Shown piece by piece: positions 1-59,792 of a stretch of 59,792 nucleotides of DNA. The notes below the pieces were generated by a model. That model searched no databases, was not told the origin of the DNA, and was given only the letters and a program-made list of their open reading frames with translations. The stretch lies in contig JANRLW010000030.1 of assembly GCA_033762295.1 (NCBI GenBank), positions 1 to 59,792 of the forward strand, read 5' to 3'. The position numbers were made by a program, and so were the translations under genes. How positions within the stretch are numbered: the first letter of the stretch is position 1; each line of letters begins with the position of its first letter. The DNA is from Capsulimonadales bacterium (GTDB taxonomy: Bacteria; Armatimonadota; Armatimonadia; Armatimonadales; Armatimonadaceae).

Positions 1-372
1 GTCCTCCGGCGGGGCCGGGGGAGGAGCCGCGTTGGTCGTCGTCGCGATCTCGCGGATCTTGACCACATAGACGCCGCTTTCGCGCGTGTAGGTCAGCGGG
101 TACTGCGCCGAGCGCAGGATCAGTCGCAGAGCGTTCTCGAACGGCTGTTCGGTAATCTTCAGGGTGACGAACCCGGCGACGCCGGGATCGATGGAGTAGT
201 CGACCTTGGCGCTCTTGAAGAGCTGTTCCAGGGCTTCGCGGATCGGGGCATCGCGAAGGTCGAGCGTGACGGGTTGGAGTTGTCGATCCTGCTGTGCGTA
301 GACCGCCGTCGGGCAGGAAAGCGCCGACAAACCGATGGTGACAACGCAAGCCGCGGGTACAAAACGCTTCAT
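1..372 (-). CDS. Secretin/TonB short N-terminal (STN) domain protein, 5' part (runs off the window)
   Basis: Manual translation from ATG at 372 (AGGAGG RBS upstream): MKRFVPAACVVTIGLSALSCPTAVYAQQ signal peptide, then VTLDLRDAPIREALEQLF..DYSIDPGVAGFVTLKITEQPFENALRLIL, typical of STN/secretin N domains. Not in the ORF track. Confidence 0.75.
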   Translation of the reverse strand, partial: MKRFVPAACVVTIGLSALSCPTAVYAQQDRQLQPVTLDLRDAPIREALEQLFKSAKVDYSIDPGVAGFVTLKITEQPFENALRLILRSAQYPLTYTRESGVYVVKIREIATTTNAAPPPAPPED

Positions 373-525
373 GATTACTGCCTCCTGAGAACATCGGGTC
401 GTACTCGCGGGGCGTCATCACCTCCGCGAAATCATGTTGACGATCCGGGGAACCCCCGGGCGGACTTCGATTCTCTCACCAACAAAAGAATAGTTTGGAG
501 GATTAAACCGAATTCCTACCTATTT

Positions 526-2508
526 CTATTCATTATACGATGGTACGGCTGGTTTCGTCCCGTTTTGCGCGGAATTTTTTCTCTGTGGCAGGCGATATAA
601 TCGGTACTCTCCCTGTTTGGCGATCACCGGGTACCGGGCAAAAAACGCCCGGTCGATCTTTATTCCCTGCTCCTCCGCCCAGTACCGTTCCTGCGCTCCG
701 AGAACGACATACCGAAGTCGGTGTTTTTCCAGGATGGCCGAAGCGGAGGGATGGCCCTCGTAGATCGCCCGAACCTCCGCTTCCCGGTCGGCGTACGGCA
801 GTCCGTTGGTCCATAAAAAACCCGGATAGTTCATAAACGCAGTTCGTCCGGTGAGCATCAGCGGCGAGTTATGCACGGGGGCGCAAACGACAATCGCGCG
901 TTCGGGCAGGACGGCGGCCATCTGCTCGGCGAACAGGATCTCCTCCGTGCTATGGATGATCATATCCGGGCGGCCCGAAGCGGTTCGGAAAACGTCGAGC
1001 GAACCGGAAAACGTGAGGAACAGGAAGGCCACGGCGGCGACCGGCTTCCCTCCGAAGGACCGCGCACGGCTCAGGCGAACCAGCATCCAGGCGACCGGTG
1101 GCACCGAGGCGAGGAACCAGACGTACAGCACCTTGATACTGTCCCATTCCCAGGGAGCGAATCGGACGATATTCGGGGCGATAAAGAAGAGCAGGAACGG
1201 CGGGTAGAAGCGTCGAAGCGCGTTCGGAACGGGCGATCGGGAGGGAACGGCTTCGATCAGGACCATCAGAAGCAGAGGAAGAAACAGGCCGGTGTTCAGC
1301 AGCCAGTAGGTCAGCGGATCTCGTTCGGCGATGGGGGCCATCCATCCGGGAGACAGTCCGAGAAACGTTTCCGTGCGCGTTCGGCTGCCCGAGAACAGCA
1401 GCCAGAGCTGTGGGATGGCCGGTAGGATCGCGGACAGAAGGAAGAGACATCCCCGGCGAATCCGATCGACGAAAGGCGCGAAGGGGGGGATGGCTCCGAA
1501 AAGCGGACGGTACAGGCCGATCCCCAGACTGCAGAGGAAGGTATGGGTGTGGACAAGCGGCAAAATGCCGGTGAGAAGCCCGGTCGAAAGCAGATGGTGG
1601 CGTATCCTGGACGGATCGTCGGGAACGGCCGACTGCTGCCGCCAGAGAAAGATCATGAGCGGCGCCGCCAGGGTCATGCCGCGCATCGTCGCGAACCAGT
1701 AGACCAGCGAATTTCCCCAGTGAAGCAGGTTGCCCCATTCGGTGAAGTCGTGGGGCAGGTCGGTCAGATATTGCAGTGGTCCCCCGGGCGTTTCCCGTGC
1801 CTCCGGCGCCAGCAACAGGAAACCCAGACCGCCGCTAAGGAACAGCAGCCAGGGAGCGAGGGCACCGGCCACCCGACTGCGGGTCAGCCGTGCGGTCAAA
1901 TCCGTCAGAAGAACCGCGAGCGAGAGCGTCAGCAGGACGTTCTGCCAGAACAGGGCGGGAATCATCGGGATACCTGCCCGGATCAGGGCGGCGGCGTGGA
2001 AGTCGGCAAGGAAGGGGTAGGTCAGGCGTGCGCCGGCGTACATCGGGTGCATCGGCGGGAAGTTGTCGGCCTGTACGAACGACTGAATGAAGCCGATGTG
2101 GTAGGCGAGATCGGCGAAGTTATCGATCGCTCCGGTGCCGATGCCCTGCGGGGAGAGGTAGGCGGCGCGCCGGAAGAAGAGGATCAGGACGACGGAAAGC
2201 AGGAGGATATTCGGCAGATAGAAGCGGGGGAGATGCCGTGCGCGGCGCAGACCGCGTCGCAACTCCGCCCGGACATCCACGCGACGCAGCCGAAGGAGCA
2301 GGGCGGGAACGGCCGGAAGCAGGGTTGTCGAAAGAGCCAGAGTCAGCGGCGAAAGGCCGAACGGGTGCGCCAGGACGAGAGTGAGGAGACCGCTGACGGT
2401 GAATCCGATCGGAACGGACGCCGCGCATCGAATGACGAGCGGAAGGCGACCGGCGAGAAGGAAGGTCAGGAGGAAGCCGGAGATCAGCGATGCGGCCAGG
2501 AAAAGCAC
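526..2508 (-). CDS. Multi-pass membrane protein, GT-C-fold glycosyltransferase-like
   Basis: 660 aa with many TM helices; DLAYH..FPPMHPMYAG.RLTYPFLADF loop and a C-terminal soluble domain. Confidence 0.6.
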   Translation of the reverse strand: MLFLAASLISGFLLTFLLAGRLPLVIRCAASVPIGFTVSGLLTLVLAHPFGLSPLTLALSTTLLPAVPALLLRLRRVDVRAELRRGLRRARHLPRFYLPNILLLSVVLILFFRRAAYLSPQGIGTGAIDNFADLAYHIGFIQSFVQADNFPPMHPMYAGARLTYPFLADFHAAALIRAGIPMIPALFWQNVLLTLSLAVLLTDLTARLTRSRVAGALAPWLLFLSGGLGFLLLAPEARETPGGPLQYLTDLPHDFTEWGNLLHWGNSLVYWFATMRGMTLAAPLMIFLWRQQSAVPDDPSRIRHHLLSTGLLTGILPLVHTHTFLCSLGIGLYRPLFGAIPPFAPFVDRIRRGCLFLLSAILPAIPQLWLLFSGSRTRTETFLGLSPGWMAPIAERDPLTYWLLNTGLFLPLLLMVLIEAVPSRSPVPNALRRFYPPFLLFFIAPNIVRFAPWEWDSIKVLYVWFLASVPPVAWMLVRLSRARSFGGKPVAAVAFLFLTFSGSLDVFRTASGRPDMIIHSTEEILFAEQMAAVLPERAIVVCAPVHNSPLMLTGRTAFMNYPGFLWTNGLPYADREAEVRAIYEGHPSASAILEKHRLRYVVLGAQERYWAEEQGIKIDRAFFARYPVIAKQGEYRLYRLPQRKNSAQNGTKPAVPSYNE

Positions 2509-2539
2509 GCCCTTATTTTCGGCAGGGCAGGGCGAAATT

Positions 2540-2577
2540 TCGAGCGGTAAAACGGATCGATCCGTTTTACCGCTCGA
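2540..2577. terminator. Perfect 38-bp palindrome; probable terminator hairpin downstream of the pilin-like gene
   Basis: TCGAGCGGTAAAACGGATC|GATCCGTTTTACCGCTCGA. Confidence 0.6.
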
Positions 2578-2602
2578 CGGCTGACTTACGGCCTGAGTGC
2601 GA

Positions 2603-3529
2603 TTAGTTGCAGTTGGTCAGTCCGAACTGGGACGGATTGGTCGCCCACAGACACATATCGGAGACCAGCTTGTTGTACTGGATCGCCTTGGCATGGCCAT
2701 CGGCGAACTGGCAGTTGATGACCGAGTTGTGGCGGCCACGTCCGAGCGGAATCGCCTGCGCGGCGGTCAGGGTGCCCCCCTGCTCGCTCCAGTTGGCATT
2801 GCCGATGTTCTTCCAGTACGACTTGTACTGGGCGCCCTGGGCGTCGGTATAGGCGGTCAGAGCATTATAGGTTTCGGCGGTGTAGTTGCCGAGTCCGGAC
2901 TCGTTGGAGACGTCGGGAACCAGGCCGTAGTACTTGGCGTCCGCCAGGATCACAACGCCGGCCGGGCGGTCGATCGCCGCTTCGGCAATGACGTGAATCT
3001 GGCTGGCTCCGCCCTCGAACGGGGCGGCCGGAGAAAGCCAGGCGTCGTTGTGACCGTAGGAGTTCTGTCCGCCGTAGGCTTTCCCCGAAGCGCCGGGTGC
3101 GTTGAAGACCGGCGCATTGGCGTCATTGGTCGGGTAGAAGGCGTTCGGGTTGCTCGGGCAGGCGAAGATCTGGTAGTTCTTGGTATAGGGATACAGCATG
3201 TGCACCCAGTAGTAGCGCTGGCGGGAGGCATTATCGTAGTTCTGGAACGGGGGGATCAGATTGCCGGCGCCATCTTCGTACTGCGGGCAGTTGTCGCGGG
3301 TGCCATCCAGATCGCGGTCGCAGTTGAAGCGATGCGGGTACAGGGTTTCGTCGTAGTCCTGGGTGTACATCATCGTCGCCGTACCGAGCTGCTTCATGTT
3401 GGAGAGGCAGGAGGTCTGGCGGGCTTTCTCTCGGGCCTGCGCGAAGACCGGGAAGAGAATGGCTGCCAGAATCGCGATTATGGCGATAACCACGAGTAGT
3501 TCGATCAGTGTGAAAGCTTTTCGGTTCAT
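2603..3529 (-). CDS. Prepilin-type N-terminal cleavage/methylation, DUF1559 and H-X9-DG domain protein
   Basis: [42 protein letters not shown]-terminal [16 protein letters not shown]. Confidence 0.92.
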
Positions 3530-3940
3530 TTTTATTTTCACCTTTCGGGCCGATAGGGGCCGCGCCCTGACTACGGAGTGTCATTCGCCACTCCGAACGG
3601 TTTGGTATCTTTTAATCATATGCACCCCGGGGTTTTGTTAAGAGAATGTTAAATTTTCTATTTATGTAGAATTTTATATGTATATAAAAATTTACTTAAT
3701 TTATAAAAATTGGTCATTTGAGCCTGTTAATAGTAGAAATATTTCATGTATCACCAGGGCCTCAGCCTATGGTTCATTTCCACCCTGCGTCGATCTCCGA
3801 CAGGTCTGCCACACGAAAAATCGTTCGATGGACGAAAGAAACCCGGCACGAAAACGGAGGGCATGGCGTTGTAAGGCGGTGAGACAGTTAGAAAGGTGGC
3901 GGAGCCCAACCTTCCGCTCCGCCGTTCAGGAACGAACCTC

Positions 3941-4453
3941 ATGCTGAAGAATATCGCCGCGCTTTGCGCCGCCGGAATGGTTGTTGTCGGTTTCGCGGGT
4001 ACGGCTCGCGCTCAGGAAAAGGATATCGTCGATATCGCCGCCGGTAACCCGGACTTCTCCACCCTTGTCACCGCGGTCAAGGCGGCCGGACTGGTGGAAA
4101 CTCTCAAGGGTGAAGGCCCCTTCACCGTCTTCGCGCCGACCAATGCCGCGTTCGCGAAGATTCCGAAGGCCAAACTGGCCGCCCTCCTGAAGGATAAGAA
4201 GCAGTTGACCGCGGTCCTGACGTATCACGTCGTGCCCGGCAAGGTGATGGCCGGCGACCTGCAGCCGACCCAGATGGTCAAGACCGTTCAGGGCAGCGAG
4301 GTAAAGATCGTTACCTCCCCCGCGCCGATGATCAACCGGGCCAAGATCGTCAAGACCGATATCGAAGCCAGCAACGGCGTCATCCATGTGATCGACACCG
4401 TCATCCTGCCGGGTAAAGGCGGCAAGATGAGCAAGATGGCTCCGAAGATGTAA
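3941..4453 (+). CDS. Secreted fasciclin (FAS1) domain protein
   Basis: Signal peptide; [48 protein letters not shown]. Confidence 0.95.
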
Positions 4454-4460
4454 TGCCCGC

Positions 4461-4496
4461 GCCTTCCGGTCTCGGGCGAACCCGTGACCGGAAGGC
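4461..4496. terminator. Hairpin between convergent genes
   Basis: GCCTTCCGGTC-T-CGGG CGAA CCCG-T-GACCGGAAGGC. Confidence 0.6.
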
Positions 4497-4507
4497 TCCC
4501 CCCGAAT

Positions 4508-6496
4508 CTATTCCACCAGAAGGATCGCGTGGCCGACCAGTTTCGGAAGCGTGAACGCGATCACACCGTCCGCGACCGCGAACGGAACCAATTCGCCCTC
4601 CGGCACGATGGTCACCGTAGTGGGCGTTTTCGGCAAACGCAGCCGCACATCCACCCCGTAGACCGGAAGAACATCCTCGATAATGTCGAACTGCTGCCCC
4701 CGGCGTTCCGGTACATAGTGCAGAAGATGCACCGGATAGCGGTCCTCCGTGGCCTGATAGTTCACGGTGGCGATCAGGCTTGACGGTCCGTCGACCTCCA
4801 GGACCGGATCGGGAAGCAACAGACGGATCGCATCGGCGACCATCGTCTTGACCCAGCGCGGCGCGCGTTCGTGGTACTGCCGGAACACCGGATGCGCCAG
4901 ATACACCACGTTACCGGCCCGTGTCGCCGCCGGGTAGCCGGCCTTTCCGGAGGAGGGCGTGTGGGCATGGGAGCAGAAGTTCCGCCAGGTCCGATTGAAG
5001 TAGGGGATTTCCGTACTCGCCAGCGTCTCCGTTCCCGGCATCGGCATGACCTGCCGTCCGCGAAGGTACATCACATGGCCGACTTCGGGAAGCCCCCGAC
5101 CGATCGTCTCCGTCGGCACGAAGAAGTCGGGGGAGTAGGGAGCCTCGCCCTGCGCCTCGACCCCCAGGAACGCCGCCCCTTCGCATGAGCGACAGGACGC
5201 GATCACCGATCCGCCACCCGCCAGATACGCGGCGATCTTCTCCGGCAGGTCCGCTCCGATGACATCGTCCGGAAGGATCAGCAGGCGGTACTTTGAAAAG
5301 TCGGCGGCGTTGTCGACGATGTCGAACTGCACGTGCAGCTCCTGGAGCATTCGGATCGCGCCGAGAACGTTGTTCAGATGCCGATCGCTGTGAGGATGGT
5401 ACTCCGGCGATTCGGAGGTGACCAGGGCGACATCGACGACCGCGGTTGCGCCCGTGCAGTAGGGCTCCTTGCGTTCGACCTCGCGGTAGACCGATCCGAT
5501 CAGGTCGTAGGTAGCGGCATCGAGTTTCCCGGACGGTGGCAACTGGTCCCCGACGGAGATCCGGCCGTTCAGCGCCAGGGCATGGAAGCACTCGAACTGA
5601 AGCGCCGCCTCGTTTTTGAACGAGCCGAAGTCACCCCAGGAGGTATGGAACTTACCGGTCATCCCGAGGAAATCGTGGCCCAGGGTACGGGAGTAGCGCG
5701 CCGCCTGGGGGAAGTGCAAGTAGCCCCAGCCGCCGGACGGCAGCGATTCCAGTTCGAAGTGCGTATAGGCGTCCTTGATGACCCGATGTTTCGGCCCGAT
5801 GTGTCCGGCGTTATAAAAGATCGTGCAGTCGGAATTCAGGGTACGGACGAACGCCGTCATCTCCTCCATCCATTCGTTGAGGACTTTCTGGGCGAAGCGC
5901 ATCCGTTCGTCGGCGTCCGCCGGATTACGTCCGGCGCGGTCCATCGCTTCGATCCAGTGCAGGGCGAGGGACGGCTTGGGCGAGACGATATCGAAGAAGA
6001 GTCCGTCCGTGGGCAGGGTTGTCAGCACCTCACAGGTATGGTCGAACAGAAACTGTCGATATCCCGGATGAAAGACGTCCAGATTGCGGTAAAACCCGGC
6101 GTCGAGCGGTTTGGTGCCGTATTCCGCGCCGTTTTCATCGAGGCAGAGCCACTCCCGGTGTCGGTCCGCCGAAAACTCGTCCCACTGGACGGTAATGTAG
6201 ATCGGAACCCGGATATTGCGTCGATGGCAGGCGTCGATCTGTTCGGCGAGCAGGTTCGGGCGGGCAAGATGCGGGTGGATGCGTTCGGGATGCGCCTCGC
6301 TGGCGAAATAGAGGTAGCCGTGGTGACAGCGAGCGAAGCAGGTGACCGAGTTGACACGGGCCTTTTCCAGGGTGTCGGCAAACTCCTCGGGATCGAACGC
6401 CGCCCCGATGCCCTCGATGGCCGGGGAGGTATGGAAGTCGAGATGGACCTGACGGAAGCGAAGCGGCAGGCCGGGAAGCGCGGAGGTCTGTGGCAT
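4508..6496 (-). CDS. GH151/GHL6-family glycoside hydrolase (alpha-L-fucosidase-like) with beta-galactosidase trimerisation domain
   Basis: RFRQVHLDFHTS, FARCHHGY, DGLFFDI, ELESLPSGGWGY, GMTGKFHTSWGDFG. Confidence 0.85.
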   Translation of the reverse strand: MPQTSALPGLPLRFRQVHLDFHTSPAIEGIGAAFDPEEFADTLEKARVNSVTCFARCHHGYLYFASEAHPERIHPHLARPNLLAEQIDACHRRNIRVPIYITVQWDEFSADRHREWLCLDENGAEYGTKPLDAGFYRNLDVFHPGYRQFLFDHTCEVLTTLPTDGLFFDIVSPKPSLALHWIEAMDRAGRNPADADERMRFAQKVLNEWMEEMTAFVRTLNSDCTIFYNAGHIGPKHRVIKDAYTHFELESLPSGGWGYLHFPQAARYSRTLGHDFLGMTGKFHTSWGDFGSFKNEAALQFECFHALALNGRISVGDQLPPSGKLDAATYDLIGSVYREVERKEPYCTGATAVVDVALVTSESPEYHPHSDRHLNNVLGAIRMLQELHVQFDIVDNAADFSKYRLLILPDDVIGADLPEKIAAYLAGGGSVIASCRSCEGAAFLGVEAQGEAPYSPDFFVPTETIGRGLPEVGHVMYLRGRQVMPMPGTETLASTEIPYFNRTWRNFCSHAHTPSSGKAGYPAATRAGNVVYLAHPVFRQYHERAPRWVKTMVADAIRLLLPDPVLEVDGPSSLIATVNYQATEDRYPVHLLHYVPERRGQQFDIIEDVLPVYGVDVRLRLPKTPTTVTIVPEGELVPFAVADGVIAFTLPKLVGHAILLVE

Positions 6497-6621
6497 GGCG
6501 GTAAGGATTCCTTTACGTCGAGCGTTGACATCCTTACGTTGGAAACGTTGTCATCGGCTTCCTGCTTTCGCCGACGGAAGGGGACGGCGCAGGGGAAAAT
6601 AGGCGGAGGATGGGCGAAGGG

Positions 6622-6694
<73 letters not shown>

Positions 6695-6717
6695 GTCAGG
6701 TGCCGGTTCGGCGGTAA

Positions 6718-6746
6718 ATTGTAGCATATGCCTCCCGGCACGGCAA
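6718..6746 (-). promoter_or_regulatory. Sigma70 promoter of the tRNA
   Basis: TTGCCG-17 nt-TACAAT with extended -10 TG. Confidence 0.65.
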
Positions 6747-6864
6747 CACGCGCTTTGCCGACGGGGCAGGAACTTTCCGGCGTGTGTCGAAGTTAGTCCG
6801 ATGGAATACCGTTCTCGGCGTCGCCGTATTCGATAGTCTGCCGCGAACGAGGTGAGGAGAAACG

Positions 6865-7488
6865 ATGCACTCCGACGGAAAAGGTCGTCTGCTGCTGGTT
6901 CGGCACACCGAATCGGTCTGGAATAAGCTCAATGTGTTCACCGGCTGGGTGGACGTCGAACTGTCCGATGCCGGCAAGGAGCATGCCCGCGAGGTCGGGA
7001 TGCACCTGAAAGGCAAGTACGAGGTCGATAAGGCCTACACCTCCGGCCTGATCCGGGCGCAGCAAACGCTGGACCTGGTCATGGAAGGCGCGGAGATTTC
7101 CGATATCCCCATCGTCCGCGACTGGCATCTGAACGAACGGTTCTATGGTCTCTGGCAGGGCAAGAACAAGGCACAGACCGCGGAAAAGTATGGCGAGGAA
7201 GCGGTGCATGCCGTTCGACGCGGTTATTCGGCCCGGCCGCCGGGCGGTGAATCGCTCGAGGACACGACCGAACGGGTGATGGAGTATTTCGATACGGTGA
7301 TCGAACCGGAACTGCGCGACGGCAAGGTGCTGCTGATCGCGGCGCACGGCAACTCCCTGCGCGCCCTCGCCAAGAAACTGGAAGGGCTGAGTGAGACGGA
7401 GGTGCCGAAGTTCGAGATTGCCAACGGCGAACTGCTGGTCTATCGCCACGAGGACGGGGATACCTACGTCCGCGAGTTCCGGGGATAG
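6865..7488 (+). CDS. gpmA: 2,3-bisphosphoglycerate-dependent phosphoglycerate mutase
   Basis: LVRHTESVWN..FTGWVDVELS, LNERFYG, GESLEDT, AAHGNSLR. Confidence 0.9.
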   Translation: MHSDGKGRLLLVRHTESVWNKLNVFTGWVDVELSDAGKEHAREVGMHLKGKYEVDKAYTSGLIRAQQTLDLVMEGAEISDIPIVRDWHLNERFYGLWQGKNKAQTAEKYGEEAVHAVRRGYSARPPGGESLEDTTERVMEYFDTVIEPELRDGKVLLIAAHGNSLRALAKKLEGLSETEVPKFEIANGELLVYRHEDGDTYVREFRG

Positions 7489-7493
7489 ACGGC

Positions 7494-8801
7494 ATGACCA
7501 TGCAGGAGATTATCGCCGTCAAGCGGGACGGGGGCGCACTGACGGATGCGCAAGTGAACGCGTTCGTCCGTGGCTATGTCGCCGGGGAGATCCCCGACTA
7601 CCAGGCATCCGCCCTGTTGATGGCGATCTATCTCCGTGGCATGGACGTCCGCGAGACCGCGACATTGACGGCGGCGATGGCCGAATCGGGCGAACGGATC
7701 GACCTGTCCGGATTGCCCGTCGGCCGTCCCACACTGGACAAACACTCCACCGGCGGGGTTGGGGACAAAACCACCCTGGTCGTTGTGCCGATCCTGGCCG
7801 CGGCGGGTGTCGCCGTCTGCAAGATGTCCGGGCGGGGACTCGGACACACCGGCGGGACACTGGACAAACTCGAGTCGATTCCGGCCTTTCGTGTCGGCCT
7901 GTCGCCGACGGAGATGACGGAACAGGTTCGCAGGGTCGGCGCCTGTCTGGCCGGACAGACCGACCGTATCGCCCCGGCCGACAAAAAACTGTACGCCTTG
8001 CGCGACGCCACAGCCACCGTCGGCAGCCTGCCCCTGATCGTCTCGTCCATTCTCAGTAAAAAGCTGGCGGGCGGAGCGCAAAACCTCCTGTTCGATGTGA
8101 AGGTCGGAAACGGGGCGTTGCTGCGGACGCCGACGGAGGCACGGGAACTGGCGAAGGCTCTGGTCGACGGAGCGAAGGCGAACGGGCGAAGAGCGGTCGC
8201 CGTTCTTTCCGACATGAACCAGCCGCTCGGACGGACGATCGGGAACGCTGCGGAGGTGGAGGAAGCGATCGCCACGCTGTCACCGGACGCGCCGGAGGGC
8301 GATCCCCGGTTCCGGGAACTCTGCCTGTTTCTGGCGAACGAAGGACTGAAACTGGCCGGACGGCCCGCCGACGCCGAACGTTATCTGGCGAGCGGCGCGG
8401 CCCTGTCGACTTTCCGCGAGATCGTCCGGGCGCAGGGCGGCGATATCACGATCCTCGAGAATGCCGACCGCTGGCGTGACGGCGTGCTCGTCCGGGAAGC
8501 GTCCTTCGCCGACAACGGCTATGTCGCGGCGATCGATACCGCCGAACTTGGGCATATCGTGGTCGGACTGGGCGGAGGACGGCGCAAGAAGGAGGACGTC
8601 ATCGATCCTGCCGTGGGCCTGGTATTCGATACCGGGATCGGACGGCGGGCGGTGGCCGGTGAAACCTTCTGCCGCGTTCTTGCCCGCACGGAAGCGGCCG
8701 CGCAGTCGGCGATCGAACGGCTCCATGCCACTGTCGTCCTGTCCCCGGAACCGGTCGCCGCCCCACCGCTCGTTCCGGAGGTCTTGCGTTCCCACCCGTA
8801 G
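7494..8801 (+). CDS. pdp: Pyrimidine-nucleoside/thymidine phosphorylase
   Basis: DKHSTGGVGDK, KMSGRGLGHTGGTLDKLESI, LYALRDATATV, SILSKKLA. Confidence 0.95.
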   Translation: MTMQEIIAVKRDGGALTDAQVNAFVRGYVAGEIPDYQASALLMAIYLRGMDVRETATLTAAMAESGERIDLSGLPVGRPTLDKHSTGGVGDKTTLVVVPILAAAGVAVCKMSGRGLGHTGGTLDKLESIPAFRVGLSPTEMTEQVRRVGACLAGQTDRIAPADKKLYALRDATATVGSLPLIVSSILSKKLAGGAQNLLFDVKVGNGALLRTPTEARELAKALVDGAKANGRRAVAVLSDMNQPLGRTIGNAAEVEEAIATLSPDAPEGDPRFRELCLFLANEGLKLAGRPADAERYLASGAALSTFREIVRAQGGDITILENADRWRDGVLVREASFADNGYVAAIDTAELGHIVVGLGGGRRKKEDVIDPAVGLVFDTGIGRRAVAGETFCRVLARTEAAAQSAIERLHATVVLSPEPVAAPPLVPEVLRSHP

Positions 8802-8813
8802 CGATTACCTGCC

Positions 8814-9461
8814 ATGCCCTTTCCCGAACACCTCGTCTCCGATCCCCGCCTTCTGGCGCAGCTCCGTTTTCTGGAGGAACTGGACCGGCTGAAGTCCGTG
8901 CTGCGGATGACCACGCTGATCGACGAATCCCGCTTCGAGAACTCCGCCGAGCATACCTGGCATATGGCGATGATGGCGGTCACCCTGGCCGAGTACGCCG
9001 CCGAACCGATCGATCTGGGGCATGTGCTGAAGATGATCCTGCTGCACGATATCGTGGAAATCGACGCCGGGGATACGTTCGCGTACGATCAATCGGGCTA
9101 TGCGACGAAAGCGGCACGGGAGCGGCAGGCGGCGGATCGGCTTTTCGGGCTGTTGCCGGACGATCAGCGAGCGGCGTTTCGCCACCTCTGGGAGGAGTTC
9201 GAAGCGCAGGAGACGCCGGAGGCGCGCTTCGCGGCGTCGCTGGATCGGTTCGCCGGAATGCTGCCGAACTACCTGAGCGGAGGCGGCTCCTGGAGACGGC
9301 ATGGCGTTTCGCGGACGCGCATTATCGCCCGGAATCAGCCGATGGAGCGGGGCGCGCCCGACCTCTGGGAGGTCGCCTCGGCCATGATCGAGGACGTCGC
9401 CGGCCGTGGACTGCTCGTCCCCGACGATGGGGAGGAGATGGTGTCCGGCGAGCGGCCCTAG
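8814..9461 (+). CDS. HD-domain hydrolase (5'-deoxynucleotidase-like)
   Basis: ENSAEHTWH, LLHDIVEIDAGD, LWEEFE..ETPEARFA..LDR. Confidence 0.9.
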   Translation: MPFPEHLVSDPRLLAQLRFLEELDRLKSVLRMTTLIDESRFENSAEHTWHMAMMAVTLAEYAAEPIDLGHVLKMILLHDIVEIDAGDTFAYDQSGYATKAARERQAADRLFGLLPDDQRAAFRHLWEEFEAQETPEARFAASLDRFAGMLPNYLSGGGSWRRHGVSRTRIIARNQPMERGAPDLWEVASAMIEDVAGRGLLVPDDGEEMVSGERP

Positions 9462-10558
9462 CGGCCCGACGAAACGATCGGTTTGCCCTGAGAGGACGGC
9501 TTTCGTTTCTTTTCCGGTTTCGTCTTCGTCCTCGCGACGGTCGCTTCCGCCGGGGCGTCCGCGAACGTCACCAGGCGCATCCCGTTCGTCTCCGGGCGGT
9601 TGACAAACTTCATGCGGGAGGCGGGCAGAGTCAGGGTGGTGGTATCCCCATCGCTGACGTACGGCGCGAGCGAACTGCCGGGTTTACGGCGGGCGGCCAC
9701 CAGCACCTGGATCCAGCGTTCGATGTTCCCCGGCTCCGACCCGACTCGCATGACCGATTTCCGGTCGAACCGCTTGTCGAGCGGGGCGTACGACGCGTCT
9801 CCCCACGCCATGCAGACCAGCCGGTTGCCGTTCGCCGTCAGGATGTCGCGCAATGCGGGGGTTTTCGGAAAGATGCCGTAGGGGACCGCCATGGTGTCGA
9901 TCGTGACGCGCGGATCGATCTTCCGGAAGTACTGCTGGCAATGGGTGACTTCCCAGGCGAGTTCTTTGGCATTCAGACGGCTGAACGGACGGTGCGACGT
10001 CGAGTGGTTGGCGATCTCATACCCGGCATCGACCAGATATTTGACCTTCGCCTGTTCCTTGCCCTCCTGATGGAACGGAACGGGATTGTAGCGCGACTTT
10101 GGCAGCACGAAGAAGACAGCCCGCTGCGGCCAGGCATCGCCGTGCTTTTTATGCATCGCATCCAGGATGCCGACGACGCAATCGGGGTCGATCCGTCCGT
10201 TTTTGTAGCGGAACTGTGAGCCCCGCGCATCGTCGAACGTCAGCACGACCGGCGTTTTCCCTTTCGGAATCGCCAGGCGCGGATTGGTCAGGTCGCGCAG
10301 ATTGACCGGGTAGAAGCCGTTCCGGTAGAGCAGGTCCATATGCTTGCGGAAGAGGGACGGCGTGATGTTCAGTCCGTGGCGATCGTAGGCGGTGTTATAT
10401 TCGCCGACGGAGTGGTACATGAGGATCGGAACCCGCCCCAGTTCGTTGGGCTGATCCGTGTCGCGCGGCGAAGACGCCCGGGCCATGAGGGAACCGGAGA
10501 CGATCGCCAGAAGAAGACCGGGCAACGGAAGGAGTCGGGACGATTGCATGGATTGCAT
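9458..10558 (-). CDS. Secreted polysaccharide deacetylase (CE4)
   Basis: Signal peptide; PILMYH, VLTFDD, YEIANHSTSH, MAVPYG. Confidence 0.9.
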   Translation of the reverse strand: MQSMQSSRLLPLPGLLLAIVSGSLMARASSPRDTDQPNELGRVPILMYHSVGEYNTAYDRHGLNITPSLFRKHMDLLYRNGFYPVNLRDLTNPRLAIPKGKTPVVLTFDDARGSQFRYKNGRIDPDCVVGILDAMHKKHGDAWPQRAVFFVLPKSRYNPVPFHQEGKEQAKVKYLVDAGYEIANHSTSHRPFSRLNAKELAWEVTHCQQYFRKIDPRVTIDTMAVPYGIFPKTPALRDILTANGNRLVCMAWGDASYAPLDKRFDRKSVMRVGSEPGNIERWIQVLVAARRKPGSSLAPYVSDGDTTTLTLPASRMKFVNRPETNGMRLVTFADAPAEATVARTKTKPEKKRKPSSQGKPIVSSGR

Positions 10559-10647
10559 GGAAGAGCCTGCCGTACGAGAGTACCTGACTCATTGTACGGC
10601 AAACCCCGACAGGCTTCCTCCCGTTGAGGAATGACTCACACGAGTTT

Positions 10648-11760
10648 TTAAGTGGCGTCCGGGGACGATTCCATACCGAGGGCGCGAAAGATCGGGTGTC
10701 CTTTCAAGCCCAGTTGCTGCGCGATATCGGCTTCCTTCCGCGCCTCGTCCCGTTTGCCACGCGCCAGCAGCACCATCGCCAGGTTGGCGTGGAAGGCCGG
10801 AGCCTTTTCCGCCAGACGGACGGCCTCCCGCATCTCCGCCTCCGCTTCCTCAAGCTTCTTCAGGCCGAACAGCAGTCCGCCAAACTGGTCATGGTAGGCG
10901 GCGGACGTCGGGGCGAGGCGTACGGCCTCCCGCAGAAACGGTTCCGCCTCCGGCAGTTTGCGCTGAAAGACCAGACACATCGCGACGTCGAACTGGAACG
11001 GGGCGAACGTCGGCGCGAGCTTCACGGCTTCCCGAAGTTGGGATTCGGCCTCCGCCGGGTTACCCCGGGTACCCAGAATACGCCCCATCTGATTGCGGAA
11101 GATCGGCGATTTCGGCTCGAGCCGGATCGCTTCCTGCCCCTCGCGAACGGCTTCGTCGAACCGGCGTTGTCCCAGGTAGAGCATCGCCAGCTCGGCATGA
11201 TAGCCGGCCTGATCCTTCAGGCGGACGGCGGCTTTGAAGGCGGACTCCGCCGCCTCGGTTTTCCCCTGAGCCAGCAGGATGCTGCCCAACCTCGCCTGGT
11301 AGGAGTCGTTCTTCGGCGACAGAGCGATCGCGGCCTCGATGGCCGTTTCGGCGTCCGCGGCGCGCCGCTGGAAATAGAGGCTGTCGGCCAGACCCTCGTG
11401 CCAGCGGGCCTCCTTGCCGTTCAGCTCGATCGCTTTTCGATAGAGCGGTTCCGCCTCTCCGGGCCGTCGCTGCATCAGCACCGAACCGGCCAGTGTACCG
11501 ATGTAGAGGGCGTTGCCCGGTTCCAGACGGACCGCTTCTTTCAGATAGGACTCGGCGACCGGCAGGTTCCCGTTTTTCAGACGGGCCTCTCCCTCCCGGA
11601 AGCAATCTTTCGCGCTGGCCGGAAAGCGGGCGGGCGGCAGATCGACGTTGCGCGGCAGGGAGACCTGCGCGTAGCCCGGTATCGCGACCGCGAGAACGGC
11701 GACGACGGCAATCCGTCTGCCGATAGGGGCGAACCGATGTAGGGACATGGGCACGGACAT
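10648..11760 (-). CDS. Secreted tetratricopeptide-repeat protein
   Basis: Signal peptide followed by ~9 repeats of the AE..LREAVRL.P TPR pattern. Confidence 0.9.
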   Translation of the reverse strand: MSVPMSLHRFAPIGRRIAVVAVLAVAIPGYAQVSLPRNVDLPPARFPASAKDCFREGEARLKNGNLPVAESYLKEAVRLEPGNALYIGTLAGSVLMQRRPGEAEPLYRKAIELNGKEARWHEGLADSLYFQRRAADAETAIEAAIALSPKNDSYQARLGSILLAQGKTEAAESAFKAAVRLKDQAGYHAELAMLYLGQRRFDEAVREGQEAIRLEPKSPIFRNQMGRILGTRGNPAEAESQLREAVKLAPTFAPFQFDVAMCLVFQRKLPEAEPFLREAVRLAPTSAAYHDQFGGLLFGLKKLEEAEAEMREAVRLAEKAPAFHANLAMVLLARGKRDEARKEADIAQQLGLKGHPIFRALGMESSPDAT

Positions 11761-11771
11761 GGAAAACCTCC

Positions 11772-12959
11772 TCAGACGGATCGAGTATCGAGGGGAGGAT
11801 CGGACTTCCCCCTGGTTTTATCGTTATACGGTATTCCGGACGTTGGCGTCACGCGGAGGCATCGGAAGGCGGACAGCCGACGGAATTCCTGACGGAGTGC
11901 GCGGGTCGCGCCCTGTGCGACCGCGATTGCCGGCGGTCGTTGCGAGAATGCATGGGCGATGGCGTACAGGGTACGCGGAGTGAACCGGGGTTCGTTCGAA
12001 ACGGCGTAGATCGTTTCCCAGGTTTCGGGGTGGAACTTCGCCTTGAACCGTTCCAGTCCGTCGAAGTGGTAGAAACGTCGTCCGTGCGCCCGAACCCAGG
12101 TCAGGACGAGACGCAGCCAGAGGGGGTTGATGCGCGTGGCATCCCAGTTTCGGTCGGACAGCGGGACCAGTCCCATGGTCAGGTAGCGGGCGTCGTCCGC
12201 GGCCACCGCGCGGACCGCCGTATCCAGAAGCAACTCCACGGTGCCGTTCGGCGCGTTGTGTCCGCGAACGAACTGCTCGGTCAGCCAGCCGGAACGGGCC
12301 GGAACCGGGGAGCAGTTGACGAAACCGATCGGCGTTCCCTCCTTCAGAGCGACGAAGACGCGGCGACCCTCCGGATAGGAGAGAGTTTCCGGCTCGATAA
12401 GGAAGTGGAGCGGCGGCAGGGGGCGCGTCGAAAGCCATTCGTCCAGCACCCGGCGCAGACCCGGATGCTCCCGTACCCGGCACGGCGGCCACTCCTCCGT
12501 GGTGACGCCTTTGTTCCGGGCGCGGGCGACCTGCGCTCGCAGGGAGGCATGACCGGCAATGATCTCGCTCCACCGGGCGGGATTCCAGACCGGCTGCGCT
12601 CCGAGCAGGACCGTGGAATAGCCGGGACAGTCGCCGATCAGCGACATGACGCGTCCGGCGGCGCCGAAGTAGCAGACGGAATGCCCGGCCCGTCGGGCCT
12701 GCTCCTCGAACGCGTCGAGGACGTCCGGCAGACGCTCCTCGGCGCAGATGGGTGCGCCGGCGACAACGCGGACCCGCTGCCGTTCGACATAACCGACGAC
12801 CGCTTCCCGATCCGGCGAAAACCAGTGACGAATGCCGGGATTGACGACCTGAAAAGCGGTGGCGTTCCAGCCATAGCGTAACGCCAGATCGCGTGCGCGG
12901 GCGACATCCCGATCCGAAAGCCGGTTCTCGGTTCGATCCGGCGAAGGGAGCGAGTTCAT
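11772..12959 (-). CDS. DUF2156 (aminoacyl-phosphatidylglycerol synthase catalytic-like) domain protein
   Basis: VVAGAPIC, R.H.APNGTVELL, FYHFDGLERFKAKFHP.WE. Confidence 0.85.
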   Translation of the reverse strand: MNSLPSPDRTENRLSDRDVARARDLALRYGWNATAFQVVNPGIRHWFSPDREAVVGYVERQRVRVVAGAPICAEERLPDVLDAFEEQARRAGHSVCYFGAAGRVMSLIGDCPGYSTVLLGAQPVWNPARWSEIIAGHASLRAQVARARNKGVTTEEWPPCRVREHPGLRRVLDEWLSTRPLPPLHFLIEPETLSYPEGRRVFVALKEGTPIGFVNCSPVPARSGWLTEQFVRGHNAPNGTVELLLDTAVRAVAADDARYLTMGLVPLSDRNWDATRINPLWLRLVLTWVRAHGRRFYHFDGLERFKAKFHPETWETIYAVSNEPRFTPRTLYAIAHAFSQRPPAIAVAQGATRALRQEFRRLSAFRCLRVTPTSGIPYNDKTRGKSDPPLDTRSV

Positions 12960-13315
12960 GAACGGTCGGCGGGCGGTTCCATATAGGTCCGACCCCAGGC
13001 CGCGATCTCCTCGAACACCCGGTTCAGGGCGTACCCTTTTTCGGTCAGCCCGTATTCGACGTTCGGTGGCATCGCGCGAACGACCGTGCGGGTGACGACG
13101 CCCTGTGTTTCCAGATCGCCGAGCCGCTTCCGCAGCGTATGCGGGTTGATATCATTGATCTGCGCGATTTCGTTGAACCGTTTCGGTCCGGACATCAGCG
13201 TTTGCAGGATGTGCAGGGTCCATCGACCGGTGAGCAGATCCAGCGTCGCATTGAACGGGCAGAAGAGGTGGTCCGCTTCCGACGTTTCGAATCGTTCGTC
13301 CCGGCTTGACGTCAC
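12956..13315 (-). CDS. HxlR-family winged-helix transcriptional regulator
   Basis: CPFNATLDLLTGRWTLHIL..GPKRFNEI..PPNVEYGLTEKG; GTG start at 13315 after a purine-rich RBS. Confidence 0.9.
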   Translation of the reverse strand: MTSSRDERFETSEADHLFCPFNATLDLLTGRWTLHILQTLMSGPKRFNEIAQINDINPHTLRKRLGDLETQGVVTRTVVRAMPPNVEYGLTEKGYALNRVFEEIAAWGRTYMEPPADRS

Positions 13316-13465
13316 GAGCGGCCCCCCTTCGATCCGGAACGTTTCCGATCCGTAGACAGGGAAACTTCGATGGCGATTTTTGCATATCGCATAATAGCAG
13401 GACACCGTTCGACGGGCGCGGTTCCGAGGACCGCCGCCCCTCCGATCCAGGAAAGAAACATTGTC

Positions 13466-14143
13466 ATGGATAGTATCCGAAATACGCCGCAAAAACCGCT
13501 GTCGCTGGTTCATCTGATGCAGTTCCCCCGTCAGTCTCCCCGCCCGCCGCTGCTGATACTCCTGCACGGAGTCGGCAGCAACGAGCACGATCTTTTCGAT
13601 CTGGCCGGGTTGCTCGATCCGCGCTTTCTGACGTTATCGGTTCGGTCGCCGATTACCTTCGGCCCGGGGGCGTACGGCTGGTATCCCGTAACCTTCACTC
13701 CGCAGGGAGCGGTCGGGGACACGCGACTGGCGGAGGAGGGTCGGCAGAAGCTGATCACGTTCATCGGGGAGGCCGTGGACACCTACGGAGCGGACCCTCG
13801 GCAGGTGTACCTTCTGGGTTTTTCCCAGGGGGCGATCATGAGCCTGGCGGTCGCCCTGACCCGCCCGGATCTGGTTGCCGGAGCCGTCGTCATGAGCGGA
13901 CGTCTGCTGCCGGAGGCGTTCGCGCATCGTGCCGACGATGCCGCGCTGCGTGGCTTACCGATTCTGGCCGTCCACGGGGTCCTCGACACGGTGCTGACCA
14001 TCGCCGAAGCGCGGGAGATGAACCGCAAGCTCTCAACGCTGCCGCTCGATTTGACGTACCGGGAGTACGGTATGGGCCACCACACGACCCCGGAAAGCAT
14101 TTCCGAGGTCTCCCGGTGGCTCACCGCGCGGCTGGACCGCTGA
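13466..14143 (+). CDS. Phospholipase/carboxylesterase (alpha/beta hydrolase)
   Basis: LLHGVGSNE, GFSQG nucleophile elbow, HGVLD, MGH. Confidence 0.92.
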   Translation: MDSIRNTPQKPLSLVHLMQFPRQSPRPPLLILLHGVGSNEHDLFDLAGLLDPRFLTLSVRSPITFGPGAYGWYPVTFTPQGAVGDTRLAEEGRQKLITFIGEAVDTYGADPRQVYLLGFSQGAIMSLAVALTRPDLVAGAVVMSGRLLPEAFAHRADDAALRGLPILAVHGVLDTVLTIAEAREMNRKLSTLPLDLTYREYGMGHHTTPESISEVSRWLTARLDR

Positions 14144-14215
14144 TCCGCCGGATTCGCCCCGCCGAAACCCGGATATGCTACAATTTGCCGTGAACGAAAC
14201 GAGGAGCTTCGAAAT

Positions 14216-15025
14216 ATGGGCCTGTTAGACGGCAAAAAAGGCATTGTATACGGTTTGCGGAACGAGCGTTCGGCGGCCTGGGGTATCGCGAAAAGCCTGG
14301 CACGGGAGGGGGCGACGTTCGCGCTGACTTTTCTGGGGGAACGGGAGGAAAAGGATGTCCGAAAGCTCGCTCCCCAGCTGGGAGAGAACACGGTTCCGCT
14401 GATCGCCCCGTGCGACCTGACCAAACCCGATCAGGTGACCGCACTGCACGAGCAATTGAAGGAAACCTTCGGGACGCTGGACTTCATCGTTCATTCGGTC
14501 GCCTTCGCCAAAGGGCTGGACGGACGTCTGGTCGATGTCAGTCCGGAGGATTTCGCGATCTCGATGCAGGTGTCGGTCTATACTCTGGTAACGGCGGTAA
14601 AGGCGGCGGAACCTCTGCTCGCGCCGAACGCGTCGGTCGTGACGCTGACGTATCTTGGCGGTGAGCGGGTGGTGCCGAACTACAACACGGCCGGAATCGC
14701 GAAGGCGGCTCTGGAATCGACGGTCCGCTATCTCGCTAACGATCTGGGGCCGCAGGGAGTACGGGTCAATGCGATCTCGGCCGGACCGATGATGACCCTG
14801 TCCGCGCGCGGGATCAAAGGGTTTGTCGATATGTATAAGTTCAGCGGGGAGGTTTCTCCGCTCCGGCATAGCACACATATCGACGAGGTCGGGGATGCCA
14901 CAGCGTTTCTGGTGTCCTCCTGGGCGCGGGGAATCACCGGCAGCCTGCTGTATGTCGACTCGGGATACCACATCGTCGGCATGCCGGTACACGGGGGCAA
15001 AGAAAGCCGGGAAGGAGAAGCATAA
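14216..15025 (+). CDS. fabI: Enoyl-ACP reductase
   Basis: LDFIVHSVAFA, LTYLG..VVPNYN..GIAKAALE, RVNAISAGP. Confidence 0.95.
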   Translation: MGLLDGKKGIVYGLRNERSAAWGIAKSLAREGATFALTFLGEREEKDVRKLAPQLGENTVPLIAPCDLTKPDQVTALHEQLKETFGTLDFIVHSVAFAKGLDGRLVDVSPEDFAISMQVSVYTLVTAVKAAEPLLAPNASVVTLTYLGGERVVPNYNTAGIAKAALESTVRYLANDLGPQGVRVNAISAGPMMTLSARGIKGFVDMYKFSGEVSPLRHSTHIDEVGDATAFLVSSWARGITGSLLYVDSGYHIVGMPVHGGKESREGEA

Positions 15026-15072
15026 CGCCTCTCCTGCGTTCGCATCCCGGTTCGCATCCTGCGTGCGACCGG

Positions 15073-15693
15073 TTACGGAAGGTACAGCAGGACGTTCACG
15101 GCGCGCATTCCGGCGCGCCGTGCCGCTTCGAGGCCGGCGGGGGCGTCCTCATAAACCACGCATCCCGCGGCTTCCACTCCGAGCCGTTCCGCCGCCTTCA
15201 AAAAGACGTCCGGTTCCGGTTTGCCTCGCTCCACGTCTCCGCTGCCGACGACCACCGGAAACAACTCCGTCAGTCCCAGAACCCGGATGGTCTCCTCCAC
15301 CAGAGGGCGCATACCCCCGGAGGCGACGGCCAGCGGGCATTGACCATGCAACCGTCGGGCCTCCGCGATCACCGGTTCGATACCACGGACACCGGGAATC
15401 AGGCGGCGGTAGTTCATTTCCTTTTCATGCGAGACCCGATCGGCGTCCATTCGCATCTCGTGCTGTTCGTTCAGGCGAAGAATGATCTCCCGCGCGGTCA
15501 CGCCCCCCCAGGCGTAGAACTGCTCCTCGGGGAAGGGGCAACCGAGCGGATCGAGCGTTTCGCGCCAGGCGCGGTAGTGCAGAGGCATGGTATCGGCCAG
15601 GGTACCGTCGCAGTCGAAGATAGCGGCGACCGGAACGAAATCGAGCGGCATGGCGACCAGGTGGTCCGGCAGGGCGGCAGAGGAATTGGACAT
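15073..15693 (-). CDS. HAD-family phosphatase (beta-PGM/YqaB-like)
   Basis: IFDCDGTLADT, GKPEPD, VVYEDAPAG. Confidence 0.92.
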   Translation of the reverse strand: MSNSSAALPDHLVAMPLDFVPVAAIFDCDGTLADTMPLHYRAWRETLDPLGCPFPEEQFYAWGGVTAREIILRLNEQHEMRMDADRVSHEKEMNYRRLIPGVRGIEPVIAEARRLHGQCPLAVASGGMRPLVEETIRVLGLTELFPVVVGSGDVERGKPEPDVFLKAAERLGVEAAGCVVYEDAPAGLEAARRAGMRAVNVLLYLP

Positions 15694-15932
15694 GACGTAT
15701 GGTAACCGAAAACCGCGCCGAAAGGCAACAGACAGCCGGATCGGACCCCGATGGGCCTGCCTGACCCGGGAAAACGTTTCCGGAAGACGCGTTTTGCCCG
15801 TTCCGGAGAAAATAACAACGACGCGACGAAAAGTGTATGTAACTTTCGGTAAACGCGGCGCGTCTTAATCAGCGAGGAGAGGGATTGATCATCCCTCGGG
15901 AATACTGCTCGATCCCGGCCATGATTGTCGGG

Positions 15933-15962
15933 AAGCCCCCGGTCGATTTCGACCGGGGGTTT
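15933..15962 (+). terminator. Intrinsic terminator-like hairpin with no upstream CDS on this strand
   Basis: AAGCCCCCGGTCG ATTT CGACCGGGGGTTT. Confidence 0.55.
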
Positions 15963-16066
15963 GCCTTATCCGATCGGGTAGATCCGGCATGTCGGTATAT
16001 CGGGTATGCTGAGTGCGGGATGAACGGGAACGGACGCGGGAGGGATCGACGTTGGGAAACGAAACG

Positions 16067-17005
16067 GTGAGTGAAAAAAGCGTTGAAAGCGATGAGATCT
16101 TACTGACGGTCGACCGTCGGCAGGTGCGGGTCTCCCCCTTTGGCGCGTCGCTGCGCGGATTCCATGAGACCGGGGAGGACGGAAAAGTTCATCCGATCGT
16201 CACCGGGTATTCGGGAACGACGAACAAGGTCGGCGGTCAGGGCGATGTATTGATCCCGTTTCCGGGCCGCATTCGCGACGGACGGTACTCCTTCGACGGG
16301 AACGACTATGCTCTCGAGCGGAACGACAAGGACGGGCCGAACGCGATCCACGGCTTTCTGCGGACGAAACACTGGGAGACGACGGAGCGAACGGACGACA
16401 TGGTCCGCTTTTCAGTGACCCTCGGGCCGGAGGAGCGACCCGGCTATCCGTTTGCCCTGATGGCGACGGTCCGCTATTCCCTGACCCCGGAGGAGGGCCT
16501 GACCTGCGCCTTCAAGGTGACCAATACCGGTGACCGGCGCGCGCCGGTCGCCGCCGGATTCCATCCGTACTTCACCGTCGGCACGGAGACGATCGACGAT
16601 AACCTTCTGTATCTGCCCTTCGAATCCTACCTGGAGTTCGAGAATCTGCTGCCGACCGGGGAAGTGTCGGGCGTCGGAGGAACGTCGTTCGACTTCCGCA
16701 GTCCCCGACCGATCGGAACGACGGTATTCAACACCTGCTTTGCCGACCCGGTGCGCGATACCGACGGGTTCGCGCGGGTCCGTCTCTCCTCGGCGGACGG
16801 CGGAAGGACGATTACCGTCCGCATGGACGAGGCGTTCGGCTATGTCGTGCTCTACTCCGGCGATCCGCTGCCGGAGACCCACCGTCGCCGGTCCCTGGCG
16901 ATCGAACCGATGACCTGTGCGTCGGACGGATTCAACCGTCCGGAGTGGGGATTGGCCCGTTTGGAACCGGGCGAAACGCTGACCGGCGTCTGGGGCGTGC
17001 TCTGA
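16067..17005 (+). CDS. Aldose 1-epimerase family protein
   Basis: LIPFPGRIRDG, NAIHGF, GFHPYF, LAIEPMT; start codon uncertain. Confidence 0.9.
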   Translation: MSEKSVESDEILLTVDRRQVRVSPFGASLRGFHETGEDGKVHPIVTGYSGTTNKVGGQGDVLIPFPGRIRDGRYSFDGNDYALERNDKDGPNAIHGFLRTKHWETTERTDDMVRFSVTLGPEERPGYPFALMATVRYSLTPEEGLTCAFKVTNTGDRRAPVAAGFHPYFTVGTETIDDNLLYLPFESYLEFENLLPTGEVSGVGGTSFDFRSPRPIGTTVFNTCFADPVRDTDGFARVRLSSADGGRTITVRMDEAFGYVVLYSGDPLPETHRRRSLAIEPMTCASDGFNRPEWGLARLEPGETLTGVWGVL

Positions 17006-17032
17006 CCGTTTCGGGGAACGGAAAGATTTTTT

Positions 17033-17287
17033 CTATCCCCCGCTCATCGGAGGCAGGAACGCCACCTCGTCGTCGTCCCGGAGGACGGTCGCCGAATCGC
17101 AGAAATCGGTGTTGACGGCGCACCGGGTACGGTTCCCCAGATCGGCGAAGCGAGCGTCCCGCGCCTCCAGAAGCCGGGCAACGTCGGCGACCGTCGCTCC
17201 GGAGGGCAGTTCGGTCCGGAGGACTCCGTCGGGGAGGACATCGCGGTAGTGTCCGAAAACCAGGACACGGACGACGATTCTTTCCAT
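17033..17287 (-). CDS. MoaD/ThiS-family sulfur carrier
   Basis: 84 aa; AVN..F..DEVAFLPPMSGG with C-terminal GG. Confidence 0.9.
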   Translation of the reverse strand: MERIVVRVLVFGHYRDVLPDGVLRTELPSGATVADVARLLEARDARFADLGNRTRCAVNTDFCDSATVLRDDDEVAFLPPMSGG

Positions 17288-18855
17288 CAGCCGACCTCCA
17301 GGGCGGTTTCACTGCCCTCCTCGACACCGGAGGGCACGAGCCGGACGGCGCGAATCGTCCGAACGCGGCGATTCACCACCCTTTCCACACGAAATTCCAG
17401 ACCATCCAGGCGTATCCGTTCGCCTTCGACCGGTTCGTGACCCAGGACGCCGAAGACCAGTCCGCCGATGGTGTCGTACTCGTCGTGCGGCAGTTCGACC
17501 CCCAGACGATCGTTGACATCCAGGATGCCCATGCGGGCATCGATCAGCGTCTCGGTCTCGGAGACGACCTGCAGTTCCGGCTCATCGACATCGTACTCGT
17601 CGCGGATCTCTCCGACAATCTCCTCGATCAGGTCTTCCAGAGTCACCAGACCGGCGGTACCGGAATACTCATCGCGAACGATCGCCATTTGGAACTTGTC
17701 GCGCCGCATTTCGGCCAGCAGGTCGGCCACCTTCTTGGTCTCCGGTACGAAAAACGCGCCCCGCATGACGATGCGCAGGTCGACGTCCGATTTGGAGGCT
17801 TTGAAGTAGGGAAGGAGATCCTTGGCATGGATGATCCCGATCACGTTATCGATCGTCCCCTCATAGACCGGAATGCGGGAGTGTCCGGATTGGAGGATCG
17901 TTTCCAGGGTGATGCCGAGGGGGGCATCGACCGAAAGCGCGGTCATATCGATGCGCGGGGTCATGACGGCGCGCACCGCCGTCTCCGACAGGTCGAAGAC
18001 GTTGGTGATGATCTTGGCCTCCTCATCGTCGAGTTCCCCGTGGCGTTCGCCCTGATCGACGATCTGCTCGAACTCCTCGCGGGTGATCATCGGCGTTTCG
18101 AACTTGGCCTTACCGCCGAACGGGGCGACGATCACATTCGAAGCCCAGACCACGAAGTAGGTCAGCCAGGAAAAGATGCGGGCGAAAAGGCTGACCAGGG
18201 GCGCGAGTCGCAACGCCCAGATATCCGGGGCCTGCAAAGCGAGTGTCTTAGGGACGATCTCGCCGACCACGATGGAGAAGAGCGCGACGATAATGGTGAC
18301 GACCACGACGGCGGCGGTGTCCGCGAACGGCGCGACGCCCGGAATCGCCTTCAAAAGCGGGACGAGCGGAGCGGAAAGAGTGGTTGCCGCCGCCGCTGCG
18401 GAGAAGAAACTCAACAGGGTCATGACCACCTGGACGGTGGCGATCATCCGGGGCGGATCTTCCAGAAGCCGCTGGACGGTGCGTGCCCCGCTCCGTTTCT
18501 CCTCCACCAGCTGCTCGATGCGGGTTCGACGCAGCGAGACGAGCGCCGTCTCGGCCATGGCGAACGTGCCGTTGAGCAGGTTGAGCAGCACAACGACCCC
18601 CAGGCTGGTCAGGATATCGATCGGGTAGGCAACCGAAGCGTCGGGAGCGGCGCCGGACTGGGAATTCTCCTGGGCATGGGCGAGATGCCAGAAAGCGAAA
18701 AATCCGACGGCCGTGAGCGACAGGGCGAACAGGCGGGAGAGGAGCGTACGGCGGGGAACGATACGTTCCGGCAGGGCCGACTCCCGTTTGCGAGCCGAGG
18801 CGCGACGAGAAGATGAAAAGGTGCTAACTTCCGATGACTTACTGTGCGAATCCAA
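17287..18855 (-). CDS. Hemolysin-family CNNM/CBS/CorC transporter
   Basis: AMAETALVS, VGEIVPK, VMTPRIDM, GHSRIPVY, DEYSGTAGLVTLEDLIEEIVGEIRDEYD; start uncertain. Confidence 0.92.
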   Translation of the reverse strand: MDSHSKSSEVSTFSSSRRASARKRESALPERIVPRRTLLSRLFALSLTAVGFFAFWHLAHAQENSQSGAAPDASVAYPIDILTSLGVVVLLNLLNGTFAMAETALVSLRRTRIEQLVEEKRSGARTVQRLLEDPPRMIATVQVVMTLLSFFSAAAAATTLSAPLVPLLKAIPGVAPFADTAAVVVVTIIVALFSIVVGEIVPKTLALQAPDIWALRLAPLVSLFARIFSWLTYFVVWASNVIVAPFGGKAKFETPMITREEFEQIVDQGERHGELDDEEAKIITNVFDLSETAVRAVMTPRIDMTALSVDAPLGITLETILQSGHSRIPVYEGTIDNVIGIIHAKDLLPYFKASKSDVDLRIVMRGAFFVPETKKVADLLAEMRRDKFQMAIVRDEYSGTAGLVTLEDLIEEIVGEIRDEYDVDEPELQVVSETETLIDARMGILDVNDRLGVELPHDEYDTIGGLVFGVLGHEPVEGERIRLDGLEFRVERVVNRRVRTIRAVRLVPSGVEEGSETALEVG

Positions 18856-18900
18856 TCGTTATTTCCTCCGCGGACGGCTGCTGAAAACGTGGGTGACCGA

Positions 18901-19812
18901 TCAACCCGGTACCGGGATAAGCTGCCCGAACCAGACCGGTAACTGATAAGCACAGACGGTCAGAAAGATCGCCAGCGCCGCGCCCAACACAACCTCCCGC
19001 ACGGTATGAATGCGCGCTTCGACCCGCGATTGGGCCACCAGCAGCGCCAGTAGAATCGCCAACACCGACGCATAGACGTTGCCGACGACGATGATAATCG
19101 ATGTTGCCAGAAAAAAGGCGACCGCGGTATGTCCCGAAACGACGCCCCCCTGAAGCAACGTTCCTTTTTCCCCCCGGATTTTCAGCGCCATCAGGACGAT
19201 CATCAGCAGCAGAAAGCCGGTCATGAACAGATAGAAGGAGGGGGGTTGCTGCAGGCGGAGGCGAAGCTGCTCGATCCGGCCGTTCCACAAAAAGAGGACG
19301 CCGCCAACCATGACCGAGTTCAGCGAGGCGACCAGCACCCCGCCCGCCGCCGCATCCTTGGCGATTTTCGCGCCCGGATGGTAGCTCTCGGTAATCATAT
19401 CGACGACGACTTCGACCGCCGTGTTGAACAACTCCGCCATGATGACCAGGGAGCAAACCACCAGAAGCGCGGCCATTTCCAGCCGCTCGAGACGGAAAAT
19501 CAGCCCGGAGAGCAGTACCAGGGAGCAGATCGCGATATGAAATCGCATATTTCGCTGCGTACGGAAGGTATGCAGAACACCTTCGGCGGCATGGCGAAAC
19601 GAGTGAAACGGATTGCGGGGACGCCACGGACTGACGGTCGGCAAAACCCGGGGCGTCGTCGGCGTCGGGCGATACGGAGCGGAGGGACGCGCGGTTGATG
19701 AGGGAAGGACCGTCCCGACGGACCGTCGCGGGTTCAGGGATTCCGGCGAAGGACTGTGTTCGTCGGAGGTCGACTCCCCGGAGGAATCGCGACCGCTTTG
19801 AAGCACGCTCAT
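18901..19812 (-). CDS. dgkA: Diacylglycerol/undecaprenol kinase fused to a PAP2-like domain
   Basis: SFRHAAEG..QRNMRFH, AELFNTAVE..VD, AKIAKDAAAGGVL; C-terminal SGHTAVAF..SRVEARIHT.REV. Confidence 0.9.
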   Translation of the reverse strand: MSVLQSGRDSSGESTSDEHSPSPESLNPRRSVGTVLPSSTARPSAPYRPTPTTPRVLPTVSPWRPRNPFHSFRHAAEGVLHTFRTQRNMRFHIAICSLVLLSGLIFRLERLEMAALLVVCSLVIMAELFNTAVEVVVDMITESYHPGAKIAKDAAAGGVLVASLNSVMVGGVLFLWNGRIEQLRLRLQQPPSFYLFMTGFLLLMIVLMALKIRGEKGTLLQGGVVSGHTAVAFFLATSIIIVVGNVYASVLAILLALLVAQSRVEARIHTVREVVLGAALAIFLTVCAYQLPVWFGQLIPVPG

Positions 19813-20339
19813 TGTTCGTAGTTCTGTCCGGCTCTATTGTACCGCGAATCCGGGATTTCCTGTCGGTCCTCGGCAAAAATTGGGAAATCGTTCGGTTCGA
19901 CCCGGTCCAGAGGTTTTCCCAGCAGATGCGCCTCCTGTTCCCGCATGCGCAGGGCGCCTTCCTCCGATTCGTCCTCATACCCCAGAAGATGGAGGATACC
20001 GTGGATCAGAAGCAGGCTGATTTCCTCTTCTATTGTCCATTGTCGGGCGACCGCCTGCCGTTCCGCAGTGTCCAGAGAGATGACGACGTCGCCGAGGAGG
20101 TCCGTTCGTTCCGGGGAAACGGGTGTGGGTTCGTCCTGCGGCCAGGAAAGCACATCGGTTGGCTTATCCAGGCCACGCCAGGTACGGTTGAGCGTACGGA
20201 TTCCGGCATCGTCCGTCAGGACCAGACTGATTTCGGCGTTCGGTCTACCGGCGTTTGCGAGGAGTTTTGCTGCCGCCGTTTCGGCCATTTCCCAGGAAGG
20301 AGCGGTGAGGCCGGGCTGCACCTGAATCATCAGTTCCAT
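19809..20339 (-). CDS. ybeY: rRNA maturation endoribonuclease YbeY
   Basis: LNRTWRGLDKPTDVLSW, LGDVVIS, HGILHLLGY. Confidence 0.93.
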   Translation of the reverse strand: MELMIQVQPGLTAPSWEMAETAAAKLLANAGRPNAEISLVLTDDAGIRTLNRTWRGLDKPTDVLSWPQDEPTPVSPERTDLLGDVVISLDTAERQAVARQWTIEEEISLLLIHGILHLLGYEDESEEGALRMREQEAHLLGKPLDRVEPNDFPIFAEDRQEIPDSRYNRAGQNYEQ

Positions 20340-23091
20340 GCGGTGTCTTCGTTTCGGGAGGAAGCAGAGGAAGGGTCGCCTCCGAAGAGGCGAACGGCAG
20401 ACCGGAGTACTCCGAGAACGGAGGTTCCTCCTCGCCGGACGCGCCTAAACCTGCCGCCTCGCTCGACAGGGCGCGAGGAAACGCGGGGCAGACGGTTTCG
20501 GCCAGATCCTCCGCCAGCGCCGGCGGCAGGGACAGGGTTCGTAACGCGCCCTCCGTTTCCGTCGTTCCCTGCGCCATCAGCGGAAAGAGATCGGGCGACG
20601 GCCCTTTGGTCTCCTCCGAAAGACCACCGGTCAGACCTTCGGGAAGGTCCTCCAGTCGGAGAGACGGTGGCAGTTCCATGACGGCGTCGCGGTCGGTCGG
20701 CAGCGGCGGCAGTCCGGTCACTCCGCCCACGGACGCGACGGCCAGGGTGGTCGGTTCGGTGGAGCGTGGTTCGTTTCGTTCGTCGGGGTAGTCGATCCGT
20801 GCGTGGAGAACGCCGCAGAGCGTCCGGGTAAAGACCTCCTGAATGGTCGCCAGGTCACGCAGGGTGAGATCGCTTTCCGCCAGCTGGTCGTCCGCCAGTT
20901 TTTCCTCGACCATTCGGGCGACGAACTCGCGGATACGGGTCGGCGTCGGCCGTTGCAGGGTCCGCGACGCCGCCTCGACGCTGTCGGCCAGCATCAGGAT
21001 CGCGGCCTCGCGCGACTGCGGTTTCGGTCCCGGATACCGGAACTGCGCTTCCAGCATCGGGTTGGGCAGTCCCTTGGTCGCCCGATGGTAGAAGTACCGC
21101 ATCAGGGTGGTGCCGTGGTGCTGTTCGATCAGTTCCCGGACCCGTGGCGGCAGACCGATCTCCGCGGCGATCTCCACCCCTTCCTTGACATGAGAAGCCA
21201 GAATGATCGCCGAGAGCGACGGCGCGAGGCGATCATGAATATTTTCCATGCCGCTCTGGTTTTCGATGAAGAACTCCGGACGGTTCATCTTGCCGATGTC
21301 GTGGTAGTAGGCCGCGACCCGGACAAGCAGGGCATCCGCGCCGACGGCTTCGGAGGCGGCATGTGCGAGGTTACTGACCATCAGGGAGTGGGCGTAGGTA
21401 CCCGGCACGCGCAGGCGGAACTCCTGCAGCAGCGGCGTCGCCGGGTCGGACAGTTCCAGAAGCCGGAGGTGCGTGGTGATGCCGAACCATTTTTCAAAGA
21501 TGGCGACGCCCAGATAAAAGAGACCGACGGCGAAGACACCCGCGACGATGCCCCAGAGGGCGCTCATGCCGATCTCATGGACGACGTCGGCTTCCAGGTA
21601 GCCGACCAGGACGTTGAGCAGGGCGTTCGAACCACAGAGGAGCAGGGTGGCCCGCAGCAGGTCGTTCCGGTTCTTCAGGGTCGTGACGGCGACGATGCCG
21701 GTCAGTGAGGAGGCGAGGGTCACGAGAGCGAACCGCAGTTCGTTGTTCAGGACGATTCCGGAGACGGCGGAAAGCAGGGTGACGATCAGCAGGGCGGCGC
21801 GCGGTGACAGTAGAAGGGCGATGACCATGCCCGAGGACGCCACGCACATCATGCCAAGATAGCCGAACTGCATGGCCGGAGCCGAGAAGCCGAGGAGGGT
21901 CGAACCGACTTTCAGACCGGCAACGCTGATGATCGAGAGAATGGCAAGGAGGAGCAGGCTGGAATGGTTCTCGTAAATTTCCGGGTGGAACTGCCGCAGG
22001 TAGAAGCCGGCCAGGGTGGTCAGAAAGAAAACCAGTAGCGTAATGACCGCGATTGTGAACGCATCGGGTCGGCTGCTCTGCAGACCGAGGGCACGGAACT
22101 GGTTGATATGGGTAGACGTTATCCGGTCACCGGGGCGAACGATCACCGATCCGGCGGTCACCCGTCGCGAATGAACGGGCACGGTGGCGCGGGCGGCTTC
22201 GCGCGCCCGATCGGTTTCAATCGTATTGACGAATCGGGTCGGGCGCAGAGCGGCGCCGGCCAGTCGGGCGACGGCATCACGAAGGGCCGGTGTCGACAAC
22301 GAGTTCAGGATCTCGCTGCGGAGAATCCCTTCTCGCGCCTCCTTCAACTCGTCCGTATTCTCCGTGATCGCGCGCGACATCTCCTTCTCGACCAGGCGAA
22401 CCGCCACGGTCTGCGCGAGACGGGTCTGTTCCGCCGGCAAGGCGAGCAGGGCGACGAGGACGGTCGGCGGGATATCGGTTGAGGTCTGTCGGCGGACCGA
22501 AAGAGCGATTTTCTCGGCCGTCTGCAGGGGCGAGGCCGGGGGAGCGGCGGGAGGGACGGGAGCGGGCGCACCGGTTTTTCGAACGGCATTTCCCGTTCCG
22601 GCGACGCCCGGTTTCGGCAGGACGGGGGAGGGCCGGGAGATCGGACGGCCGGACGGAACCGAGCGCCGCTCCCGATGGGCTTCCATCTCTTCAAAGGCGA
22701 TTCGTATCGCATCCTGGGCATTCGCCGACGCTTCCGGAATGACGACATACCGCTTTTCCTCCTGGGCGGCGGCGGCCTCTTTGAGGGCGTTGGTCGTTTC
22801 GGAATCGACGTAACGAACGGTGCGCGGGGCGATAATCTCCCGTTCGGCGGTGTCGCCGACATGCCAGGAGATATGATTGGGCATCAGGTGGATGGACAGA
22901 AGGACCGAGAGGAGCGTTGCCGTTCCCAGTCCGAGAAGGAGACGAAGATAATTCAGGGGCGAGCGGGTATCGACGGCTTGCTGCGGCTGGAGCAGCGAAC
23001 GCAGTTTCTGACGGCGTTTCTGCGCCACAGCCCCGCCTCGTCGAGGACGAAGCGCGTTCCAGTAACGTTTAAGGTGCGGAGGTCGCTTCAT
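20245..23091 (-). CDS. pgpH: 7TM-HDIG phosphohydrolase (PgpH-like cyclic-di-AMP phosphodiesterase)
   Basis: Extracellular domain, 7 TM helices, PGTYAHS, YYHDIGK, HHGT, FRYPGPKPQSREAAILMLADSVEAA. Confidence 0.9.
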   Translation of the reverse strand: MKRPPHLKRYWNALRPRRGGAVAQKRRQKLRSLLQPQQAVDTRSPLNYLRLLLGLGTATLLSVLLSIHLMPNHISWHVGDTAEREIIAPRTVRYVDSETTNALKEAAAAQEEKRYVVIPEASANAQDAIRIAFEEMEAHRERRSVPSGRPISRPSPVLPKPGVAGTGNAVRKTGAPAPVPPAAPPASPLQTAEKIALSVRRQTSTDIPPTVLVALLALPAEQTRLAQTVAVRLVEKEMSRAITENTDELKEAREGILRSEILNSLSTPALRDAVARLAGAALRPTRFVNTIETDRAREAARATVPVHSRRVTAGSVIVRPGDRITSTHINQFRALGLQSSRPDAFTIAVITLLVFFLTTLAGFYLRQFHPEIYENHSSLLLLAILSIISVAGLKVGSTLLGFSAPAMQFGYLGMMCVASSGMVIALLLSPRAALLIVTLLSAVSGIVLNNELRFALVTLASSLTGIVAVTTLKNRNDLLRATLLLCGSNALLNVLVGYLEADVVHEIGMSALWGIVAGVFAVGLFYLGVAIFEKWFGITTHLRLLELSDPATPLLQEFRLRVPGTYAHSLMVSNLAHAASEAVGADALLVRVAAYYHDIGKMNRPEFFIENQSGMENIHDRLAPSLSAIILASHVKEGVEIAAEIGLPPRVRELIEQHHGTTLMRYFYHRATKGLPNPMLEAQFRYPGPKPQSREAAILMLADSVEAASRTLQRPTPTRIREFVARMVEEKLADDQLAESDLTLRDLATIQEVFTRTLCGVLHARIDYPDERNEPRSTEPTTLAVASVGGVTGLPPLPTDRDAVMELPPSLRLEDLPEGLTGGLSEETKGPSPDLFPLMAQGTTETEGALRTLSLPPALAEDLAETVCPAFPRALSSEAAGLGASGEEEPPFSEYSGLPFASSEATLPLLPPETKTPHGTDDSGAARPHRSFLGNGRNGGSKTPRKRR

Positions 23092-23304
23092 AGGTGATGT
23101 TCGTTCTCGCGAAAGGCATCCGTGCCCGACTCACGAGAAGACCCGGAAAAATCCGAACCACATTCCGAAGCAGTACGGCCGCCGGGAGGGAGGCGAACGT
23201 CGCGCGAAACCCGATGGGTCGTAAAATCCTTCGGTCTCCCGTCGGCCGCTCCGTCGACGGGCAACCGACGGCACGGCTGGCGGATGGGAGAGCGTTTGCG
23301 GAGG

Positions 23305-23493
23305 TTACGGTTCCTGTTGCTGCTTCATTTTTCGGCGACGAGCAGCCTCTGCCTTGCGACGCTTATCGCTTGGTTTCTCATAATACTCATGCGCGCGCGC
23401 CGTCTTCAGCGTTCCGTCCTGCTGCAACTGCTTTTTGAATCGACGCAGCGCGGTATCGAGCGGTTCACCCTGCTTGACGATGACCTGAGCCAT
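23305..23493 (-). CDS. rpsU: 30S ribosomal protein S21
   Basis: MAQVIVKQGEPLDTALRRFKK..HEYYEKPSDKRRK; GGGGGA RBS. Confidence 0.95.
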   Translation of the reverse strand: MAQVIVKQGEPLDTALRRFKKQLQQDGTLKTARAHEYYEKPSDKRRKAEAARRRKMKQQQEP

Positions 23494-23751
23494 TTTTTTA
23501 TCCCCCCTTACACTTGTGGTCTCGTCACACCGGGGAGCCTGTCTTTCAGGATACTCCGAACGGAGGACGGCGAATTTCTGCCGATGAGGCGATCGAAGTA
23601 TGGGCGAGCGAACGTGCTCGCTCCACGGAGACTTCGGGCCGAACTGTCCGCAAACACCCCATCCGCAAACCACAAGGACCCGACGTCGCCTATTCCGGGC
23701 AGGAATGGCGTCGGAGGTCGACCGGAGGCGTGTAATGCCGTGCCATGCGGC

Positions 23752-23780
23752 ATTATACGGGACCAACCCGGACCTGTCAA
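23752..23780 (-). promoter_or_regulatory. Consensus sigma70 promoter for rpsU
   Basis: TTGACA-ggtccgggttggtcccg (17 nt)-TATAAT. Confidence 0.85.
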
Positions 23781-23839
23781 GGCAGACCCCCGGATAGTGC
23801 CGCATGGCTTTGTAGTTTTAAGACAGTATCTCTGTACCC

Positions 23840-24787
23840 CTATGCCCCTGCCACGCCCGGTTCCGGCCCGGTCGGGCAGGGAGGCACGCCGAAAGCCAGA
23901 GCGCCGGGGCGGGTCAGCACCCGGAGAAACTGGCGCAGCGCACGGCTCCTGGTTCGACCGCGTCGGATGAGGATGCCGGTCGGACGGGTCAGGACCAGGT
24001 CGGTGAACGGGCGGGTGATAATCAGTCCGTCCCGGATCTCCCTCCGGACCGTCGGCTCCGGAACGATGGAGACGCCCAGTCCGATCTCGACCACCTGTTT
24101 GATCGTCTCGATGTTGTCGTACGCCTGCATCACATCCACCGAAACATTATGGTTCTTCAGCAGTCCGTCGATCAGGGCGCGGGTCGGAATATCCGGGTCG
24201 AAGGCGATAAAGGGCAGACCATCCAGATCGGTGACCGAAACGCTCGCTCCGCCCGTCAGAGGATGACCGGGCGGCAGGATGAGGGTCATATTCTCCTCGC
24301 CCAGGGAGATGATTTCGATATGCGGCCGTTCGCGCGGCAGGGCGACGATACCGCAATCGATCGCGCCGCTGTTGAGCGCCTCGTAAATGCGGTCGGTACG
24401 CAGGTATTCCAGATGCAGATTCACCTGCGGGAAATCGCGCAGGAACCGTTGAAGCGCCGGGGTCAGGGCATGCAGGCCGATCGAGTAGACGGTCGCCACC
24501 CGTAGCGACCCACCCACCGTCTCACCCAGTTCGGCGATCTCTCGCTTCAGGGAATCGGCCCGAGCGACGATCTCCCGCGCTCCTTCGAGCAGCAGTTTCC
24601 CGGCTTCGGTAAACTGCGCTCCCGGCCGTCCCTTACCCCGTTCGACCAGAATCTGACCGAACTCCGACTCGAGCGTTCGAATGCGCTGACTGACGGCCGA
24701 TTGCGACATGTAACAGCGATCCGCGGTTTTGGAGAACGAGCCGGTTTCCGCCAGGTCGACGTACAATCGTAACGAATCCAGGTCCAA
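23840..24787 (-). CDS. LysR-family transcriptional regulator
   Basis: SFSKTA..SQSAVSQRIRTLESEFG HTH plus substrate-binding domain. Confidence 0.95.
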   Translation of the reverse strand: MDLDSLRLYVDLAETGSFSKTADRCYMSQSAVSQRIRTLESEFGQILVERGKGRPGAQFTEAGKLLLEGAREIVARADSLKREIAELGETVGGSLRVATVYSIGLHALTPALQRFLRDFPQVNLHLEYLRTDRIYEALNSGAIDCGIVALPRERPHIEIISLGEENMTLILPPGHPLTGGASVSVTDLDGLPFIAFDPDIPTRALIDGLLKNHNVSVDVMQAYDNIETIKQVVEIGLGVSIVPEPTVRREIRDGLIITRPFTDLVLTRPTGILIRRGRTRSRALRQFLRVLTRPGALAFGVPPCPTGPEPGVAGA

Positions 24788-24877
24788 GATTTTCTCCTTC
24801 CCTCAGAATAACATATCTGCGGGGGAGTTTCGTCCGGATTTCTTTCGGAATGCCGGGACATTGACCGAATCCGTCGT

Positions 24878-25726
24878 TTGGCGGATAATGGACCTGTGGA
24901 ACTGACCATTCTGGGAACGGCGGCGGCGGAAGCCTGGCCCGCCCCGTTCTGCCTTTGCGCCCCCTGCCAGGAAGCACGGAAACGCGGCGGTCCGAATATC
25001 CGCTTCCGGTCCGGCGCCCTGATAGACGACGACCTGAAGATCGATTTCGGACCGGACACGGTCGCCCAGATGCTGAAAACCGGGCGGCACCTGGCGCATC
25101 TACGGACCCTGCTGTTCACCCATCAGCATTCCGACCATCTGGTGCCGACCGAATTGACCTGGGCGAGCGGTGTCTACACCAATACCCCGCCGCCCCAACC
25201 GATCGTCGTGTTTGGCAACGAGGCGGTCCTCGGCGCGATCCGGGAACGATTCGGCGAGGAGTTATCGGAATCCAATCTGGACCTGCGGGAGCCCCTGCGT
25301 CCGTTCGTCCCGATCCGGACGCCGACGGGAGATACCGTGTTGCCGTTGCCCGCCGATCATGGCGCACCCGGTTCGCTGCTTTTCCGTATCACCCGCGCCG
25401 ACGGAACCTCGCTCTTTTTCGGTCATGACTCCGGCCTTTTTCCCGATGAGACTCTGGACGCTCTGGAGAAGGAGCCGCCGCTCGATATCGTGGTCTTTGA
25501 CTGCACGTACGGCGGGCGACCCTCGAGCAATCGCGGTCATATGGGGGTGGACGGCGTGATCCGGATGGCGGACGAGGTCCGGCGACGGGGGATCGCCAAC
25601 GCGAACGCTCGTCTGGTCGCCACCCATTTCTCGCATAACGGCGGTCTGTTGCATGAGGAACTGGTGACCGCCTTCCTGCCGCACCGGATCGAAGTCGCCT
25701 TCGACGGGATCGTTATTCGCGTCTGA
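24878..25726 (+). CDS. MBL-fold metallohydrolase (PhnP-like)
   Basis: LGTAAAE..PAPFCLCAPC, THQHSDH, ATHFSH. Confidence 0.88.
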   Translation: MADNGPVELTILGTAAAEAWPAPFCLCAPCQEARKRGGPNIRFRSGALIDDDLKIDFGPDTVAQMLKTGRHLAHLRTLLFTHQHSDHLVPTELTWASGVYTNTPPPQPIVVFGNEAVLGAIRERFGEELSESNLDLREPLRPFVPIRTPTGDTVLPLPADHGAPGSLLFRITRADGTSLFFGHDSGLFPDETLDALEKEPPLDIVVFDCTYGGRPSSNRGHMGVDGVIRMADEVRRRGIANANARLVATHFSHNGGLLHEELVTAFLPHRIEVAFDGIVIRV

Positions 25727-25735
25727 CCCGCCCGG

Positions 25736-27190
25736 TCATACCCGGTGGTCGGTCCCGGACGGCACCGGTAGCTGCGGCGTCACCGGGCGACCGGCGACAA
25801 GCTGTCCGGAGGCGACGAATCCTTCCGGGCGTTCGGCCAGTTCGGCGATCAGACCGGCTCGCCAGTAAGCCATGCGATCCGCCCGCTCCGGCAGGCGGGC
25901 GAGGTCCCGTTCCTCCTGCGGGTCGGCGACCATATCGAAGAGCTGTTCGTGTCCGTCCCAGGAGCGCCAGACGTACTTCTCCCGTCCGTCGGTGAGCCAG
26001 TGCATCGCGCCCCCGAATACGGTGTGTTCCCCATGCAGCCAGGGTCGCCAGTCCGTGACCTCCTGCCCGCGTGCCAGAGGCAGGAACGAACGTCCGTCGA
26101 TCGCCTCGGGGATCGGAAGACCGGCGCAGTCGAGCAGCGTGGGAAGGATATCGCGCAGTTCGATCACCGCGTCGCATTGCGCGCCACGGCGAATCCCCGC
26201 GCCCGCAGGTCCTTTCAGCAGCAGCGGAACGCGCGCCGACCCCTCGTACGGCACCGATTTTCGCCAGAAATCGTGATCGCCGAGCATCTCGCCGTGGTCG
26301 GAGACGAAACAGACAAACGTTTCCCGCGCCGCCCCGTACGCGGCGAGCATTTCGAGTAACCGGTTGATCTGGTGGTCCAGGTGGGTGATCAGGCCATAAT
26401 ACCCGGCCCGGGCGCGTCGATGTCGTGTCGCGGAGAGACGACCGAAGGACGGATCTGCCCGGTAAGCGTTATCGAATCGTCGGAAATGCTCGATCCATTC
26501 CCCGCGCGGCGGTTCGGGCATCTCCCGCGTAAGGTACTGCTCGAACGCCCAGGCGGGCGGATCGTAGGGCGGGTGCGGACGATGGTAGGACAGGAACAGA
26601 AAGAACGGCTTGCGCGGGTCGCGCCGCCGGAGAAAGTCAATCCCCTGGGACGTGATCCAGTTCGTCGGGTGGGTGTCCTCCGGCTTGTCCCAGGGACGCG
26701 CGACCTGCGAGTTACAGTTCACGCCATGGTCGAAATAATCGGCGTCCCGTCCGAGCCGCTGACGCAGCCAGGGAAGATAGTCGTCCGTCCGCCCGTCCTC
26801 TTCGTTGCGTTGACGGACGAAGTGCAGGTAGCCGTCGTGCAGAATCACGTTCTGAAAGCCGAGTTGTGTCCGCTCCGGGTAGACGTGCATCTTGCCGATC
26901 GCCTGCGTCTGATAACCGTGGCGGGTGAACTCTCCGGCGAGGGTCGTCTCGTAATTCCAGGGAACGCCGTCCCGGTAGCCTACTCGCCCATGGGAACGCT
27001 GGCTCAGGCCCGTATGCAGGGCGACTCTTGACGGTATGCAGCTCGGCACGGCGGTGTACGCCCGGTCGAACCGCACACCCTCCCCGGCCAGCTGGTCAAG
27101 GTAGGGCGTATCGACAACCGGGTGTCCGGCTGCGGAAAGGCAGTCCCCCCGCCATTGATCGACATTGATGAGAACGATATTGGGCTTCAT
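25736..27190 (-). CDS. Arylsulfatase (Cys-type formylglycine-dependent)
   Basis: KPNIVLINVDQWRGD, SCIPSR (CxPxR), GKMH, SDHGEMLGDH. Confidence 0.95.
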   Translation of the reverse strand: MKPNIVLINVDQWRGDCLSAAGHPVVDTPYLDQLAGEGVRFDRAYTAVPSCIPSRVALHTGLSQRSHGRVGYRDGVPWNYETTLAGEFTRHGYQTQAIGKMHVYPERTQLGFQNVILHDGYLHFVRQRNEEDGRTDDYLPWLRQRLGRDADYFDHGVNCNSQVARPWDKPEDTHPTNWITSQGIDFLRRRDPRKPFFLFLSYHRPHPPYDPPAWAFEQYLTREMPEPPRGEWIEHFRRFDNAYRADPSFGRLSATRHRRARAGYYGLITHLDHQINRLLEMLAAYGAARETFVCFVSDHGEMLGDHDFWRKSVPYEGSARVPLLLKGPAGAGIRRGAQCDAVIELRDILPTLLDCAGLPIPEAIDGRSFLPLARGQEVTDWRPWLHGEHTVFGGAMHWLTDGREKYVWRSWDGHEQLFDMVADPQEERDLARLPERADRMAYWRAGLIAELAERPEGFVASGQLVAGRPVTPQLPVPSGTDHRV

Positions 27191-28038
27191 AGCGCGGGTT
27201 CGGCGGACGGTGTGAAAGCGTCGCGCAGCAGGGCGAGACTGGCCGGGACCGCCGTCTCCGGGTCTTCCTTGCCCTCGAACTCGAGCGAGACGTATCCCCG
27301 GTAACGGGCGGCGGCCAGAATCGCCGCGATACGGCGGTAGTCAAGATCGAGCGTATACCATTCGCCCCCGCCGAAGTAGGTCTTGGCGTGGACATAGATC
27401 GCGCGCGCCGCCAGCCGTTCGAAACGATCGTACGGTTCCTCCAAAAAATTGCCCGTGTCAGCCAGGACGGAAAGCCAGGGGGAGTCAATGGCATCGACAA
27501 TGCGCAGGACGCCCTCCGGTTCGCGGGTCAGTCCCCAGTGGTTCTCCAGAGCGAGGGTCACGCCGTATTTCCCGGCGGATTCGACGCAGCGTTCGGTCGC
27601 GTCGATGCACCAGGCGAACGCTTCGTCCTCGGTATGTCCGGGCAGGGGCGGCTCCTCGCCGCGCAGTTCCATCAGGCGGTCGAACGAGTCGACGGTTCCC
27701 CAGCGTCCGGAGTTCAGTCGTATACAGGGAACGCCCATCTCATGAGCGATCTCGATGCAACGGATCGTATGGTCGATATGTGTCTTCCGCGCTTCGGGAT
27801 CGGGCAAAACGAAGTTCTGGTGGATCGACAGGCAGACGAGATCCACCCCGTTTCGGAACGCATGGCGTTTCAGTCGGTGCAGGTAGTCGCGTTCCTCGCT
27901 CTCCATCTGGCGGTGCAGCACTTCGACTCCCTGCACCCCGAGGTCGCTCGCCCGTTCGATCACGGTTTCGATCGGGAACTTCGGTCCCCGGAAATGCCAG
28001 AAAGAGTAGCTGGATATACCCAATTTGAGAGCGGACAT
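27187..28038 (-). CDS. Sugar phosphate isomerase/epimerase (TIM barrel)
   Basis: LALENHWG, LADTGNF, YVHAK, SLEFEG. Confidence 0.88.
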   Translation of the reverse strand: MSALKLGISSYSFWHFRGPKFPIETVIERASDLGVQGVEVLHRQMESEERDYLHRLKRHAFRNGVDLVCLSIHQNFVLPDPEARKTHIDHTIRCIEIAHEMGVPCIRLNSGRWGTVDSFDRLMELRGEEPPLPGHTEDEAFAWCIDATERCVESAGKYGVTLALENHWGLTREPEGVLRIVDAIDSPWLSVLADTGNFLEEPYDRFERLAARAIYVHAKTYFGGGEWYTLDLDYRRIAAILAAARYRGYVSLEFEGKEDPETAVPASLALLRDAFTPSAEPAL

Positions 28039-28056
28039 CGTCTTCGGCGAAACCTT

Positions 28057-29520
28057 TCAGGCGATAATCGGGGCGATGACTTCGCCGTGGACGTCGGTCA
28101 GGCGGCGCTGGCTGCCGTTGTGGTAGTAGGTGAGGCGGGTATGGTCGAGTCCCAGCAGGCGCAGCACGGTCGCGTGGAAGTCGTAGATCGTGCAGACATC
28201 CTTCTCGGCACGGTAACCGAACTCGTCGGTCGCCCCGTAGGAAAAACCGCCCTTCACGCCCGCGCCGGCCATCCAGGCGGTGAAACCGTACGGGTTGTGG
28301 TCGCGTCCCTCGCTGCCCACCTGACTCGTCGGCATCCGTCCGAACTCGGTGGTCCATATGACCAGCGTATCGTCCAGCAGGCCGCGCCGTTTCAGGTCTT
28401 TCAGCAGGGCGGCGGTCGGCTGATCGAGGATCGGACAGTGGCGTTCGTAGTCGGCTTTCAGGGTTTTGTGAGCGTCCCAGTTGAGAAGTCCATCCACTCC
28501 GGAGGCGCACGCGCCACAGTAAAGCTGGACGAAACGGACGCCGCGTTCGATCAGACGGCGGGCGAGAATGCAGTTCTTCGCATAGCTCGCCTTGAGCGGG
28601 TTGGCGCTATCCGCGCCGTAAAAGGCAAGCGTCCCCGCGGTTTCACGCGATAGATCGGTCACCTCCGGCGCACTGAGCTGCATCCGGGCCGCCAGTTGAT
28701 AGGACGCGATCCGCGCCGCCAGTTCGCTGTGACCGGGGTTCCGGCGGACATAATCGTCGTTGAGCCGCTGCAGGAAATCGCGAACCCGCTTTTCCTCGCG
28801 CGGGGTCGTTCCCTTCGGAGAGTCGAGATTGGCGATCGCGCGGTCGGTATTGAACGATGTTCCCTGAAAGGCGGCGGGCAGGAAGCCGGCGCTCCAGTTC
28901 GCCGGGCCGTTCGGCGGGAGTCCGCGTCCGTCGGGAATGGCGACGAATGCCGGGAGATCCCGGTTCTCCGTTCCGAGGGCGAAGGTCAGCCAGGCGCCGA
29001 TGCTCGGAAAACCCTCCAGGACGAATCCGGTGTTCATCTGCAGCATCGCCGGGCCGTGCGTATTGCTGCGTGCGGTCAGGGAGTGGACGAACGCGATGTC
29101 GTCCACGCATTCCGCCAGGTGCGGCACCAGTTCGCTGAGATACTTCCCGGATTGTCCGTACGGCTTCCATCCCCACGGGCTGCGTAGCAGGTTGCCGTTT
29201 CCGCCCTGGAAACTGCTGACACCGGTCAGGCCGGGCATCGGCTGTCCATGACGTTTTTCCAGTTCCGGCTTGTACTCCCAGAGGTCGATCTGGCTCGCCG
29301 CGCCGGGGCAGAATATCTGGATAACCCGCTTGGCCCTGACCGGGAAATGCGGCGAACGAGGAACGAGCGGGTTGCCGGCGTCGGCGCGGGCCGGACCGTC
29401 CTCACCGAGCAGACAGGCCAGGGCGATCCCGCCGAGTCCGGTTCTCATCTCGCTGAGAAACGCGCGTCGACCGATCCGACCCTGACGGCTCGTCGGGAGG
29501 TTTTCCGGTGTTGTCTTCAT
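28057..29520 (-). CDS. DUF1501 domain protein with Tat-like leader
   Basis: RRAFL leader; AKRVIQIF, ARRLIERGVRFVQL, WDAH, TTEFGRMP, GRDHNP. Confidence 0.92.
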   Translation of the reverse strand: MKTTPENLPTSRQGRIGRRAFLSEMRTGLGGIALACLLGEDGPARADAGNPLVPRSPHFPVRAKRVIQIFCPGAASQIDLWEYKPELEKRHGQPMPGLTGVSSFQGGNGNLLRSPWGWKPYGQSGKYLSELVPHLAECVDDIAFVHSLTARSNTHGPAMLQMNTGFVLEGFPSIGAWLTFALGTENRDLPAFVAIPDGRGLPPNGPANWSAGFLPAAFQGTSFNTDRAIANLDSPKGTTPREEKRVRDFLQRLNDDYVRRNPGHSELAARIASYQLAARMQLSAPEVTDLSRETAGTLAFYGADSANPLKASYAKNCILARRLIERGVRFVQLYCGACASGVDGLLNWDAHKTLKADYERHCPILDQPTAALLKDLKRRGLLDDTLVIWTTEFGRMPTSQVGSEGRDHNPYGFTAWMAGAGVKGGFSYGATDEFGYRAEKDVCTIYDFHATVLRLLGLDHTRLTYYHNGSQRRLTDVHGEVIAPIIA

Positions 29521-29577
29521 GGCGGGTCGGGCCTTCCTGTCTCCTGATGTCGGATTATTTCCCGGGCGTCAACTATT

Positions 29578-32403
29578 TCAGTAATAAAGGAACTCGTTGG
29601 CGTTGAGCAGGGCGCGGCAGAGGCCGGGCAGGTTCCCGGCGCGGATCAGCGCGATCGCGCCGTCCCGTTCGCCGGGCATCGGGTCTCGACCGAACGTCCG
29701 GCGGAACGCCTTTTGCGCCTGGACGACCGGAGACGCGCCCGCCTCGCGCCGGACACGCTCGGCGAGGAAGCCGGCTTGCTGCGTGACGAACGTTCCGTTC
29801 AGCAGGGCGAGCGACTGGAGCGCGGTCGTCGTGCTCTCGCGGCGAGGCGCACGCTGGCTCGATTCGGGGCAGTCGAACGCGCCGAGCAACGGGTCGCGGA
29901 TCGCCCGTGCGTTCTGCTGGTAGACACTCCGTCGCCAGGTCTCCGGGCCATACTCCTCCAGTGGCTCGTAAATCGCCACATTGACGACCCGGTAACGAAA
30001 CAGAGGGTAGCCGGGACCGCCTTGCCGCCGATCCAGTTTCCCGCTCGCCAGCAGGATCGCGTCCCGAACCGCTTCCGCTTCCATGCGCCGGAGCGGCATC
30101 CGCCAGAGCAGAACGTTTCCGGCGTCCTTCGCCATTGCTTGCGGAACCGCGTCGGAGGACTGACGATAGGTGTACGACAGGACCATACGCCGGTGCATCC
30201 GCTTGATCCGTCCGCCGTTTTTCAGGAAATCCGAGGCGAGATAATCGAGCAGTTCCGGGTGGGACGGTTTTTCGCCGTTGTTGCCGAAGTCGGAGGGGGT
30301 ATTGACCAGACCGCGCCCGAAGTGGTGTTGCCACAGGCGGTTGACGAGGACTCGCGCCGTCAGCGGGTTGCGCGGATCGGCGATCCAGCGCGCCAGCGCG
30401 AGTCGCCGTTCCGGTTCCGGCGCGTTCGGGTCGGCCAGGAGATCGGACGGCATCTGCCGTACCTGAGAAAGCCCGCCCGGAGTGACCTCATCGCCCCGTT
30501 GCATCACGTCGCCGCGTCGCAGGAGATGGATCGGGTCCGGTTCGGTGAAGTGGCCCGTGTAGGCGTTCCGGACCGGGTTCAGCGTGTCGGCGCGGCGGCG
30601 GAGATCGGTTCGGGCCGTCTCGATCGCTTCGATTCGCTGTCGTTCGGAAGGGGTCATTGCGGCGAGGATATCGGCATAGGCGGTCGTCGCCAGCGGGGCG
30701 CGGCCCTTTTCGGTGGACACCGTCGTCCAGCGCACGCCATCCTCGCTCACTTCGATCCGGTAAGCGGTCGCCAGTCGGTCGTCGAAACGGGGGTTGTCTC
30801 CCCCGTCACGGCTCCAGACGACGCGCCGGACGACCATGGTCGCCGGCAGTTCGATCCGGGCCCACCCTGCCCCACGTTCGTTGCTGATCCAGCTGCGATC
30901 GTTGCCCGCGACGCCGTCGTTCAGGTGCGGAATCTGATGGATGGGGTAGCCCGGCAAGAGCGAGGAGGCGGTCGCTTTCGCGCCGACGGACGCCAGAGCG
31001 AGATTGCGGTCCGCGTCGTCCCCGTAAATTCGGAGTTCGTCCAGATTCGGTTCCGCTCCGTCGTTGGTGGCGAGGACGACGAACCGGACGAACCGTGCGG
31101 GGACGGGGTCGAACTCGTCGACGTTGCGGCGGGCGTTCACCGCCGGTCGTGTGACGCCCGCCGTTCTGCGCCGGGCTTCCAGGCGTTCGCGCGCCGTCGC
31201 CTCGATCTCGGCCTTTTCATTGTTCCGTCGCGCGATTTCGTCCGTCAGCCGGTCGAGTTCCGCCCGTTCGGGGTCGGTCAGGCGGCGGGTGGTCAGCGGT
31301 CGTTCGGCGTGTCGCACACCGGCGAAGACGGCGGTCAGCCGGTAGTAGTCGTTTTGCGGGATCGGATCGAACTTGTGATCGTGACAGCGGGCGCAGCCGA
31401 TGGTCAGCCCGAGGAACGCCGCTCCGGTCGTCGAGACCATGTCATCCAGGTCGTTGGAGCGCTGCTGGCGCGTGCCCTCCTCCGTTTGAATGCCGACGGT
31501 GTCATGGATTCCGGCGACCAGGAATCCGGTCGCCGGCTCAAGCTGCGGATCGCCCTTGCCGACCACATCGCCCGCCAGTTGCTCGGCAATGAACCGGGCA
31601 TACGGTCGGTCCTCGTTGAAGGCGCGAATGACGTAATCGCGGTACGGCCAGGCGTTCGGCCGGACATGATTCTGTTCGTAACCGTGGCTTTCGCCGAATC
31701 GGACGATATCCAGCCAGTGTCGCCCCCAGCGTTCGCCGTAGGCGGGCGAGGCCAGCAGACGATCGACCACCTTCTCGTAGGCGTCCGGCGAAGGATCGTT
31801 GACGAACGCGGCGATTTCGTCGGGTGTCGGCGGCAGGCCGGTCAGATCGACGGTGACACGGCGCAGGAGGGCGTGCCGTCGGGCGGGCGGCGATGGACGC
31901 AGGCCGTTGCGCGCCAGTCGGTCGAAGACGAATCGGTCGATCGGGTCCCTGGCGAGCCGGTCGAACGGGGTACGGGGGACCGCCGGAGTCGCGATCGGGC
32001 GAAACGACCAGAGCGGCTTGATGACCAAACGAAGCGGTGTCAGCGGCTCCCGTGCATAGGCCGCGCCGTTCGCGATCCACCGTCGCAAAGTCTCCTGATC
32101 GGAGACGGGGAGTTTGGAATCCGGCGGCATCTGTCCGCCGGTGACTACCCGGACCACGCGGCTGCTCTCCGGATCGCCGGGGGAGAGGACGGAAAGCGCG
32201 TCCGAACGGCGTTCGAAGTTCACCTTGCCGGAGGCGGTTTTCCCGTTGTGGCAGGGAAGACATTTGGTCGCCAGAAGATCGGTCGCCTGCCGGTCGTCCG
32301 CCGGGCGGGAGGAACGCGTTCCTGCGGGAGCGAACGCCGCGAGCGTCGGCAGCGTCGCCGTGAATCCCAGCACCAGACAGATCGTACGCAGAGAGGAGGT
32401 CAT
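29578..32403 (-). CDS. Planctomycete cytochrome c / DUF1549 / DUF1553 (PSD1) protein with inserted F5/8-type C-like domain
   Basis: CLPCH, YGERWGRHWLD, CARCHDHKFDPI, NPLTARVLVNRLWQHHFGRG, PSHPELLDYLA, NANEFLY. Confidence 0.92.
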   Translation of the reverse strand: MTSSLRTICLVLGFTATLPTLAAFAPAGTRSSRPADDRQATDLLATKCLPCHNGKTASGKVNFERRSDALSVLSPGDPESSRVVRVVTGGQMPPDSKLPVSDQETLRRWIANGAAYAREPLTPLRLVIKPLWSFRPIATPAVPRTPFDRLARDPIDRFVFDRLARNGLRPSPPARRHALLRRVTVDLTGLPPTPDEIAAFVNDPSPDAYEKVVDRLLASPAYGERWGRHWLDIVRFGESHGYEQNHVRPNAWPYRDYVIRAFNEDRPYARFIAEQLAGDVVGKGDPQLEPATGFLVAGIHDTVGIQTEEGTRQQRSNDLDDMVSTTGAAFLGLTIGCARCHDHKFDPIPQNDYYRLTAVFAGVRHAERPLTTRRLTDPERAELDRLTDEIARRNNEKAEIEATARERLEARRRTAGVTRPAVNARRNVDEFDPVPARFVRFVVLATNDGAEPNLDELRIYGDDADRNLALASVGAKATASSLLPGYPIHQIPHLNDGVAGNDRSWISNERGAGWARIELPATMVVRRVVWSRDGGDNPRFDDRLATAYRIEVSEDGVRWTTVSTEKGRAPLATTAYADILAAMTPSERQRIEAIETARTDLRRRADTLNPVRNAYTGHFTEPDPIHLLRRGDVMQRGDEVTPGGLSQVRQMPSDLLADPNAPEPERRLALARWIADPRNPLTARVLVNRLWQHHFGRGLVNTPSDFGNNGEKPSHPELLDYLASDFLKNGGRIKRMHRRMVLSYTYRQSSDAVPQAMAKDAGNVLLWRMPLRRMEAEAVRDAILLASGKLDRRQGGPGYPLFRYRVVNVAIYEPLEEYGPETWRRSVYQQNARAIRDPLLGAFDCPESSQRAPRRESTTTALQSLALLNGTFVTQQAGFLAERVRREAGASPVVQAQKAFRRTFGRDPMPGERDGAIALIRAGNLPGLCRALLNANEFLYY

Positions 32404-32511
32404 CCGTGCCTCATACCGCCATGTCCGGGGTAGTTTCCGCCGGACGGAAACGATACGAACGCCGGTCGGTAACGGATTATTGCGGGCGATGCGCGGGTTT
32501 TCCTTCCCGTG

Positions 32512-32548
32512 AAAAAAGAAACCGGAGGAAAGTTCCCCCGGTTTCTTT
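32512..32548 (-). terminator. Intrinsic terminator after the second pilin-like gene
   Basis: AAAGAAACCGG..GGAA AG TTCC..CCGGTTTCTTT with a T-tract on the minus strand. Confidence 0.75.
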
Positions 32549-32570
32549 ATTATGGAGGGCGTCCTCCGGA

Positions 32571-33413
32571 TTACGGATTGCCCGGCGTGGTCTGCGTGGA
32601 GCAGTTGGCGGTGTACCAGCTCTCCTCGTCGGGGCAGAGGGTGCGCATCGGGTTGATGGAGTACTTGCCCTGGGAGCCGCGGAGGGTCTTCCAGTTGATG
32701 TACTTGGCATGACCGTCGAGGTAGGTCGCGTTGGTGCCGTCGCTATGCCGCTGGCTGGCCTGAGCGTAGATCTGCAGCCAGGTCGTATCGCCCGGTTCGA
32801 AGTACGGCGCGTTGTCCTCATCGAAGTCGTTGGTATCGTCATCTTCCGCGCCGGAGCGGACATCGGCCATGAAGAGGGCGTCCGCCGGGCGATCCCAGCT
32901 GGACAGGCGCATGTTCGGGTTGCTCAGACCGCCCACACCGGTCCATCCGAAGTTCTGCACCATTTCGTCGTTGCGTCCGTAGTGGCCGAAGAGGCAGGGC
33001 TTGTTGGCGCAGCCGCCGCCCGCCGTCGTCGCCGTCTCCGGAACGTTGGTCCAGAACGTGCCGGTCACGGCAGCCGCGTCGGTGGTGCCGTCATCGGTCC
33101 ATTTGAACGGGGCGGTAAAGTTGCGCTGGAACGGCCTCGGGGCGGAGGAACCGGGGCAGACGAAGATATCGATGCTCTTGACGTAGGGCAGGAGGTCGAT
33201 ATGGAACTCCCACCACTTGCGCCCGATGGTTTCGTCGTAGTCCTGAGCGTACATCAGGGTGGCGGTACCGAGCTGGCGCATATTGGAGAGGCAGGAAATC
33301 TGGCGGGCTTTGGCGCGCGCCTGGGCGAAGACCGGGAAAAGAATCGCTGCCAGAATGGCGATAATGGCGATAACCACGAGAAGTTCGATCAGAGTAAAGG
33401 CGGAACGGCGCAT
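32571..33413 (-). CDS. Prepilin-type N-terminal cleavage/methylation, DUF1559 and H-X9-DG domain protein
   Basis: [46 protein letters not shown]. Confidence 0.92.
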
Positions 33414-33620
33414 GAGAAGGCCCTTCTTGGTTGAACGGTTATTTGCCAGTAAAACGGCAAGGAGAGTGTACCACGGGGATTTTTCGCGGAGGTTAAGGGA
33501 AGTTTAAATGCGTGAAGAATTTCACGGAGCTGTCTTTCCGGCCCTTCGGACGGCGCGGGCGGGACGCAACGGGTAAAGGTTCGTATAATGGGCAAAAAGG
33601 GAAACGGAATCGGAAGATTG

Positions 33621-34514
33621 ATGACGAAACAAGAACACATCGGAATGCTGCTCCTCCTCGTGCTGGCGACGTGGCTCGGTCCGGTCCGCGCGCAGGAGGG
33701 ACGGGAGTATGCGCGTCCGGAACTGCTGGTGACAACGGAATGGGTGGCGACACATCGGACGGACGAAAAGGTTCGTCTCGTCGATATGCGCGAGGAATCG
33801 GCCTATACGGCGGGGCATATTCCGGGAGCGGTGCGAATCGAGGAGGGACCGTTGCGCAACCCGGAGGCACGATTCACCTATCTGCCGCGTCCGGAGGCGT
33901 TCGCCGCCCTGATGGAGAAGGCGGGCATCGGCAACCGGACCCATGTCGTGGTTTACGACGACCAGGGGGGACGGATGGCGGCCCGACTCTGGTACGTTCT
34001 CAACGCGTTCGGTCATTCGCGGGTCAGCCTGATGAATGGCGGGTGGAAGCGCTGGGTATCGGAGAATCGTCCGGCGGCGACCGAGATACCGTCCGTGCCG
34101 GCGGTTCGTTTCCGGGTGAAGGAGAGGCCGGAGATGACCTGTCCGCTGCCGGAGGTGCTGAAGCCCAAACCGGGAACGGTGGTTCTGGACGCCCGTTCGC
34201 CGGACGAGTATGTCGGAAAGACGGTATCGCCCCGCGCATCGAAGACCGGGCGCATCCCTGCCGCCGTGAATATCGAGTGGAAGGAGAACGTCACCGGCCC
34301 GGACCTGGAGTTCAAGAGCGCGGAGGAACTGCGGAAACTCTATACGGCGAAGGGCATTACTCCGGACCGGGAGATTGTCGTGTACTGCGCTTCGGGCGGC
34401 CGGGCGGCGCAATCTCTGTTCGCCCTGAAACTTCTCGGCTATCCGAAGGTGAAGGTCTACTACGGCTCGTTCAGCGACTACACCGCTCTGCCGGACGCCC
34501 CGATCGAGCAATAA
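33621..34514 (+). CDS. Tandem-domain rhodanese/sulfurtransferase with signal peptide
   Basis: YTAGHIPGAV, AARLWYVL, VLDARSPDEY, GRIP, active-site YCASGGRA, YYGSFSDY. Confidence 0.92.
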   Translation: MTKQEHIGMLLLLVLATWLGPVRAQEGREYARPELLVTTEWVATHRTDEKVRLVDMREESAYTAGHIPGAVRIEEGPLRNPEARFTYLPRPEAFAALMEKAGIGNRTHVVVYDDQGGRMAARLWYVLNAFGHSRVSLMNGGWKRWVSENRPAATEIPSVPAVRFRVKERPEMTCPLPEVLKPKPGTVVLDARSPDEYVGKTVSPRASKTGRIPAAVNIEWKENVTGPDLEFKSAEELRKLYTAKGITPDREIVVYCASGGRAAQSLFALKLLGYPKVKVYYGSFSDYTALPDAPIEQ

Positions 34515-34549
34515 TCAGCCAGGAATCCGTTGTCCGGGGCGCGGCGCGT

Positions 34550-35959
34550 CTACCGATCCGGTTCGATCAGGCGTGCGGCGCGTTCCTGTGCGGGATCGTG
34601 CCGGGCGAAGAGGGAGAGGATACTGGCTCCGAACAGCAGGGCGGCCAGTGTGAACAGCCCGGCGCGGTAATCCCGGGTGGCATCCTTCAGCAGTCCCATG
34701 AGATACGGGCCGACGAAGCCGCCCAGGTTCCCGACGGAGTTGATGAAGGCGATCCCGCCTGCCGCCGCCGCGCCGGTGAGCATGCTGGTCGGCATCGCCC
34801 AGAAAGGCCCCTGGCAACTGCCGTTCCCCAGGTTGATGATGACGAGCGCCAGCAGAGTGAAGTAGGGGTTATGGGAGAGAGCGGCCATGACGACGCCGAC
34901 CGCGCCGACCGCCGTACCGAACGCCATATGGTACTTGCGCTCACAGGTGCGGTCGGAGTGGGCCGCGCCGATCTGCATGGCGACCGCGCCGGCCAGGCCC
35001 GGAAGGGCGGCCATCAGGGCGATCCACTGGTCGCTCCAGTTCGTCTGTGACTTGAAGATTTGCGGGACGAAGAAGCCGAGCCCGTAGCCGACCGAAACGT
35101 ACAGGAAGAAGATGGCGCAGTAGTGGAGCAGGTCGCGGTTCTTCAGCGCCTGCGCCAGCGACAGTCCATGGTGTTTTTCACGGTGCCGACGCTCGCGGGC
35201 GAGGCGACCGAGCAGCCACTCCCGTTCCTCCGGACGCAACCATTCGGCCTGCTCCGGCCGGTCGGTGAGGTAGCGCAGGACCGCGAAGCCAAGAAGGCAG
35301 GAGGGGAGTCCTTCCAGCACGAACAGCCACTGCCAGCCCTTCAACCCCCAGAAGCCGTCCATACCCAGCAGGAGACCGGACAGCGGCCCGCCGAGGACCC
35401 CGACGACGGCGGAGACGGCGACGAAGCGGGCCACGGCCTGCGCTCGCTGGACGGTCGGGAACCAGTAGGTGAGATAGAGAATCATCCCCGGATAGAACCC
35501 CGCTTCGGCCACTCCGAGCAGAAAACGCATCGCGTAAAAGGAGAAGGGGGTAGTCACGAACATCATGCCGGCGGAGATCGCGCCCCAGGTGAACATGATG
35601 CGGGCGATCCAGATGCGTGCGCCGATCTTTTCCAGGATCAGATTGCTCGGAACCTCGAAGAAGAAGTACCCGATGAAGAACATACCCGCGCCGAGTCCGT
35701 ACACCGTGTCGGAGAAGGCGAGGTCCTTCTTCATCGTCAGCGACGCAATGCCGATATTGGTGCGATCGAGGATGTTGAAGGCGTAGATGAGAGCGATAAA
35801 GGGAATCAGTCGTCGGGTGATTTTGGCGAGAACGGTTCGTTCGAGCGTTTCGCCGGACACGGCATCGGACGGGGCAAGGGCGGATTCCACGCTGACATGT
35901 CTCCTGACATCGGAAGGGGGCCACCTCCGTGTGACCTGCCGCCATTGTAACGTGAACAC
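34550..35959 (-). CDS. MFS transporter (anion:cation symporter family)
   Basis: LDRTNIG, FEVPSNLIL, RFLLGVAEAGFYPG, GWQWLF, INSVGNLGGFVGP; real start probably ~35890. Confidence 0.93.
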   Translation of the reverse strand: MFTLQWRQVTRRWPPSDVRRHVSVESALAPSDAVSGETLERTVLAKITRRLIPFIALIYAFNILDRTNIGIASLTMKKDLAFSDTVYGLGAGMFFIGYFFFEVPSNLILEKIGARIWIARIMFTWGAISAGMMFVTTPFSFYAMRFLLGVAEAGFYPGMILYLTYWFPTVQRAQAVARFVAVSAVVGVLGGPLSGLLLGMDGFWGLKGWQWLFVLEGLPSCLLGFAVLRYLTDRPEQAEWLRPEEREWLLGRLARERRHREKHHGLSLAQALKNRDLLHYCAIFFLYVSVGYGLGFFVPQIFKSQTNWSDQWIALMAALPGLAGAVAMQIGAAHSDRTCERKYHMAFGTAVGAVGVVMAALSHNPYFTLLALVIINLGNGSCQGPFWAMPTSMLTGAAAAGGIAFINSVGNLGGFVGPYLMGLLKDATRDYRAGLFTLAALLFGASILSLFARHDPAQERAARLIEPDR

Positions 35960-36037
35960 TCCCCACGGTCAAGCCACGGAGGTTTTCCTGCGTTCCCGCG
36001 ACGAAAACAGGGGACGATTCCGTCCCCCGTTCGCGCT

Positions 36038-36646
36038 TTACATCACCTGTACGAGTTGTTCCTGACTGTGGGGGTCCAGCGCTTCCCGGTCAACGATCTC
36101 GAAGCGGTTGCCATCGACATCGGTGATGAGAATATGGTTGTCGGAGAGCCACATACAGGACTCCGACATACTCTGGACGACGAAATCGCGTTTACCGCGA
36201 TCGGTCAGGACATCCCAGTAGGTGACGCCGAACTCCTGCTTGATGTGCGGAATCGCGGTGATTCGGGCGGTCAGATAGCGGCGACGCAGTTCCTCCTCGG
36301 CGACCGGAACGGATTCCTCCGAAAGATCGCCGAGCCGATCCGCCATGACGATCTCCTCGCCTTTGCCGTCCTGCAGGACGATGAAGCGTCCTGGCATCGA
36401 GAGCGGCGCGGCCTGATAGATTCTGGCGACGGGATAGGAGTAGGACTCCCATCCGTCGCGACCATTGCGGTCGACGGTCACCCGGAGCGTGCCGGGCGGG
36501 TCATGAAAGAGCCGTACCGATTTGAGATCGAGGATCGGTTCCCGTTTGCCGTCCTGGGTCTGCAGGGGTTCGGTCCCGGAAGCGTCCGCGGAGATCGTCG
36601 GCGGTTTAACCGCCGACGCATCCGCCGCTGCCATCGTTTCGATCAT
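36038..36646 (-). CDS. DUF1854 domain protein
   Basis: EEELRRRYL, GVTYWDVLTDRG.RDF, LITDVDGNRF; directly downstream of the ABC exporter. Confidence 0.8.
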   Translation of the reverse strand: MIETMAAADASAVKPPTISADASGTEPLQTQDGKREPILDLKSVRLFHDPPGTLRVTVDRNGRDGWESYSYPVARIYQAAPLSMPGRFIVLQDGKGEEIVMADRLGDLSEESVPVAEEELRRRYLTARITAIPHIKQEFGVTYWDVLTDRGKRDFVVQSMSESCMWLSDNHILITDVDGNRFEIVDREALDPHSQEQLVQVM

Positions 36647-36648
36647 AG

Positions 36649-38934
36649 TTATTCTCCCTGTTCCTCTTCGGTGTAGGCGATATCGGAGGCCGCCTCGGCG
36701 ACGGCTTTCGACGTCTGCTTCTGCGTCTCGACCAGACTGTAGAAGATGCCCTTCTTCTCCATCAGTTCGGCGTGCGTTCCGACTTCGGCGATCTTGCCTT
36801 TCTCCAGTACGACCAGCCGGTCGGCGGTGCGGAGGGTCGACAGTCGGTGCGCGATGGCGAAGGTGGTGCGTCCGGCGGTCAGGTTACCGATAGCCTGCTG
36901 TATCTTCTTCTCGGTTTCGACGTCCACCGAGGAGGTCGCCTCGTCCATGATCAGGATACGCGGGTTATGCAGGATGGCGCGGGCGATGGAGACACGCTGT
37001 TTCTCACCGCCGGAGAGCTTGCCCCCCTTTTCACCGACCTGGGTGTCATAACCGTCCGGCTTTTGCACGATGAAGTCGTGAGCGCAGGCGGAGCGGGCCG
37101 CCGAGATCACCTCCTCCATGGTCGCGTCCGGCTTGCCGTAGCGGATGTTGTCCGCCACCGTCCCGTTGAACAGGAACGGTTCCTGAAGAACGATACCGAT
37201 ATGGCGGCGCAGGTCCTGCAGGTCGATATCCTTGACATCGACGCCGTCAACTTTGAGGGAGCCGGCATCGGCCTCATAGAAACGGCAGAGCAGGTTGACG
37301 GTGGTCGATTTGCCCGCGCCGGATCGCCCGACCAGTCCGATCATCTCGCCCGCTTTGACATCGAGGTTGATCCCTTTGAGGACCGGATTGGACTTGTCGT
37401 AGCCGAATCGAACATTGTCGAAGGTCACGTCGCCGCGCATGTTCGGCATTTTGACCGCGTCGGGGTTCTCGTACGCTTCCGGTTTGGAGTCGATAACCTC
37501 GAAAACGCGTTCCGCTCCCGCCATCGCGCGGGAGAACCACTGGTTGACCTGCGAGAACCACTGGAGCGGACCGTAGACCTGCCAGAGCAACTGCTGCGCG
37601 GCGAGCAGGGTTCCGAAGGTCATTTCGCCCTTCAAAACCAGATAGCCGCCGTATCCCCAGTTGATGAGCGCGCCGAGTCCGGTCAGGAAGAGCATCGCGC
37701 CGTTGAAGATGTACCAGCGTCGGTCGACGAAGATACCGGCCTGAGCGAGCGAGCGATTGCGTTTATCGAACTTGGCCCACTCGCCGCTCTCCTGGACGAA
37801 CGCCTCGACGACCCGGATACCGTTGATGGATTCGTTCAACTGGGTATGGAAGCGTCCCCACTGCTGACCGACCTTATGGAAGAGCGTGGACATGGGCTTC
37901 CACATCAGCAGGCCGCAGACGGCGACGATCGGGACCGGGACCAGGATGGCGAGCGACAGCTTGGGGAAGCTGACGATGCCGTAGATGCCGGTGCCGACCA
38001 GGGTCAGGCTGGCGGTCAGGAGGTAGGGGACCCCTTCGACGAGGAATCCCCAGACGCGGTCGGTGTCCTGGCTGACGCGGCTGATGATCGCTCCGGTCTG
38101 GCGTTTGTCGTAGAACGAGAGCTGCAGGTGTTCCAGGGCGCGGTAGACATCGGCCCGCAGGTCCTTGGCGATGTTGCCGGAAAGGAACGCGACGTTCCAT
38201 CCGCGAATCGCCTCGCAGAGCGCGCCGAGGGCCAGTGCGACGAGCATCATTCCGACATAGAGAAGGAGTTTGGGCAGTCCGACTTCGAGCGTCTGCGGCG
38301 TTTTGGAGTTCAGGACATGGTCGGTGATCTCACGGGGGAGGTGCGGGTTGAGCAGGGTCGTCGCGGTGGAGAGGAGGGACATCGAGGCGACGACGAGCAC
38401 CCGGGTTTTGTAGGGCGCCATGTAGGACAGGATGCGTCCGAGAACGGCCATGCGTTTGACACAGGCGGGGCAGCGTCCGTCCTTCTCGGGCAGCAGACGA
38501 TGGCACTTTTCGCAACGGGTCTTCTCATAGGTCAGCTTGATCGCCAGTTCCTCGCCTTTGGCGAGCTGTTCGATACCCCGCGCCATTTCGGAGAACCGGG
38601 GGGCGATGGAGGCGGTGAACTCGGCGATCGGCAGGATGCCGGCGGTGGTGGTGAGTTCCAGTCGTGCGCCGCCGACCAGGGATTCGGTGCGGGCGGTCTT
38701 GATGTCGCTCATCGGGACGGTCAGGAGCAGGGCTCCGGCTTCGTCGTAGACGCTGACACGGCTTCCGGTGACGCGCACTTCCCGTTTGCCGAAGGCGTGA
38801 CCTTCCTCCGCCACCAGGTCGGCGACTTCGGAAATCAGTATCTTTTCCTCGCCGGACGGCAGGGAGGCGTCGGCGGGAGGCGCTTCGGAGAGGGAAGGTT
38901 CCTGGGATTCCTGTGTACGGTCTTGAACCGTCAT
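36649..38934 (-). CDS. ABC exporter (TMD+NBD) with N-terminal extension and CxxC..CxxC motif
   Basis: GRSGAGKS, LSGGEKQR, ILIMDEATSSVD, IAHRLST; CEKC..CPAC before the TMD. Confidence 0.93.
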   Translation of the reverse strand: MTVQDRTQESQEPSLSEAPPADASLPSGEEKILISEVADLVAEEGHAFGKREVRVTGSRVSVYDEAGALLLTVPMSDIKTARTESLVGGARLELTTTAGILPIAEFTASIAPRFSEMARGIEQLAKGEELAIKLTYEKTRCEKCHRLLPEKDGRCPACVKRMAVLGRILSYMAPYKTRVLVVASMSLLSTATTLLNPHLPREITDHVLNSKTPQTLEVGLPKLLLYVGMMLVALALGALCEAIRGWNVAFLSGNIAKDLRADVYRALEHLQLSFYDKRQTGAIISRVSQDTDRVWGFLVEGVPYLLTASLTLVGTGIYGIVSFPKLSLAILVPVPIVAVCGLLMWKPMSTLFHKVGQQWGRFHTQLNESINGIRVVEAFVQESGEWAKFDKRNRSLAQAGIFVDRRWYIFNGAMLFLTGLGALINWGYGGYLVLKGEMTFGTLLAAQQLLWQVYGPLQWFSQVNQWFSRAMAGAERVFEVIDSKPEAYENPDAVKMPNMRGDVTFDNVRFGYDKSNPVLKGINLDVKAGEMIGLVGRSGAGKSTTVNLLCRFYEADAGSLKVDGVDVKDIDLQDLRRHIGIVLQEPFLFNGTVADNIRYGKPDATMEEVISAARSACAHDFIVQKPDGYDTQVGEKGGKLSGGEKQRVSIARAILHNPRILIMDEATSSVDVETEKKIQQAIGNLTAGRTTFAIAHRLSTLRTADRLVVLEKGKIAEVGTHAELMEKKGIFYSLVETQKQTSKAVAEAASDIAYTEEEQGE

Positions 38935-39192
38935 AAAAGCAGCCTTTCCGGGGTCAGATGGGCCCCTGCGGAACAGAGCGGCAGGGAGTGAACGCTGGCG
39001 GTGAATTATACCTTGATTGGAACACCGGTTCGGAGCCAGGCGTTCCGTGCCGGATTGTCTCCGTCGTAACCTATGCCTTATCGCCGCGACCCGGAAAGGC
39101 GGTAAATAAAAACGGAAAAAGAAAAAGGGGATGAAATCGGGGGATCGGACGGCTGTGCGACCTTACCGGGCGTCCATGACGCGGCAGCCCCG

Positions 39193-39230
39193 GCGACACC
39201 CCGGTTTCCAACAGGGAACCGGGGTGTCGC
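39193..39230 (-). terminator. 17-bp stem hairpin downstream of the UnbU-like gene
   Basis: GCGACACCCCGGTTTCC AACA GGGAACCGGGGTGTCGC. Confidence 0.6.
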
Positions 39231-39245
39231 GGTCTTGCGATCGTT

Positions 39246-40157
39246 TCAGGCGGCGGCCGGAGCGGGCGGGACGGCCGACGGAGGAAGGTCGCCCTTGGCG
39301 GCGGCCTTCTTCGCCTTCCACTGGTAGTAGATCTCGATCAGGTTGGAGGACGGCCCCATCAGGGTCAGGGCGAAGTAGGGCGCGTGGATCGCGATATGGA
39401 CCGGAGCCCACATCCGGAGAGCGGATTCCGTGGCCGCGATCAGGAAGGCGACCAGCATCTGCCCCTTTTTCGTGTGCAACGTCGTCTTCGGGTCCGTGAT
39501 CATGAAGAACACGTACAACTGGTACATCGGACCGGTGATCGGCGCGATCTCGGAGTAGAAGGCGTTCAGACTGAAACCGTTGCCGGAGACAAGCGAGCGC
39601 AGGAACGCAAACACGAAGAAAAAGAAGACGTAGGTCGCGCAGATATGGAATCGCTTCAGGTTATAGATGATGACGGACCCGAGAATCCAGACGATCACCA
39701 TCGGCAGAAGGTAGTTCCCCCACTGGATACTGAGGGTAGCGACGGTTTCCGGCGCGACGAGCAGGAGGATCACGATCGCCAGGTTGGAGGGGTTCCAGAG
39801 GTGTCGACCGTTGACCCGGATCACGTACTTGGAGGAGGTGGCGAGCATGCCCGCGATCACGTACGGCCACCATTCGGGCGAGCGGATCAGAATCCCGGCC
39901 GAGATACCGGTGACATACGCTGACGCGAGATGCGGGATTTTGCCGGTGACCAGTTTCCCGCAGACGATCTCGGTCAGGATACTGGCGAGGATGGCCATCG
40001 CCGTATACTCCCAGTGTTCCAGGAATTTGTACTGCATCTCTCCCATCAGGAGGATGAACGTGATCAGAATCGGGGCGATGAATCGCTGGTCGATACTGAA
40101 TCCCTGCGGTTTGCCGGGAGCGGGCGTCACTTTGTCCGCCAACATTGCGGAGGTCAT
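39246..40157 (-). CDS. UnbU / RnfD-NqrB-like membrane protein
   Basis: SAYVTG, SKYVIR..GRHLWNPSN, FFMITDPKT. Confidence 0.8.
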   Translation of the reverse strand: MTSAMLADKVTPAPGKPQGFSIDQRFIAPILITFILLMGEMQYKFLEHWEYTAMAILASILTEIVCGKLVTGKIPHLASAYVTGISAGILIRSPEWWPYVIAGMLATSSKYVIRVNGRHLWNPSNLAIVILLLVAPETVATLSIQWGNYLLPMVIVWILGSVIIYNLKRFHICATYVFFFFVFAFLRSLVSGNGFSLNAFYSEIAPITGPMYQLYVFFMITDPKTTLHTKKGQMLVAFLIAATESALRMWAPVHIAIHAPYFALTLMGPSSNLIEIYYQWKAKKAAAKGDLPPSAVPPAPAAA

Positions 40158-40201
40158 ACGATACGATTCCTTCCTAAAATACCTGAAAAAGCGAATAAGT
40201 T

Positions 40202-42013
40202 TTACGATTCCTTGATTTTGTGCACCTTGTTGGTTTCGGGCGCCTCGAGGATGCGGGTCGTGCCGGACGGCCAGCGGATCTCCACCCGGTCGACTTTCGC
40301 GTTCTTGCCGAGGCCGAAGTGCGGTCGCCGATCGTTCTGGGCGCAGAAGCCGACGCCGCCGGAGACATATTGCGACTGCTTCCATCCGTTCCAGTGGACG
40401 GTGACCACCGCGCCGATGGCGCTGCGGTTGCTCCGGGTGCCTTCCAGATCGAAGCCGATCCAGTGATTTTCGGGCGTCACGTCGTTCCGATACAGGAGGA
40501 ACGGACCTTTCTGGTTCGCGACGAGAATATCGGCCTGACCGTTATTGTTGAGGTAGGCGTAGGCGATCCCCCGTCCGTCATGTCGGTCGGTAACCCCGAC
40601 CGCCTGGGCGACATCGGAAAACCGTCCCGCGCCGTCGGAGAGCCAGACGCGCTTCTGCTGGAATCCGGAAAGCGAGCGGCCCTTGATCGGCGGCCAGAGA
40701 AGGGCATCCTGGATGATTTCGGCATTGCCCTGCGCGACCTTGCTGTAATCATACCAGTAGGACTGGTTCGGATCGGCGGAGATGTAGCCGTTGACCAGGT
40801 ACAGGTCCTGGAAGCCGTCGTTGTTCAGATCGACGAACTGCGCGCCGAACGACCATCCGCCGAGTTCGACACCCATATCGCCGGCCAGATTGTCGTAGAC
40901 CAGTTCGCCCGGTCTGGCCGATGCCTTCGGCATCCAGAGGTTGTTCCCCTGAAGCAGGGTGGCCTCCTCGGAGATGTTGGAGACGTAGATGCCGAACTGT
41001 CCGGTATTGAGGACGTCTCCGAGCGCGGCGTTCATCCCGGCCTTGGGTTTATCGCCGACGCCCGACGCCGCGCTGATATTGCGGAAGCGTTTGCCGCCCT
41101 CGTTCTGCCAGAGTTCGGCTTTGCCGTAATCGTTGGCGAGGAAGATTTCGGGGAAACCGTTGCCGTCGAGGTCGCAGGCCGCGGCGGCCAGGGTCCAGGC
41201 CTTCGTATCGATGCCGACCTCGGCGGTGACATCGGTAAAGCGGCCGGTGCCGTCGCCCCGGAGCAGATATTTCCGGGTGCCGTTGGTGGCGTACTCGATG
41301 CTGTTCGGCATGATCCGGGTGCTGGGCAGGTTCCACAGGTTGTGCTTCTCATCGAAGTAGCCGCACATCAGGATATCGAGTTTGCCGTCGGCATCGTAGT
41401 CCAGCCAGAGGGCGACATTGCAGTTCATCCACTTCGGCAGACCGGCATCGGCGACCGGGGTGAACCGCTGTCCGCCCTCATTATGAAACAGGATCGCTTT
41501 GCCCCACTTGTAGACGAGGAGATCCTCGAATCCGTCGTTGTCGTAGTCGCCCCAGACCGCACCCATTACGCTGCCGTCGCCCACTTTGTTGAGATCGGCG
41601 ACGCCCATCGTGGCGGCGACATCTTCAAAGGTGCCGTCCTTCTTGTTTCGGAAGAGGTGGCACCGGCTGTTCTCCCCGCTGTCGGTCAGGAAGAAATCGG
41701 GCCATCCGTCCCGATCGAAGTCCGCGACGGCGACGCCCGCGCCCATATCGTTGATGCGCGGGAGAATGGGTTCGAGTTTGGGATCGAGTCTCGGCGCGGT
41801 GTGGACGACTTTCACGCCGCTTTGCGCGCTCACCTCGGTCAGCTGGAAACCATAGCGTGTTCGGGAGTCGCCCCCGGCGTGGGCGCCCCGGAACGTGGCC
41901 GATTCCGGTTGCGCGTTCCGCCGGCTTAAGGTGGCGGCGGTAGCAATAAGCCCGACAAAAAAGAGCGTGACGAATAGACGGGGAATAAGAGTTTGTTTGA
42001 GACCTTGCTTCAT
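40202..42013 (-). CDS. CRTAC1-family FG-GAP repeat plus ASPIC/UnbV domain protein
   Basis: Repeated DFDRDGWPD/DYDNDGFED/DLNNDGFQD motifs; C-terminal SNRSAIGA..HFGLG..EIRWPSG; ATG at 42013 begins an N-terminal TM/signal. Confidence 0.9.
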   Translation of the reverse strand: MKQGLKQTLIPRLFVTLFFVGLIATAATLSRRNAQPESATFRGAHAGGDSRTRYGFQLTEVSAQSGVKVVHTAPRLDPKLEPILPRINDMGAGVAVADFDRDGWPDFFLTDSGENSRCHLFRNKKDGTFEDVAATMGVADLNKVGDGSVMGAVWGDYDNDGFEDLLVYKWGKAILFHNEGGQRFTPVADAGLPKWMNCNVALWLDYDADGKLDILMCGYFDEKHNLWNLPSTRIMPNSIEYATNGTRKYLLRGDGTGRFTDVTAEVGIDTKAWTLAAAACDLDGNGFPEIFLANDYGKAELWQNEGGKRFRNISAASGVGDKPKAGMNAALGDVLNTGQFGIYVSNISEEATLLQGNNLWMPKASARPGELVYDNLAGDMGVELGGWSFGAQFVDLNNDGFQDLYLVNGYISADPNQSYWYDYSKVAQGNAEIIQDALLWPPIKGRSLSGFQQKRVWLSDGAGRFSDVAQAVGVTDRHDGRGIAYAYLNNNGQADILVANQKGPFLLYRNDVTPENHWIGFDLEGTRSNRSAIGAVVTVHWNGWKQSQYVSGGVGFCAQNDRRPHFGLGKNAKVDRVEIRWPSGTTRILEAPETNKVHKIKES

Positions 42014-42221
42014 CGCGTTGCCAATGCGGCTCCTTGCCTGAGTCCGCGCCGAGGTCGTCGGGCGGACAAACCCTGCGGCGGGGACACAAAACGAACTCCC
42101 GCCGTTTGCCGCCATTGTATCGCAGTTTCCGTGGGCTCTGCCTCCCCCGAACATCCGATGGCCGGACCGGAACCGACAGGATTTGTCATGGGAAATCGCA
42201 TATAATCGAATCATGGAAAGG

Positions 42222-42241
42222 CATACCGAACGGTAGGTATG
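42222..42241. promoter_or_regulatory. TetR operator 1
   Basis: CATACC-GAACGGTA-GGTATG inverted repeat just downstream of TATAAT (42201-42206); near-identical copy at 42976. Confidence 0.75.
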
Positions 42242-42262
42242 TTTGCGGTGTTCAACTGACGA

Positions 42263-42898
42263 ATGATCAGGGAATCGAATTCGACGCCCGAAAAGAAACG
42301 CCGACTGCTCGACGCCACCGTGCGCCTGATGCTCCGCCAGGGTTTCGCGGCGACGACCGTCGATCAGATCTGCACCGAGGCCGGGGTGACCAAGGGCAGT
42401 TTCTTTCACTACTTCACCGGCAAGGAGCAGATCGCGCAGGCGGCGATCGAGGTCTGGTCGGACGGCTGGCTCGATCTTCTGGCCCGCTCCGGACTGGAGC
42501 GTATACCCGACCCCCTGGACCGGCTGAAGCGTCTGCTGCAACTCCTGGAGGAAACCTATCCGCACCCGGAGACCGAGATCGGGTGCATGATCGGGACCGT
42601 CGCGCAGGAGGTCGGTCCCTCGAACCGCACCCTCGGCGATCTTTGCGAGCGACACCTGGACGGCTGGGCGCAGGGGGTCAGCAAGGTGCTGGCGGAGGCG
42701 AAGGCGGCCCATCCGCCGCGCGTCGACTTCGATCCGGACCGTGTCGCCGACCTGATGCTGGCGATCGTTCAGGGAACCCTGCTCGTCGCCAGGACACGGC
42801 AGGGACGCTCGGTGATCGACAATAACCTCCGCCATTGTCGGGAGTACGTCCTCAGCCTGTTCGGCGACCCGACCGATCCGGTGTCGGCCACCCGGTGA
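42263..42898 (+). CDS. TetR/AcrR-family regulator (NemR/LmrA-like)
   Basis: GFAATTVDQICTEAGVTKGSFFHYFTGKE; GCMIG. Confidence 0.95.
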   Translation: MIRESNSTPEKKRRLLDATVRLMLRQGFAATTVDQICTEAGVTKGSFFHYFTGKEQIAQAAIEVWSDGWLDLLARSGLERIPDPLDRLKRLLQLLEETYPHPETEIGCMIGTVAQEVGPSNRTLGDLCERHLDGWAQGVSKVLAEAKAAHPPRVDFDPDRVADLMLAIVQGTLLVARTRQGRSVIDNNLRHCREYVLSLFGDPTDPVSATR

Positions 42899-42975
42899 AA
42901 AAACCGTAGAAATTTCAGGTTATCTTTTTCCGTCTCCTCTGCCTTCGGCTCAGTACGGGGGCAAGCCAGCCGATA

Positions 42976-42995
42976 CATACCAAACGGTTGGTATC
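42976..42995. promoter_or_regulatory. TetR operator 2
   Basis: CATACC-AAACGGTT-GGTATC immediately before the RBS of the VOC gene. Confidence 0.75.
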
Positions 42996-43009
42996 TTAAG
43001 GAGCAAGAG

Positions 43010-43474
43010 ATGTCCGAAAACCGAAACACGCCCCCGACCACCCTTTCCCCGCATCTGACCTGCCGTCAGGCCGCCGAGGCCGTCGAGTTCTATCGCAAGG
43101 CGTTCGACGCCAACATCGTCCATGTCCTGACGCTGCCCGACGGCCTGGTCGCGCACGCGACCCTGACGATCGGCGAGGCGACGGTCTACGTGACCGAGGA
43201 GTGCCCGGAGCAGAAGCGTCTCGGCCCGCAGGGCCTCGGCGGAACCCCGGTGACCCTCCATCTGCAGGTGTCCGACTGTGATACGGTCTTTCGCCGCGCG
43301 GTCGAAGCGGGATGCCAGGTTCTCATGCCCCTGGAGGACCAGTTCTGGGGCGACCGTTACGGGCTGGTTTCGGACCCCTACGGCCACCAGTGGGCGGTCG
43401 CGACGACGATCCGCCCCATGAACACCGAGGAGCTTCGATCCGCGATGGAGACCGCCTTCGCCGAACCGGCGTAG
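43010..43474 (+). CDS. VOC/glyoxalase (PhnB-like) protein
   Basis: AVEFYRKAF, HATLTIG, DQFWGDRYG..DPYGHQW. Confidence 0.92.
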   Translation: MSENRNTPPTTLSPHLTCRQAAEAVEFYRKAFDANIVHVLTLPDGLVAHATLTIGEATVYVTEECPEQKRLGPQGLGGTPVTLHLQVSDCDTVFRRAVEAGCQVLMPLEDQFWGDRYGLVSDPYGHQWAVATTIRPMNTEELRSAMETAFAEPA

Positions 43475-43600
43475 GGCGTTCACGGGTGGTGTCGGGTAGT
43501 GTCGGGTGGTGTCGCGGGCGTCCGACGGGCGTTCCTCCGACACCACCGGAACCCGGGGAAACGCAGCGACCGGAGGATTGACAATGAAAGGAAAAATCGT

Positions 43601-44323
43601 ATGACGGAAGAAAACATCGCCCATCCGCCCGTAGCGGACCCGGAAGAGTGGCGGGCGGCCCGTCTCGAACTGCTGGCCGAAGAAAAGGAACTCACCCGCC
43701 GTCGGGACGCCGTAAACGCTCGCCGTCGCCGACTGCCGATGACCCCGGTGGTAAAGCCGTACCGCTTCGATGGTCCGGGCGGCAAGACCGGCCTGCTCGA
43801 CCTGTTCGAGGGCAAGCGTCAGCTGATCGTCTACCACTTTATGTTCGACCCGGAGTGGGAGAAAGGGTGCGGCGGGTGTCCCGGTTTCGTCGATGCGCTG
43901 GGCGACCTGTCGCTGCTCGGAGAGCGGGATACCCGCTTCGTTCTGATCTCTCGTGCGCCGCTGCCGAAACTGGAAGCCTACAAGGCGGCGCGGGGATGGG
44001 ACCGGCCCTGGTATTCCTCCTTCGGCAGCGATTTCAATTATGACTTCCATGTGACCCTAGACCCGTCGGTCGCGCCGGTCGAGTATAACTTCAAGCCCGT
44101 GACCGAACCCGGCGCGGATTCCGGCGGACCGCGAGGGGAGTCCCATGGCCTGAGCGTCTTTTTCCGGCTCGGCGACCGCGTTTTTCATACGTACTCGGTG
44201 TATGCGCGCGGCGTGGAGACCCTGTCGGACGCCTATGCTTTGCTGGACGTCACGCCGTACGGTCGTCAGGAGGACTTCGAGGACTCTCCGGTCGGCTGGC
44301 CGCAGCGTCCTACCTACGGGTAG
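43601..44323 (+). CDS. DUF899 (thioredoxin-like) protein
   Basis: [48 protein letters not shown]. Confidence 0.92.
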
Positions 44324-44324
44324 G

Positions 44325-45344
44325 CTAGCCGGTCGCGAACTCGGCTTTCAGAGAGGCGGTCATCCGACGCCAGGCGGCGATCAGACGATCGTCCTCCGGC
44401 ACCTCGTCGCTGTTCCGGATTTTCCCGGCGGCGGCGAGGTTTTCATGGACCCGCCGCATCCCCTCGGCAACGGTCGTACGATACGTGTATCCCAGGTCCG
44501 CTTTCGCGGCGGACGGGTCGAACGAGTTATTGTAGGAGAAGTTGACGAGAGTGATAAAAGCCCGTTTGTCCAGTTCGTAGAGCAGATCGGTCGGAATCCG
44601 GACGATCTCCGGCTCCGGCGCGCCGATCGCTTCGGCGACGATGCGATGATATTGCTCCCAGGTGATGCATTCGTCGCCGGGGAGATGATAGCTTCGCCCG
44701 AACGCCTTCGGGTTGCCGATCGCGTTGACGAAAGCGGTCGCGCAATCGTCGCGATGTACGGACGACCAGAGCGAGCGTCCGTCGCCGTGAACGATGATCG
44801 GTTTTCCTTTTGCCAGACGGTCCAGGTGATAGGTGTCGCCGCCGAATGTATGCAGAACCGCGCCGTAATCCCCGTAGGTATGGACCGGGCGCAGCACCGT
44901 GAACGGGTGCCGTTCCCGTTCGTACCGGTCCCACAGAATCCGTTCGCATTCCGCCTTTTTCCGGGAATAGTCCCAGGCGGTCGGTCCGAACGGCTCCGTT
45001 TCCGTGATCGGGTACGTCGACGCCGGGTGCGCATAGACATCGACCGTGCTGCAGAAGATCAGGTGGCCGGTCCGACCGCCGAACGCGCGAAGGAGGCTGT
45101 TTATATCTTCGGGGGAGTAGCCGATCATATCGATCACGGCGTCGAACGTTCCCAGCTCGGCCATCCGCGCTTCGAACGCCGCGTGGTCGTACCGGTCCCC
45201 GGTCAACGTCGTCACCTGTCCCTCGAACTCGGTCGAACGCTGACCCCGGTTGAAATGGAAAATGTCGTAACCGCCCCGGTCGAGCAGTTGCCGGGTAATG
45301 CCGGCGCTGATAAGACCGGTGCCGCCGAGGAGGAGTATACGCAT
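44325..45344 (-). CDS. NAD-dependent epimerase/dehydratase
   Basis: LGGTGLIS, FNRG, YSRKK, LRPVHTYG. Confidence 0.9.
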   Translation of the reverse strand: MRILLLGGTGLISAGITRQLLDRGGYDIFHFNRGQRSTEFEGQVTTLTGDRYDHAAFEARMAELGTFDAVIDMIGYSPEDINSLLRAFGGRTGHLIFCSTVDVYAHPASTYPITETEPFGPTAWDYSRKKAECERILWDRYERERHPFTVLRPVHTYGDYGAVLHTFGGDTYHLDRLAKGKPIIVHGDGRSLWSSVHRDDCATAFVNAIGNPKAFGRSYHLPGDECITWEQYHRIVAEAIGAPEPEIVRIPTDLLYELDKRAFITLVNFSYNNSFDPSAAKADLGYTYRTTVAEGMRRVHENLAAAGKIRNSDEVPEDDRLIAAWRRMTASLKAEFATG

Positions 45345-45481
45345 CGTCGCTTTCCCTTGGATCGAGGATATGCAACGATTCGTGGTGAAGGGGAACGATC
45401 CCTTCCGCCCGGAAGAAATTCCCGACAGGAAAAAATCGAGTTACCGGGAACGTAAACGCAAGTGGCTGTCGTTTATATAGT

Positions 45482-45591
45482 GAAGGGGAGTAGTCGCCCT
45501 GTTCGGGGAGCGTCGGATCGCCATTTCGAGGTAACGGAAGCATGGATGCTTGCATCGCCTCCGGTCCGTCGTATCAAAGGACCAGACCTTC
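45482..45591 (+). ncRNA. yybP-ykoY (Mn2+) riboswitch
   Basis: GAAGGGGAGTAGTC...GGATCGCCATTTCGAGG..CCTCCGGTCC...GGACCAGACCTTC; P1 GAAGG/CCTTC with recognisable L1 and L3 motifs; competing GAAGGT at 45651. Confidence 0.88.
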
Positions 45592-45692
45592 GATCTTATG
45601 TCCGGCGTTTTTGCGGACAGGGACCGAAGTTCGCTTCATCTCCCTGCCGCGAAGGTTGCCGTAAATCCTGAGCAATGGAAAGGGCTTCCTCA

Positions 45693-46082
45693 ATGCGGAG
45701 CAAATTTATGTTAACCGGGGCGGCGATCCTGATCGGAAGCGCGGTTCCGGCATTCGCGCAGGTGCCGGCGGGCACACAGTCGGTTTCCCTGACGCCGACG
45801 ATCCAGCGGGATTATCTGGTCGAGAGCGGCAAACGTCCGGTTCGCGCGTCGGAACGTCTGCGATCTTCGGAACGGCGAACGCCGGTTTCGTCCCCGGTCG
45901 CGTCCGAAGGACAGTTCGTCCGGAACGGCAAGTCGCTGGTCTGGGTGCCGAACGAGCAGCTTCCGGACTATCTGGATCAACTGGCGCGCAGCCGTAAGGT
46001 CGCGACATCGGAAACCCGCCCGAGCAGCGGCCGATTCATCCGGCAGGGAAAAGCGTTGATCTGGCAGGAGAATGAAGGCTAG
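45693..46082 (+). CDS. Small secreted hypothetical protein with a duplicated motif
   Basis: Signal peptide (..PAFA|Q); GQFVRNGKSLVW and GRFIRQGKALIW; GGAAAGGG RBS. Confidence 0.75.
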   Translation: MRSKFMLTGAAILIGSAVPAFAQVPAGTQSVSLTPTIQRDYLVESGKRPVRASERLRSSERRTPVSSPVASEGQFVRNGKSLVWVPNEQLPDYLDQLARSRKVATSETRPSSGRFIRQGKALIWQENEG

Positions 46083-46273
46083 TATAAAGACTGGTACAAA
46101 TTTCTGCTGATTAGGCGGAACCCGGGGGGGAACCGGCCCGTCTTTCGGGTACGGAACCCTTCGCGGTAACCACCGCCGATGTTTTCCGGAGCGTCGGGCC
46201 AGTTTCGCATCTCACCCGTGGGGATCGCGTATGGCGAGGCAGCCTACTGTCTTTGGCCCCGGTGAAGAAGCGG

Positions 46274-46315
46274 ACCCTCGAAAGCGCGGCGAATGCCGCG
46301 GTTTTCGAGGGTTTT
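46274..46315 (+). terminator. Intrinsic terminator
   Basis: ACCCTCGAAAG-CGCGGC GAAT GCCGCG-GTTTTCGAGGGT-TTT. Confidence 0.7.
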
Positions 46316-46416
46316 GCTCGTAGGAATGCCGGTCTTCCGGCGGTTCGTCCCGCGCCGATAATGTACGCAGGAGCGGCATCATCGGACGCAGCGGAGAGAG
46401 CGAAGACAGGGTAGCG

Positions 46417-47607
46417 GTGGCGGACGGCCTGCGCGGGCTGGCGATTCTGCTGGTCGTCCTGCTTCATACCTGGGAAATTACCTGGGTGAACTACACGCGT
46501 CTGTTGCATCTGCCGTTCCCCGTGAACTTTATCCCCGCCACCGGATTCCTGGGCGTCGACCTGTTTTTCTTTCTCAGCGGGTTCTGTCTGACCCTGCCGT
46601 ACGCACGCCACCGTTTCGAATCCGCTCCCGAACCGACGGTCCGTCATTTCCTGATGCGCCGCGCCGCCAAGATCCTGCCGTCCTACTGGCTGACGGTCGC
46701 GGTGACCTTTTTCCTGCTGCCGCATCCCAATGTCACGGCGGACCGCCTGCCGTTCCATCTGCTGACCCACCTGCTCTTCGTGCACAACTGGTTTTTTGAG
46801 ACCGGGATCAACAGCATTCACGGGGTTTTCTGGTCGCTGGCGGTCGAGGTGCAGTTTTACGCGTTGTTTCCGCTCCTGATCGGTTTTTTCCGCCGTTCGC
46901 CGTGGCTGACCGTGGCGGGGATGACGGCTGTGGCTCAATGCTGGCGGGCGTTCGTGCTCTTTCTGTTTCGGATGGATCAGGATGTGGTGATGATGGATTT
47001 CCGTGACCTGAATCCGGCCGGTTATCTGGATCTGTTCGCGGCGGGGATGGCGGCTGCCTGGGTTTTCATGCAATGGCGGCATCGAGAGGGTGTGCGGCGT
47101 TCGGCCCTGTTGTTTACCGTGATCGCCCTGGTCGGGTTCCTCGCGTTGCTCGGCCTGATGCGCGCCTGCTATGCCACGGCTCCGAGCGGCGATCCGCTGC
47201 GGGTCTGGCATCTGCAGTTTCGTCTGGCACTGTCCGTGACGTTTGCCGTGGTGATGATCGGGTCCGTTTTTGCCGTTCGTCCGTTCCGGGCGATTGTCGC
47301 AAACCGTGGGATGACCGCTCTCGCCTTCATCTCCTACAACCTCTACCTCTGGCATCAATGCGTCGCCCGCTGGCTGAACGAACTCAACCTTCCGCCCTCA
47401 CGCATGGCGGACCGGCATGAGGATACGGTGTGGCAGGTGACCTTTCTTCTCACGGCCTGGTCGGTAAGTCTCCTGCTCGCCACTCTGCTGACCCGCTACT
47501 GGGAGCGCCCGTTCCTGCGCGGGGAACGGCTCCGGTTCCGGCCTCCGGGACGGCAAACGGCTATTCCGGGGCCGAATCGCCCAGGCCTCGCAGAATCTCC
47601 CGAATAG
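46417..47607 (+). CDS. Acyltransferase family 3 (OafA/YrhL-like O-acetyltransferase)
   Basis: DGLRGLA, GVDLFFFLSGF, RRAAKILP, WSLAVEVQFY, ISYNLYLWH, WERPF; true start may be ATC at 46378/46381. Confidence 0.92.
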   Translation: MADGLRGLAILLVVLLHTWEITWVNYTRLLHLPFPVNFIPATGFLGVDLFFFLSGFCLTLPYARHRFESAPEPTVRHFLMRRAAKILPSYWLTVAVTFFLLPHPNVTADRLPFHLLTHLLFVHNWFFETGINSIHGVFWSLAVEVQFYALFPLLIGFFRRSPWLTVAGMTAVAQCWRAFVLFLFRMDQDVVMMDFRDLNPAGYLDLFAAGMAAAWVFMQWRHREGVRRSALLFTVIALVGFLALLGLMRACYATAPSGDPLRVWHLQFRLALSVTFAVVMIGSVFAVRPFRAIVANRGMTALAFISYNLYLWHQCVARWLNELNLPPSRMADRHEDTVWQVTFLLTAWSVSLLLATLLTRYWERPFLRGERLRFRPPGRQTAIPGPNRPGLAESPE

Positions 47608-47812
47608 CCGCACTCGGTCCCTGTCCGGTCCGTTCGCAGTAGTCCATCAGCCGGTCGCAACTCTCGTTGTCGAGGCGAACGGAGATGCGAAACGGACAGA
47701 GGGCCGAGTTTCGCTTGCGTCCGGAGCGATCTCGTGGCCCACCCCACCGGGCGCTGCTCTCCCTGACGACATTTTCGGTGTTTTTGATTTCGGGTGTCAT
47801 CTCGGATGCCAT
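47561..47812 (-). CDS. Ribbon-helix-helix DNA-binding protein with AT-hook-like motif
   Basis: WGGPRDRSGRK, then RISVRL (beta strand), NESCDRLMDYCERTG (helix), PSAAIREIL (helix); divergent from the head cluster. Confidence 0.7.
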   Translation of the reverse strand: MASEMTPEIKNTENVVRESSARWGGPRDRSGRKRNSALCPFRISVRLDNESCDRLMDYCERTGQGPSAAIREILRGLGDSAPE

Positions 47813-47824
47813 TTCCTCCCGGAA

Positions 47825-47866
47825 TGGATTTATCATGGAAAACAGATGTTTGCTATGAAAAATTCA
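47825..47866. promoter_or_regulatory. AT-rich imperfect palindrome in the divergent control region; LexA-box-like core
   Basis: TGGATTTATCATGGAAAACAG|ATGTTTGCTATGAAAAATTCA; core AAAC-AGAT-GTTT. Confidence 0.55.
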
Positions 47867-47884
47867 CGGAAAGGAAGCAGGGAG

Positions 47885-48157
47885 ATGACCACAGCGGAAG
47901 TGATCGGCCTTCTCAAGGAGATGGCGGTCGTGGTGACCGCCGTTTCCGGGTTGATCGCCTCTCTGGCCGCTCTGCGCACGGGCAAACGGGCATATGATGC
48001 CGCCGCCCGCGCACAGGAGGCGGCGACCGAGGCGCAGACCCGGGCGACGGAGGCGGTACGCGAACAGATTCATTTCGCCCTCAAGCGGGCGGCGGTACGG
48101 GAAAGGAGCAAGCATGAACCGGATACGACTGGCAAACACAACGACGGCGACGTTTAA
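47885..48157 (+). CDS. Small single-TM coiled-coil protein, holin-like
   Basis: MAVVVTAVSGLIASLAAL hydrophobic helix followed by a charged helical tail; first gene of the module. Confidence 0.5.
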   Translation: MTTAEVIGLLKEMAVVVTAVSGLIASLAALRTGKRAYDAAARAQEAATEAQTRATEAVREQIHFALKRAAVRERSKHEPDTTGKHNDGDV

Positions 48158-48884
48158 CGCCGACTATCCGTCGATCGGGGGGCGAGTGCACGTTCCCTGT
48201 CAACTGTTTCAGGCCGGGGAATACCCCGATAAGGGCGTCACCGTGACCGAGGAGGAACTGGACCACCTGATTCTCCGGTTTCGGCGCGGCGATCGCGCGG
48301 TCCCGATCCGCGTCGAGCATATCGAGACGCCGCTGGACCCTCTCGGTCATGTGGTCGCCCTGCATCGGGAGGGCGGATTTCTGTATGGGACGCTGGCCTT
48401 CCCGGTGGGGCTTTACTTTCATATCCGCGAGCGGAAGGCCGATCGGGTCTCGGTCGGGCTGCAGGCGGTCGAGGACGAATACGGACGCGGCTATCTGTTA
48501 TTCGAATGTTCGCTCGTCTTTACACCACGGGTCGCGGGGGCCGGGTTTCTGAGTCCGGAGCAGGTCGCGGCCCGATTGGCGATCTACCGGCAGCAGGGCA
48601 AGGTCACCCCGGCGATGGAGGAACCGCTGGCCGGGCTTCTCGCCCTGTGCGCTCCCCCGGAGGGGTCGGAGGCGTCGGAGGTGACGTTCGGCGCGGGGGG
48701 CGGCGCGGAACTGACCGCGATGCTCGATGCGTTGATGGACGCATTGCCGGTCGTCCTGCCCCGCGGCCCGGCCGTTCCGGTCCGGTTCCATCGGGAGGCG
48801 AACGAACCGGCGCTTTCCCCGGAGATGGAGCGATGGGCGCGTTCGATGGGACTCGATCCCGCCCGTGTGGCACGGATGAAGTGA
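48114..48884 (+). CDS. Mu gpI-like prohead protease with short scaffold
   Basis: LFQAGEY, PIRVEH, LGHV, RVSVG, ECSLVFTPRV; scaffold motifs GKVTPAM and LSPEM..A..MGLD; GAAAGGAG RBS. Confidence 0.8.
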   Translation: MNRIRLANTTTATFNADYPSIGGRVHVPCQLFQAGEYPDKGVTVTEEELDHLILRFRRGDRAVPIRVEHIETPLDPLGHVVALHREGGFLYGTLAFPVGLYFHIRERKADRVSVGLQAVEDEYGRGYLLFECSLVFTPRVAGAGFLSPEQVAARLAIYRQQGKVTPAMEEPLAGLLALCAPPEGSEASEVTFGAGGGAELTAMLDALMDALPVVLPRGPAVPVRFHREANEPALSPEMERWARSMGLDPARVARMK

Positions 48885-48947
48885 ACGCGGAGGAAGTGAG
48901 CGGCGATGGAGACGCGGAGCGAAGAGGAGATCGAGAAAGGGGAAAAC

Positions 48948-49358
48948 ATGGCGGCATTGACAGGGGCCTATGAGGCCAAACGAACGGTCGGGCAACAGAA
49001 AGCCTACCGGATGGCGGCGTCGACGACGATTCACAAGGGGGCGCTGGTCGCGGTCAACAGTCAGGGGTGGGCGGTACCGGCCTCCGATACCGCCGGGTTG
49101 ATCGTGGTCGGCGTCGCCGCCGAGTCGAGAACGAACGGAACGCCGGCCGGAGCGACGGCCATTCTCGTCGATAAGTCCGGGGAGTACGAGTATGCTTTCG
49201 CCGGAACCGCGTCCCAGACGATCGTCGGAAAACTCGCTCTGGTGACCGACGACAACACCGTGAATCTGGCGACGACGAACAGCATTGCGGCCGGGTACGT
49301 GACCGAGGTTCCGGCGACGAACCGTGTCCGAATCCGTATCGACAACGTGACGAAGTGA
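48948..49358 (+). CDS. Capsid cement/decoration protein (DUF2190-like)
   Basis: AASTTIHKGALVAVNSQGWAVPA..VVGVAAES..VGK...DDNTV..AGYV; located between protease and major capsid genes. Confidence 0.8.
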   Translation: MAALTGAYEAKRTVGQQKAYRMAASTTIHKGALVAVNSQGWAVPASDTAGLIVVGVAAESRTNGTPAGATAILVDKSGEYEYAFAGTASQTIVGKLALVTDDNTVNLATTNSIAAGYVTEVPATNRVRIRIDNVTK

Positions 49359-49370
49359 AAGGAGATTTCG

Positions 49371-50258
49371 ATGGCAGCGGTGACCAGTGATGTGATGCGG
49401 TCTTTGACCGCCATGTGCAAAGCCATTTATGGCGACGGCTATAACGCGCGCGCCGGCGTCTGGCAGGACCTGGCGACCGTGATCCCGAGCACGCAGGGGA
49501 CCGAGACCTATGCATGGCTCGGGGAGATACCGGTCATGCGCCCCTGGCTCGATGAGCGGCAGCTTCTGGGACTCCGGGAGTACGGGTTCACAATCACCAA
49601 TCTGAAGTGGGAGGCGACCCTGGCGATCTCGCGGGTGGCAATCGAGGACGATCAGACCGGACAGATCAAAATCCGCGTTCTGGCGCTGGCCGATGCCGCC
49701 AACCAGCATTATGACAAAATGCTCTTCGATCTGATCAACGGCAATCCGACGGCCTACGATGGGGTCGCCATGTACGCCGCCGCCCACGCGAATCTGGAGA
49801 CGGGCGCGGGCTCCGCGCTGTCCGCGACGAAACTACAGGCGGTCATCGCCGCGATGAAGTCCCGTCTTCTGCCGAACGGCGAACCGATGGACATCACGCC
49901 GACCCATCTTCTGGTGCCGCCCGCACTGGAGTGGACCGCCAAGCAGATCCTGAACTCCGCCTACTGGCCCGACGCGGCGGGGGCCGGTGCAAACGCCACC
50001 AATGTGCTACAAGGCGCGTTAAAACTGGTTGTTTCCGCGCGACTGGCGACGGCGACCGAATGGCATGTTTTCGATTGCTCCCGCCCGGTGAAGCCCTGGA
50101 TCATTCAGCAACGGATCGCCCCGGAGTTTCAGGCGCTGGAGGATGTGACGGCGAATGAGTCCGTCTTCCTGCGGGACGAGTTTTTATTCGGCGTTCGTTC
50201 CCGCGACAACGCCGGTCCCGGTATGTGGCAATACGCCTATCGGTGCACGGGCGCATAG
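49371..50258 (+). CDS. Mu-like major head subunit gpT (major capsid protein)
   Basis: PST..ETYAWLGEIP.MRPW, N.KWEATL.I.R.AIEDDQTG, P.HLLVPPALE, KPWIIQQR, EFLFGVRSR.NAG.G.WQ.AY. Confidence 0.93.
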   Translation: MAAVTSDVMRSLTAMCKAIYGDGYNARAGVWQDLATVIPSTQGTETYAWLGEIPVMRPWLDERQLLGLREYGFTITNLKWEATLAISRVAIEDDQTGQIKIRVLALADAANQHYDKMLFDLINGNPTAYDGVAMYAAAHANLETGAGSALSATKLQAVIAAMKSRLLPNGEPMDITPTHLLVPPALEWTAKQILNSAYWPDAAGAGANATNVLQGALKLVVSARLATATEWHVFDCSRPVKPWIIQQRIAPEFQALEDVTANESVFLRDEFLFGVRSRDNAGPGMWQYAYRCTGA

Positions 50259-50283
50259 CGGTCGGAGAAAGGAGAAAAGGACG

Positions 50284-50721
50284 ATGTCGATATTGACGAT
50301 CACTCCGGCGGAGATTCTTCGGCTCTGCCGGCTCGACCCGGCGGATACGATCCACCTGGCGGACGCGAACGAGGTGCTGGACCGCGGACAGGAGGCGTAC
50401 GAAGCGATGGTGCAGCCCGTTCTGCTGAACGATCCGGGACTCGCCGTGTTCCTGCGGCGGAACGTCGCCAAACTGCTGGCGGCCGATCTGCTCGGAATGC
50501 GTTCCCGCGAGGAAGGGGTTTCGGTCGGTCTGCAGGGGGCGGGCATCACCCTGGGGCCGCCTCCCGACCTGGCGGGACGTCTGCGGGACGAGGCGATGCT
50601 TTTGCTCGAACCGTATCTGCGTTCCTGGCGTCCCGGAGGCGCTATCACCACGCCTGAGGCCAGTGAGGCGGCCCAGGACGCGCAGTCCGCTCTGTTCGGT
50701 CCGGCGGTTCGGACCCGGTGA
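50284..50721 (+). CDS. Putative head-tail connector (gp6/gp36-like helical protein)
   Basis: 145 aa helical protein directly after the capsid gene; ITPAEIL..A..LLEPYL pattern; GAAAGGAG RBS. Confidence 0.55.
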   Translation: MSILTITPAEILRLCRLDPADTIHLADANEVLDRGQEAYEAMVQPVLLNDPGLAVFLRRNVAKLLAADLLGMRSREEGVSVGLQGAGITLGPPPDLAGRLRDEAMLLLEPYLRSWRPGGAITTPEASEAAQDAQSALFGPAVRTR

Positions 50722-50748
50722 ACGTTCGGAGAGAAAGGAGACCCGGCC

Positions 50749-52347
50749 ATGACGATCGAGGATCGGCTCGTTCTGGCCAAACGCCTCTGGGACTGGTCGC
50801 CGCACGAAGGGCAGCACGCCTTTCTGACGCTCCGACTGGACGACGGCAGCGAGCCGAAAACGCTGGTCGCCGCCTGCGGACGACGCTGGGGGAAGACCGA
50901 GGCGCTCAGCGTCGATATCGCCACCCGTCTGCTGACGATCCCGGAGGAAGCGCACCTCGTCGTCGGGCCGACCGCCGATCAGGCGGTCGGCCTGTTCGAT
51001 GCGATCGAGGAGAAGCTACGCGAGGTGCGGGAGAACGAAGCCCTGATTCAGGAGTTCCCGCACCTGCGCGACTTCGAGTTTCGCCGCTCCCCGTACTGCC
51101 ATATCCGGCGTTCGTCGGACGGGCAGACGGTGCTCTCCGCCCGTTCGGCGGCCAAACGAGGACGAAACCTTCGTGGCAAGGGGACGACCCGGAAGCTGAA
51201 ACGCTTCCGGGTAACGGTCGATGAGGCGGCGTTCGTCGAGGACGCCGCCATTACCGAAGCGCTGCAGCCGATGCTGGCCACCGTTCCGGGCGGTGGCCAG
51301 CTTGTCCTGATCTCGTCTCCGTACGGACGGCGCGGAGTGTTCTACGAGGCGTACCTGCGCGGCGAACGGCGGGAGGGGCGGTATCGAAGCGTCCGACTGC
51401 CCTCGTCGCAAAATCCGCTGGTGGACCCGGTCTTCCTGGCGGAGAAGGAGGCGGAACTCGCTCCGCGTCAGTTCGCGGCCGAGTACCGCGCCGAGTTCGT
51501 GGATTCGGCGGGCGCGGTCTTTCCCACCGAGGATATCGAGCAGTGCCTGACGGAGGACGACTACGGCCCGGAACCGTTGTTCGGGATGGTCTACGTGGCC
51601 GGGATCGATCTGGCGCGTCGTGGCGATTTCACCGTCGTCGCAATCGGAGCGGCGGAGCGGGACCGTCTTCGTCTCGTGACGCTGCACCGGCTGACCGGGC
51701 TGAACTGGCGACGGCAGATCGATCAGGTGTGTGACCTGCTGGCGCGGTGGAACGTTCGCCGGGTCTGCCCGGACCGTACGGGCATCGGCGATATGCCGGT
51801 GGAGACGCTGCAGGCGGAGATCGTCGCCCGCCGCCTGCGTTGCGAACTCGCCGATTTCTATTTTACCGAGAGCGGCAAGCGGCGGCTGATCGACGGGCTG
51901 GCGATCGGCCTGAGTCGACGACAGCTGGCGATCCCGAGGAATCCGGTACTGCTCTCGGAACTTGCCAACTTCGAGGTGACGGGAACCACCGGAGCGGGAC
52001 GCGAGCGGATGGAGGCGCGTGTCGGGCACGATGACACGGTTATCGCGCTGGCGCTGATGCTGGAAGCGGCCGCTCCGTTCCGGCGGCGAACCCCGGTTCC
52101 GTTCGGCGCGGTCGCCGGGCGGCGGCGGATCGGACCGTTCGACCCGAGGACGGGTCCCGACGCCGCCCACTTTTCAACGGGAAAGGAACAGGAAGTACCA
52201 TGCGAATCCCCCGATTCGATCTGCGCGGCCTCTTTGCCGCCCCTCGCTCTGACCGTCCGGGAACGCGTTTTGCGGGACGCAGTGACGGCGCTATCCCGCT
52301 TCGCGGTCGGACGGGCGGCGCTCGCCCGGTGGGGACGGAAGCGGTAA
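50749..52347 (+). CDS. Terminase large subunit
   Basis: PHEGQ; Walker A CGRRWGKT; Walker B VTVDEAAF; ISSPYG; EYRAEF; nuclease residues in GIDLA, DRTGIG, HDDTVIALAL. Confidence 0.95.
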   Translation: MTIEDRLVLAKRLWDWSPHEGQHAFLTLRLDDGSEPKTLVAACGRRWGKTEALSVDIATRLLTIPEEAHLVVGPTADQAVGLFDAIEEKLREVRENEALIQEFPHLRDFEFRRSPYCHIRRSSDGQTVLSARSAAKRGRNLRGKGTTRKLKRFRVTVDEAAFVEDAAITEALQPMLATVPGGGQLVLISSPYGRRGVFYEAYLRGERREGRYRSVRLPSSQNPLVDPVFLAEKEAELAPRQFAAEYRAEFVDSAGAVFPTEDIEQCLTEDDYGPEPLFGMVYVAGIDLARRGDFTVVAIGAAERDRLRLVTLHRLTGLNWRRQIDQVCDLLARWNVRRVCPDRTGIGDMPVETLQAEIVARRLRCELADFYFTESGKRRLIDGLAIGLSRRQLAIPRNPVLLSELANFEVTGTTGAGRERMEARVGHDDTVIALALMLEAAAPFRRRTPVPFGAVAGRRRIGPFDPRTGPDAAHFSTGKEQEVPCESPDSICAASLPPLALTVRERVLRDAVTALSRFAVGRAALARWGRKR

Positions 52348-53459
52348 CCCGGGCGTTCTCGGCGGAATACGGACCGGCGGACGGTTACCCGCCGGGCGGT
52401 CCGGAGACCTTCGAACGGATGCGACGCGATCCGCAGGTCCGCGCCTGCCTCACCACCAAAACCCTCTCCGTCCTGTCCGAGGACGTCGAGGTGCATCCGG
52501 CGGACGAGAGTGACGCGGCCAGGCGGGCGGCTCGTCGAACGGAGGAGCAGCTGGCGCGTCTGCCGGGCGGAATCCCCGGACTGTGCGCCGGGGCGCTGGA
52601 GGCGCTGGCCCTGGGCTGCGCGATCGGCGAACTGATCCGGACGGACGACGGCGAACTGGGGGAGGTCCGCTGGCATGATCCCCGCCGGTTCCGCTTTCTG
52701 ACCGACGATTTCGGCGCGATCCGTGAACTCGAGGTGATCGACGCCGATCTGCGTCTTCCCCGGTCACGGTTCGTCCTGTACTCGTATCAGAGCCGGTTCG
52801 GCAACCCGTACGGGGAAAGCGACCTGATCGCCGCCTATCGTCCCTGGGCGGCGAAGGATCTGGTTCAGCGAATGTGGCTGTCGGCCCTCGATCGGTTCGG
52901 CGCGCCCATACCCGTGGCAAAGGTGCCGACCAGCTGGAGCCAGGCGGAAACGGACGCGTTGACCGCATTGCTGGCTCGTCTGCAGAACGAATCAGCCCTC
53001 GTGGTGACCGCGGACGTCGATATCGGCGTGACACTGGACGCCGGGCGGGTCGAACCGGCGCGGGCGTTTCATGTCGCGGCGGAGTGGCTCGACACCCAGA
53101 TCGCGCGGGCGATTCTCGGTCAGGAACTCACCACGCAGAGCGGAAAGGCCGGCAGCTACGCTCTGGGGAAGGTCCATCAGGAGATTCTGAGCGTTCGGAT
53201 TCGAACGATCCGGCGGGAACTGGCGGCAATGCTGACCGACCAGATCGCCCGTCCGATCACCGAAACGGGGTTCGGGTCCGGCGTACCGGTCCCTGTCCTG
53301 CGATTTCCCAACCTGACGACCGACGAACTGGCGGCGCGTCAGGCATTGATGCTGGCGATGATCGACGGAAACGTCGTCGCCCCCGACGAGGCATGGATCC
53401 GTCGGTATCTCGGGCTGCCGGCAAGATCGACGGAAGGAGGGGGGAATGACACCCGGTGA
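52200..53459 (+). CDS. Portal protein (DUF935, Mu gp29-like)
   Basis: MRRDPQVRACL, NPYGESDL, W...DRFGAP, IARAILGQELT, GSYALGKVH. Confidence 0.92.
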   Translation: MRIPRFDLRGLFAAPRSDRPGTRFAGRSDGAIPLRGRTGGARPVGTEAVTRAFSAEYGPADGYPPGGPETFERMRRDPQVRACLTTKTLSVLSEDVEVHPADESDAARRAARRTEEQLARLPGGIPGLCAGALEALALGCAIGELIRTDDGELGEVRWHDPRRFRFLTDDFGAIRELEVIDADLRLPRSRFVLYSYQSRFGNPYGESDLIAAYRPWAAKDLVQRMWLSALDRFGAPIPVAKVPTSWSQAETDALTALLARLQNESALVVTADVDIGVTLDAGRVEPARAFHVAAEWLDTQIARAILGQELTTQSGKAGSYALGKVHQEILSVRIRTIRRELAAMLTDQIARPITETGFGSGVPVPVLRFPNLTTDELAARQALMLAMIDGNVVAPDEAWIRRYLGLPARSTEGGGNDTR

Positions 53460-53805
53460 GCGACTGCGGATCGCGGCGGAACGACTGGTGCGCGTTTCCG
53501 GCGGTCTGTTCGTCTACCGGCGGGGAGGCGCGACGCTGACCGTTCCCGCCCGACTCGGCATCCTGACGACGACCCAGCGTTATCAATGGTTCACGGCGTC
53601 CGAAACATCGAACTGGGCCGCGCCGGCGTATGTCCTGATGGTGGCCGGGGACTTTCTTCCGTTCGGCGGCGAGCCGACGACCGCCGATTCGGTCCTGCTC
53701 GCCAACTTCGAGGGAGCCGGAACGCCCTACGAAGTCAAACGCTGGGATAAACCCCGAATCGGCGGTGTGGCGGTCAAAACCGTTCTGTTTCTGGAAAAGC
53801 GGTGA
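53446..53805 (+). CDS. Putative head-closure/joining protein
   Basis: 119 aa beta-rich protein, last gene of the module; P..ADSV..G..YEV pattern; GGAGG RBS. Confidence 0.5.
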   Translation: MTPGERLRIAAERLVRVSGGLFVYRRGGATLTVPARLGILTTTQRYQWFTASETSNWAAPAYVLMVAGDFLPFGGEPTTADSVLLANFEGAGTPYEVKRWDKPRIGGVAVKTVLFLEKR

Positions 53806-53817
53806 ACCCCCGGAGGG

Positions 53818-54003
53818 TCACCGGGCGAGACGGTTCGCGGCCGGAGGCGGAGACATTCGCGGTGTCGCCGCGAACTGTTTCTCCGTCTCCTGTCCGTAAC
53901 GGAAAAGATAGTAACCGGCGGTCAGGCACCAGAGAAGGACCGCCCAGAGACAGACGGTTCCCACGACATTGCTCTTGCTTTTTCGCGACAGGCCATATTC
54001 CAT
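53818..54003 (-). CDS. Small single-TM hypothetical protein
   Basis: MEYGLSRKSKSNVVGTVCLWAVLLWCLTAGYYLF.. fills the gap between the module and ppaC. Confidence 0.5.
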   Translation of the reverse strand: MEYGLSRKSKSNVVGTVCLWAVLLWCLTAGYYLFRYGQETEKQFAATPRMSPPPAANRLAR

Positions 54004-54130
54004 CGAATCGGTATAGCTCCTTTGCGCTGTTTTCTCGGTCATCATCCGAGAACTATTCTGGGAGAAATACCGGGTTACGGCTGTGACGCGGGTCACCGAT
54101 GTGGCGTGAGATTCTCCGCACCGAAGCCGA

Positions 54131-55492
54131 TCAGAGGGTGCTTTCGATCGCGTTCTGTAGCGCCGGTGCCAGCTGCTTTTTGCGCGAAACGATCTCCTCC
54201 AGATCGAAATCGTAATCGGCGACGTGCGCGAACGGGAGGGCATCGACGATGTTGCGCTTACCCTGAACCAGCATCCGGCTGGTTCCGGTGACGACATCGG
54301 TAATCATCAACCCGATGAAGGCCAGTCCCTCGCGGTCAAGACGATCGCTCAACGCCTGAAGAAGTCCCTCGCGTTGCTGTGGCAGTTCCTGCATGCCGGT
54401 GACTTCGACCTGCGCCAGGCTGACTTTGAGTCCGCCCATATCGTACTCTTTACGGTCGCCGTCGAGGATCTCGTCCATGGTGCGGGTGGAGAGACCGGGC
54501 GAGGAGTTCAGCAGCTCCTTTCCGTACAGAAGGACATCGACCAGGCAGACGCCGCTGAGCCAGTCGGCGGCGTCGAAATCCCGTTCGTGCGTCGTGGGCG
54601 AGCGGAAGACGAGCGTATCGGACAGGATGCCCGACAGGAGCAAGCCGGCGATCGGACGCGGCGGGGTCAGGCGGCGGGCGCGGCACTGTTCGGCCACCAG
54701 CGTCGACGTGCTGCCGACCGGGTCGACCATGAACGGGATCGGGGATGCGGTCGGCGGGTTCCCGAGCCGATGGTGGTCCAGAACGCCGACGATTTCCGCC
54801 TCCTCCGCGCCGGCGACCGCCTGCGACAGTTCGTTGTGGTCGACCAGGATCAGACGCGCCTTCGGCGGCTGCAGGACACGTCGCTGAACGGCGATTCCTT
54901 CGTAAAGGTTTCGGTCATCGACGACGATGAACTCGTTGCTTTCAGCCCGCTCGATCGCCTTGCGGTGATCGGAAAGGCGGGCGCGGCTCTTGAACAGCAT
55001 CGGCGGCTCCGCCAGTTCGCCGCACGTCGGCATCGACGTCCCGTCGAAACGTTTCCCGCTGTTGAACGTTCGGGCATAGATCCGCGCGAGCGCCAGCGGG
55101 GTGACGATACCGAGGAGAAGCCCGTCCCGTTCGGCGACCGGAATGATCTGTTCGCCATGCTCGACCCGTTCCAGCGCGACGGACAGCGGCGCGTCGGGCG
55201 GCACCGCCGGTCGCCGTTCGATGACATGATGGAAGGTCGCGGCGACATCGGTCAACAGGCGGGGAGGCGACTGTTCGAAACGCTCCAGAGCGTACCGCGC
55301 CTGTTCGGACGGAACGCCGGCACGGGTCGCGACCATCCCATGGTGACCGGTCTGCTGCAGAAGCCACGCGTACCCCAGGGCGGCGGCGATGGAATCGGTG
55401 TCCGGGCGTCGGTGTCCGATGACATAGGTAACGTCCGCGACCCAGTAGTCGTCCCGTTCTATGGAATACGGCATAGCCACTAGTTTCGTCAA
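54131..55492 (-). CDS. ppaC: Mn-dependent inorganic pyrophosphatase (family II) with CBS domains
   Basis: GHRRPDTDSI, LVDHNELSQ, LDHH, PVGSTST, ILSDTL.FRSPTT, VSRKKQ. Confidence 0.93.
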   Translation of the reverse strand: MTKLVAMPYSIERDDYWVADVTYVIGHRRPDTDSIAAALGYAWLLQQTGHHGMVATRAGVPSEQARYALERFEQSPPRLLTDVAATFHHVIERRPAVPPDAPLSVALERVEHGEQIIPVAERDGLLLGIVTPLALARIYARTFNSGKRFDGTSMPTCGELAEPPMLFKSRARLSDHRKAIERAESNEFIVVDDRNLYEGIAVQRRVLQPPKARLILVDHNELSQAVAGAEEAEIVGVLDHHRLGNPPTASPIPFMVDPVGSTSTLVAEQCRARRLTPPRPIAGLLLSGILSDTLVFRSPTTHERDFDAADWLSGVCLVDVLLYGKELLNSSPGLSTRTMDEILDGDRKEYDMGGLKVSLAQVEVTGMQELPQQREGLLQALSDRLDREGLAFIGLMITDVVTGTSRMLVQGKRNIVDALPFAHVADYDFDLEEIVSRKKQLAPALQNAIESTL

Positions 55493-55668
55493 TTCCGTGC
55501 CTTTTCCTGCCTGCGGACGGGCTGTTACGCTCCGTTCGTTCTTGAGGTATTATTGCCGGAACCCCGTTTTCGTTCCCTATGTGGAATTGATCACTGCACC
55601 CACGACACCCGTACACCGTCATTTTTACGATACGCAATACCGGCGAGAAGAGCCGGGTCATCGACGGT

Positions 55669-57477
55669 ATGGGGAAAGGTATGGAGAAACACATCGAGGC
55701 GCAGATCGAGGCGGCGTTCGGGTTCGTTCCGCCCCTGTTTCGCAGGCTTCGCAGTCACCCGCAACTGCTCGAAAGCCTCTGGCTGCAGGCGCGGACCGCG
55801 CATATCGAAAACCCGCTGCCCACACTCTTCAAGGAGAAACTGGCCGCCTTTCTCTCCCGGTACTCGCCGGTCCCCTATGCCTTGATCTCCCATAGCGTGG
55901 CCTGGAACGCACTGGGCGGGTCTCCCGGCGAGATCGTGGCCTTCCTGGAAACACCGCCATCCGATCCCGATGAACTTCGGGCGGTCCTGTCCTCGCTGCC
56001 CGATGCGGCCTTCGGAGCGGCCACATTCCCGGCGGACGGAACCGCCGAGGAGCGCGCTCTGGTCGACGCCGCGTTTCTGTTGACGGACGGGGAGGAGTCC
56101 ATGCGGCAGGAACTCCGACGATTGCTTCCGGAACCGCTGTTTTCGTCTCTGATCGCGCTGATGGCGTACGTTCGCACGGTCCGGAGCTGGCTGACGGCGC
56201 TGCCCGAACTCGCCTGGGACGCCGGGGAGCGTTCGGCCGGCTTGCCGGGGTCGCTTCTGACCGCGGACCCTGCGTTCGGGGATTTTGTTCGGACCTACGT
56301 CGAACGGGTGCGCCATGAGTCCCGGTCACGGAGCGTGAACGGCGACATCGCCCGCCAGCTGGCCGAAAGCGAGGAGCGATACCGCGCCCTCGTCGAGACG
56401 ACGACCCAGATCGTCTTTCGAGCCGACGGGAGCGGGTACGTTTTCGAGGCGAGCGGGATGGAGGAGATTACCGGGCGGTCGTCCGACAACCCGATCCGCG
56501 ATTTTCTCGAGGTGATGCACCCCGACGACCGCGCCGCCACGGTGGCGATCTGGCAGCATGCGCTGGAGACGAAAACGCCGTATCGCGCCGAGTTTCGTAT
56601 CCGCCGGCGTAACGGACAGTATGCCTATTTCAACGGATTCGCCGTCCCGCTGTTACGTCCCGACGGCAGTGTCCGCGAATGGGTAGGCACCAATACCGAT
56701 ATCGACCGGGAGAAGCGCACAGAAGCCCTCCTGCGACACGAATACGAAAAACAGCGACGGATCGCCGACATTCTTCAGCGGTCGCTGCTGGCGACCGCCC
56801 CCTACGATTCCCTGCCCGGCCTGACATTCGCCACGATCTATGAACCGTCGGGGCGGGACGCCATGGTCGGCGGCGACTTCCATGACAAGATACTGATCTC
56901 CTCGGACCTGGTCGCTCTGGTGGTCGGAGACATCGCCGGAAAGGGACTGGAAGCGGCAGCCCATACCGCGCAGGCCAAATTCACATTGCGCGCCTACCTC
57001 CGTGAGTACACCGATGCCGGTCGGATTCTGAATCGCCTCAATCGTTTCTTCTGGGAGAACGGACGGGAGGACGAATCTCCTTTTCTCTGCCTGGCGCTCG
57101 CCGTCATCGATGTGCGAACCGGGGCGACGGGCCTTGCCGTCGCCGGTGCCGAACCGCCGCTGATCGTCGGAGCGGACGGAGAACTCCGGCTGGTCTCTCA
57201 GGGAGACATCCCGCTCGGAGTTCTGCCGAATACCGAGTATGAAACCGTGACCGTGGACCTGAGGTACGGCGATACTCTGGTCCTGATGAGCGACGGAGTG
57301 ACCGAGGCGCGCCGCTATGACGGCCTTTTCGGCCTGGAGGGCGTCCGCCGGGTTCTGACGCGCGACTTCCGCGAACCGGTGGATCGCATCGCCGTCTCCA
57401 TTGTCGAAGCGGCGCGGGCGCACGGAGGCGGATTTCTGAGCGACGACGTCTGCATGGCTCTGGTGCGCCGCAACTGA
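55669..57477 (+). CDS. CMD-like + PAS + SpoIIE/PP2C phosphatase signalling protein
   Basis: FGFVPPLF N-domain; PAS HPDD..WVGTNTDID; LQRSLL, VGGDF, GDIAGKG, SDGVTEAR, DDV. Confidence 0.9.
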   Translation: MGKGMEKHIEAQIEAAFGFVPPLFRRLRSHPQLLESLWLQARTAHIENPLPTLFKEKLAAFLSRYSPVPYALISHSVAWNALGGSPGEIVAFLETPPSDPDELRAVLSSLPDAAFGAATFPADGTAEERALVDAAFLLTDGEESMRQELRRLLPEPLFSSLIALMAYVRTVRSWLTALPELAWDAGERSAGLPGSLLTADPAFGDFVRTYVERVRHESRSRSVNGDIARQLAESEERYRALVETTTQIVFRADGSGYVFEASGMEEITGRSSDNPIRDFLEVMHPDDRAATVAIWQHALETKTPYRAEFRIRRRNGQYAYFNGFAVPLLRPDGSVREWVGTNTDIDREKRTEALLRHEYEKQRRIADILQRSLLATAPYDSLPGLTFATIYEPSGRDAMVGGDFHDKILISSDLVALVVGDIAGKGLEAAAHTAQAKFTLRAYLREYTDAGRILNRLNRFFWENGREDESPFLCLALAVIDVRTGATGLAVAGAEPPLIVGADGELRLVSQGDIPLGVLPNTEYETVTVDLRYGDTLVLMSDGVTEARRYDGLFGLEGVRRVLTRDFREPVDRIAVSIVEAARAHGGGFLSDDVCMALVRRN

Positions 57478-57512
57478 CGTCCGTCCCGACGAAGGTCGTT
57501 GGTTTCGGTCGT

Positions 57513-57788
57513 CTATTTCAGTTCGAACTCCTTGAGGATGCGCTCGGTCTTGACCTCGTTGATCTTGTTGACGATCTTGCGGGCCTCGTGCCGGTCGCGC
57601 AGGGTTTTGGAGAGCACGATCGTCGAACTGATGACGAAGAAAAGCCCCATGCACAGGTAGCCTCGAATGCGGACCTCCACCGGAAGGTCCCAGATACCGA
57701 CCACCATGGCGATCAGGGAGAGAGCGAACGTGATCTGAGTAAAGGCGATAAAGGCGGGCGAATCCTGATTCAGTCCGGGTTGTTCCAT
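57513..57788 (-). CDS. YiaA/YiaB two-helix inner membrane protein
   Basis: GIWDLP..RGYL.MG..LSKTLRDRHE. Confidence 0.88.
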   Translation of the reverse strand: MEQPGLNQDSPAFIAFTQITFALSLIAMVVGIWDLPVEVRIRGYLCMGLFFVISSTIVLSKTLRDRHEARKIVNKINEVKTERILKEFELK

Positions 57789-57926
57789 TAGGGTCGTCCT
57801 TTCGCGGCGTGGTCCGCGTTCCTGGGATGATTTCAGGATATCGCCGCCCGGAGCGGACGACCTGAGACGAAAGGCTCCGTTTTCGGCGGGAGCGGATAGG
57901 TCGAAGGTCCCGGCTACTTCGGACGG

Positions 57927-59021
57927 CTACTTCAGCGGAATGGGCCGACGCTCCGGCGTCTGCCAGACCTGATACAGTTCCAGCCCGAGACGACCGAGAT
58001 AGTCGCGTCCCCGCCCTTCGTTCTCGATCACTTCGATCCATTCCGCCGGGATGGCCGCGTGTCCGAGGTACGCTCCCGAGACGGTGCCGCACAGCGCGGC
58101 CTGCGTATCGGTAGCGCCTCCCATACGCACGGCGAAACGGGTCGCGTCCTCGAACGATCGGGGATGCAAAAGGAAGGCGCATAGCGCCAGCGGCACCGAG
58201 GCGGAGGCTTCGCTGGAATGGCCGAGGGTCTCGGTCGCCATGCGGGGCGTGACGTCGCCGCCACGCAGATGCCGCGTGACCAGTCCGCGCAGGGCGGTCA
58301 ACGCCTCCTGATAGACCGCCTGACGGGTACAGAACCCGTCCTCCAACTCGTCCAGGAAGGCCAGAGGATCGAAATCGGCGAACGGATCAAGGCGAACGGC
58401 CACCGCGACGGCAAGCGCCTGAAGGACGGCACCCTCGATACCGAGGGGATGCGCATGGGTGATGGACGTCGCCAGTTCGACGACACGCCGCAGATTACCG
58501 CTATTCAGATCATGGAAGAGAAGGCCGATCGGGCCGACGCGGGCCGCGCCGCCGTTGCAGGAGGAACCCTGGCCGCCGAAAACCTGCGTCCCGGCCGCGT
58601 TCCACGGCACGCCACGCCGCAGATGCTGAATCACGCAGAAGATCCCCGGGCCGTAACTGCGTCCGGCATCGAAATTCTCCGCCAGACGGCGCGCCATATC
58701 CTCCCCGTCGAAGCGTCCGCTGGCGACCAGCGACTCGGTGACGGAGATGGTCATCTGCGTGTCGTCGGTATAGTGGAAGCGACTGTGTCCGAACCGACCG
58801 GTCAGCGGACCGAGAACGCCTTCGTAGAGGGCGCGGTAGGCCGAATCCTTCGGGAGGCGCGCCATCAGGGACAGGGCTTCCTCCACCCGTTCGGCGTTCC
58901 ATCCCTGGGTCGGCGCTCCGAATCCGTCGGCGACCATCCCACCCAGGAGAGAGCCAAGGAACTTGGCGCGAACGGTCACCACGTTGCGTTGCCCCTCCGA
59001 TGTCAGGCTCTCGCTTCTCAT
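57927..59021 (-). CDS. ADP-ribosylglycohydrolase family protein
   Basis: YTDDTQMT, GS.CNGGAARVGP, ITHAHP, TDTQAALCGTVSGA. Confidence 0.92.
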   Translation of the reverse strand: MRSESLTSEGQRNVVTVRAKFLGSLLGGMVADGFGAPTQGWNAERVEEALSLMARLPKDSAYRALYEGVLGPLTGRFGHSRFHYTDDTQMTISVTESLVASGRFDGEDMARRLAENFDAGRSYGPGIFCVIQHLRRGVPWNAAGTQVFGGQGSSCNGGAARVGPIGLLFHDLNSGNLRRVVELATSITHAHPLGIEGAVLQALAVAVAVRLDPFADFDPLAFLDELEDGFCTRQAVYQEALTALRGLVTRHLRGGDVTPRMATETLGHSSEASASVPLALCAFLLHPRSFEDATRFAVRMGGATDTQAALCGTVSGAYLGHAAIPAEWIEVIENEGRGRDYLGRLGLELYQVWQTPERRPIPLK

Positions 59022-59178
59022 CTTTAAGGTACCTTTGCTGCTTTCCCGAAAGGACGCAACGGCGCGCCGGTCCTCACAGTCTTTCTGTAGTAGACAATAG
59101 TAGACACAAGTTTATTATCGGCAGTTATTCGCAGTAATCTTACCGCAAGTGTCGGAAGATGCGCTATGCGAACAGTTG

Positions 59179-59792
59179 TTATCCTGCTCCCTTTTTCGGC
59201 GGATTTTCTGAGATTTCCTCGAATCGATCGATATCGGCGCGCAGAACGGCGAGGCTGTCGGCCCAGAAAGAGGTGTCGCGCAGATCGAAACCGAACCGAT
59301 CGCCCAGCTCCGCCGCGGTCGCCATCGCGGTCGAGGACAGCAGGTCATCGTAGCGTTCCCGGAAATTGTCGGGTTCGGCCTGGTAGCGGGCGTAGAGACC
59401 CAGACCGAACAGCAGACCGAACATATACGGGAAGTTATAAAAGGTCGAACCGTAGTAATGCCCTTTCGCCGCCCACATGAACGGATGCAGGGCATTCTCG
59501 TCCAGACCGTCGCCGTACGTTTCCAGTTGTGCCCGGCGCATGATGTCGCACAGTTCGTCGACCGAAAGATCCCGGATTTGACGGCGTTCGATCACTTCGC
59601 GTTCAAAGAGGAACCGACTGGTGATATCGACGACGACCTGGCAGGAACCCTGCAGCGAGGCTTCCAGAATCGCCATCCGTTCCTCCTCCGTGCCCTGTTC
59701 CAGGGCGGCGCGCTTGATGATCGTTTCGCAGAAGATGGAAGCGGTCTCGGCCAGCGTCATCGGTGTTCCCCGCTGCAGCGGCGTGCGCCCCG
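59179..59792 (-). CDS. pepF: M3 family oligoendopeptidase F, 3' part
   Basis: PMTLAETASIFCE, SRFLFE, WAAKGHYY, FYNFPYMFG. Confidence 0.9.
   Translation of the reverse strand, partial: GRTPLQRGTPMTLAETASIFCETIIKRAALEQGTEEERMAILEASLQGSCQVVVDITSRFLFEREVIERRQIRDLSVDELCDIMRRAQLETYGDGLDENALHPFMWAAKGHYYGSTFYNFPYMFGLLFGLGLYARYQAEPDNFRERYDDLLSSTAMATAAELGDRFGFDLRDTSFWADSLAVLRADIDRFEEISENPPKKGAG

Follow-up and report, generated by a model that had tools for sequence, protein, structure and literature searches.

How a set of phage head and DNA-packaging genes with no tail genes beside it came to lie among ordinary host genes of an Armatimonadota bacterium, and what its product might do, is the question raised by this locus. 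The window analysed here is the whole of contig JANRLW010000030.1 (59,792 b), and its genome is referred to as G000. Eight plus-strand ORFs without internal stops (A to H; Table 1) occupy positions 47846–53805 in the order protease–cement–capsid–adaptor–TerL–portal–stopper, with the gene of a small membrane protein (gene A) upstream of the protease gene. They are flanked by an Acyl_transf_3 gene on one side and a DHH-CBS-DHHA2 (ppaC-like) gene on the other, and among 39 other ORFs of the window that were scanned, 36 match host-type Pfam families, three match nothing, and none is phage-like. The initial annotation had described eight contiguous intact head ORFs among host genes, with acyltransferase and ppaC neighbours and a divergent ribbon-helix-helix (RHH) regulator. 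The ORF list and the Pfam and PHROG matches bear this out for the ORFs and their flanks, but the match of the divergent ORF to PF01402 RHH_1 (E 1.8e-3, 18.6 bits) falls under the 20.5-bit cut-off. A homologue of this ORF (47% identity over 53 aa) occupies the same divergent position in the metagenome locus L034.

Table 1. Positions of the head-module genes and adjoining features in the window
Feature	Position	Strand	Remarks
Divergent small regulator candidate (ribbon-helix-helix-like)	47561..47836	-	91 aa; 3' end overlaps the acyltransferase gene
Gene A, small protein with one hydrophobic helix	47846..48157	+	Start probably at residue 14 (47885)
Gene B, prohead protease/scaffold, Mu gpI-like	48114..48884	+	ORF open from 47994; likely start 48114
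Gene C, capsid cement/decoration protein	48906..49358	+	phrog_1731 3.8e-18 (cement / virion structural protein)
Gene D, major capsid protein, gpT family	49371..50258	+	PF10124 1.1e-60; phrog_371 2.1e-67
Gene E, head-tail adaptor, HK97 gp6 / SPP1 gp15 class	50284..50721	+	Fold-based; ORF open from 50155
Gene F, large terminase (ATPase + RNaseH-like nuclease)	50749..52347	+	Terminase_6N/6C, phrog_2
Gene G, portal, Mu/DUF935 type	52200..53459	+	ORF 5' end overlaps TerL; true start uncertain
Gene H, stopper / head-closure, lambda gpFII / SPP1 gp16 class, tail-docking face of the neck	53446..53805	+	Fold-based
Terminator-like hairpin at operon end	53856..53874	+	8-pair stem, then T-rich tail; 50 bases past the stop codon of H; consensus match only

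Host genes fill the ~6 kb between the end of the module and the end of the contig, and the module is therefore not cut by an assembly edge. In composition the module is host-like, with a GC3 of 0.73–0.80 compared with 0.755 ± 0.038 for the host, and codon use likewise within the host range, as found in the GC and codon check proposed earlier. The sole tRNA of the window (Met, 6620–6694) is not near the module, and no att-like direct repeat flanking the module was found, in agreement with the first description. The module is single-copy in G000, and Portal_Mu has only one match in the genome.

The portal (gene G) matches PF06074 (Portal_Mu; 4.8e-63) over profile positions 3–336 of 336, as well as phrog_113 (8.4e-62), and the capsid gene D is preceded by the Shine-Dalgarno-like word GAAAGGAGA at 49351–49365. 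Gene B has a weak match to phrog_976, a head maturation protease (2.9e-4), which its homologues match at 3.8e-10 and 8.2e-13, and Glu68-His69 (97%) and Ser113 (100%) are conserved over 35 aligned homologues. Homologues of gene C match PF09956 Phage_cement_2 (2e-5) and PF22758 Phage_cement (9e-5). Gene A had been called holin-like, which was not confirmed: the protein has one hydrophobic helix, no Pfam family and a weak match to phrog_27 (3e-3), while its matches in the Atlas are to small viral hypothetical clusters (score 0.85) and serve as leads only. Homologues of gene A are found upstream of the protease gene in six related loci, and this small membrane protein could be a holin.

The large terminase (TerL) scores 2.6e-5 with Terminase_6N, 9.5e-8 with Terminase_6C and 6.2e-33 with phrog_2, and matches the Thermus phage TerL nuclease (PDB code 5tge; 4.8e-13) and ATPase (PDB code 4zni; 3.6e-10). 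It retains, as first noted, the Walker A and Walker B motifs and the three nuclease Asp motifs in intact form, all of them conserved in 11/11 aligned TerLs. The genes previously termed connector and closure-like can be specified by fold comparison as adaptor (E) and stopper (H). For E, adaptor matches were obtained only from the VIA-align wide search, and Foldseek returned no match. The AlphaFold model of H (pLDDT 91.7) has phage necks as best Foldseek matches, and VIA-align pairs it with the T4 neck protein (10.2), the phiCD508 neck (10.1), lambda 8xow_f (10.0), the T1 stopper (9.7), the SPP1 connector (8.2) and an RcGTA virion chain (7.6). Profiles of E and H searched against PDB sequences gave nothing meaningful. 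Because adaptor and stopper folds are present, the predicted neck shows a head built for tail docking. Taken together, the predicted capsid, protease/scaffold, cement, portal, TerL, adaptor and stopper are shown to make up the kit with which a prohead can be built, loaded with DNA and closed, leaving a surface to which a tail can attach. An encapsulin-like compartment was also considered, and was rejected because of the portal, TerL and neck proteins.

The module had been labelled Mu-like, which holds for the capsid, portal and protease, but not for TerL and the adaptor, both closest to Thermus siphophage types. With Mu-like phages it shares the gpT capsid, the DUF935 portal, the gpI-like protease and a cement gene that immediately precedes the capsid gene. 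It differs from them in several points: no MuA/MuB, Mu F, G, gp36 or gp37 was found in the window by Pfam/PHROG, the DUF1804 small terminase, sheath and baseplate are likewise missing, and the gene order departs from the TerS–TerL–portal–F–G–I–T of Mu-like phages. When the control contig L038, a true Mu-like phage, was passed through the same scan, DUF1804, Mu F, G, I, gp36, gp37, sheath and gp45 were detected. The Thermus siphophages P74-26, G20c and P23-45, for their part, differ from the module in being complete tailed phages with HK97-type heads, which belong to another capsid family.

In the window (15 + 39 ORFs), Pfam recognised no tail, lysis, integrase/recombinase, replication or TerS gene, and the clean head-only set described at first is thus upheld within these limits. 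A self-sufficient gene-transfer agent (GTA) could still be assembled if tail, lysis and small-terminase genes lay elsewhere, as in the multilocus RcGTA, and were too diverged or unassembled for recognition. Against this, the whole-genome profile search of G000 gave no match to Phage_sheath_1, PhageMin_Tail (positive controls detected) or Baseplate_J, and the near-complete genomes G027 and G029 (three contigs each) have no Baseplate_J, HK97 capsid or SPP1-type portal; these tail searches covered only a few Pfam families, and G000 is 94.5% complete in 132 contigs. An HK97 capsid was matched in 0/5 genomes searched. In the terminase searches, each of five genomes has exactly one Terminase_6C match, the module's own, and none of five matches TerL_ATPase. 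Since no tail cluster was found elsewhere in G000 with the families tried, the initial suggestion that tails are encoded elsewhere is without support. Related loci also argue against self-sufficiency: in 9/14 of those tested an endolysin gene follows within ~1 kb of the stopper gene with no tail genes between, and the mobile cousins described below, both bounded integrated ones and a complete episomal one, are tail-less too. We consider a self-sufficient GTA improbable.

In the integrated cousins, head genes are accompanied by a large serine recombinase, HTH_17, TerL and restriction-modification cargo, but by no tail genes; the one at G040:C7 additionally carries PrimPol-DUF3987. A further cousin contig, with an exact 15,312-b period, has only head genes and small ORFs. 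Judged from its sequence, this 15.3-kb cousin is an episome without tails, and the sister copies are mobile tail-less elements that resemble capsid-forming PICIs (cf-PICIs). In the available text of the reports on them, cf-PICIs such as EcCIEDL933 encode capsid, protease, portal, TerL, head-tail adaptor and connector themselves but lack tail genes (PMC10085698; 10.1101/2025.02.11.637232), and build DNA-filled capsids without tails, which they acquire from phages (10.1101/2025.02.11.637232). The module, too, has its own TerL, portal, protease, capsid, adaptor and connector and no recognised tail genes, and the mobile cousins add a recombinase, an HTH_17/excisionase-like regulator and a primase to the likeness. 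The module differs from cf-PICIs in that no integrase, primase-replicase, AlpA-type regulator or TerS was recognised in it and that host genes adjoin it directly; a divergent RHH-like ORF (under the Pfam cut-off) is present instead of an AlpA/MerR-type regulator. Capsid and portal belong to the Mu gpT/DUF935 type, the cousins use a large serine recombinase, and the hosts are Armatimonadota, whereas cfPICI are reported from Proteobacteria and Firmicutes in the available portion of the SatelliteFinder survey. The cousins' PrimPol-DUF3987 protein has no tblastn match in G000, and serine recombinase homologues in this genome are located on contigs C105 and C126, not at the module locus. The initial annotation had proposed a GTA-like or tail-borrowing capsid system. 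Since mobile tail-less cousins exist, an immobilised capsid-forming satellite is a better frame than a GTA, and on balance we favour, with a little more confidence than doubt, a chromosomally fixed head-and-neck module descended from tail-less capsid-forming mobile elements (cf-PICI-like satellites) circulating in Armatimonadota.

Homologous head-only sets, scored by the major capsid protein (MCP), are present in 36/71 genomes of the order. Related loci found number 146, of which 80 were kept. The distribution of MCP is near all-or-none by genus (g14 22/24, g2 4/4, g4 2/2, g6 0/10, g7 0/6), and within the positive clade the capsid gene is missing in two genomes, G007 (87% complete) and G013 (90% complete). 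In genus g14, seven of the eight core-type loci, in seven species, have common host flanks, with PAS-GGDEF-EAL, UPF0547 and GSDH on one side and GH10 on the other. The large neighbour of the g14 module had been tried as a tailspike, which was rejected, as it is the PAS-GGDEF-EAL host protein. Values of dN/dS in g14 are 0.17 for MCP, 0.23 for the portal, 0.27 for the protease, 0.22 for the cement protein, 0.42 for the adaptor and 0.35 for the stopper, compared with 0.21–0.33 for the flanking host genes, where dS is similar to that of the module genes. TerL of g14 stands by itself between host genes, as much as 570 kb from the module, with intact motifs and a dN/dS of 0.27–0.32. For G012 and G021, a close species pair (g2) from the window's own family, dN/dS is 0.12 (MCP), 0.21 (TerL), 0.22 (portal) and 0.14 (stopper), with dS of 0.45–0.88, and antisense ORFs give 0.14–1.24. 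These comparisons show, at the level of sequence, homologous sets kept under purifying selection in relatives, with vertical inheritance at least within genera. The selective retention claimed at the outset is consequently supported for homologues, and by the fixed host locus in g14; for the copy in G000, the sole genome of its genus, dS to the nearest relatives is saturated (pS 0.63–0.76).

Selection could also be serving a selfish element and not a function of the host, if the 6-kb module still moved as a satellite that relied on a helper phage or other element for integration, replication and small-terminase functions in trans. Close cousins are clearly mobile or episomal, some genomes have 2–4 copies, and the flanks of the module vary between genera of the window's own family. 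The gene order around ppaC is itself unconserved (4/4 relatives), and differing flanks can therefore not separate mobility from rearrangement. A recombinase, att repeats and a tRNA target are missing from the window, and all 11 positive genomes of the family have a single copy. In g14, moreover, the core copy stays at one host locus with a dS equal to that of its flanks, and its MCP tree agrees with the RpoB tree, from which the G014 and G001 rows (wrong or cut ORF, very long branches) were disregarded and in which G018, G021 and G052 have no match. Core copies also cluster apart from mobile copies in the MCP tree (SH-aLRT 90). The tree congruence proposed earlier as a check is thus found for the g14 copies, while G000 contributes only as the sister of G010, in both trees. 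A still-mobile satellite is in our judgement unlikely.

The nearest relative, metagenome contig L034, has an MCP 67% identical to that of the window and the identical nine-gene order, but also a GH108 endolysin gene that directly follows the stopper gene, and upstream a 3-kb stretch of ORFs of unknown function. L034 may, from this gene content, be a mobile form, in which case the copy in G000 could be recently immobilised. The L034 lysin has no tblastn match in G000, and the Glyco_hydro_108 profile matched nothing in five genomes, where the positive control was equally silent. The missing endolysin would also suit a functionless satellite or prophage remnant that has not yet decayed, as would signs of erosion in relatives: the portals of G008 and G010 are truncated by ~40 C-terminal residues, the modules of both are split or reordered, and in-frame stops occur in 4/30 portal and 2/32 TerL matches among those listed. 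Such a remnant is nevertheless very improbable, considering that all eight ORFs of the window are intact with their catalytic motifs, that none of the 30 listed capsid matches contains a stop, that within-genus dN/dS is 0.12–0.42, and that two families keep the same set at 36–59% identity.

With respect to function, the fixed module probably encodes, as its gene content suggests, a host-retained particle that borrows tails from other phages. As neither a TerS nor a lysis gene was found, a helper would be needed to account for the start of packaging and for release, and we know of no helper phage for these hosts. We tentatively suggest, while regarding it as distinctly open to doubt, that Armatimonadales keep a domesticated satellite that would act as a helper-dependent GTA, i.e., a silent, vertically inherited head-and-neck module, with the terminase sometimes at a separate locus. 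On the reading favoured above, the putative divergent RHH-like repressor would keep the genes silent until a tailed phage infects, whereupon heads would assemble and be filled with DNA by TerL. This DNA would most likely be the host's, or else the phage's, because there is no self-specific TerS or replicating island. The heads could then be completed with tails stolen from the helper and exit through the invader's lysis, and the host might profit from gene transfer that depends on the helper, from interference with the helper, or from both.

Such a particle can be compared with RcGTA, which according to the available text (PMC5026251) likewise consists of phage-derived structural genes without replication or integration genes, is vertically inherited under purifying selection (seen for the module in relatives), and has parts dispersible over several loci. 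RcGTA differs in that it supplies its own tail and head spikes and has lysis genes dedicated to it; no such genes were found for the module with the families tried. Tail-less capsids could alternatively be the end product, as DNA-filled or empty heads that serve, e.g., as DNA packets for competence uptake, or as a protein shell with some other role. No tail genes were found with the families searched, and even when no helper is present, cf-PICIs release capsids that contain DNA but lack a tail, as stated in the available text of the report (10.1101/2025.02.11.637232). Purifying selection on a tail-docking adaptor and stopper (dN/dS 0.42 and 0.35 in g14, 0.14 for the stopper in g2), and the lack of a lysis gene for particle release, speak against this alternative, which we hold to be quite improbable.

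In the literature text available to us, capsid-forming tail-less satellites are reported only as mobile islands in Proteobacteria and Firmicutes, the known GTAs are complete particles with both head and tail, and no description was found of such a module as an Armatimonadota GTA, domesticated satellite or domesticated defective prophage. The present loci would extend the capsid-forming tail-less lifestyle to a distant phylum that has been little studied, in forms that carry a serine recombinase or PrimPol or exist as an episome, and suggest that head modules can become fixed in the chromosome, shed all mobility genes, split over loci and stay selected through the divergence of a genus. They also provide a concrete candidate route to a GTA-like function from a satellite rather than a prophage. 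Tailocins and other domesticated tail modules are a host-retained half of a phage virion under selection; the module mirrors them, in that it keeps the half for head and packaging and lacks the half for the tail. A helper-dependent GTA would, if real, cut phage yield and spread host genes to kin, and would constitute the head-side counterpart of tailocins and an undescribed intermediate between cf-PICIs and GTAs. The eight-gene set is small and lends itself to expression. As a separate observation, a G000 homologue of an f2 neighbour gene (cluster 21) is located on contig C75, among host genes.

Genes A to H of the window (a small hydrophobic-helix protein, protease/scaffold, cement, gpT capsid, adaptor, large terminase TerL, portal and stopper) are eight successive ORFs free of internal stops, and the window is one entire contig, C30 of 59,792 b, of the assembly G000 (5.16 Mb, 132 contigs, 94.5% complete). 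Four of them, the capsid, TerL, portal and cement genes, are firmly identified by Pfam and PHROGs. The match of the upstream protease/scaffold (256–296 aa) is itself weak; its homologues score better (3.8e-10 and 8.2e-13), and in an alignment of 35 homologues the Glu-His positions are 97% and the Ser 100% conserved. The Walker A, Walker B and three nuclease Asp motifs of the TerL align with the solved TerL of a Thermus phage and are conserved in 11/11 homologues. For two small ORFs without a family, structures were predicted from alignments of 16 homologues each. The predicted structure of gene H (pLDDT 91.7) matches the folds of neck stoppers and head-closure proteins, with scores of 10.2 for the T4 neck, 10.0 for lambda 8xow_f and 9.7 for the T1 stopper, followed by the SPP1 connector (8.2) and the RcGTA virion (7.6). 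Gene A encodes about 90 aa with a single hydrophobic helix, and the label holin-like that the initial annotation gave it was not confirmed and stays a guess. A divergent 91-aa ORF is RHH-like with a score under the Pfam cut-off, and its position is kept in one related contig. A terminator-like hairpin is found 3' of gene H. Codon use and GC3 of the module are host-like, at a GC content of 65.5% vs 62.3% for the genome.

Locations of the module, of other features in the same genome and of related loci
Feature	Location	Strand	Match or remark
Module, eight ORFs (A to H)	window 47846-53805	+	
Protease/scaffold, gpI-like		+	phrog_976, 2.9e-4
Cement-type virion protein		+	phrog_1731, 3.8e-18
Major capsid protein, gpT family		+	PF10124, 1.1e-60
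Large terminase (TerL)		+	Terminase_6N/6C; phrog_2, 6.2e-33
Portal, Mu/DUF935		+	PF06074, 4.8e-63
ppaC-like gene	window 54131-55492	-	DHH-DHHA2 protein with inserted CBS domain
Prepilin-type N-methylation motif + DUF1559 genes; DUF1501 / DUF1549-DUF1553 pairs	window 2603-3541, 28057-32403, 32571-33413		
Small ORF (L102)	G000:C75:3512-4135		between SpoIIE-like and fumarylacetoacetase-like genes
GH108 endolysin	L034 10724-11305		directly 3' of stopper
Truncated portal, G008	L029 11555-12727	-	no shifted remainder detectable
Truncated portal, G010	L030 10212-11510		no shifted remainder detectable
Mobile element, G040 (L025+L026)	G040:C7:60000-84454		
Mobile element, G030 (L024+L016)	G030:C1:3.93-3.955 Mb		
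Repeating contig, G069 (L053)	G069:C3:1-20000		

To the left of the module lies an Acyl_transf_3 gene; to its right come a DHH-CBS-DHHA2 gene in convergent orientation and then a PAS-SpoIIE phosphatase. The DHH-CBS-DHHA2 gene, which is ppaC-like, is 58–67% identical in five relatives, but conservation does not extend to its neighbours in the four that were checked. None of the 39 further ORFs of the window is phage-like; 36 match ordinary host families and three match nothing. The sole tRNA of the window lies 41 kb from the module, around which no flanking direct repeats stand out. Across the G000 genome each module protein is single-copy, and searches for Phage_sheath_1, PhageMin_Tail and Baseplate_J (controls gave signal), for an HK97 capsid, for an SPP1-type portal and for a terminase besides that of the module all came out empty. 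That the other Mu genes are absent from the window is not due to insensitive tools, since in a positive control the same scan detected lysozyme, DUF1804, TerL, portal, F, G, I, T, gp36, gp37, sheath, gp41 and gp45 in L038, a metagenome contig (20.8 kb) that carries an ordinary Mu-like myophage with a capsid 34% identical to that of the window. The intact head-only operon among host genes recognised in the initial annotation is thus confirmed, except for the holin label.

Within the order the capsid gene was found in 36/71 genomes and in 22 of the 41 sampled relatives, which have TerL in 21 and the portal in 22. Presence is nearly all-or-none per genus: 22/24 genomes in g14, a genus of the sister family, 4/4 in g2, 2/2 in g4, 0/10 in g6 and 0/6 in g7. 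On the RpoB tree, from which two rows with wrong ORFs were set aside, g6, g7 and g10, all negative, make up a separate clade (support 99). Outside it lie the positive genera of the family to which the window belongs, along with two negative genomes (87% and 90% complete). The metagenome contig L034, with a capsid 67% identical to that of the window, has exactly the same gene order, from the RHH gene on the minus strand through A, protease, cement, capsid, adaptor, TerL and portal to the stopper. Other genomes of the family retain E-TerL-portal-H or TerL-portal-H. In G008 host genes surround and separate the two halves of the module, which are 15 kb apart, and in G010 portal and TerL are swapped in order and sit on another contig than the capsid block. 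The portals of these same two genomes are without their last ~40 residues, which may indicate erosion. Among the matches listed, in-frame stops occur in 4/30 portals, 2/32 TerLs and 0/30 capsids; together with the truncated portals, they count against one uniform function.

Inheritance with the host is best resolved in g14, where the block has the order cement, protease, capsid, adaptor, stopper, one or two small genes, and portal. Its host flanks are identical in kind in 7/8 core-type loci, from different species: PAS-GGDEF-EAL, UPF0547 and GSDH at one end, GH10 at the other. The TerL is located outside the block, alone among host genes and, in near-complete genomes, at a distance of 100 to 570 kb, with intact motifs, dN/dS of 0.27–0.32 and neighbours shared in two species. 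Such solitary intact genes are found at L027 (G027), L028 (G029) and L033 (G030); the neighbours common to G027 and G030 are a small protein and a UvrD-type helicase, and a 177-aa ORF 3' of TerL in G027 weakly matches the phage repressor family phrog_4738 (1e-4). The tree of the core capsids repeats the RpoB branching, with G029 basal, followed in turn by G036, the pair G028 and G030, and a crown group. Across seven loci (Nei-Gojobori), dN/dS is 0.17 for the capsid, 0.23 for the portal, 0.27 for the protease, 0.22 for the cement, 0.42 for the adaptor and 0.35 for the stopper, and 0.21–0.33 for four flanking host genes; median dS is 0.8–1.2 for the module and 1.0–1.3 for the flanks. Under purifying selection the g14 module has changed at the pace of the host genes around it, as a domesticated gene set would, and the parts list is kept by selection even when scattered. 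In the closest pair of the window's family, G012 and G021, dN/dS is 0.12 for the capsid, 0.21 for TerL, 0.22 for the portal and 0.14 for the stopper (module dS 0.45–0.88); spurious antisense ORFs in this comparison gave mixed values, from 0.14 to 1.24. For G000, dS to its nearest relatives is saturated; its module genes are all intact, and G000 and G010 are sisters in both the capsid and RpoB trees. The small ORF L102 of G000 shares 41% identity over 78 aa with the small protein 3' of the portal in two g14 core loci.

Additional copies in genomes of g14 differ from the core copies and are mobile elements. The element in G040 (~24 kb) is integrated next to host genes and carries a large serine recombinase, HTH_17, TerL, restriction-modification cargo, head genes and a PrimPol-DUF3987 primase. 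That in G030 is integrated too and similar; its cargo is a Type ISP restriction enzyme and an SNF2/PLD helicase, and the primase, which closes the G040 copy, was not found in the examined part of the G030 copy. In G069 the sequence of a 24,958-b contig recurs exactly every 15,312 b, and the contig is therefore a circle or concatemer. It encodes TerL, cement, protease, capsid, an extended adaptor, stopper, portal, HTH_17 and ~12 small uncharacterised ORFs; no ORF of tape-measure length is present, and Pfam and PHROGs revealed no recombinase, primase or tail. A second G069 contig (L054, G069:C2) is 80–94% identical to it. None of the elements in G040, G030 and G069 has tail genes, and on the capsid tree the mobile copies are placed beside, not inside, the fixed core group (SH-aLRT 90).

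One study describes cf-PICIs (capsid-forming PICI satellites) as having capsid, TerL, portal, adaptor and connector genes of their own, with tails and holins excluded by the model used to search for them (PMC10085698); another describes their release of tail-less DNA-filled capsids that take phage tails (10.1101/2025.02.11.637232). Functionally, the G040, G030 and G069 elements match this description as cf-PICI-like satellites in Armatimonadota, a phylum for which the sources compared report none. The window module differs from cf-PICIs in having no integrase or primase, and from gene transfer agents (GTAs) in having no tails, and its likeness to Mu-like phages is limited to three head proteins. 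In place of an AlpA/MerR-type regulator it has the RHH-like ORF, gene A could be a holin, and no small terminase was recognised. Its parts are exactly those needed to build, mature and fill a prohead and to seal it by a neck that can dock a tail. It has no genes for tails, lysis or induction and perhaps none for a small terminase, and because these are exactly what a helper phage supplies to a cf-PICI, the window locus is most likely an immobilised descendant of a cf-PICI-like satellite. The host might benefit from host DNA moved in pirated particles, from spoiled helper yield, or from both. We file the locus on the continuum of capsid-forming satellites and GTAs; if a helper-dependent GTA is the true reading, it merits a category of its own. 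Our literature searches brought up no account of a head-only packaging module that is fixed, nor any of satellites or GTAs from Armatimonadota.

With one genome scanned for each species, 146 related loci were found, and the best 80 of these are, by record titles, nearly all from Armatimonadota MAGs (Armatimonadaceae, Armatimonadales, Capsulimonadaceae and Fimbriimonas). Capsid loci L145, L154, L156, L158, L175, L176 and L191 stand under titles of other groups (Janthinobacterium, Coatesbacteria, Peribacteria, Neomarinimicrobiota, Paludibacter, Phycisphaerae and Latescibacterota), for which a wider host range and binning error are both possible. Three gene orders recur when read by tblastn with the module proteins: cement-protease-capsid-adaptor-stopper-x-portal (15 loci), the canonical phage order (TerL-)portal-protease-cement-capsid-adaptor-stopper (about 13 loci), and protease-cement-capsid-adaptor, the type of the window. 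In 9/14 testable loci of the latter two orders an endolysin follows within ~1 kb 3' of the stopper, often with a ~107-aa ORF in between, and none of the nine has tail genes between the neck and lysis genes. No homologue of the L034 lysin was found in G000. The endolysins that follow the stopper (L122, L123, L134, L139, L166, L169, L174, L180, L187 and L034) are of at least four types, namely M23-like, phrog_2649/465, phrog_435, amidase and GH108, and these differences imply that the lysis gene is often swapped while the head genes stay.
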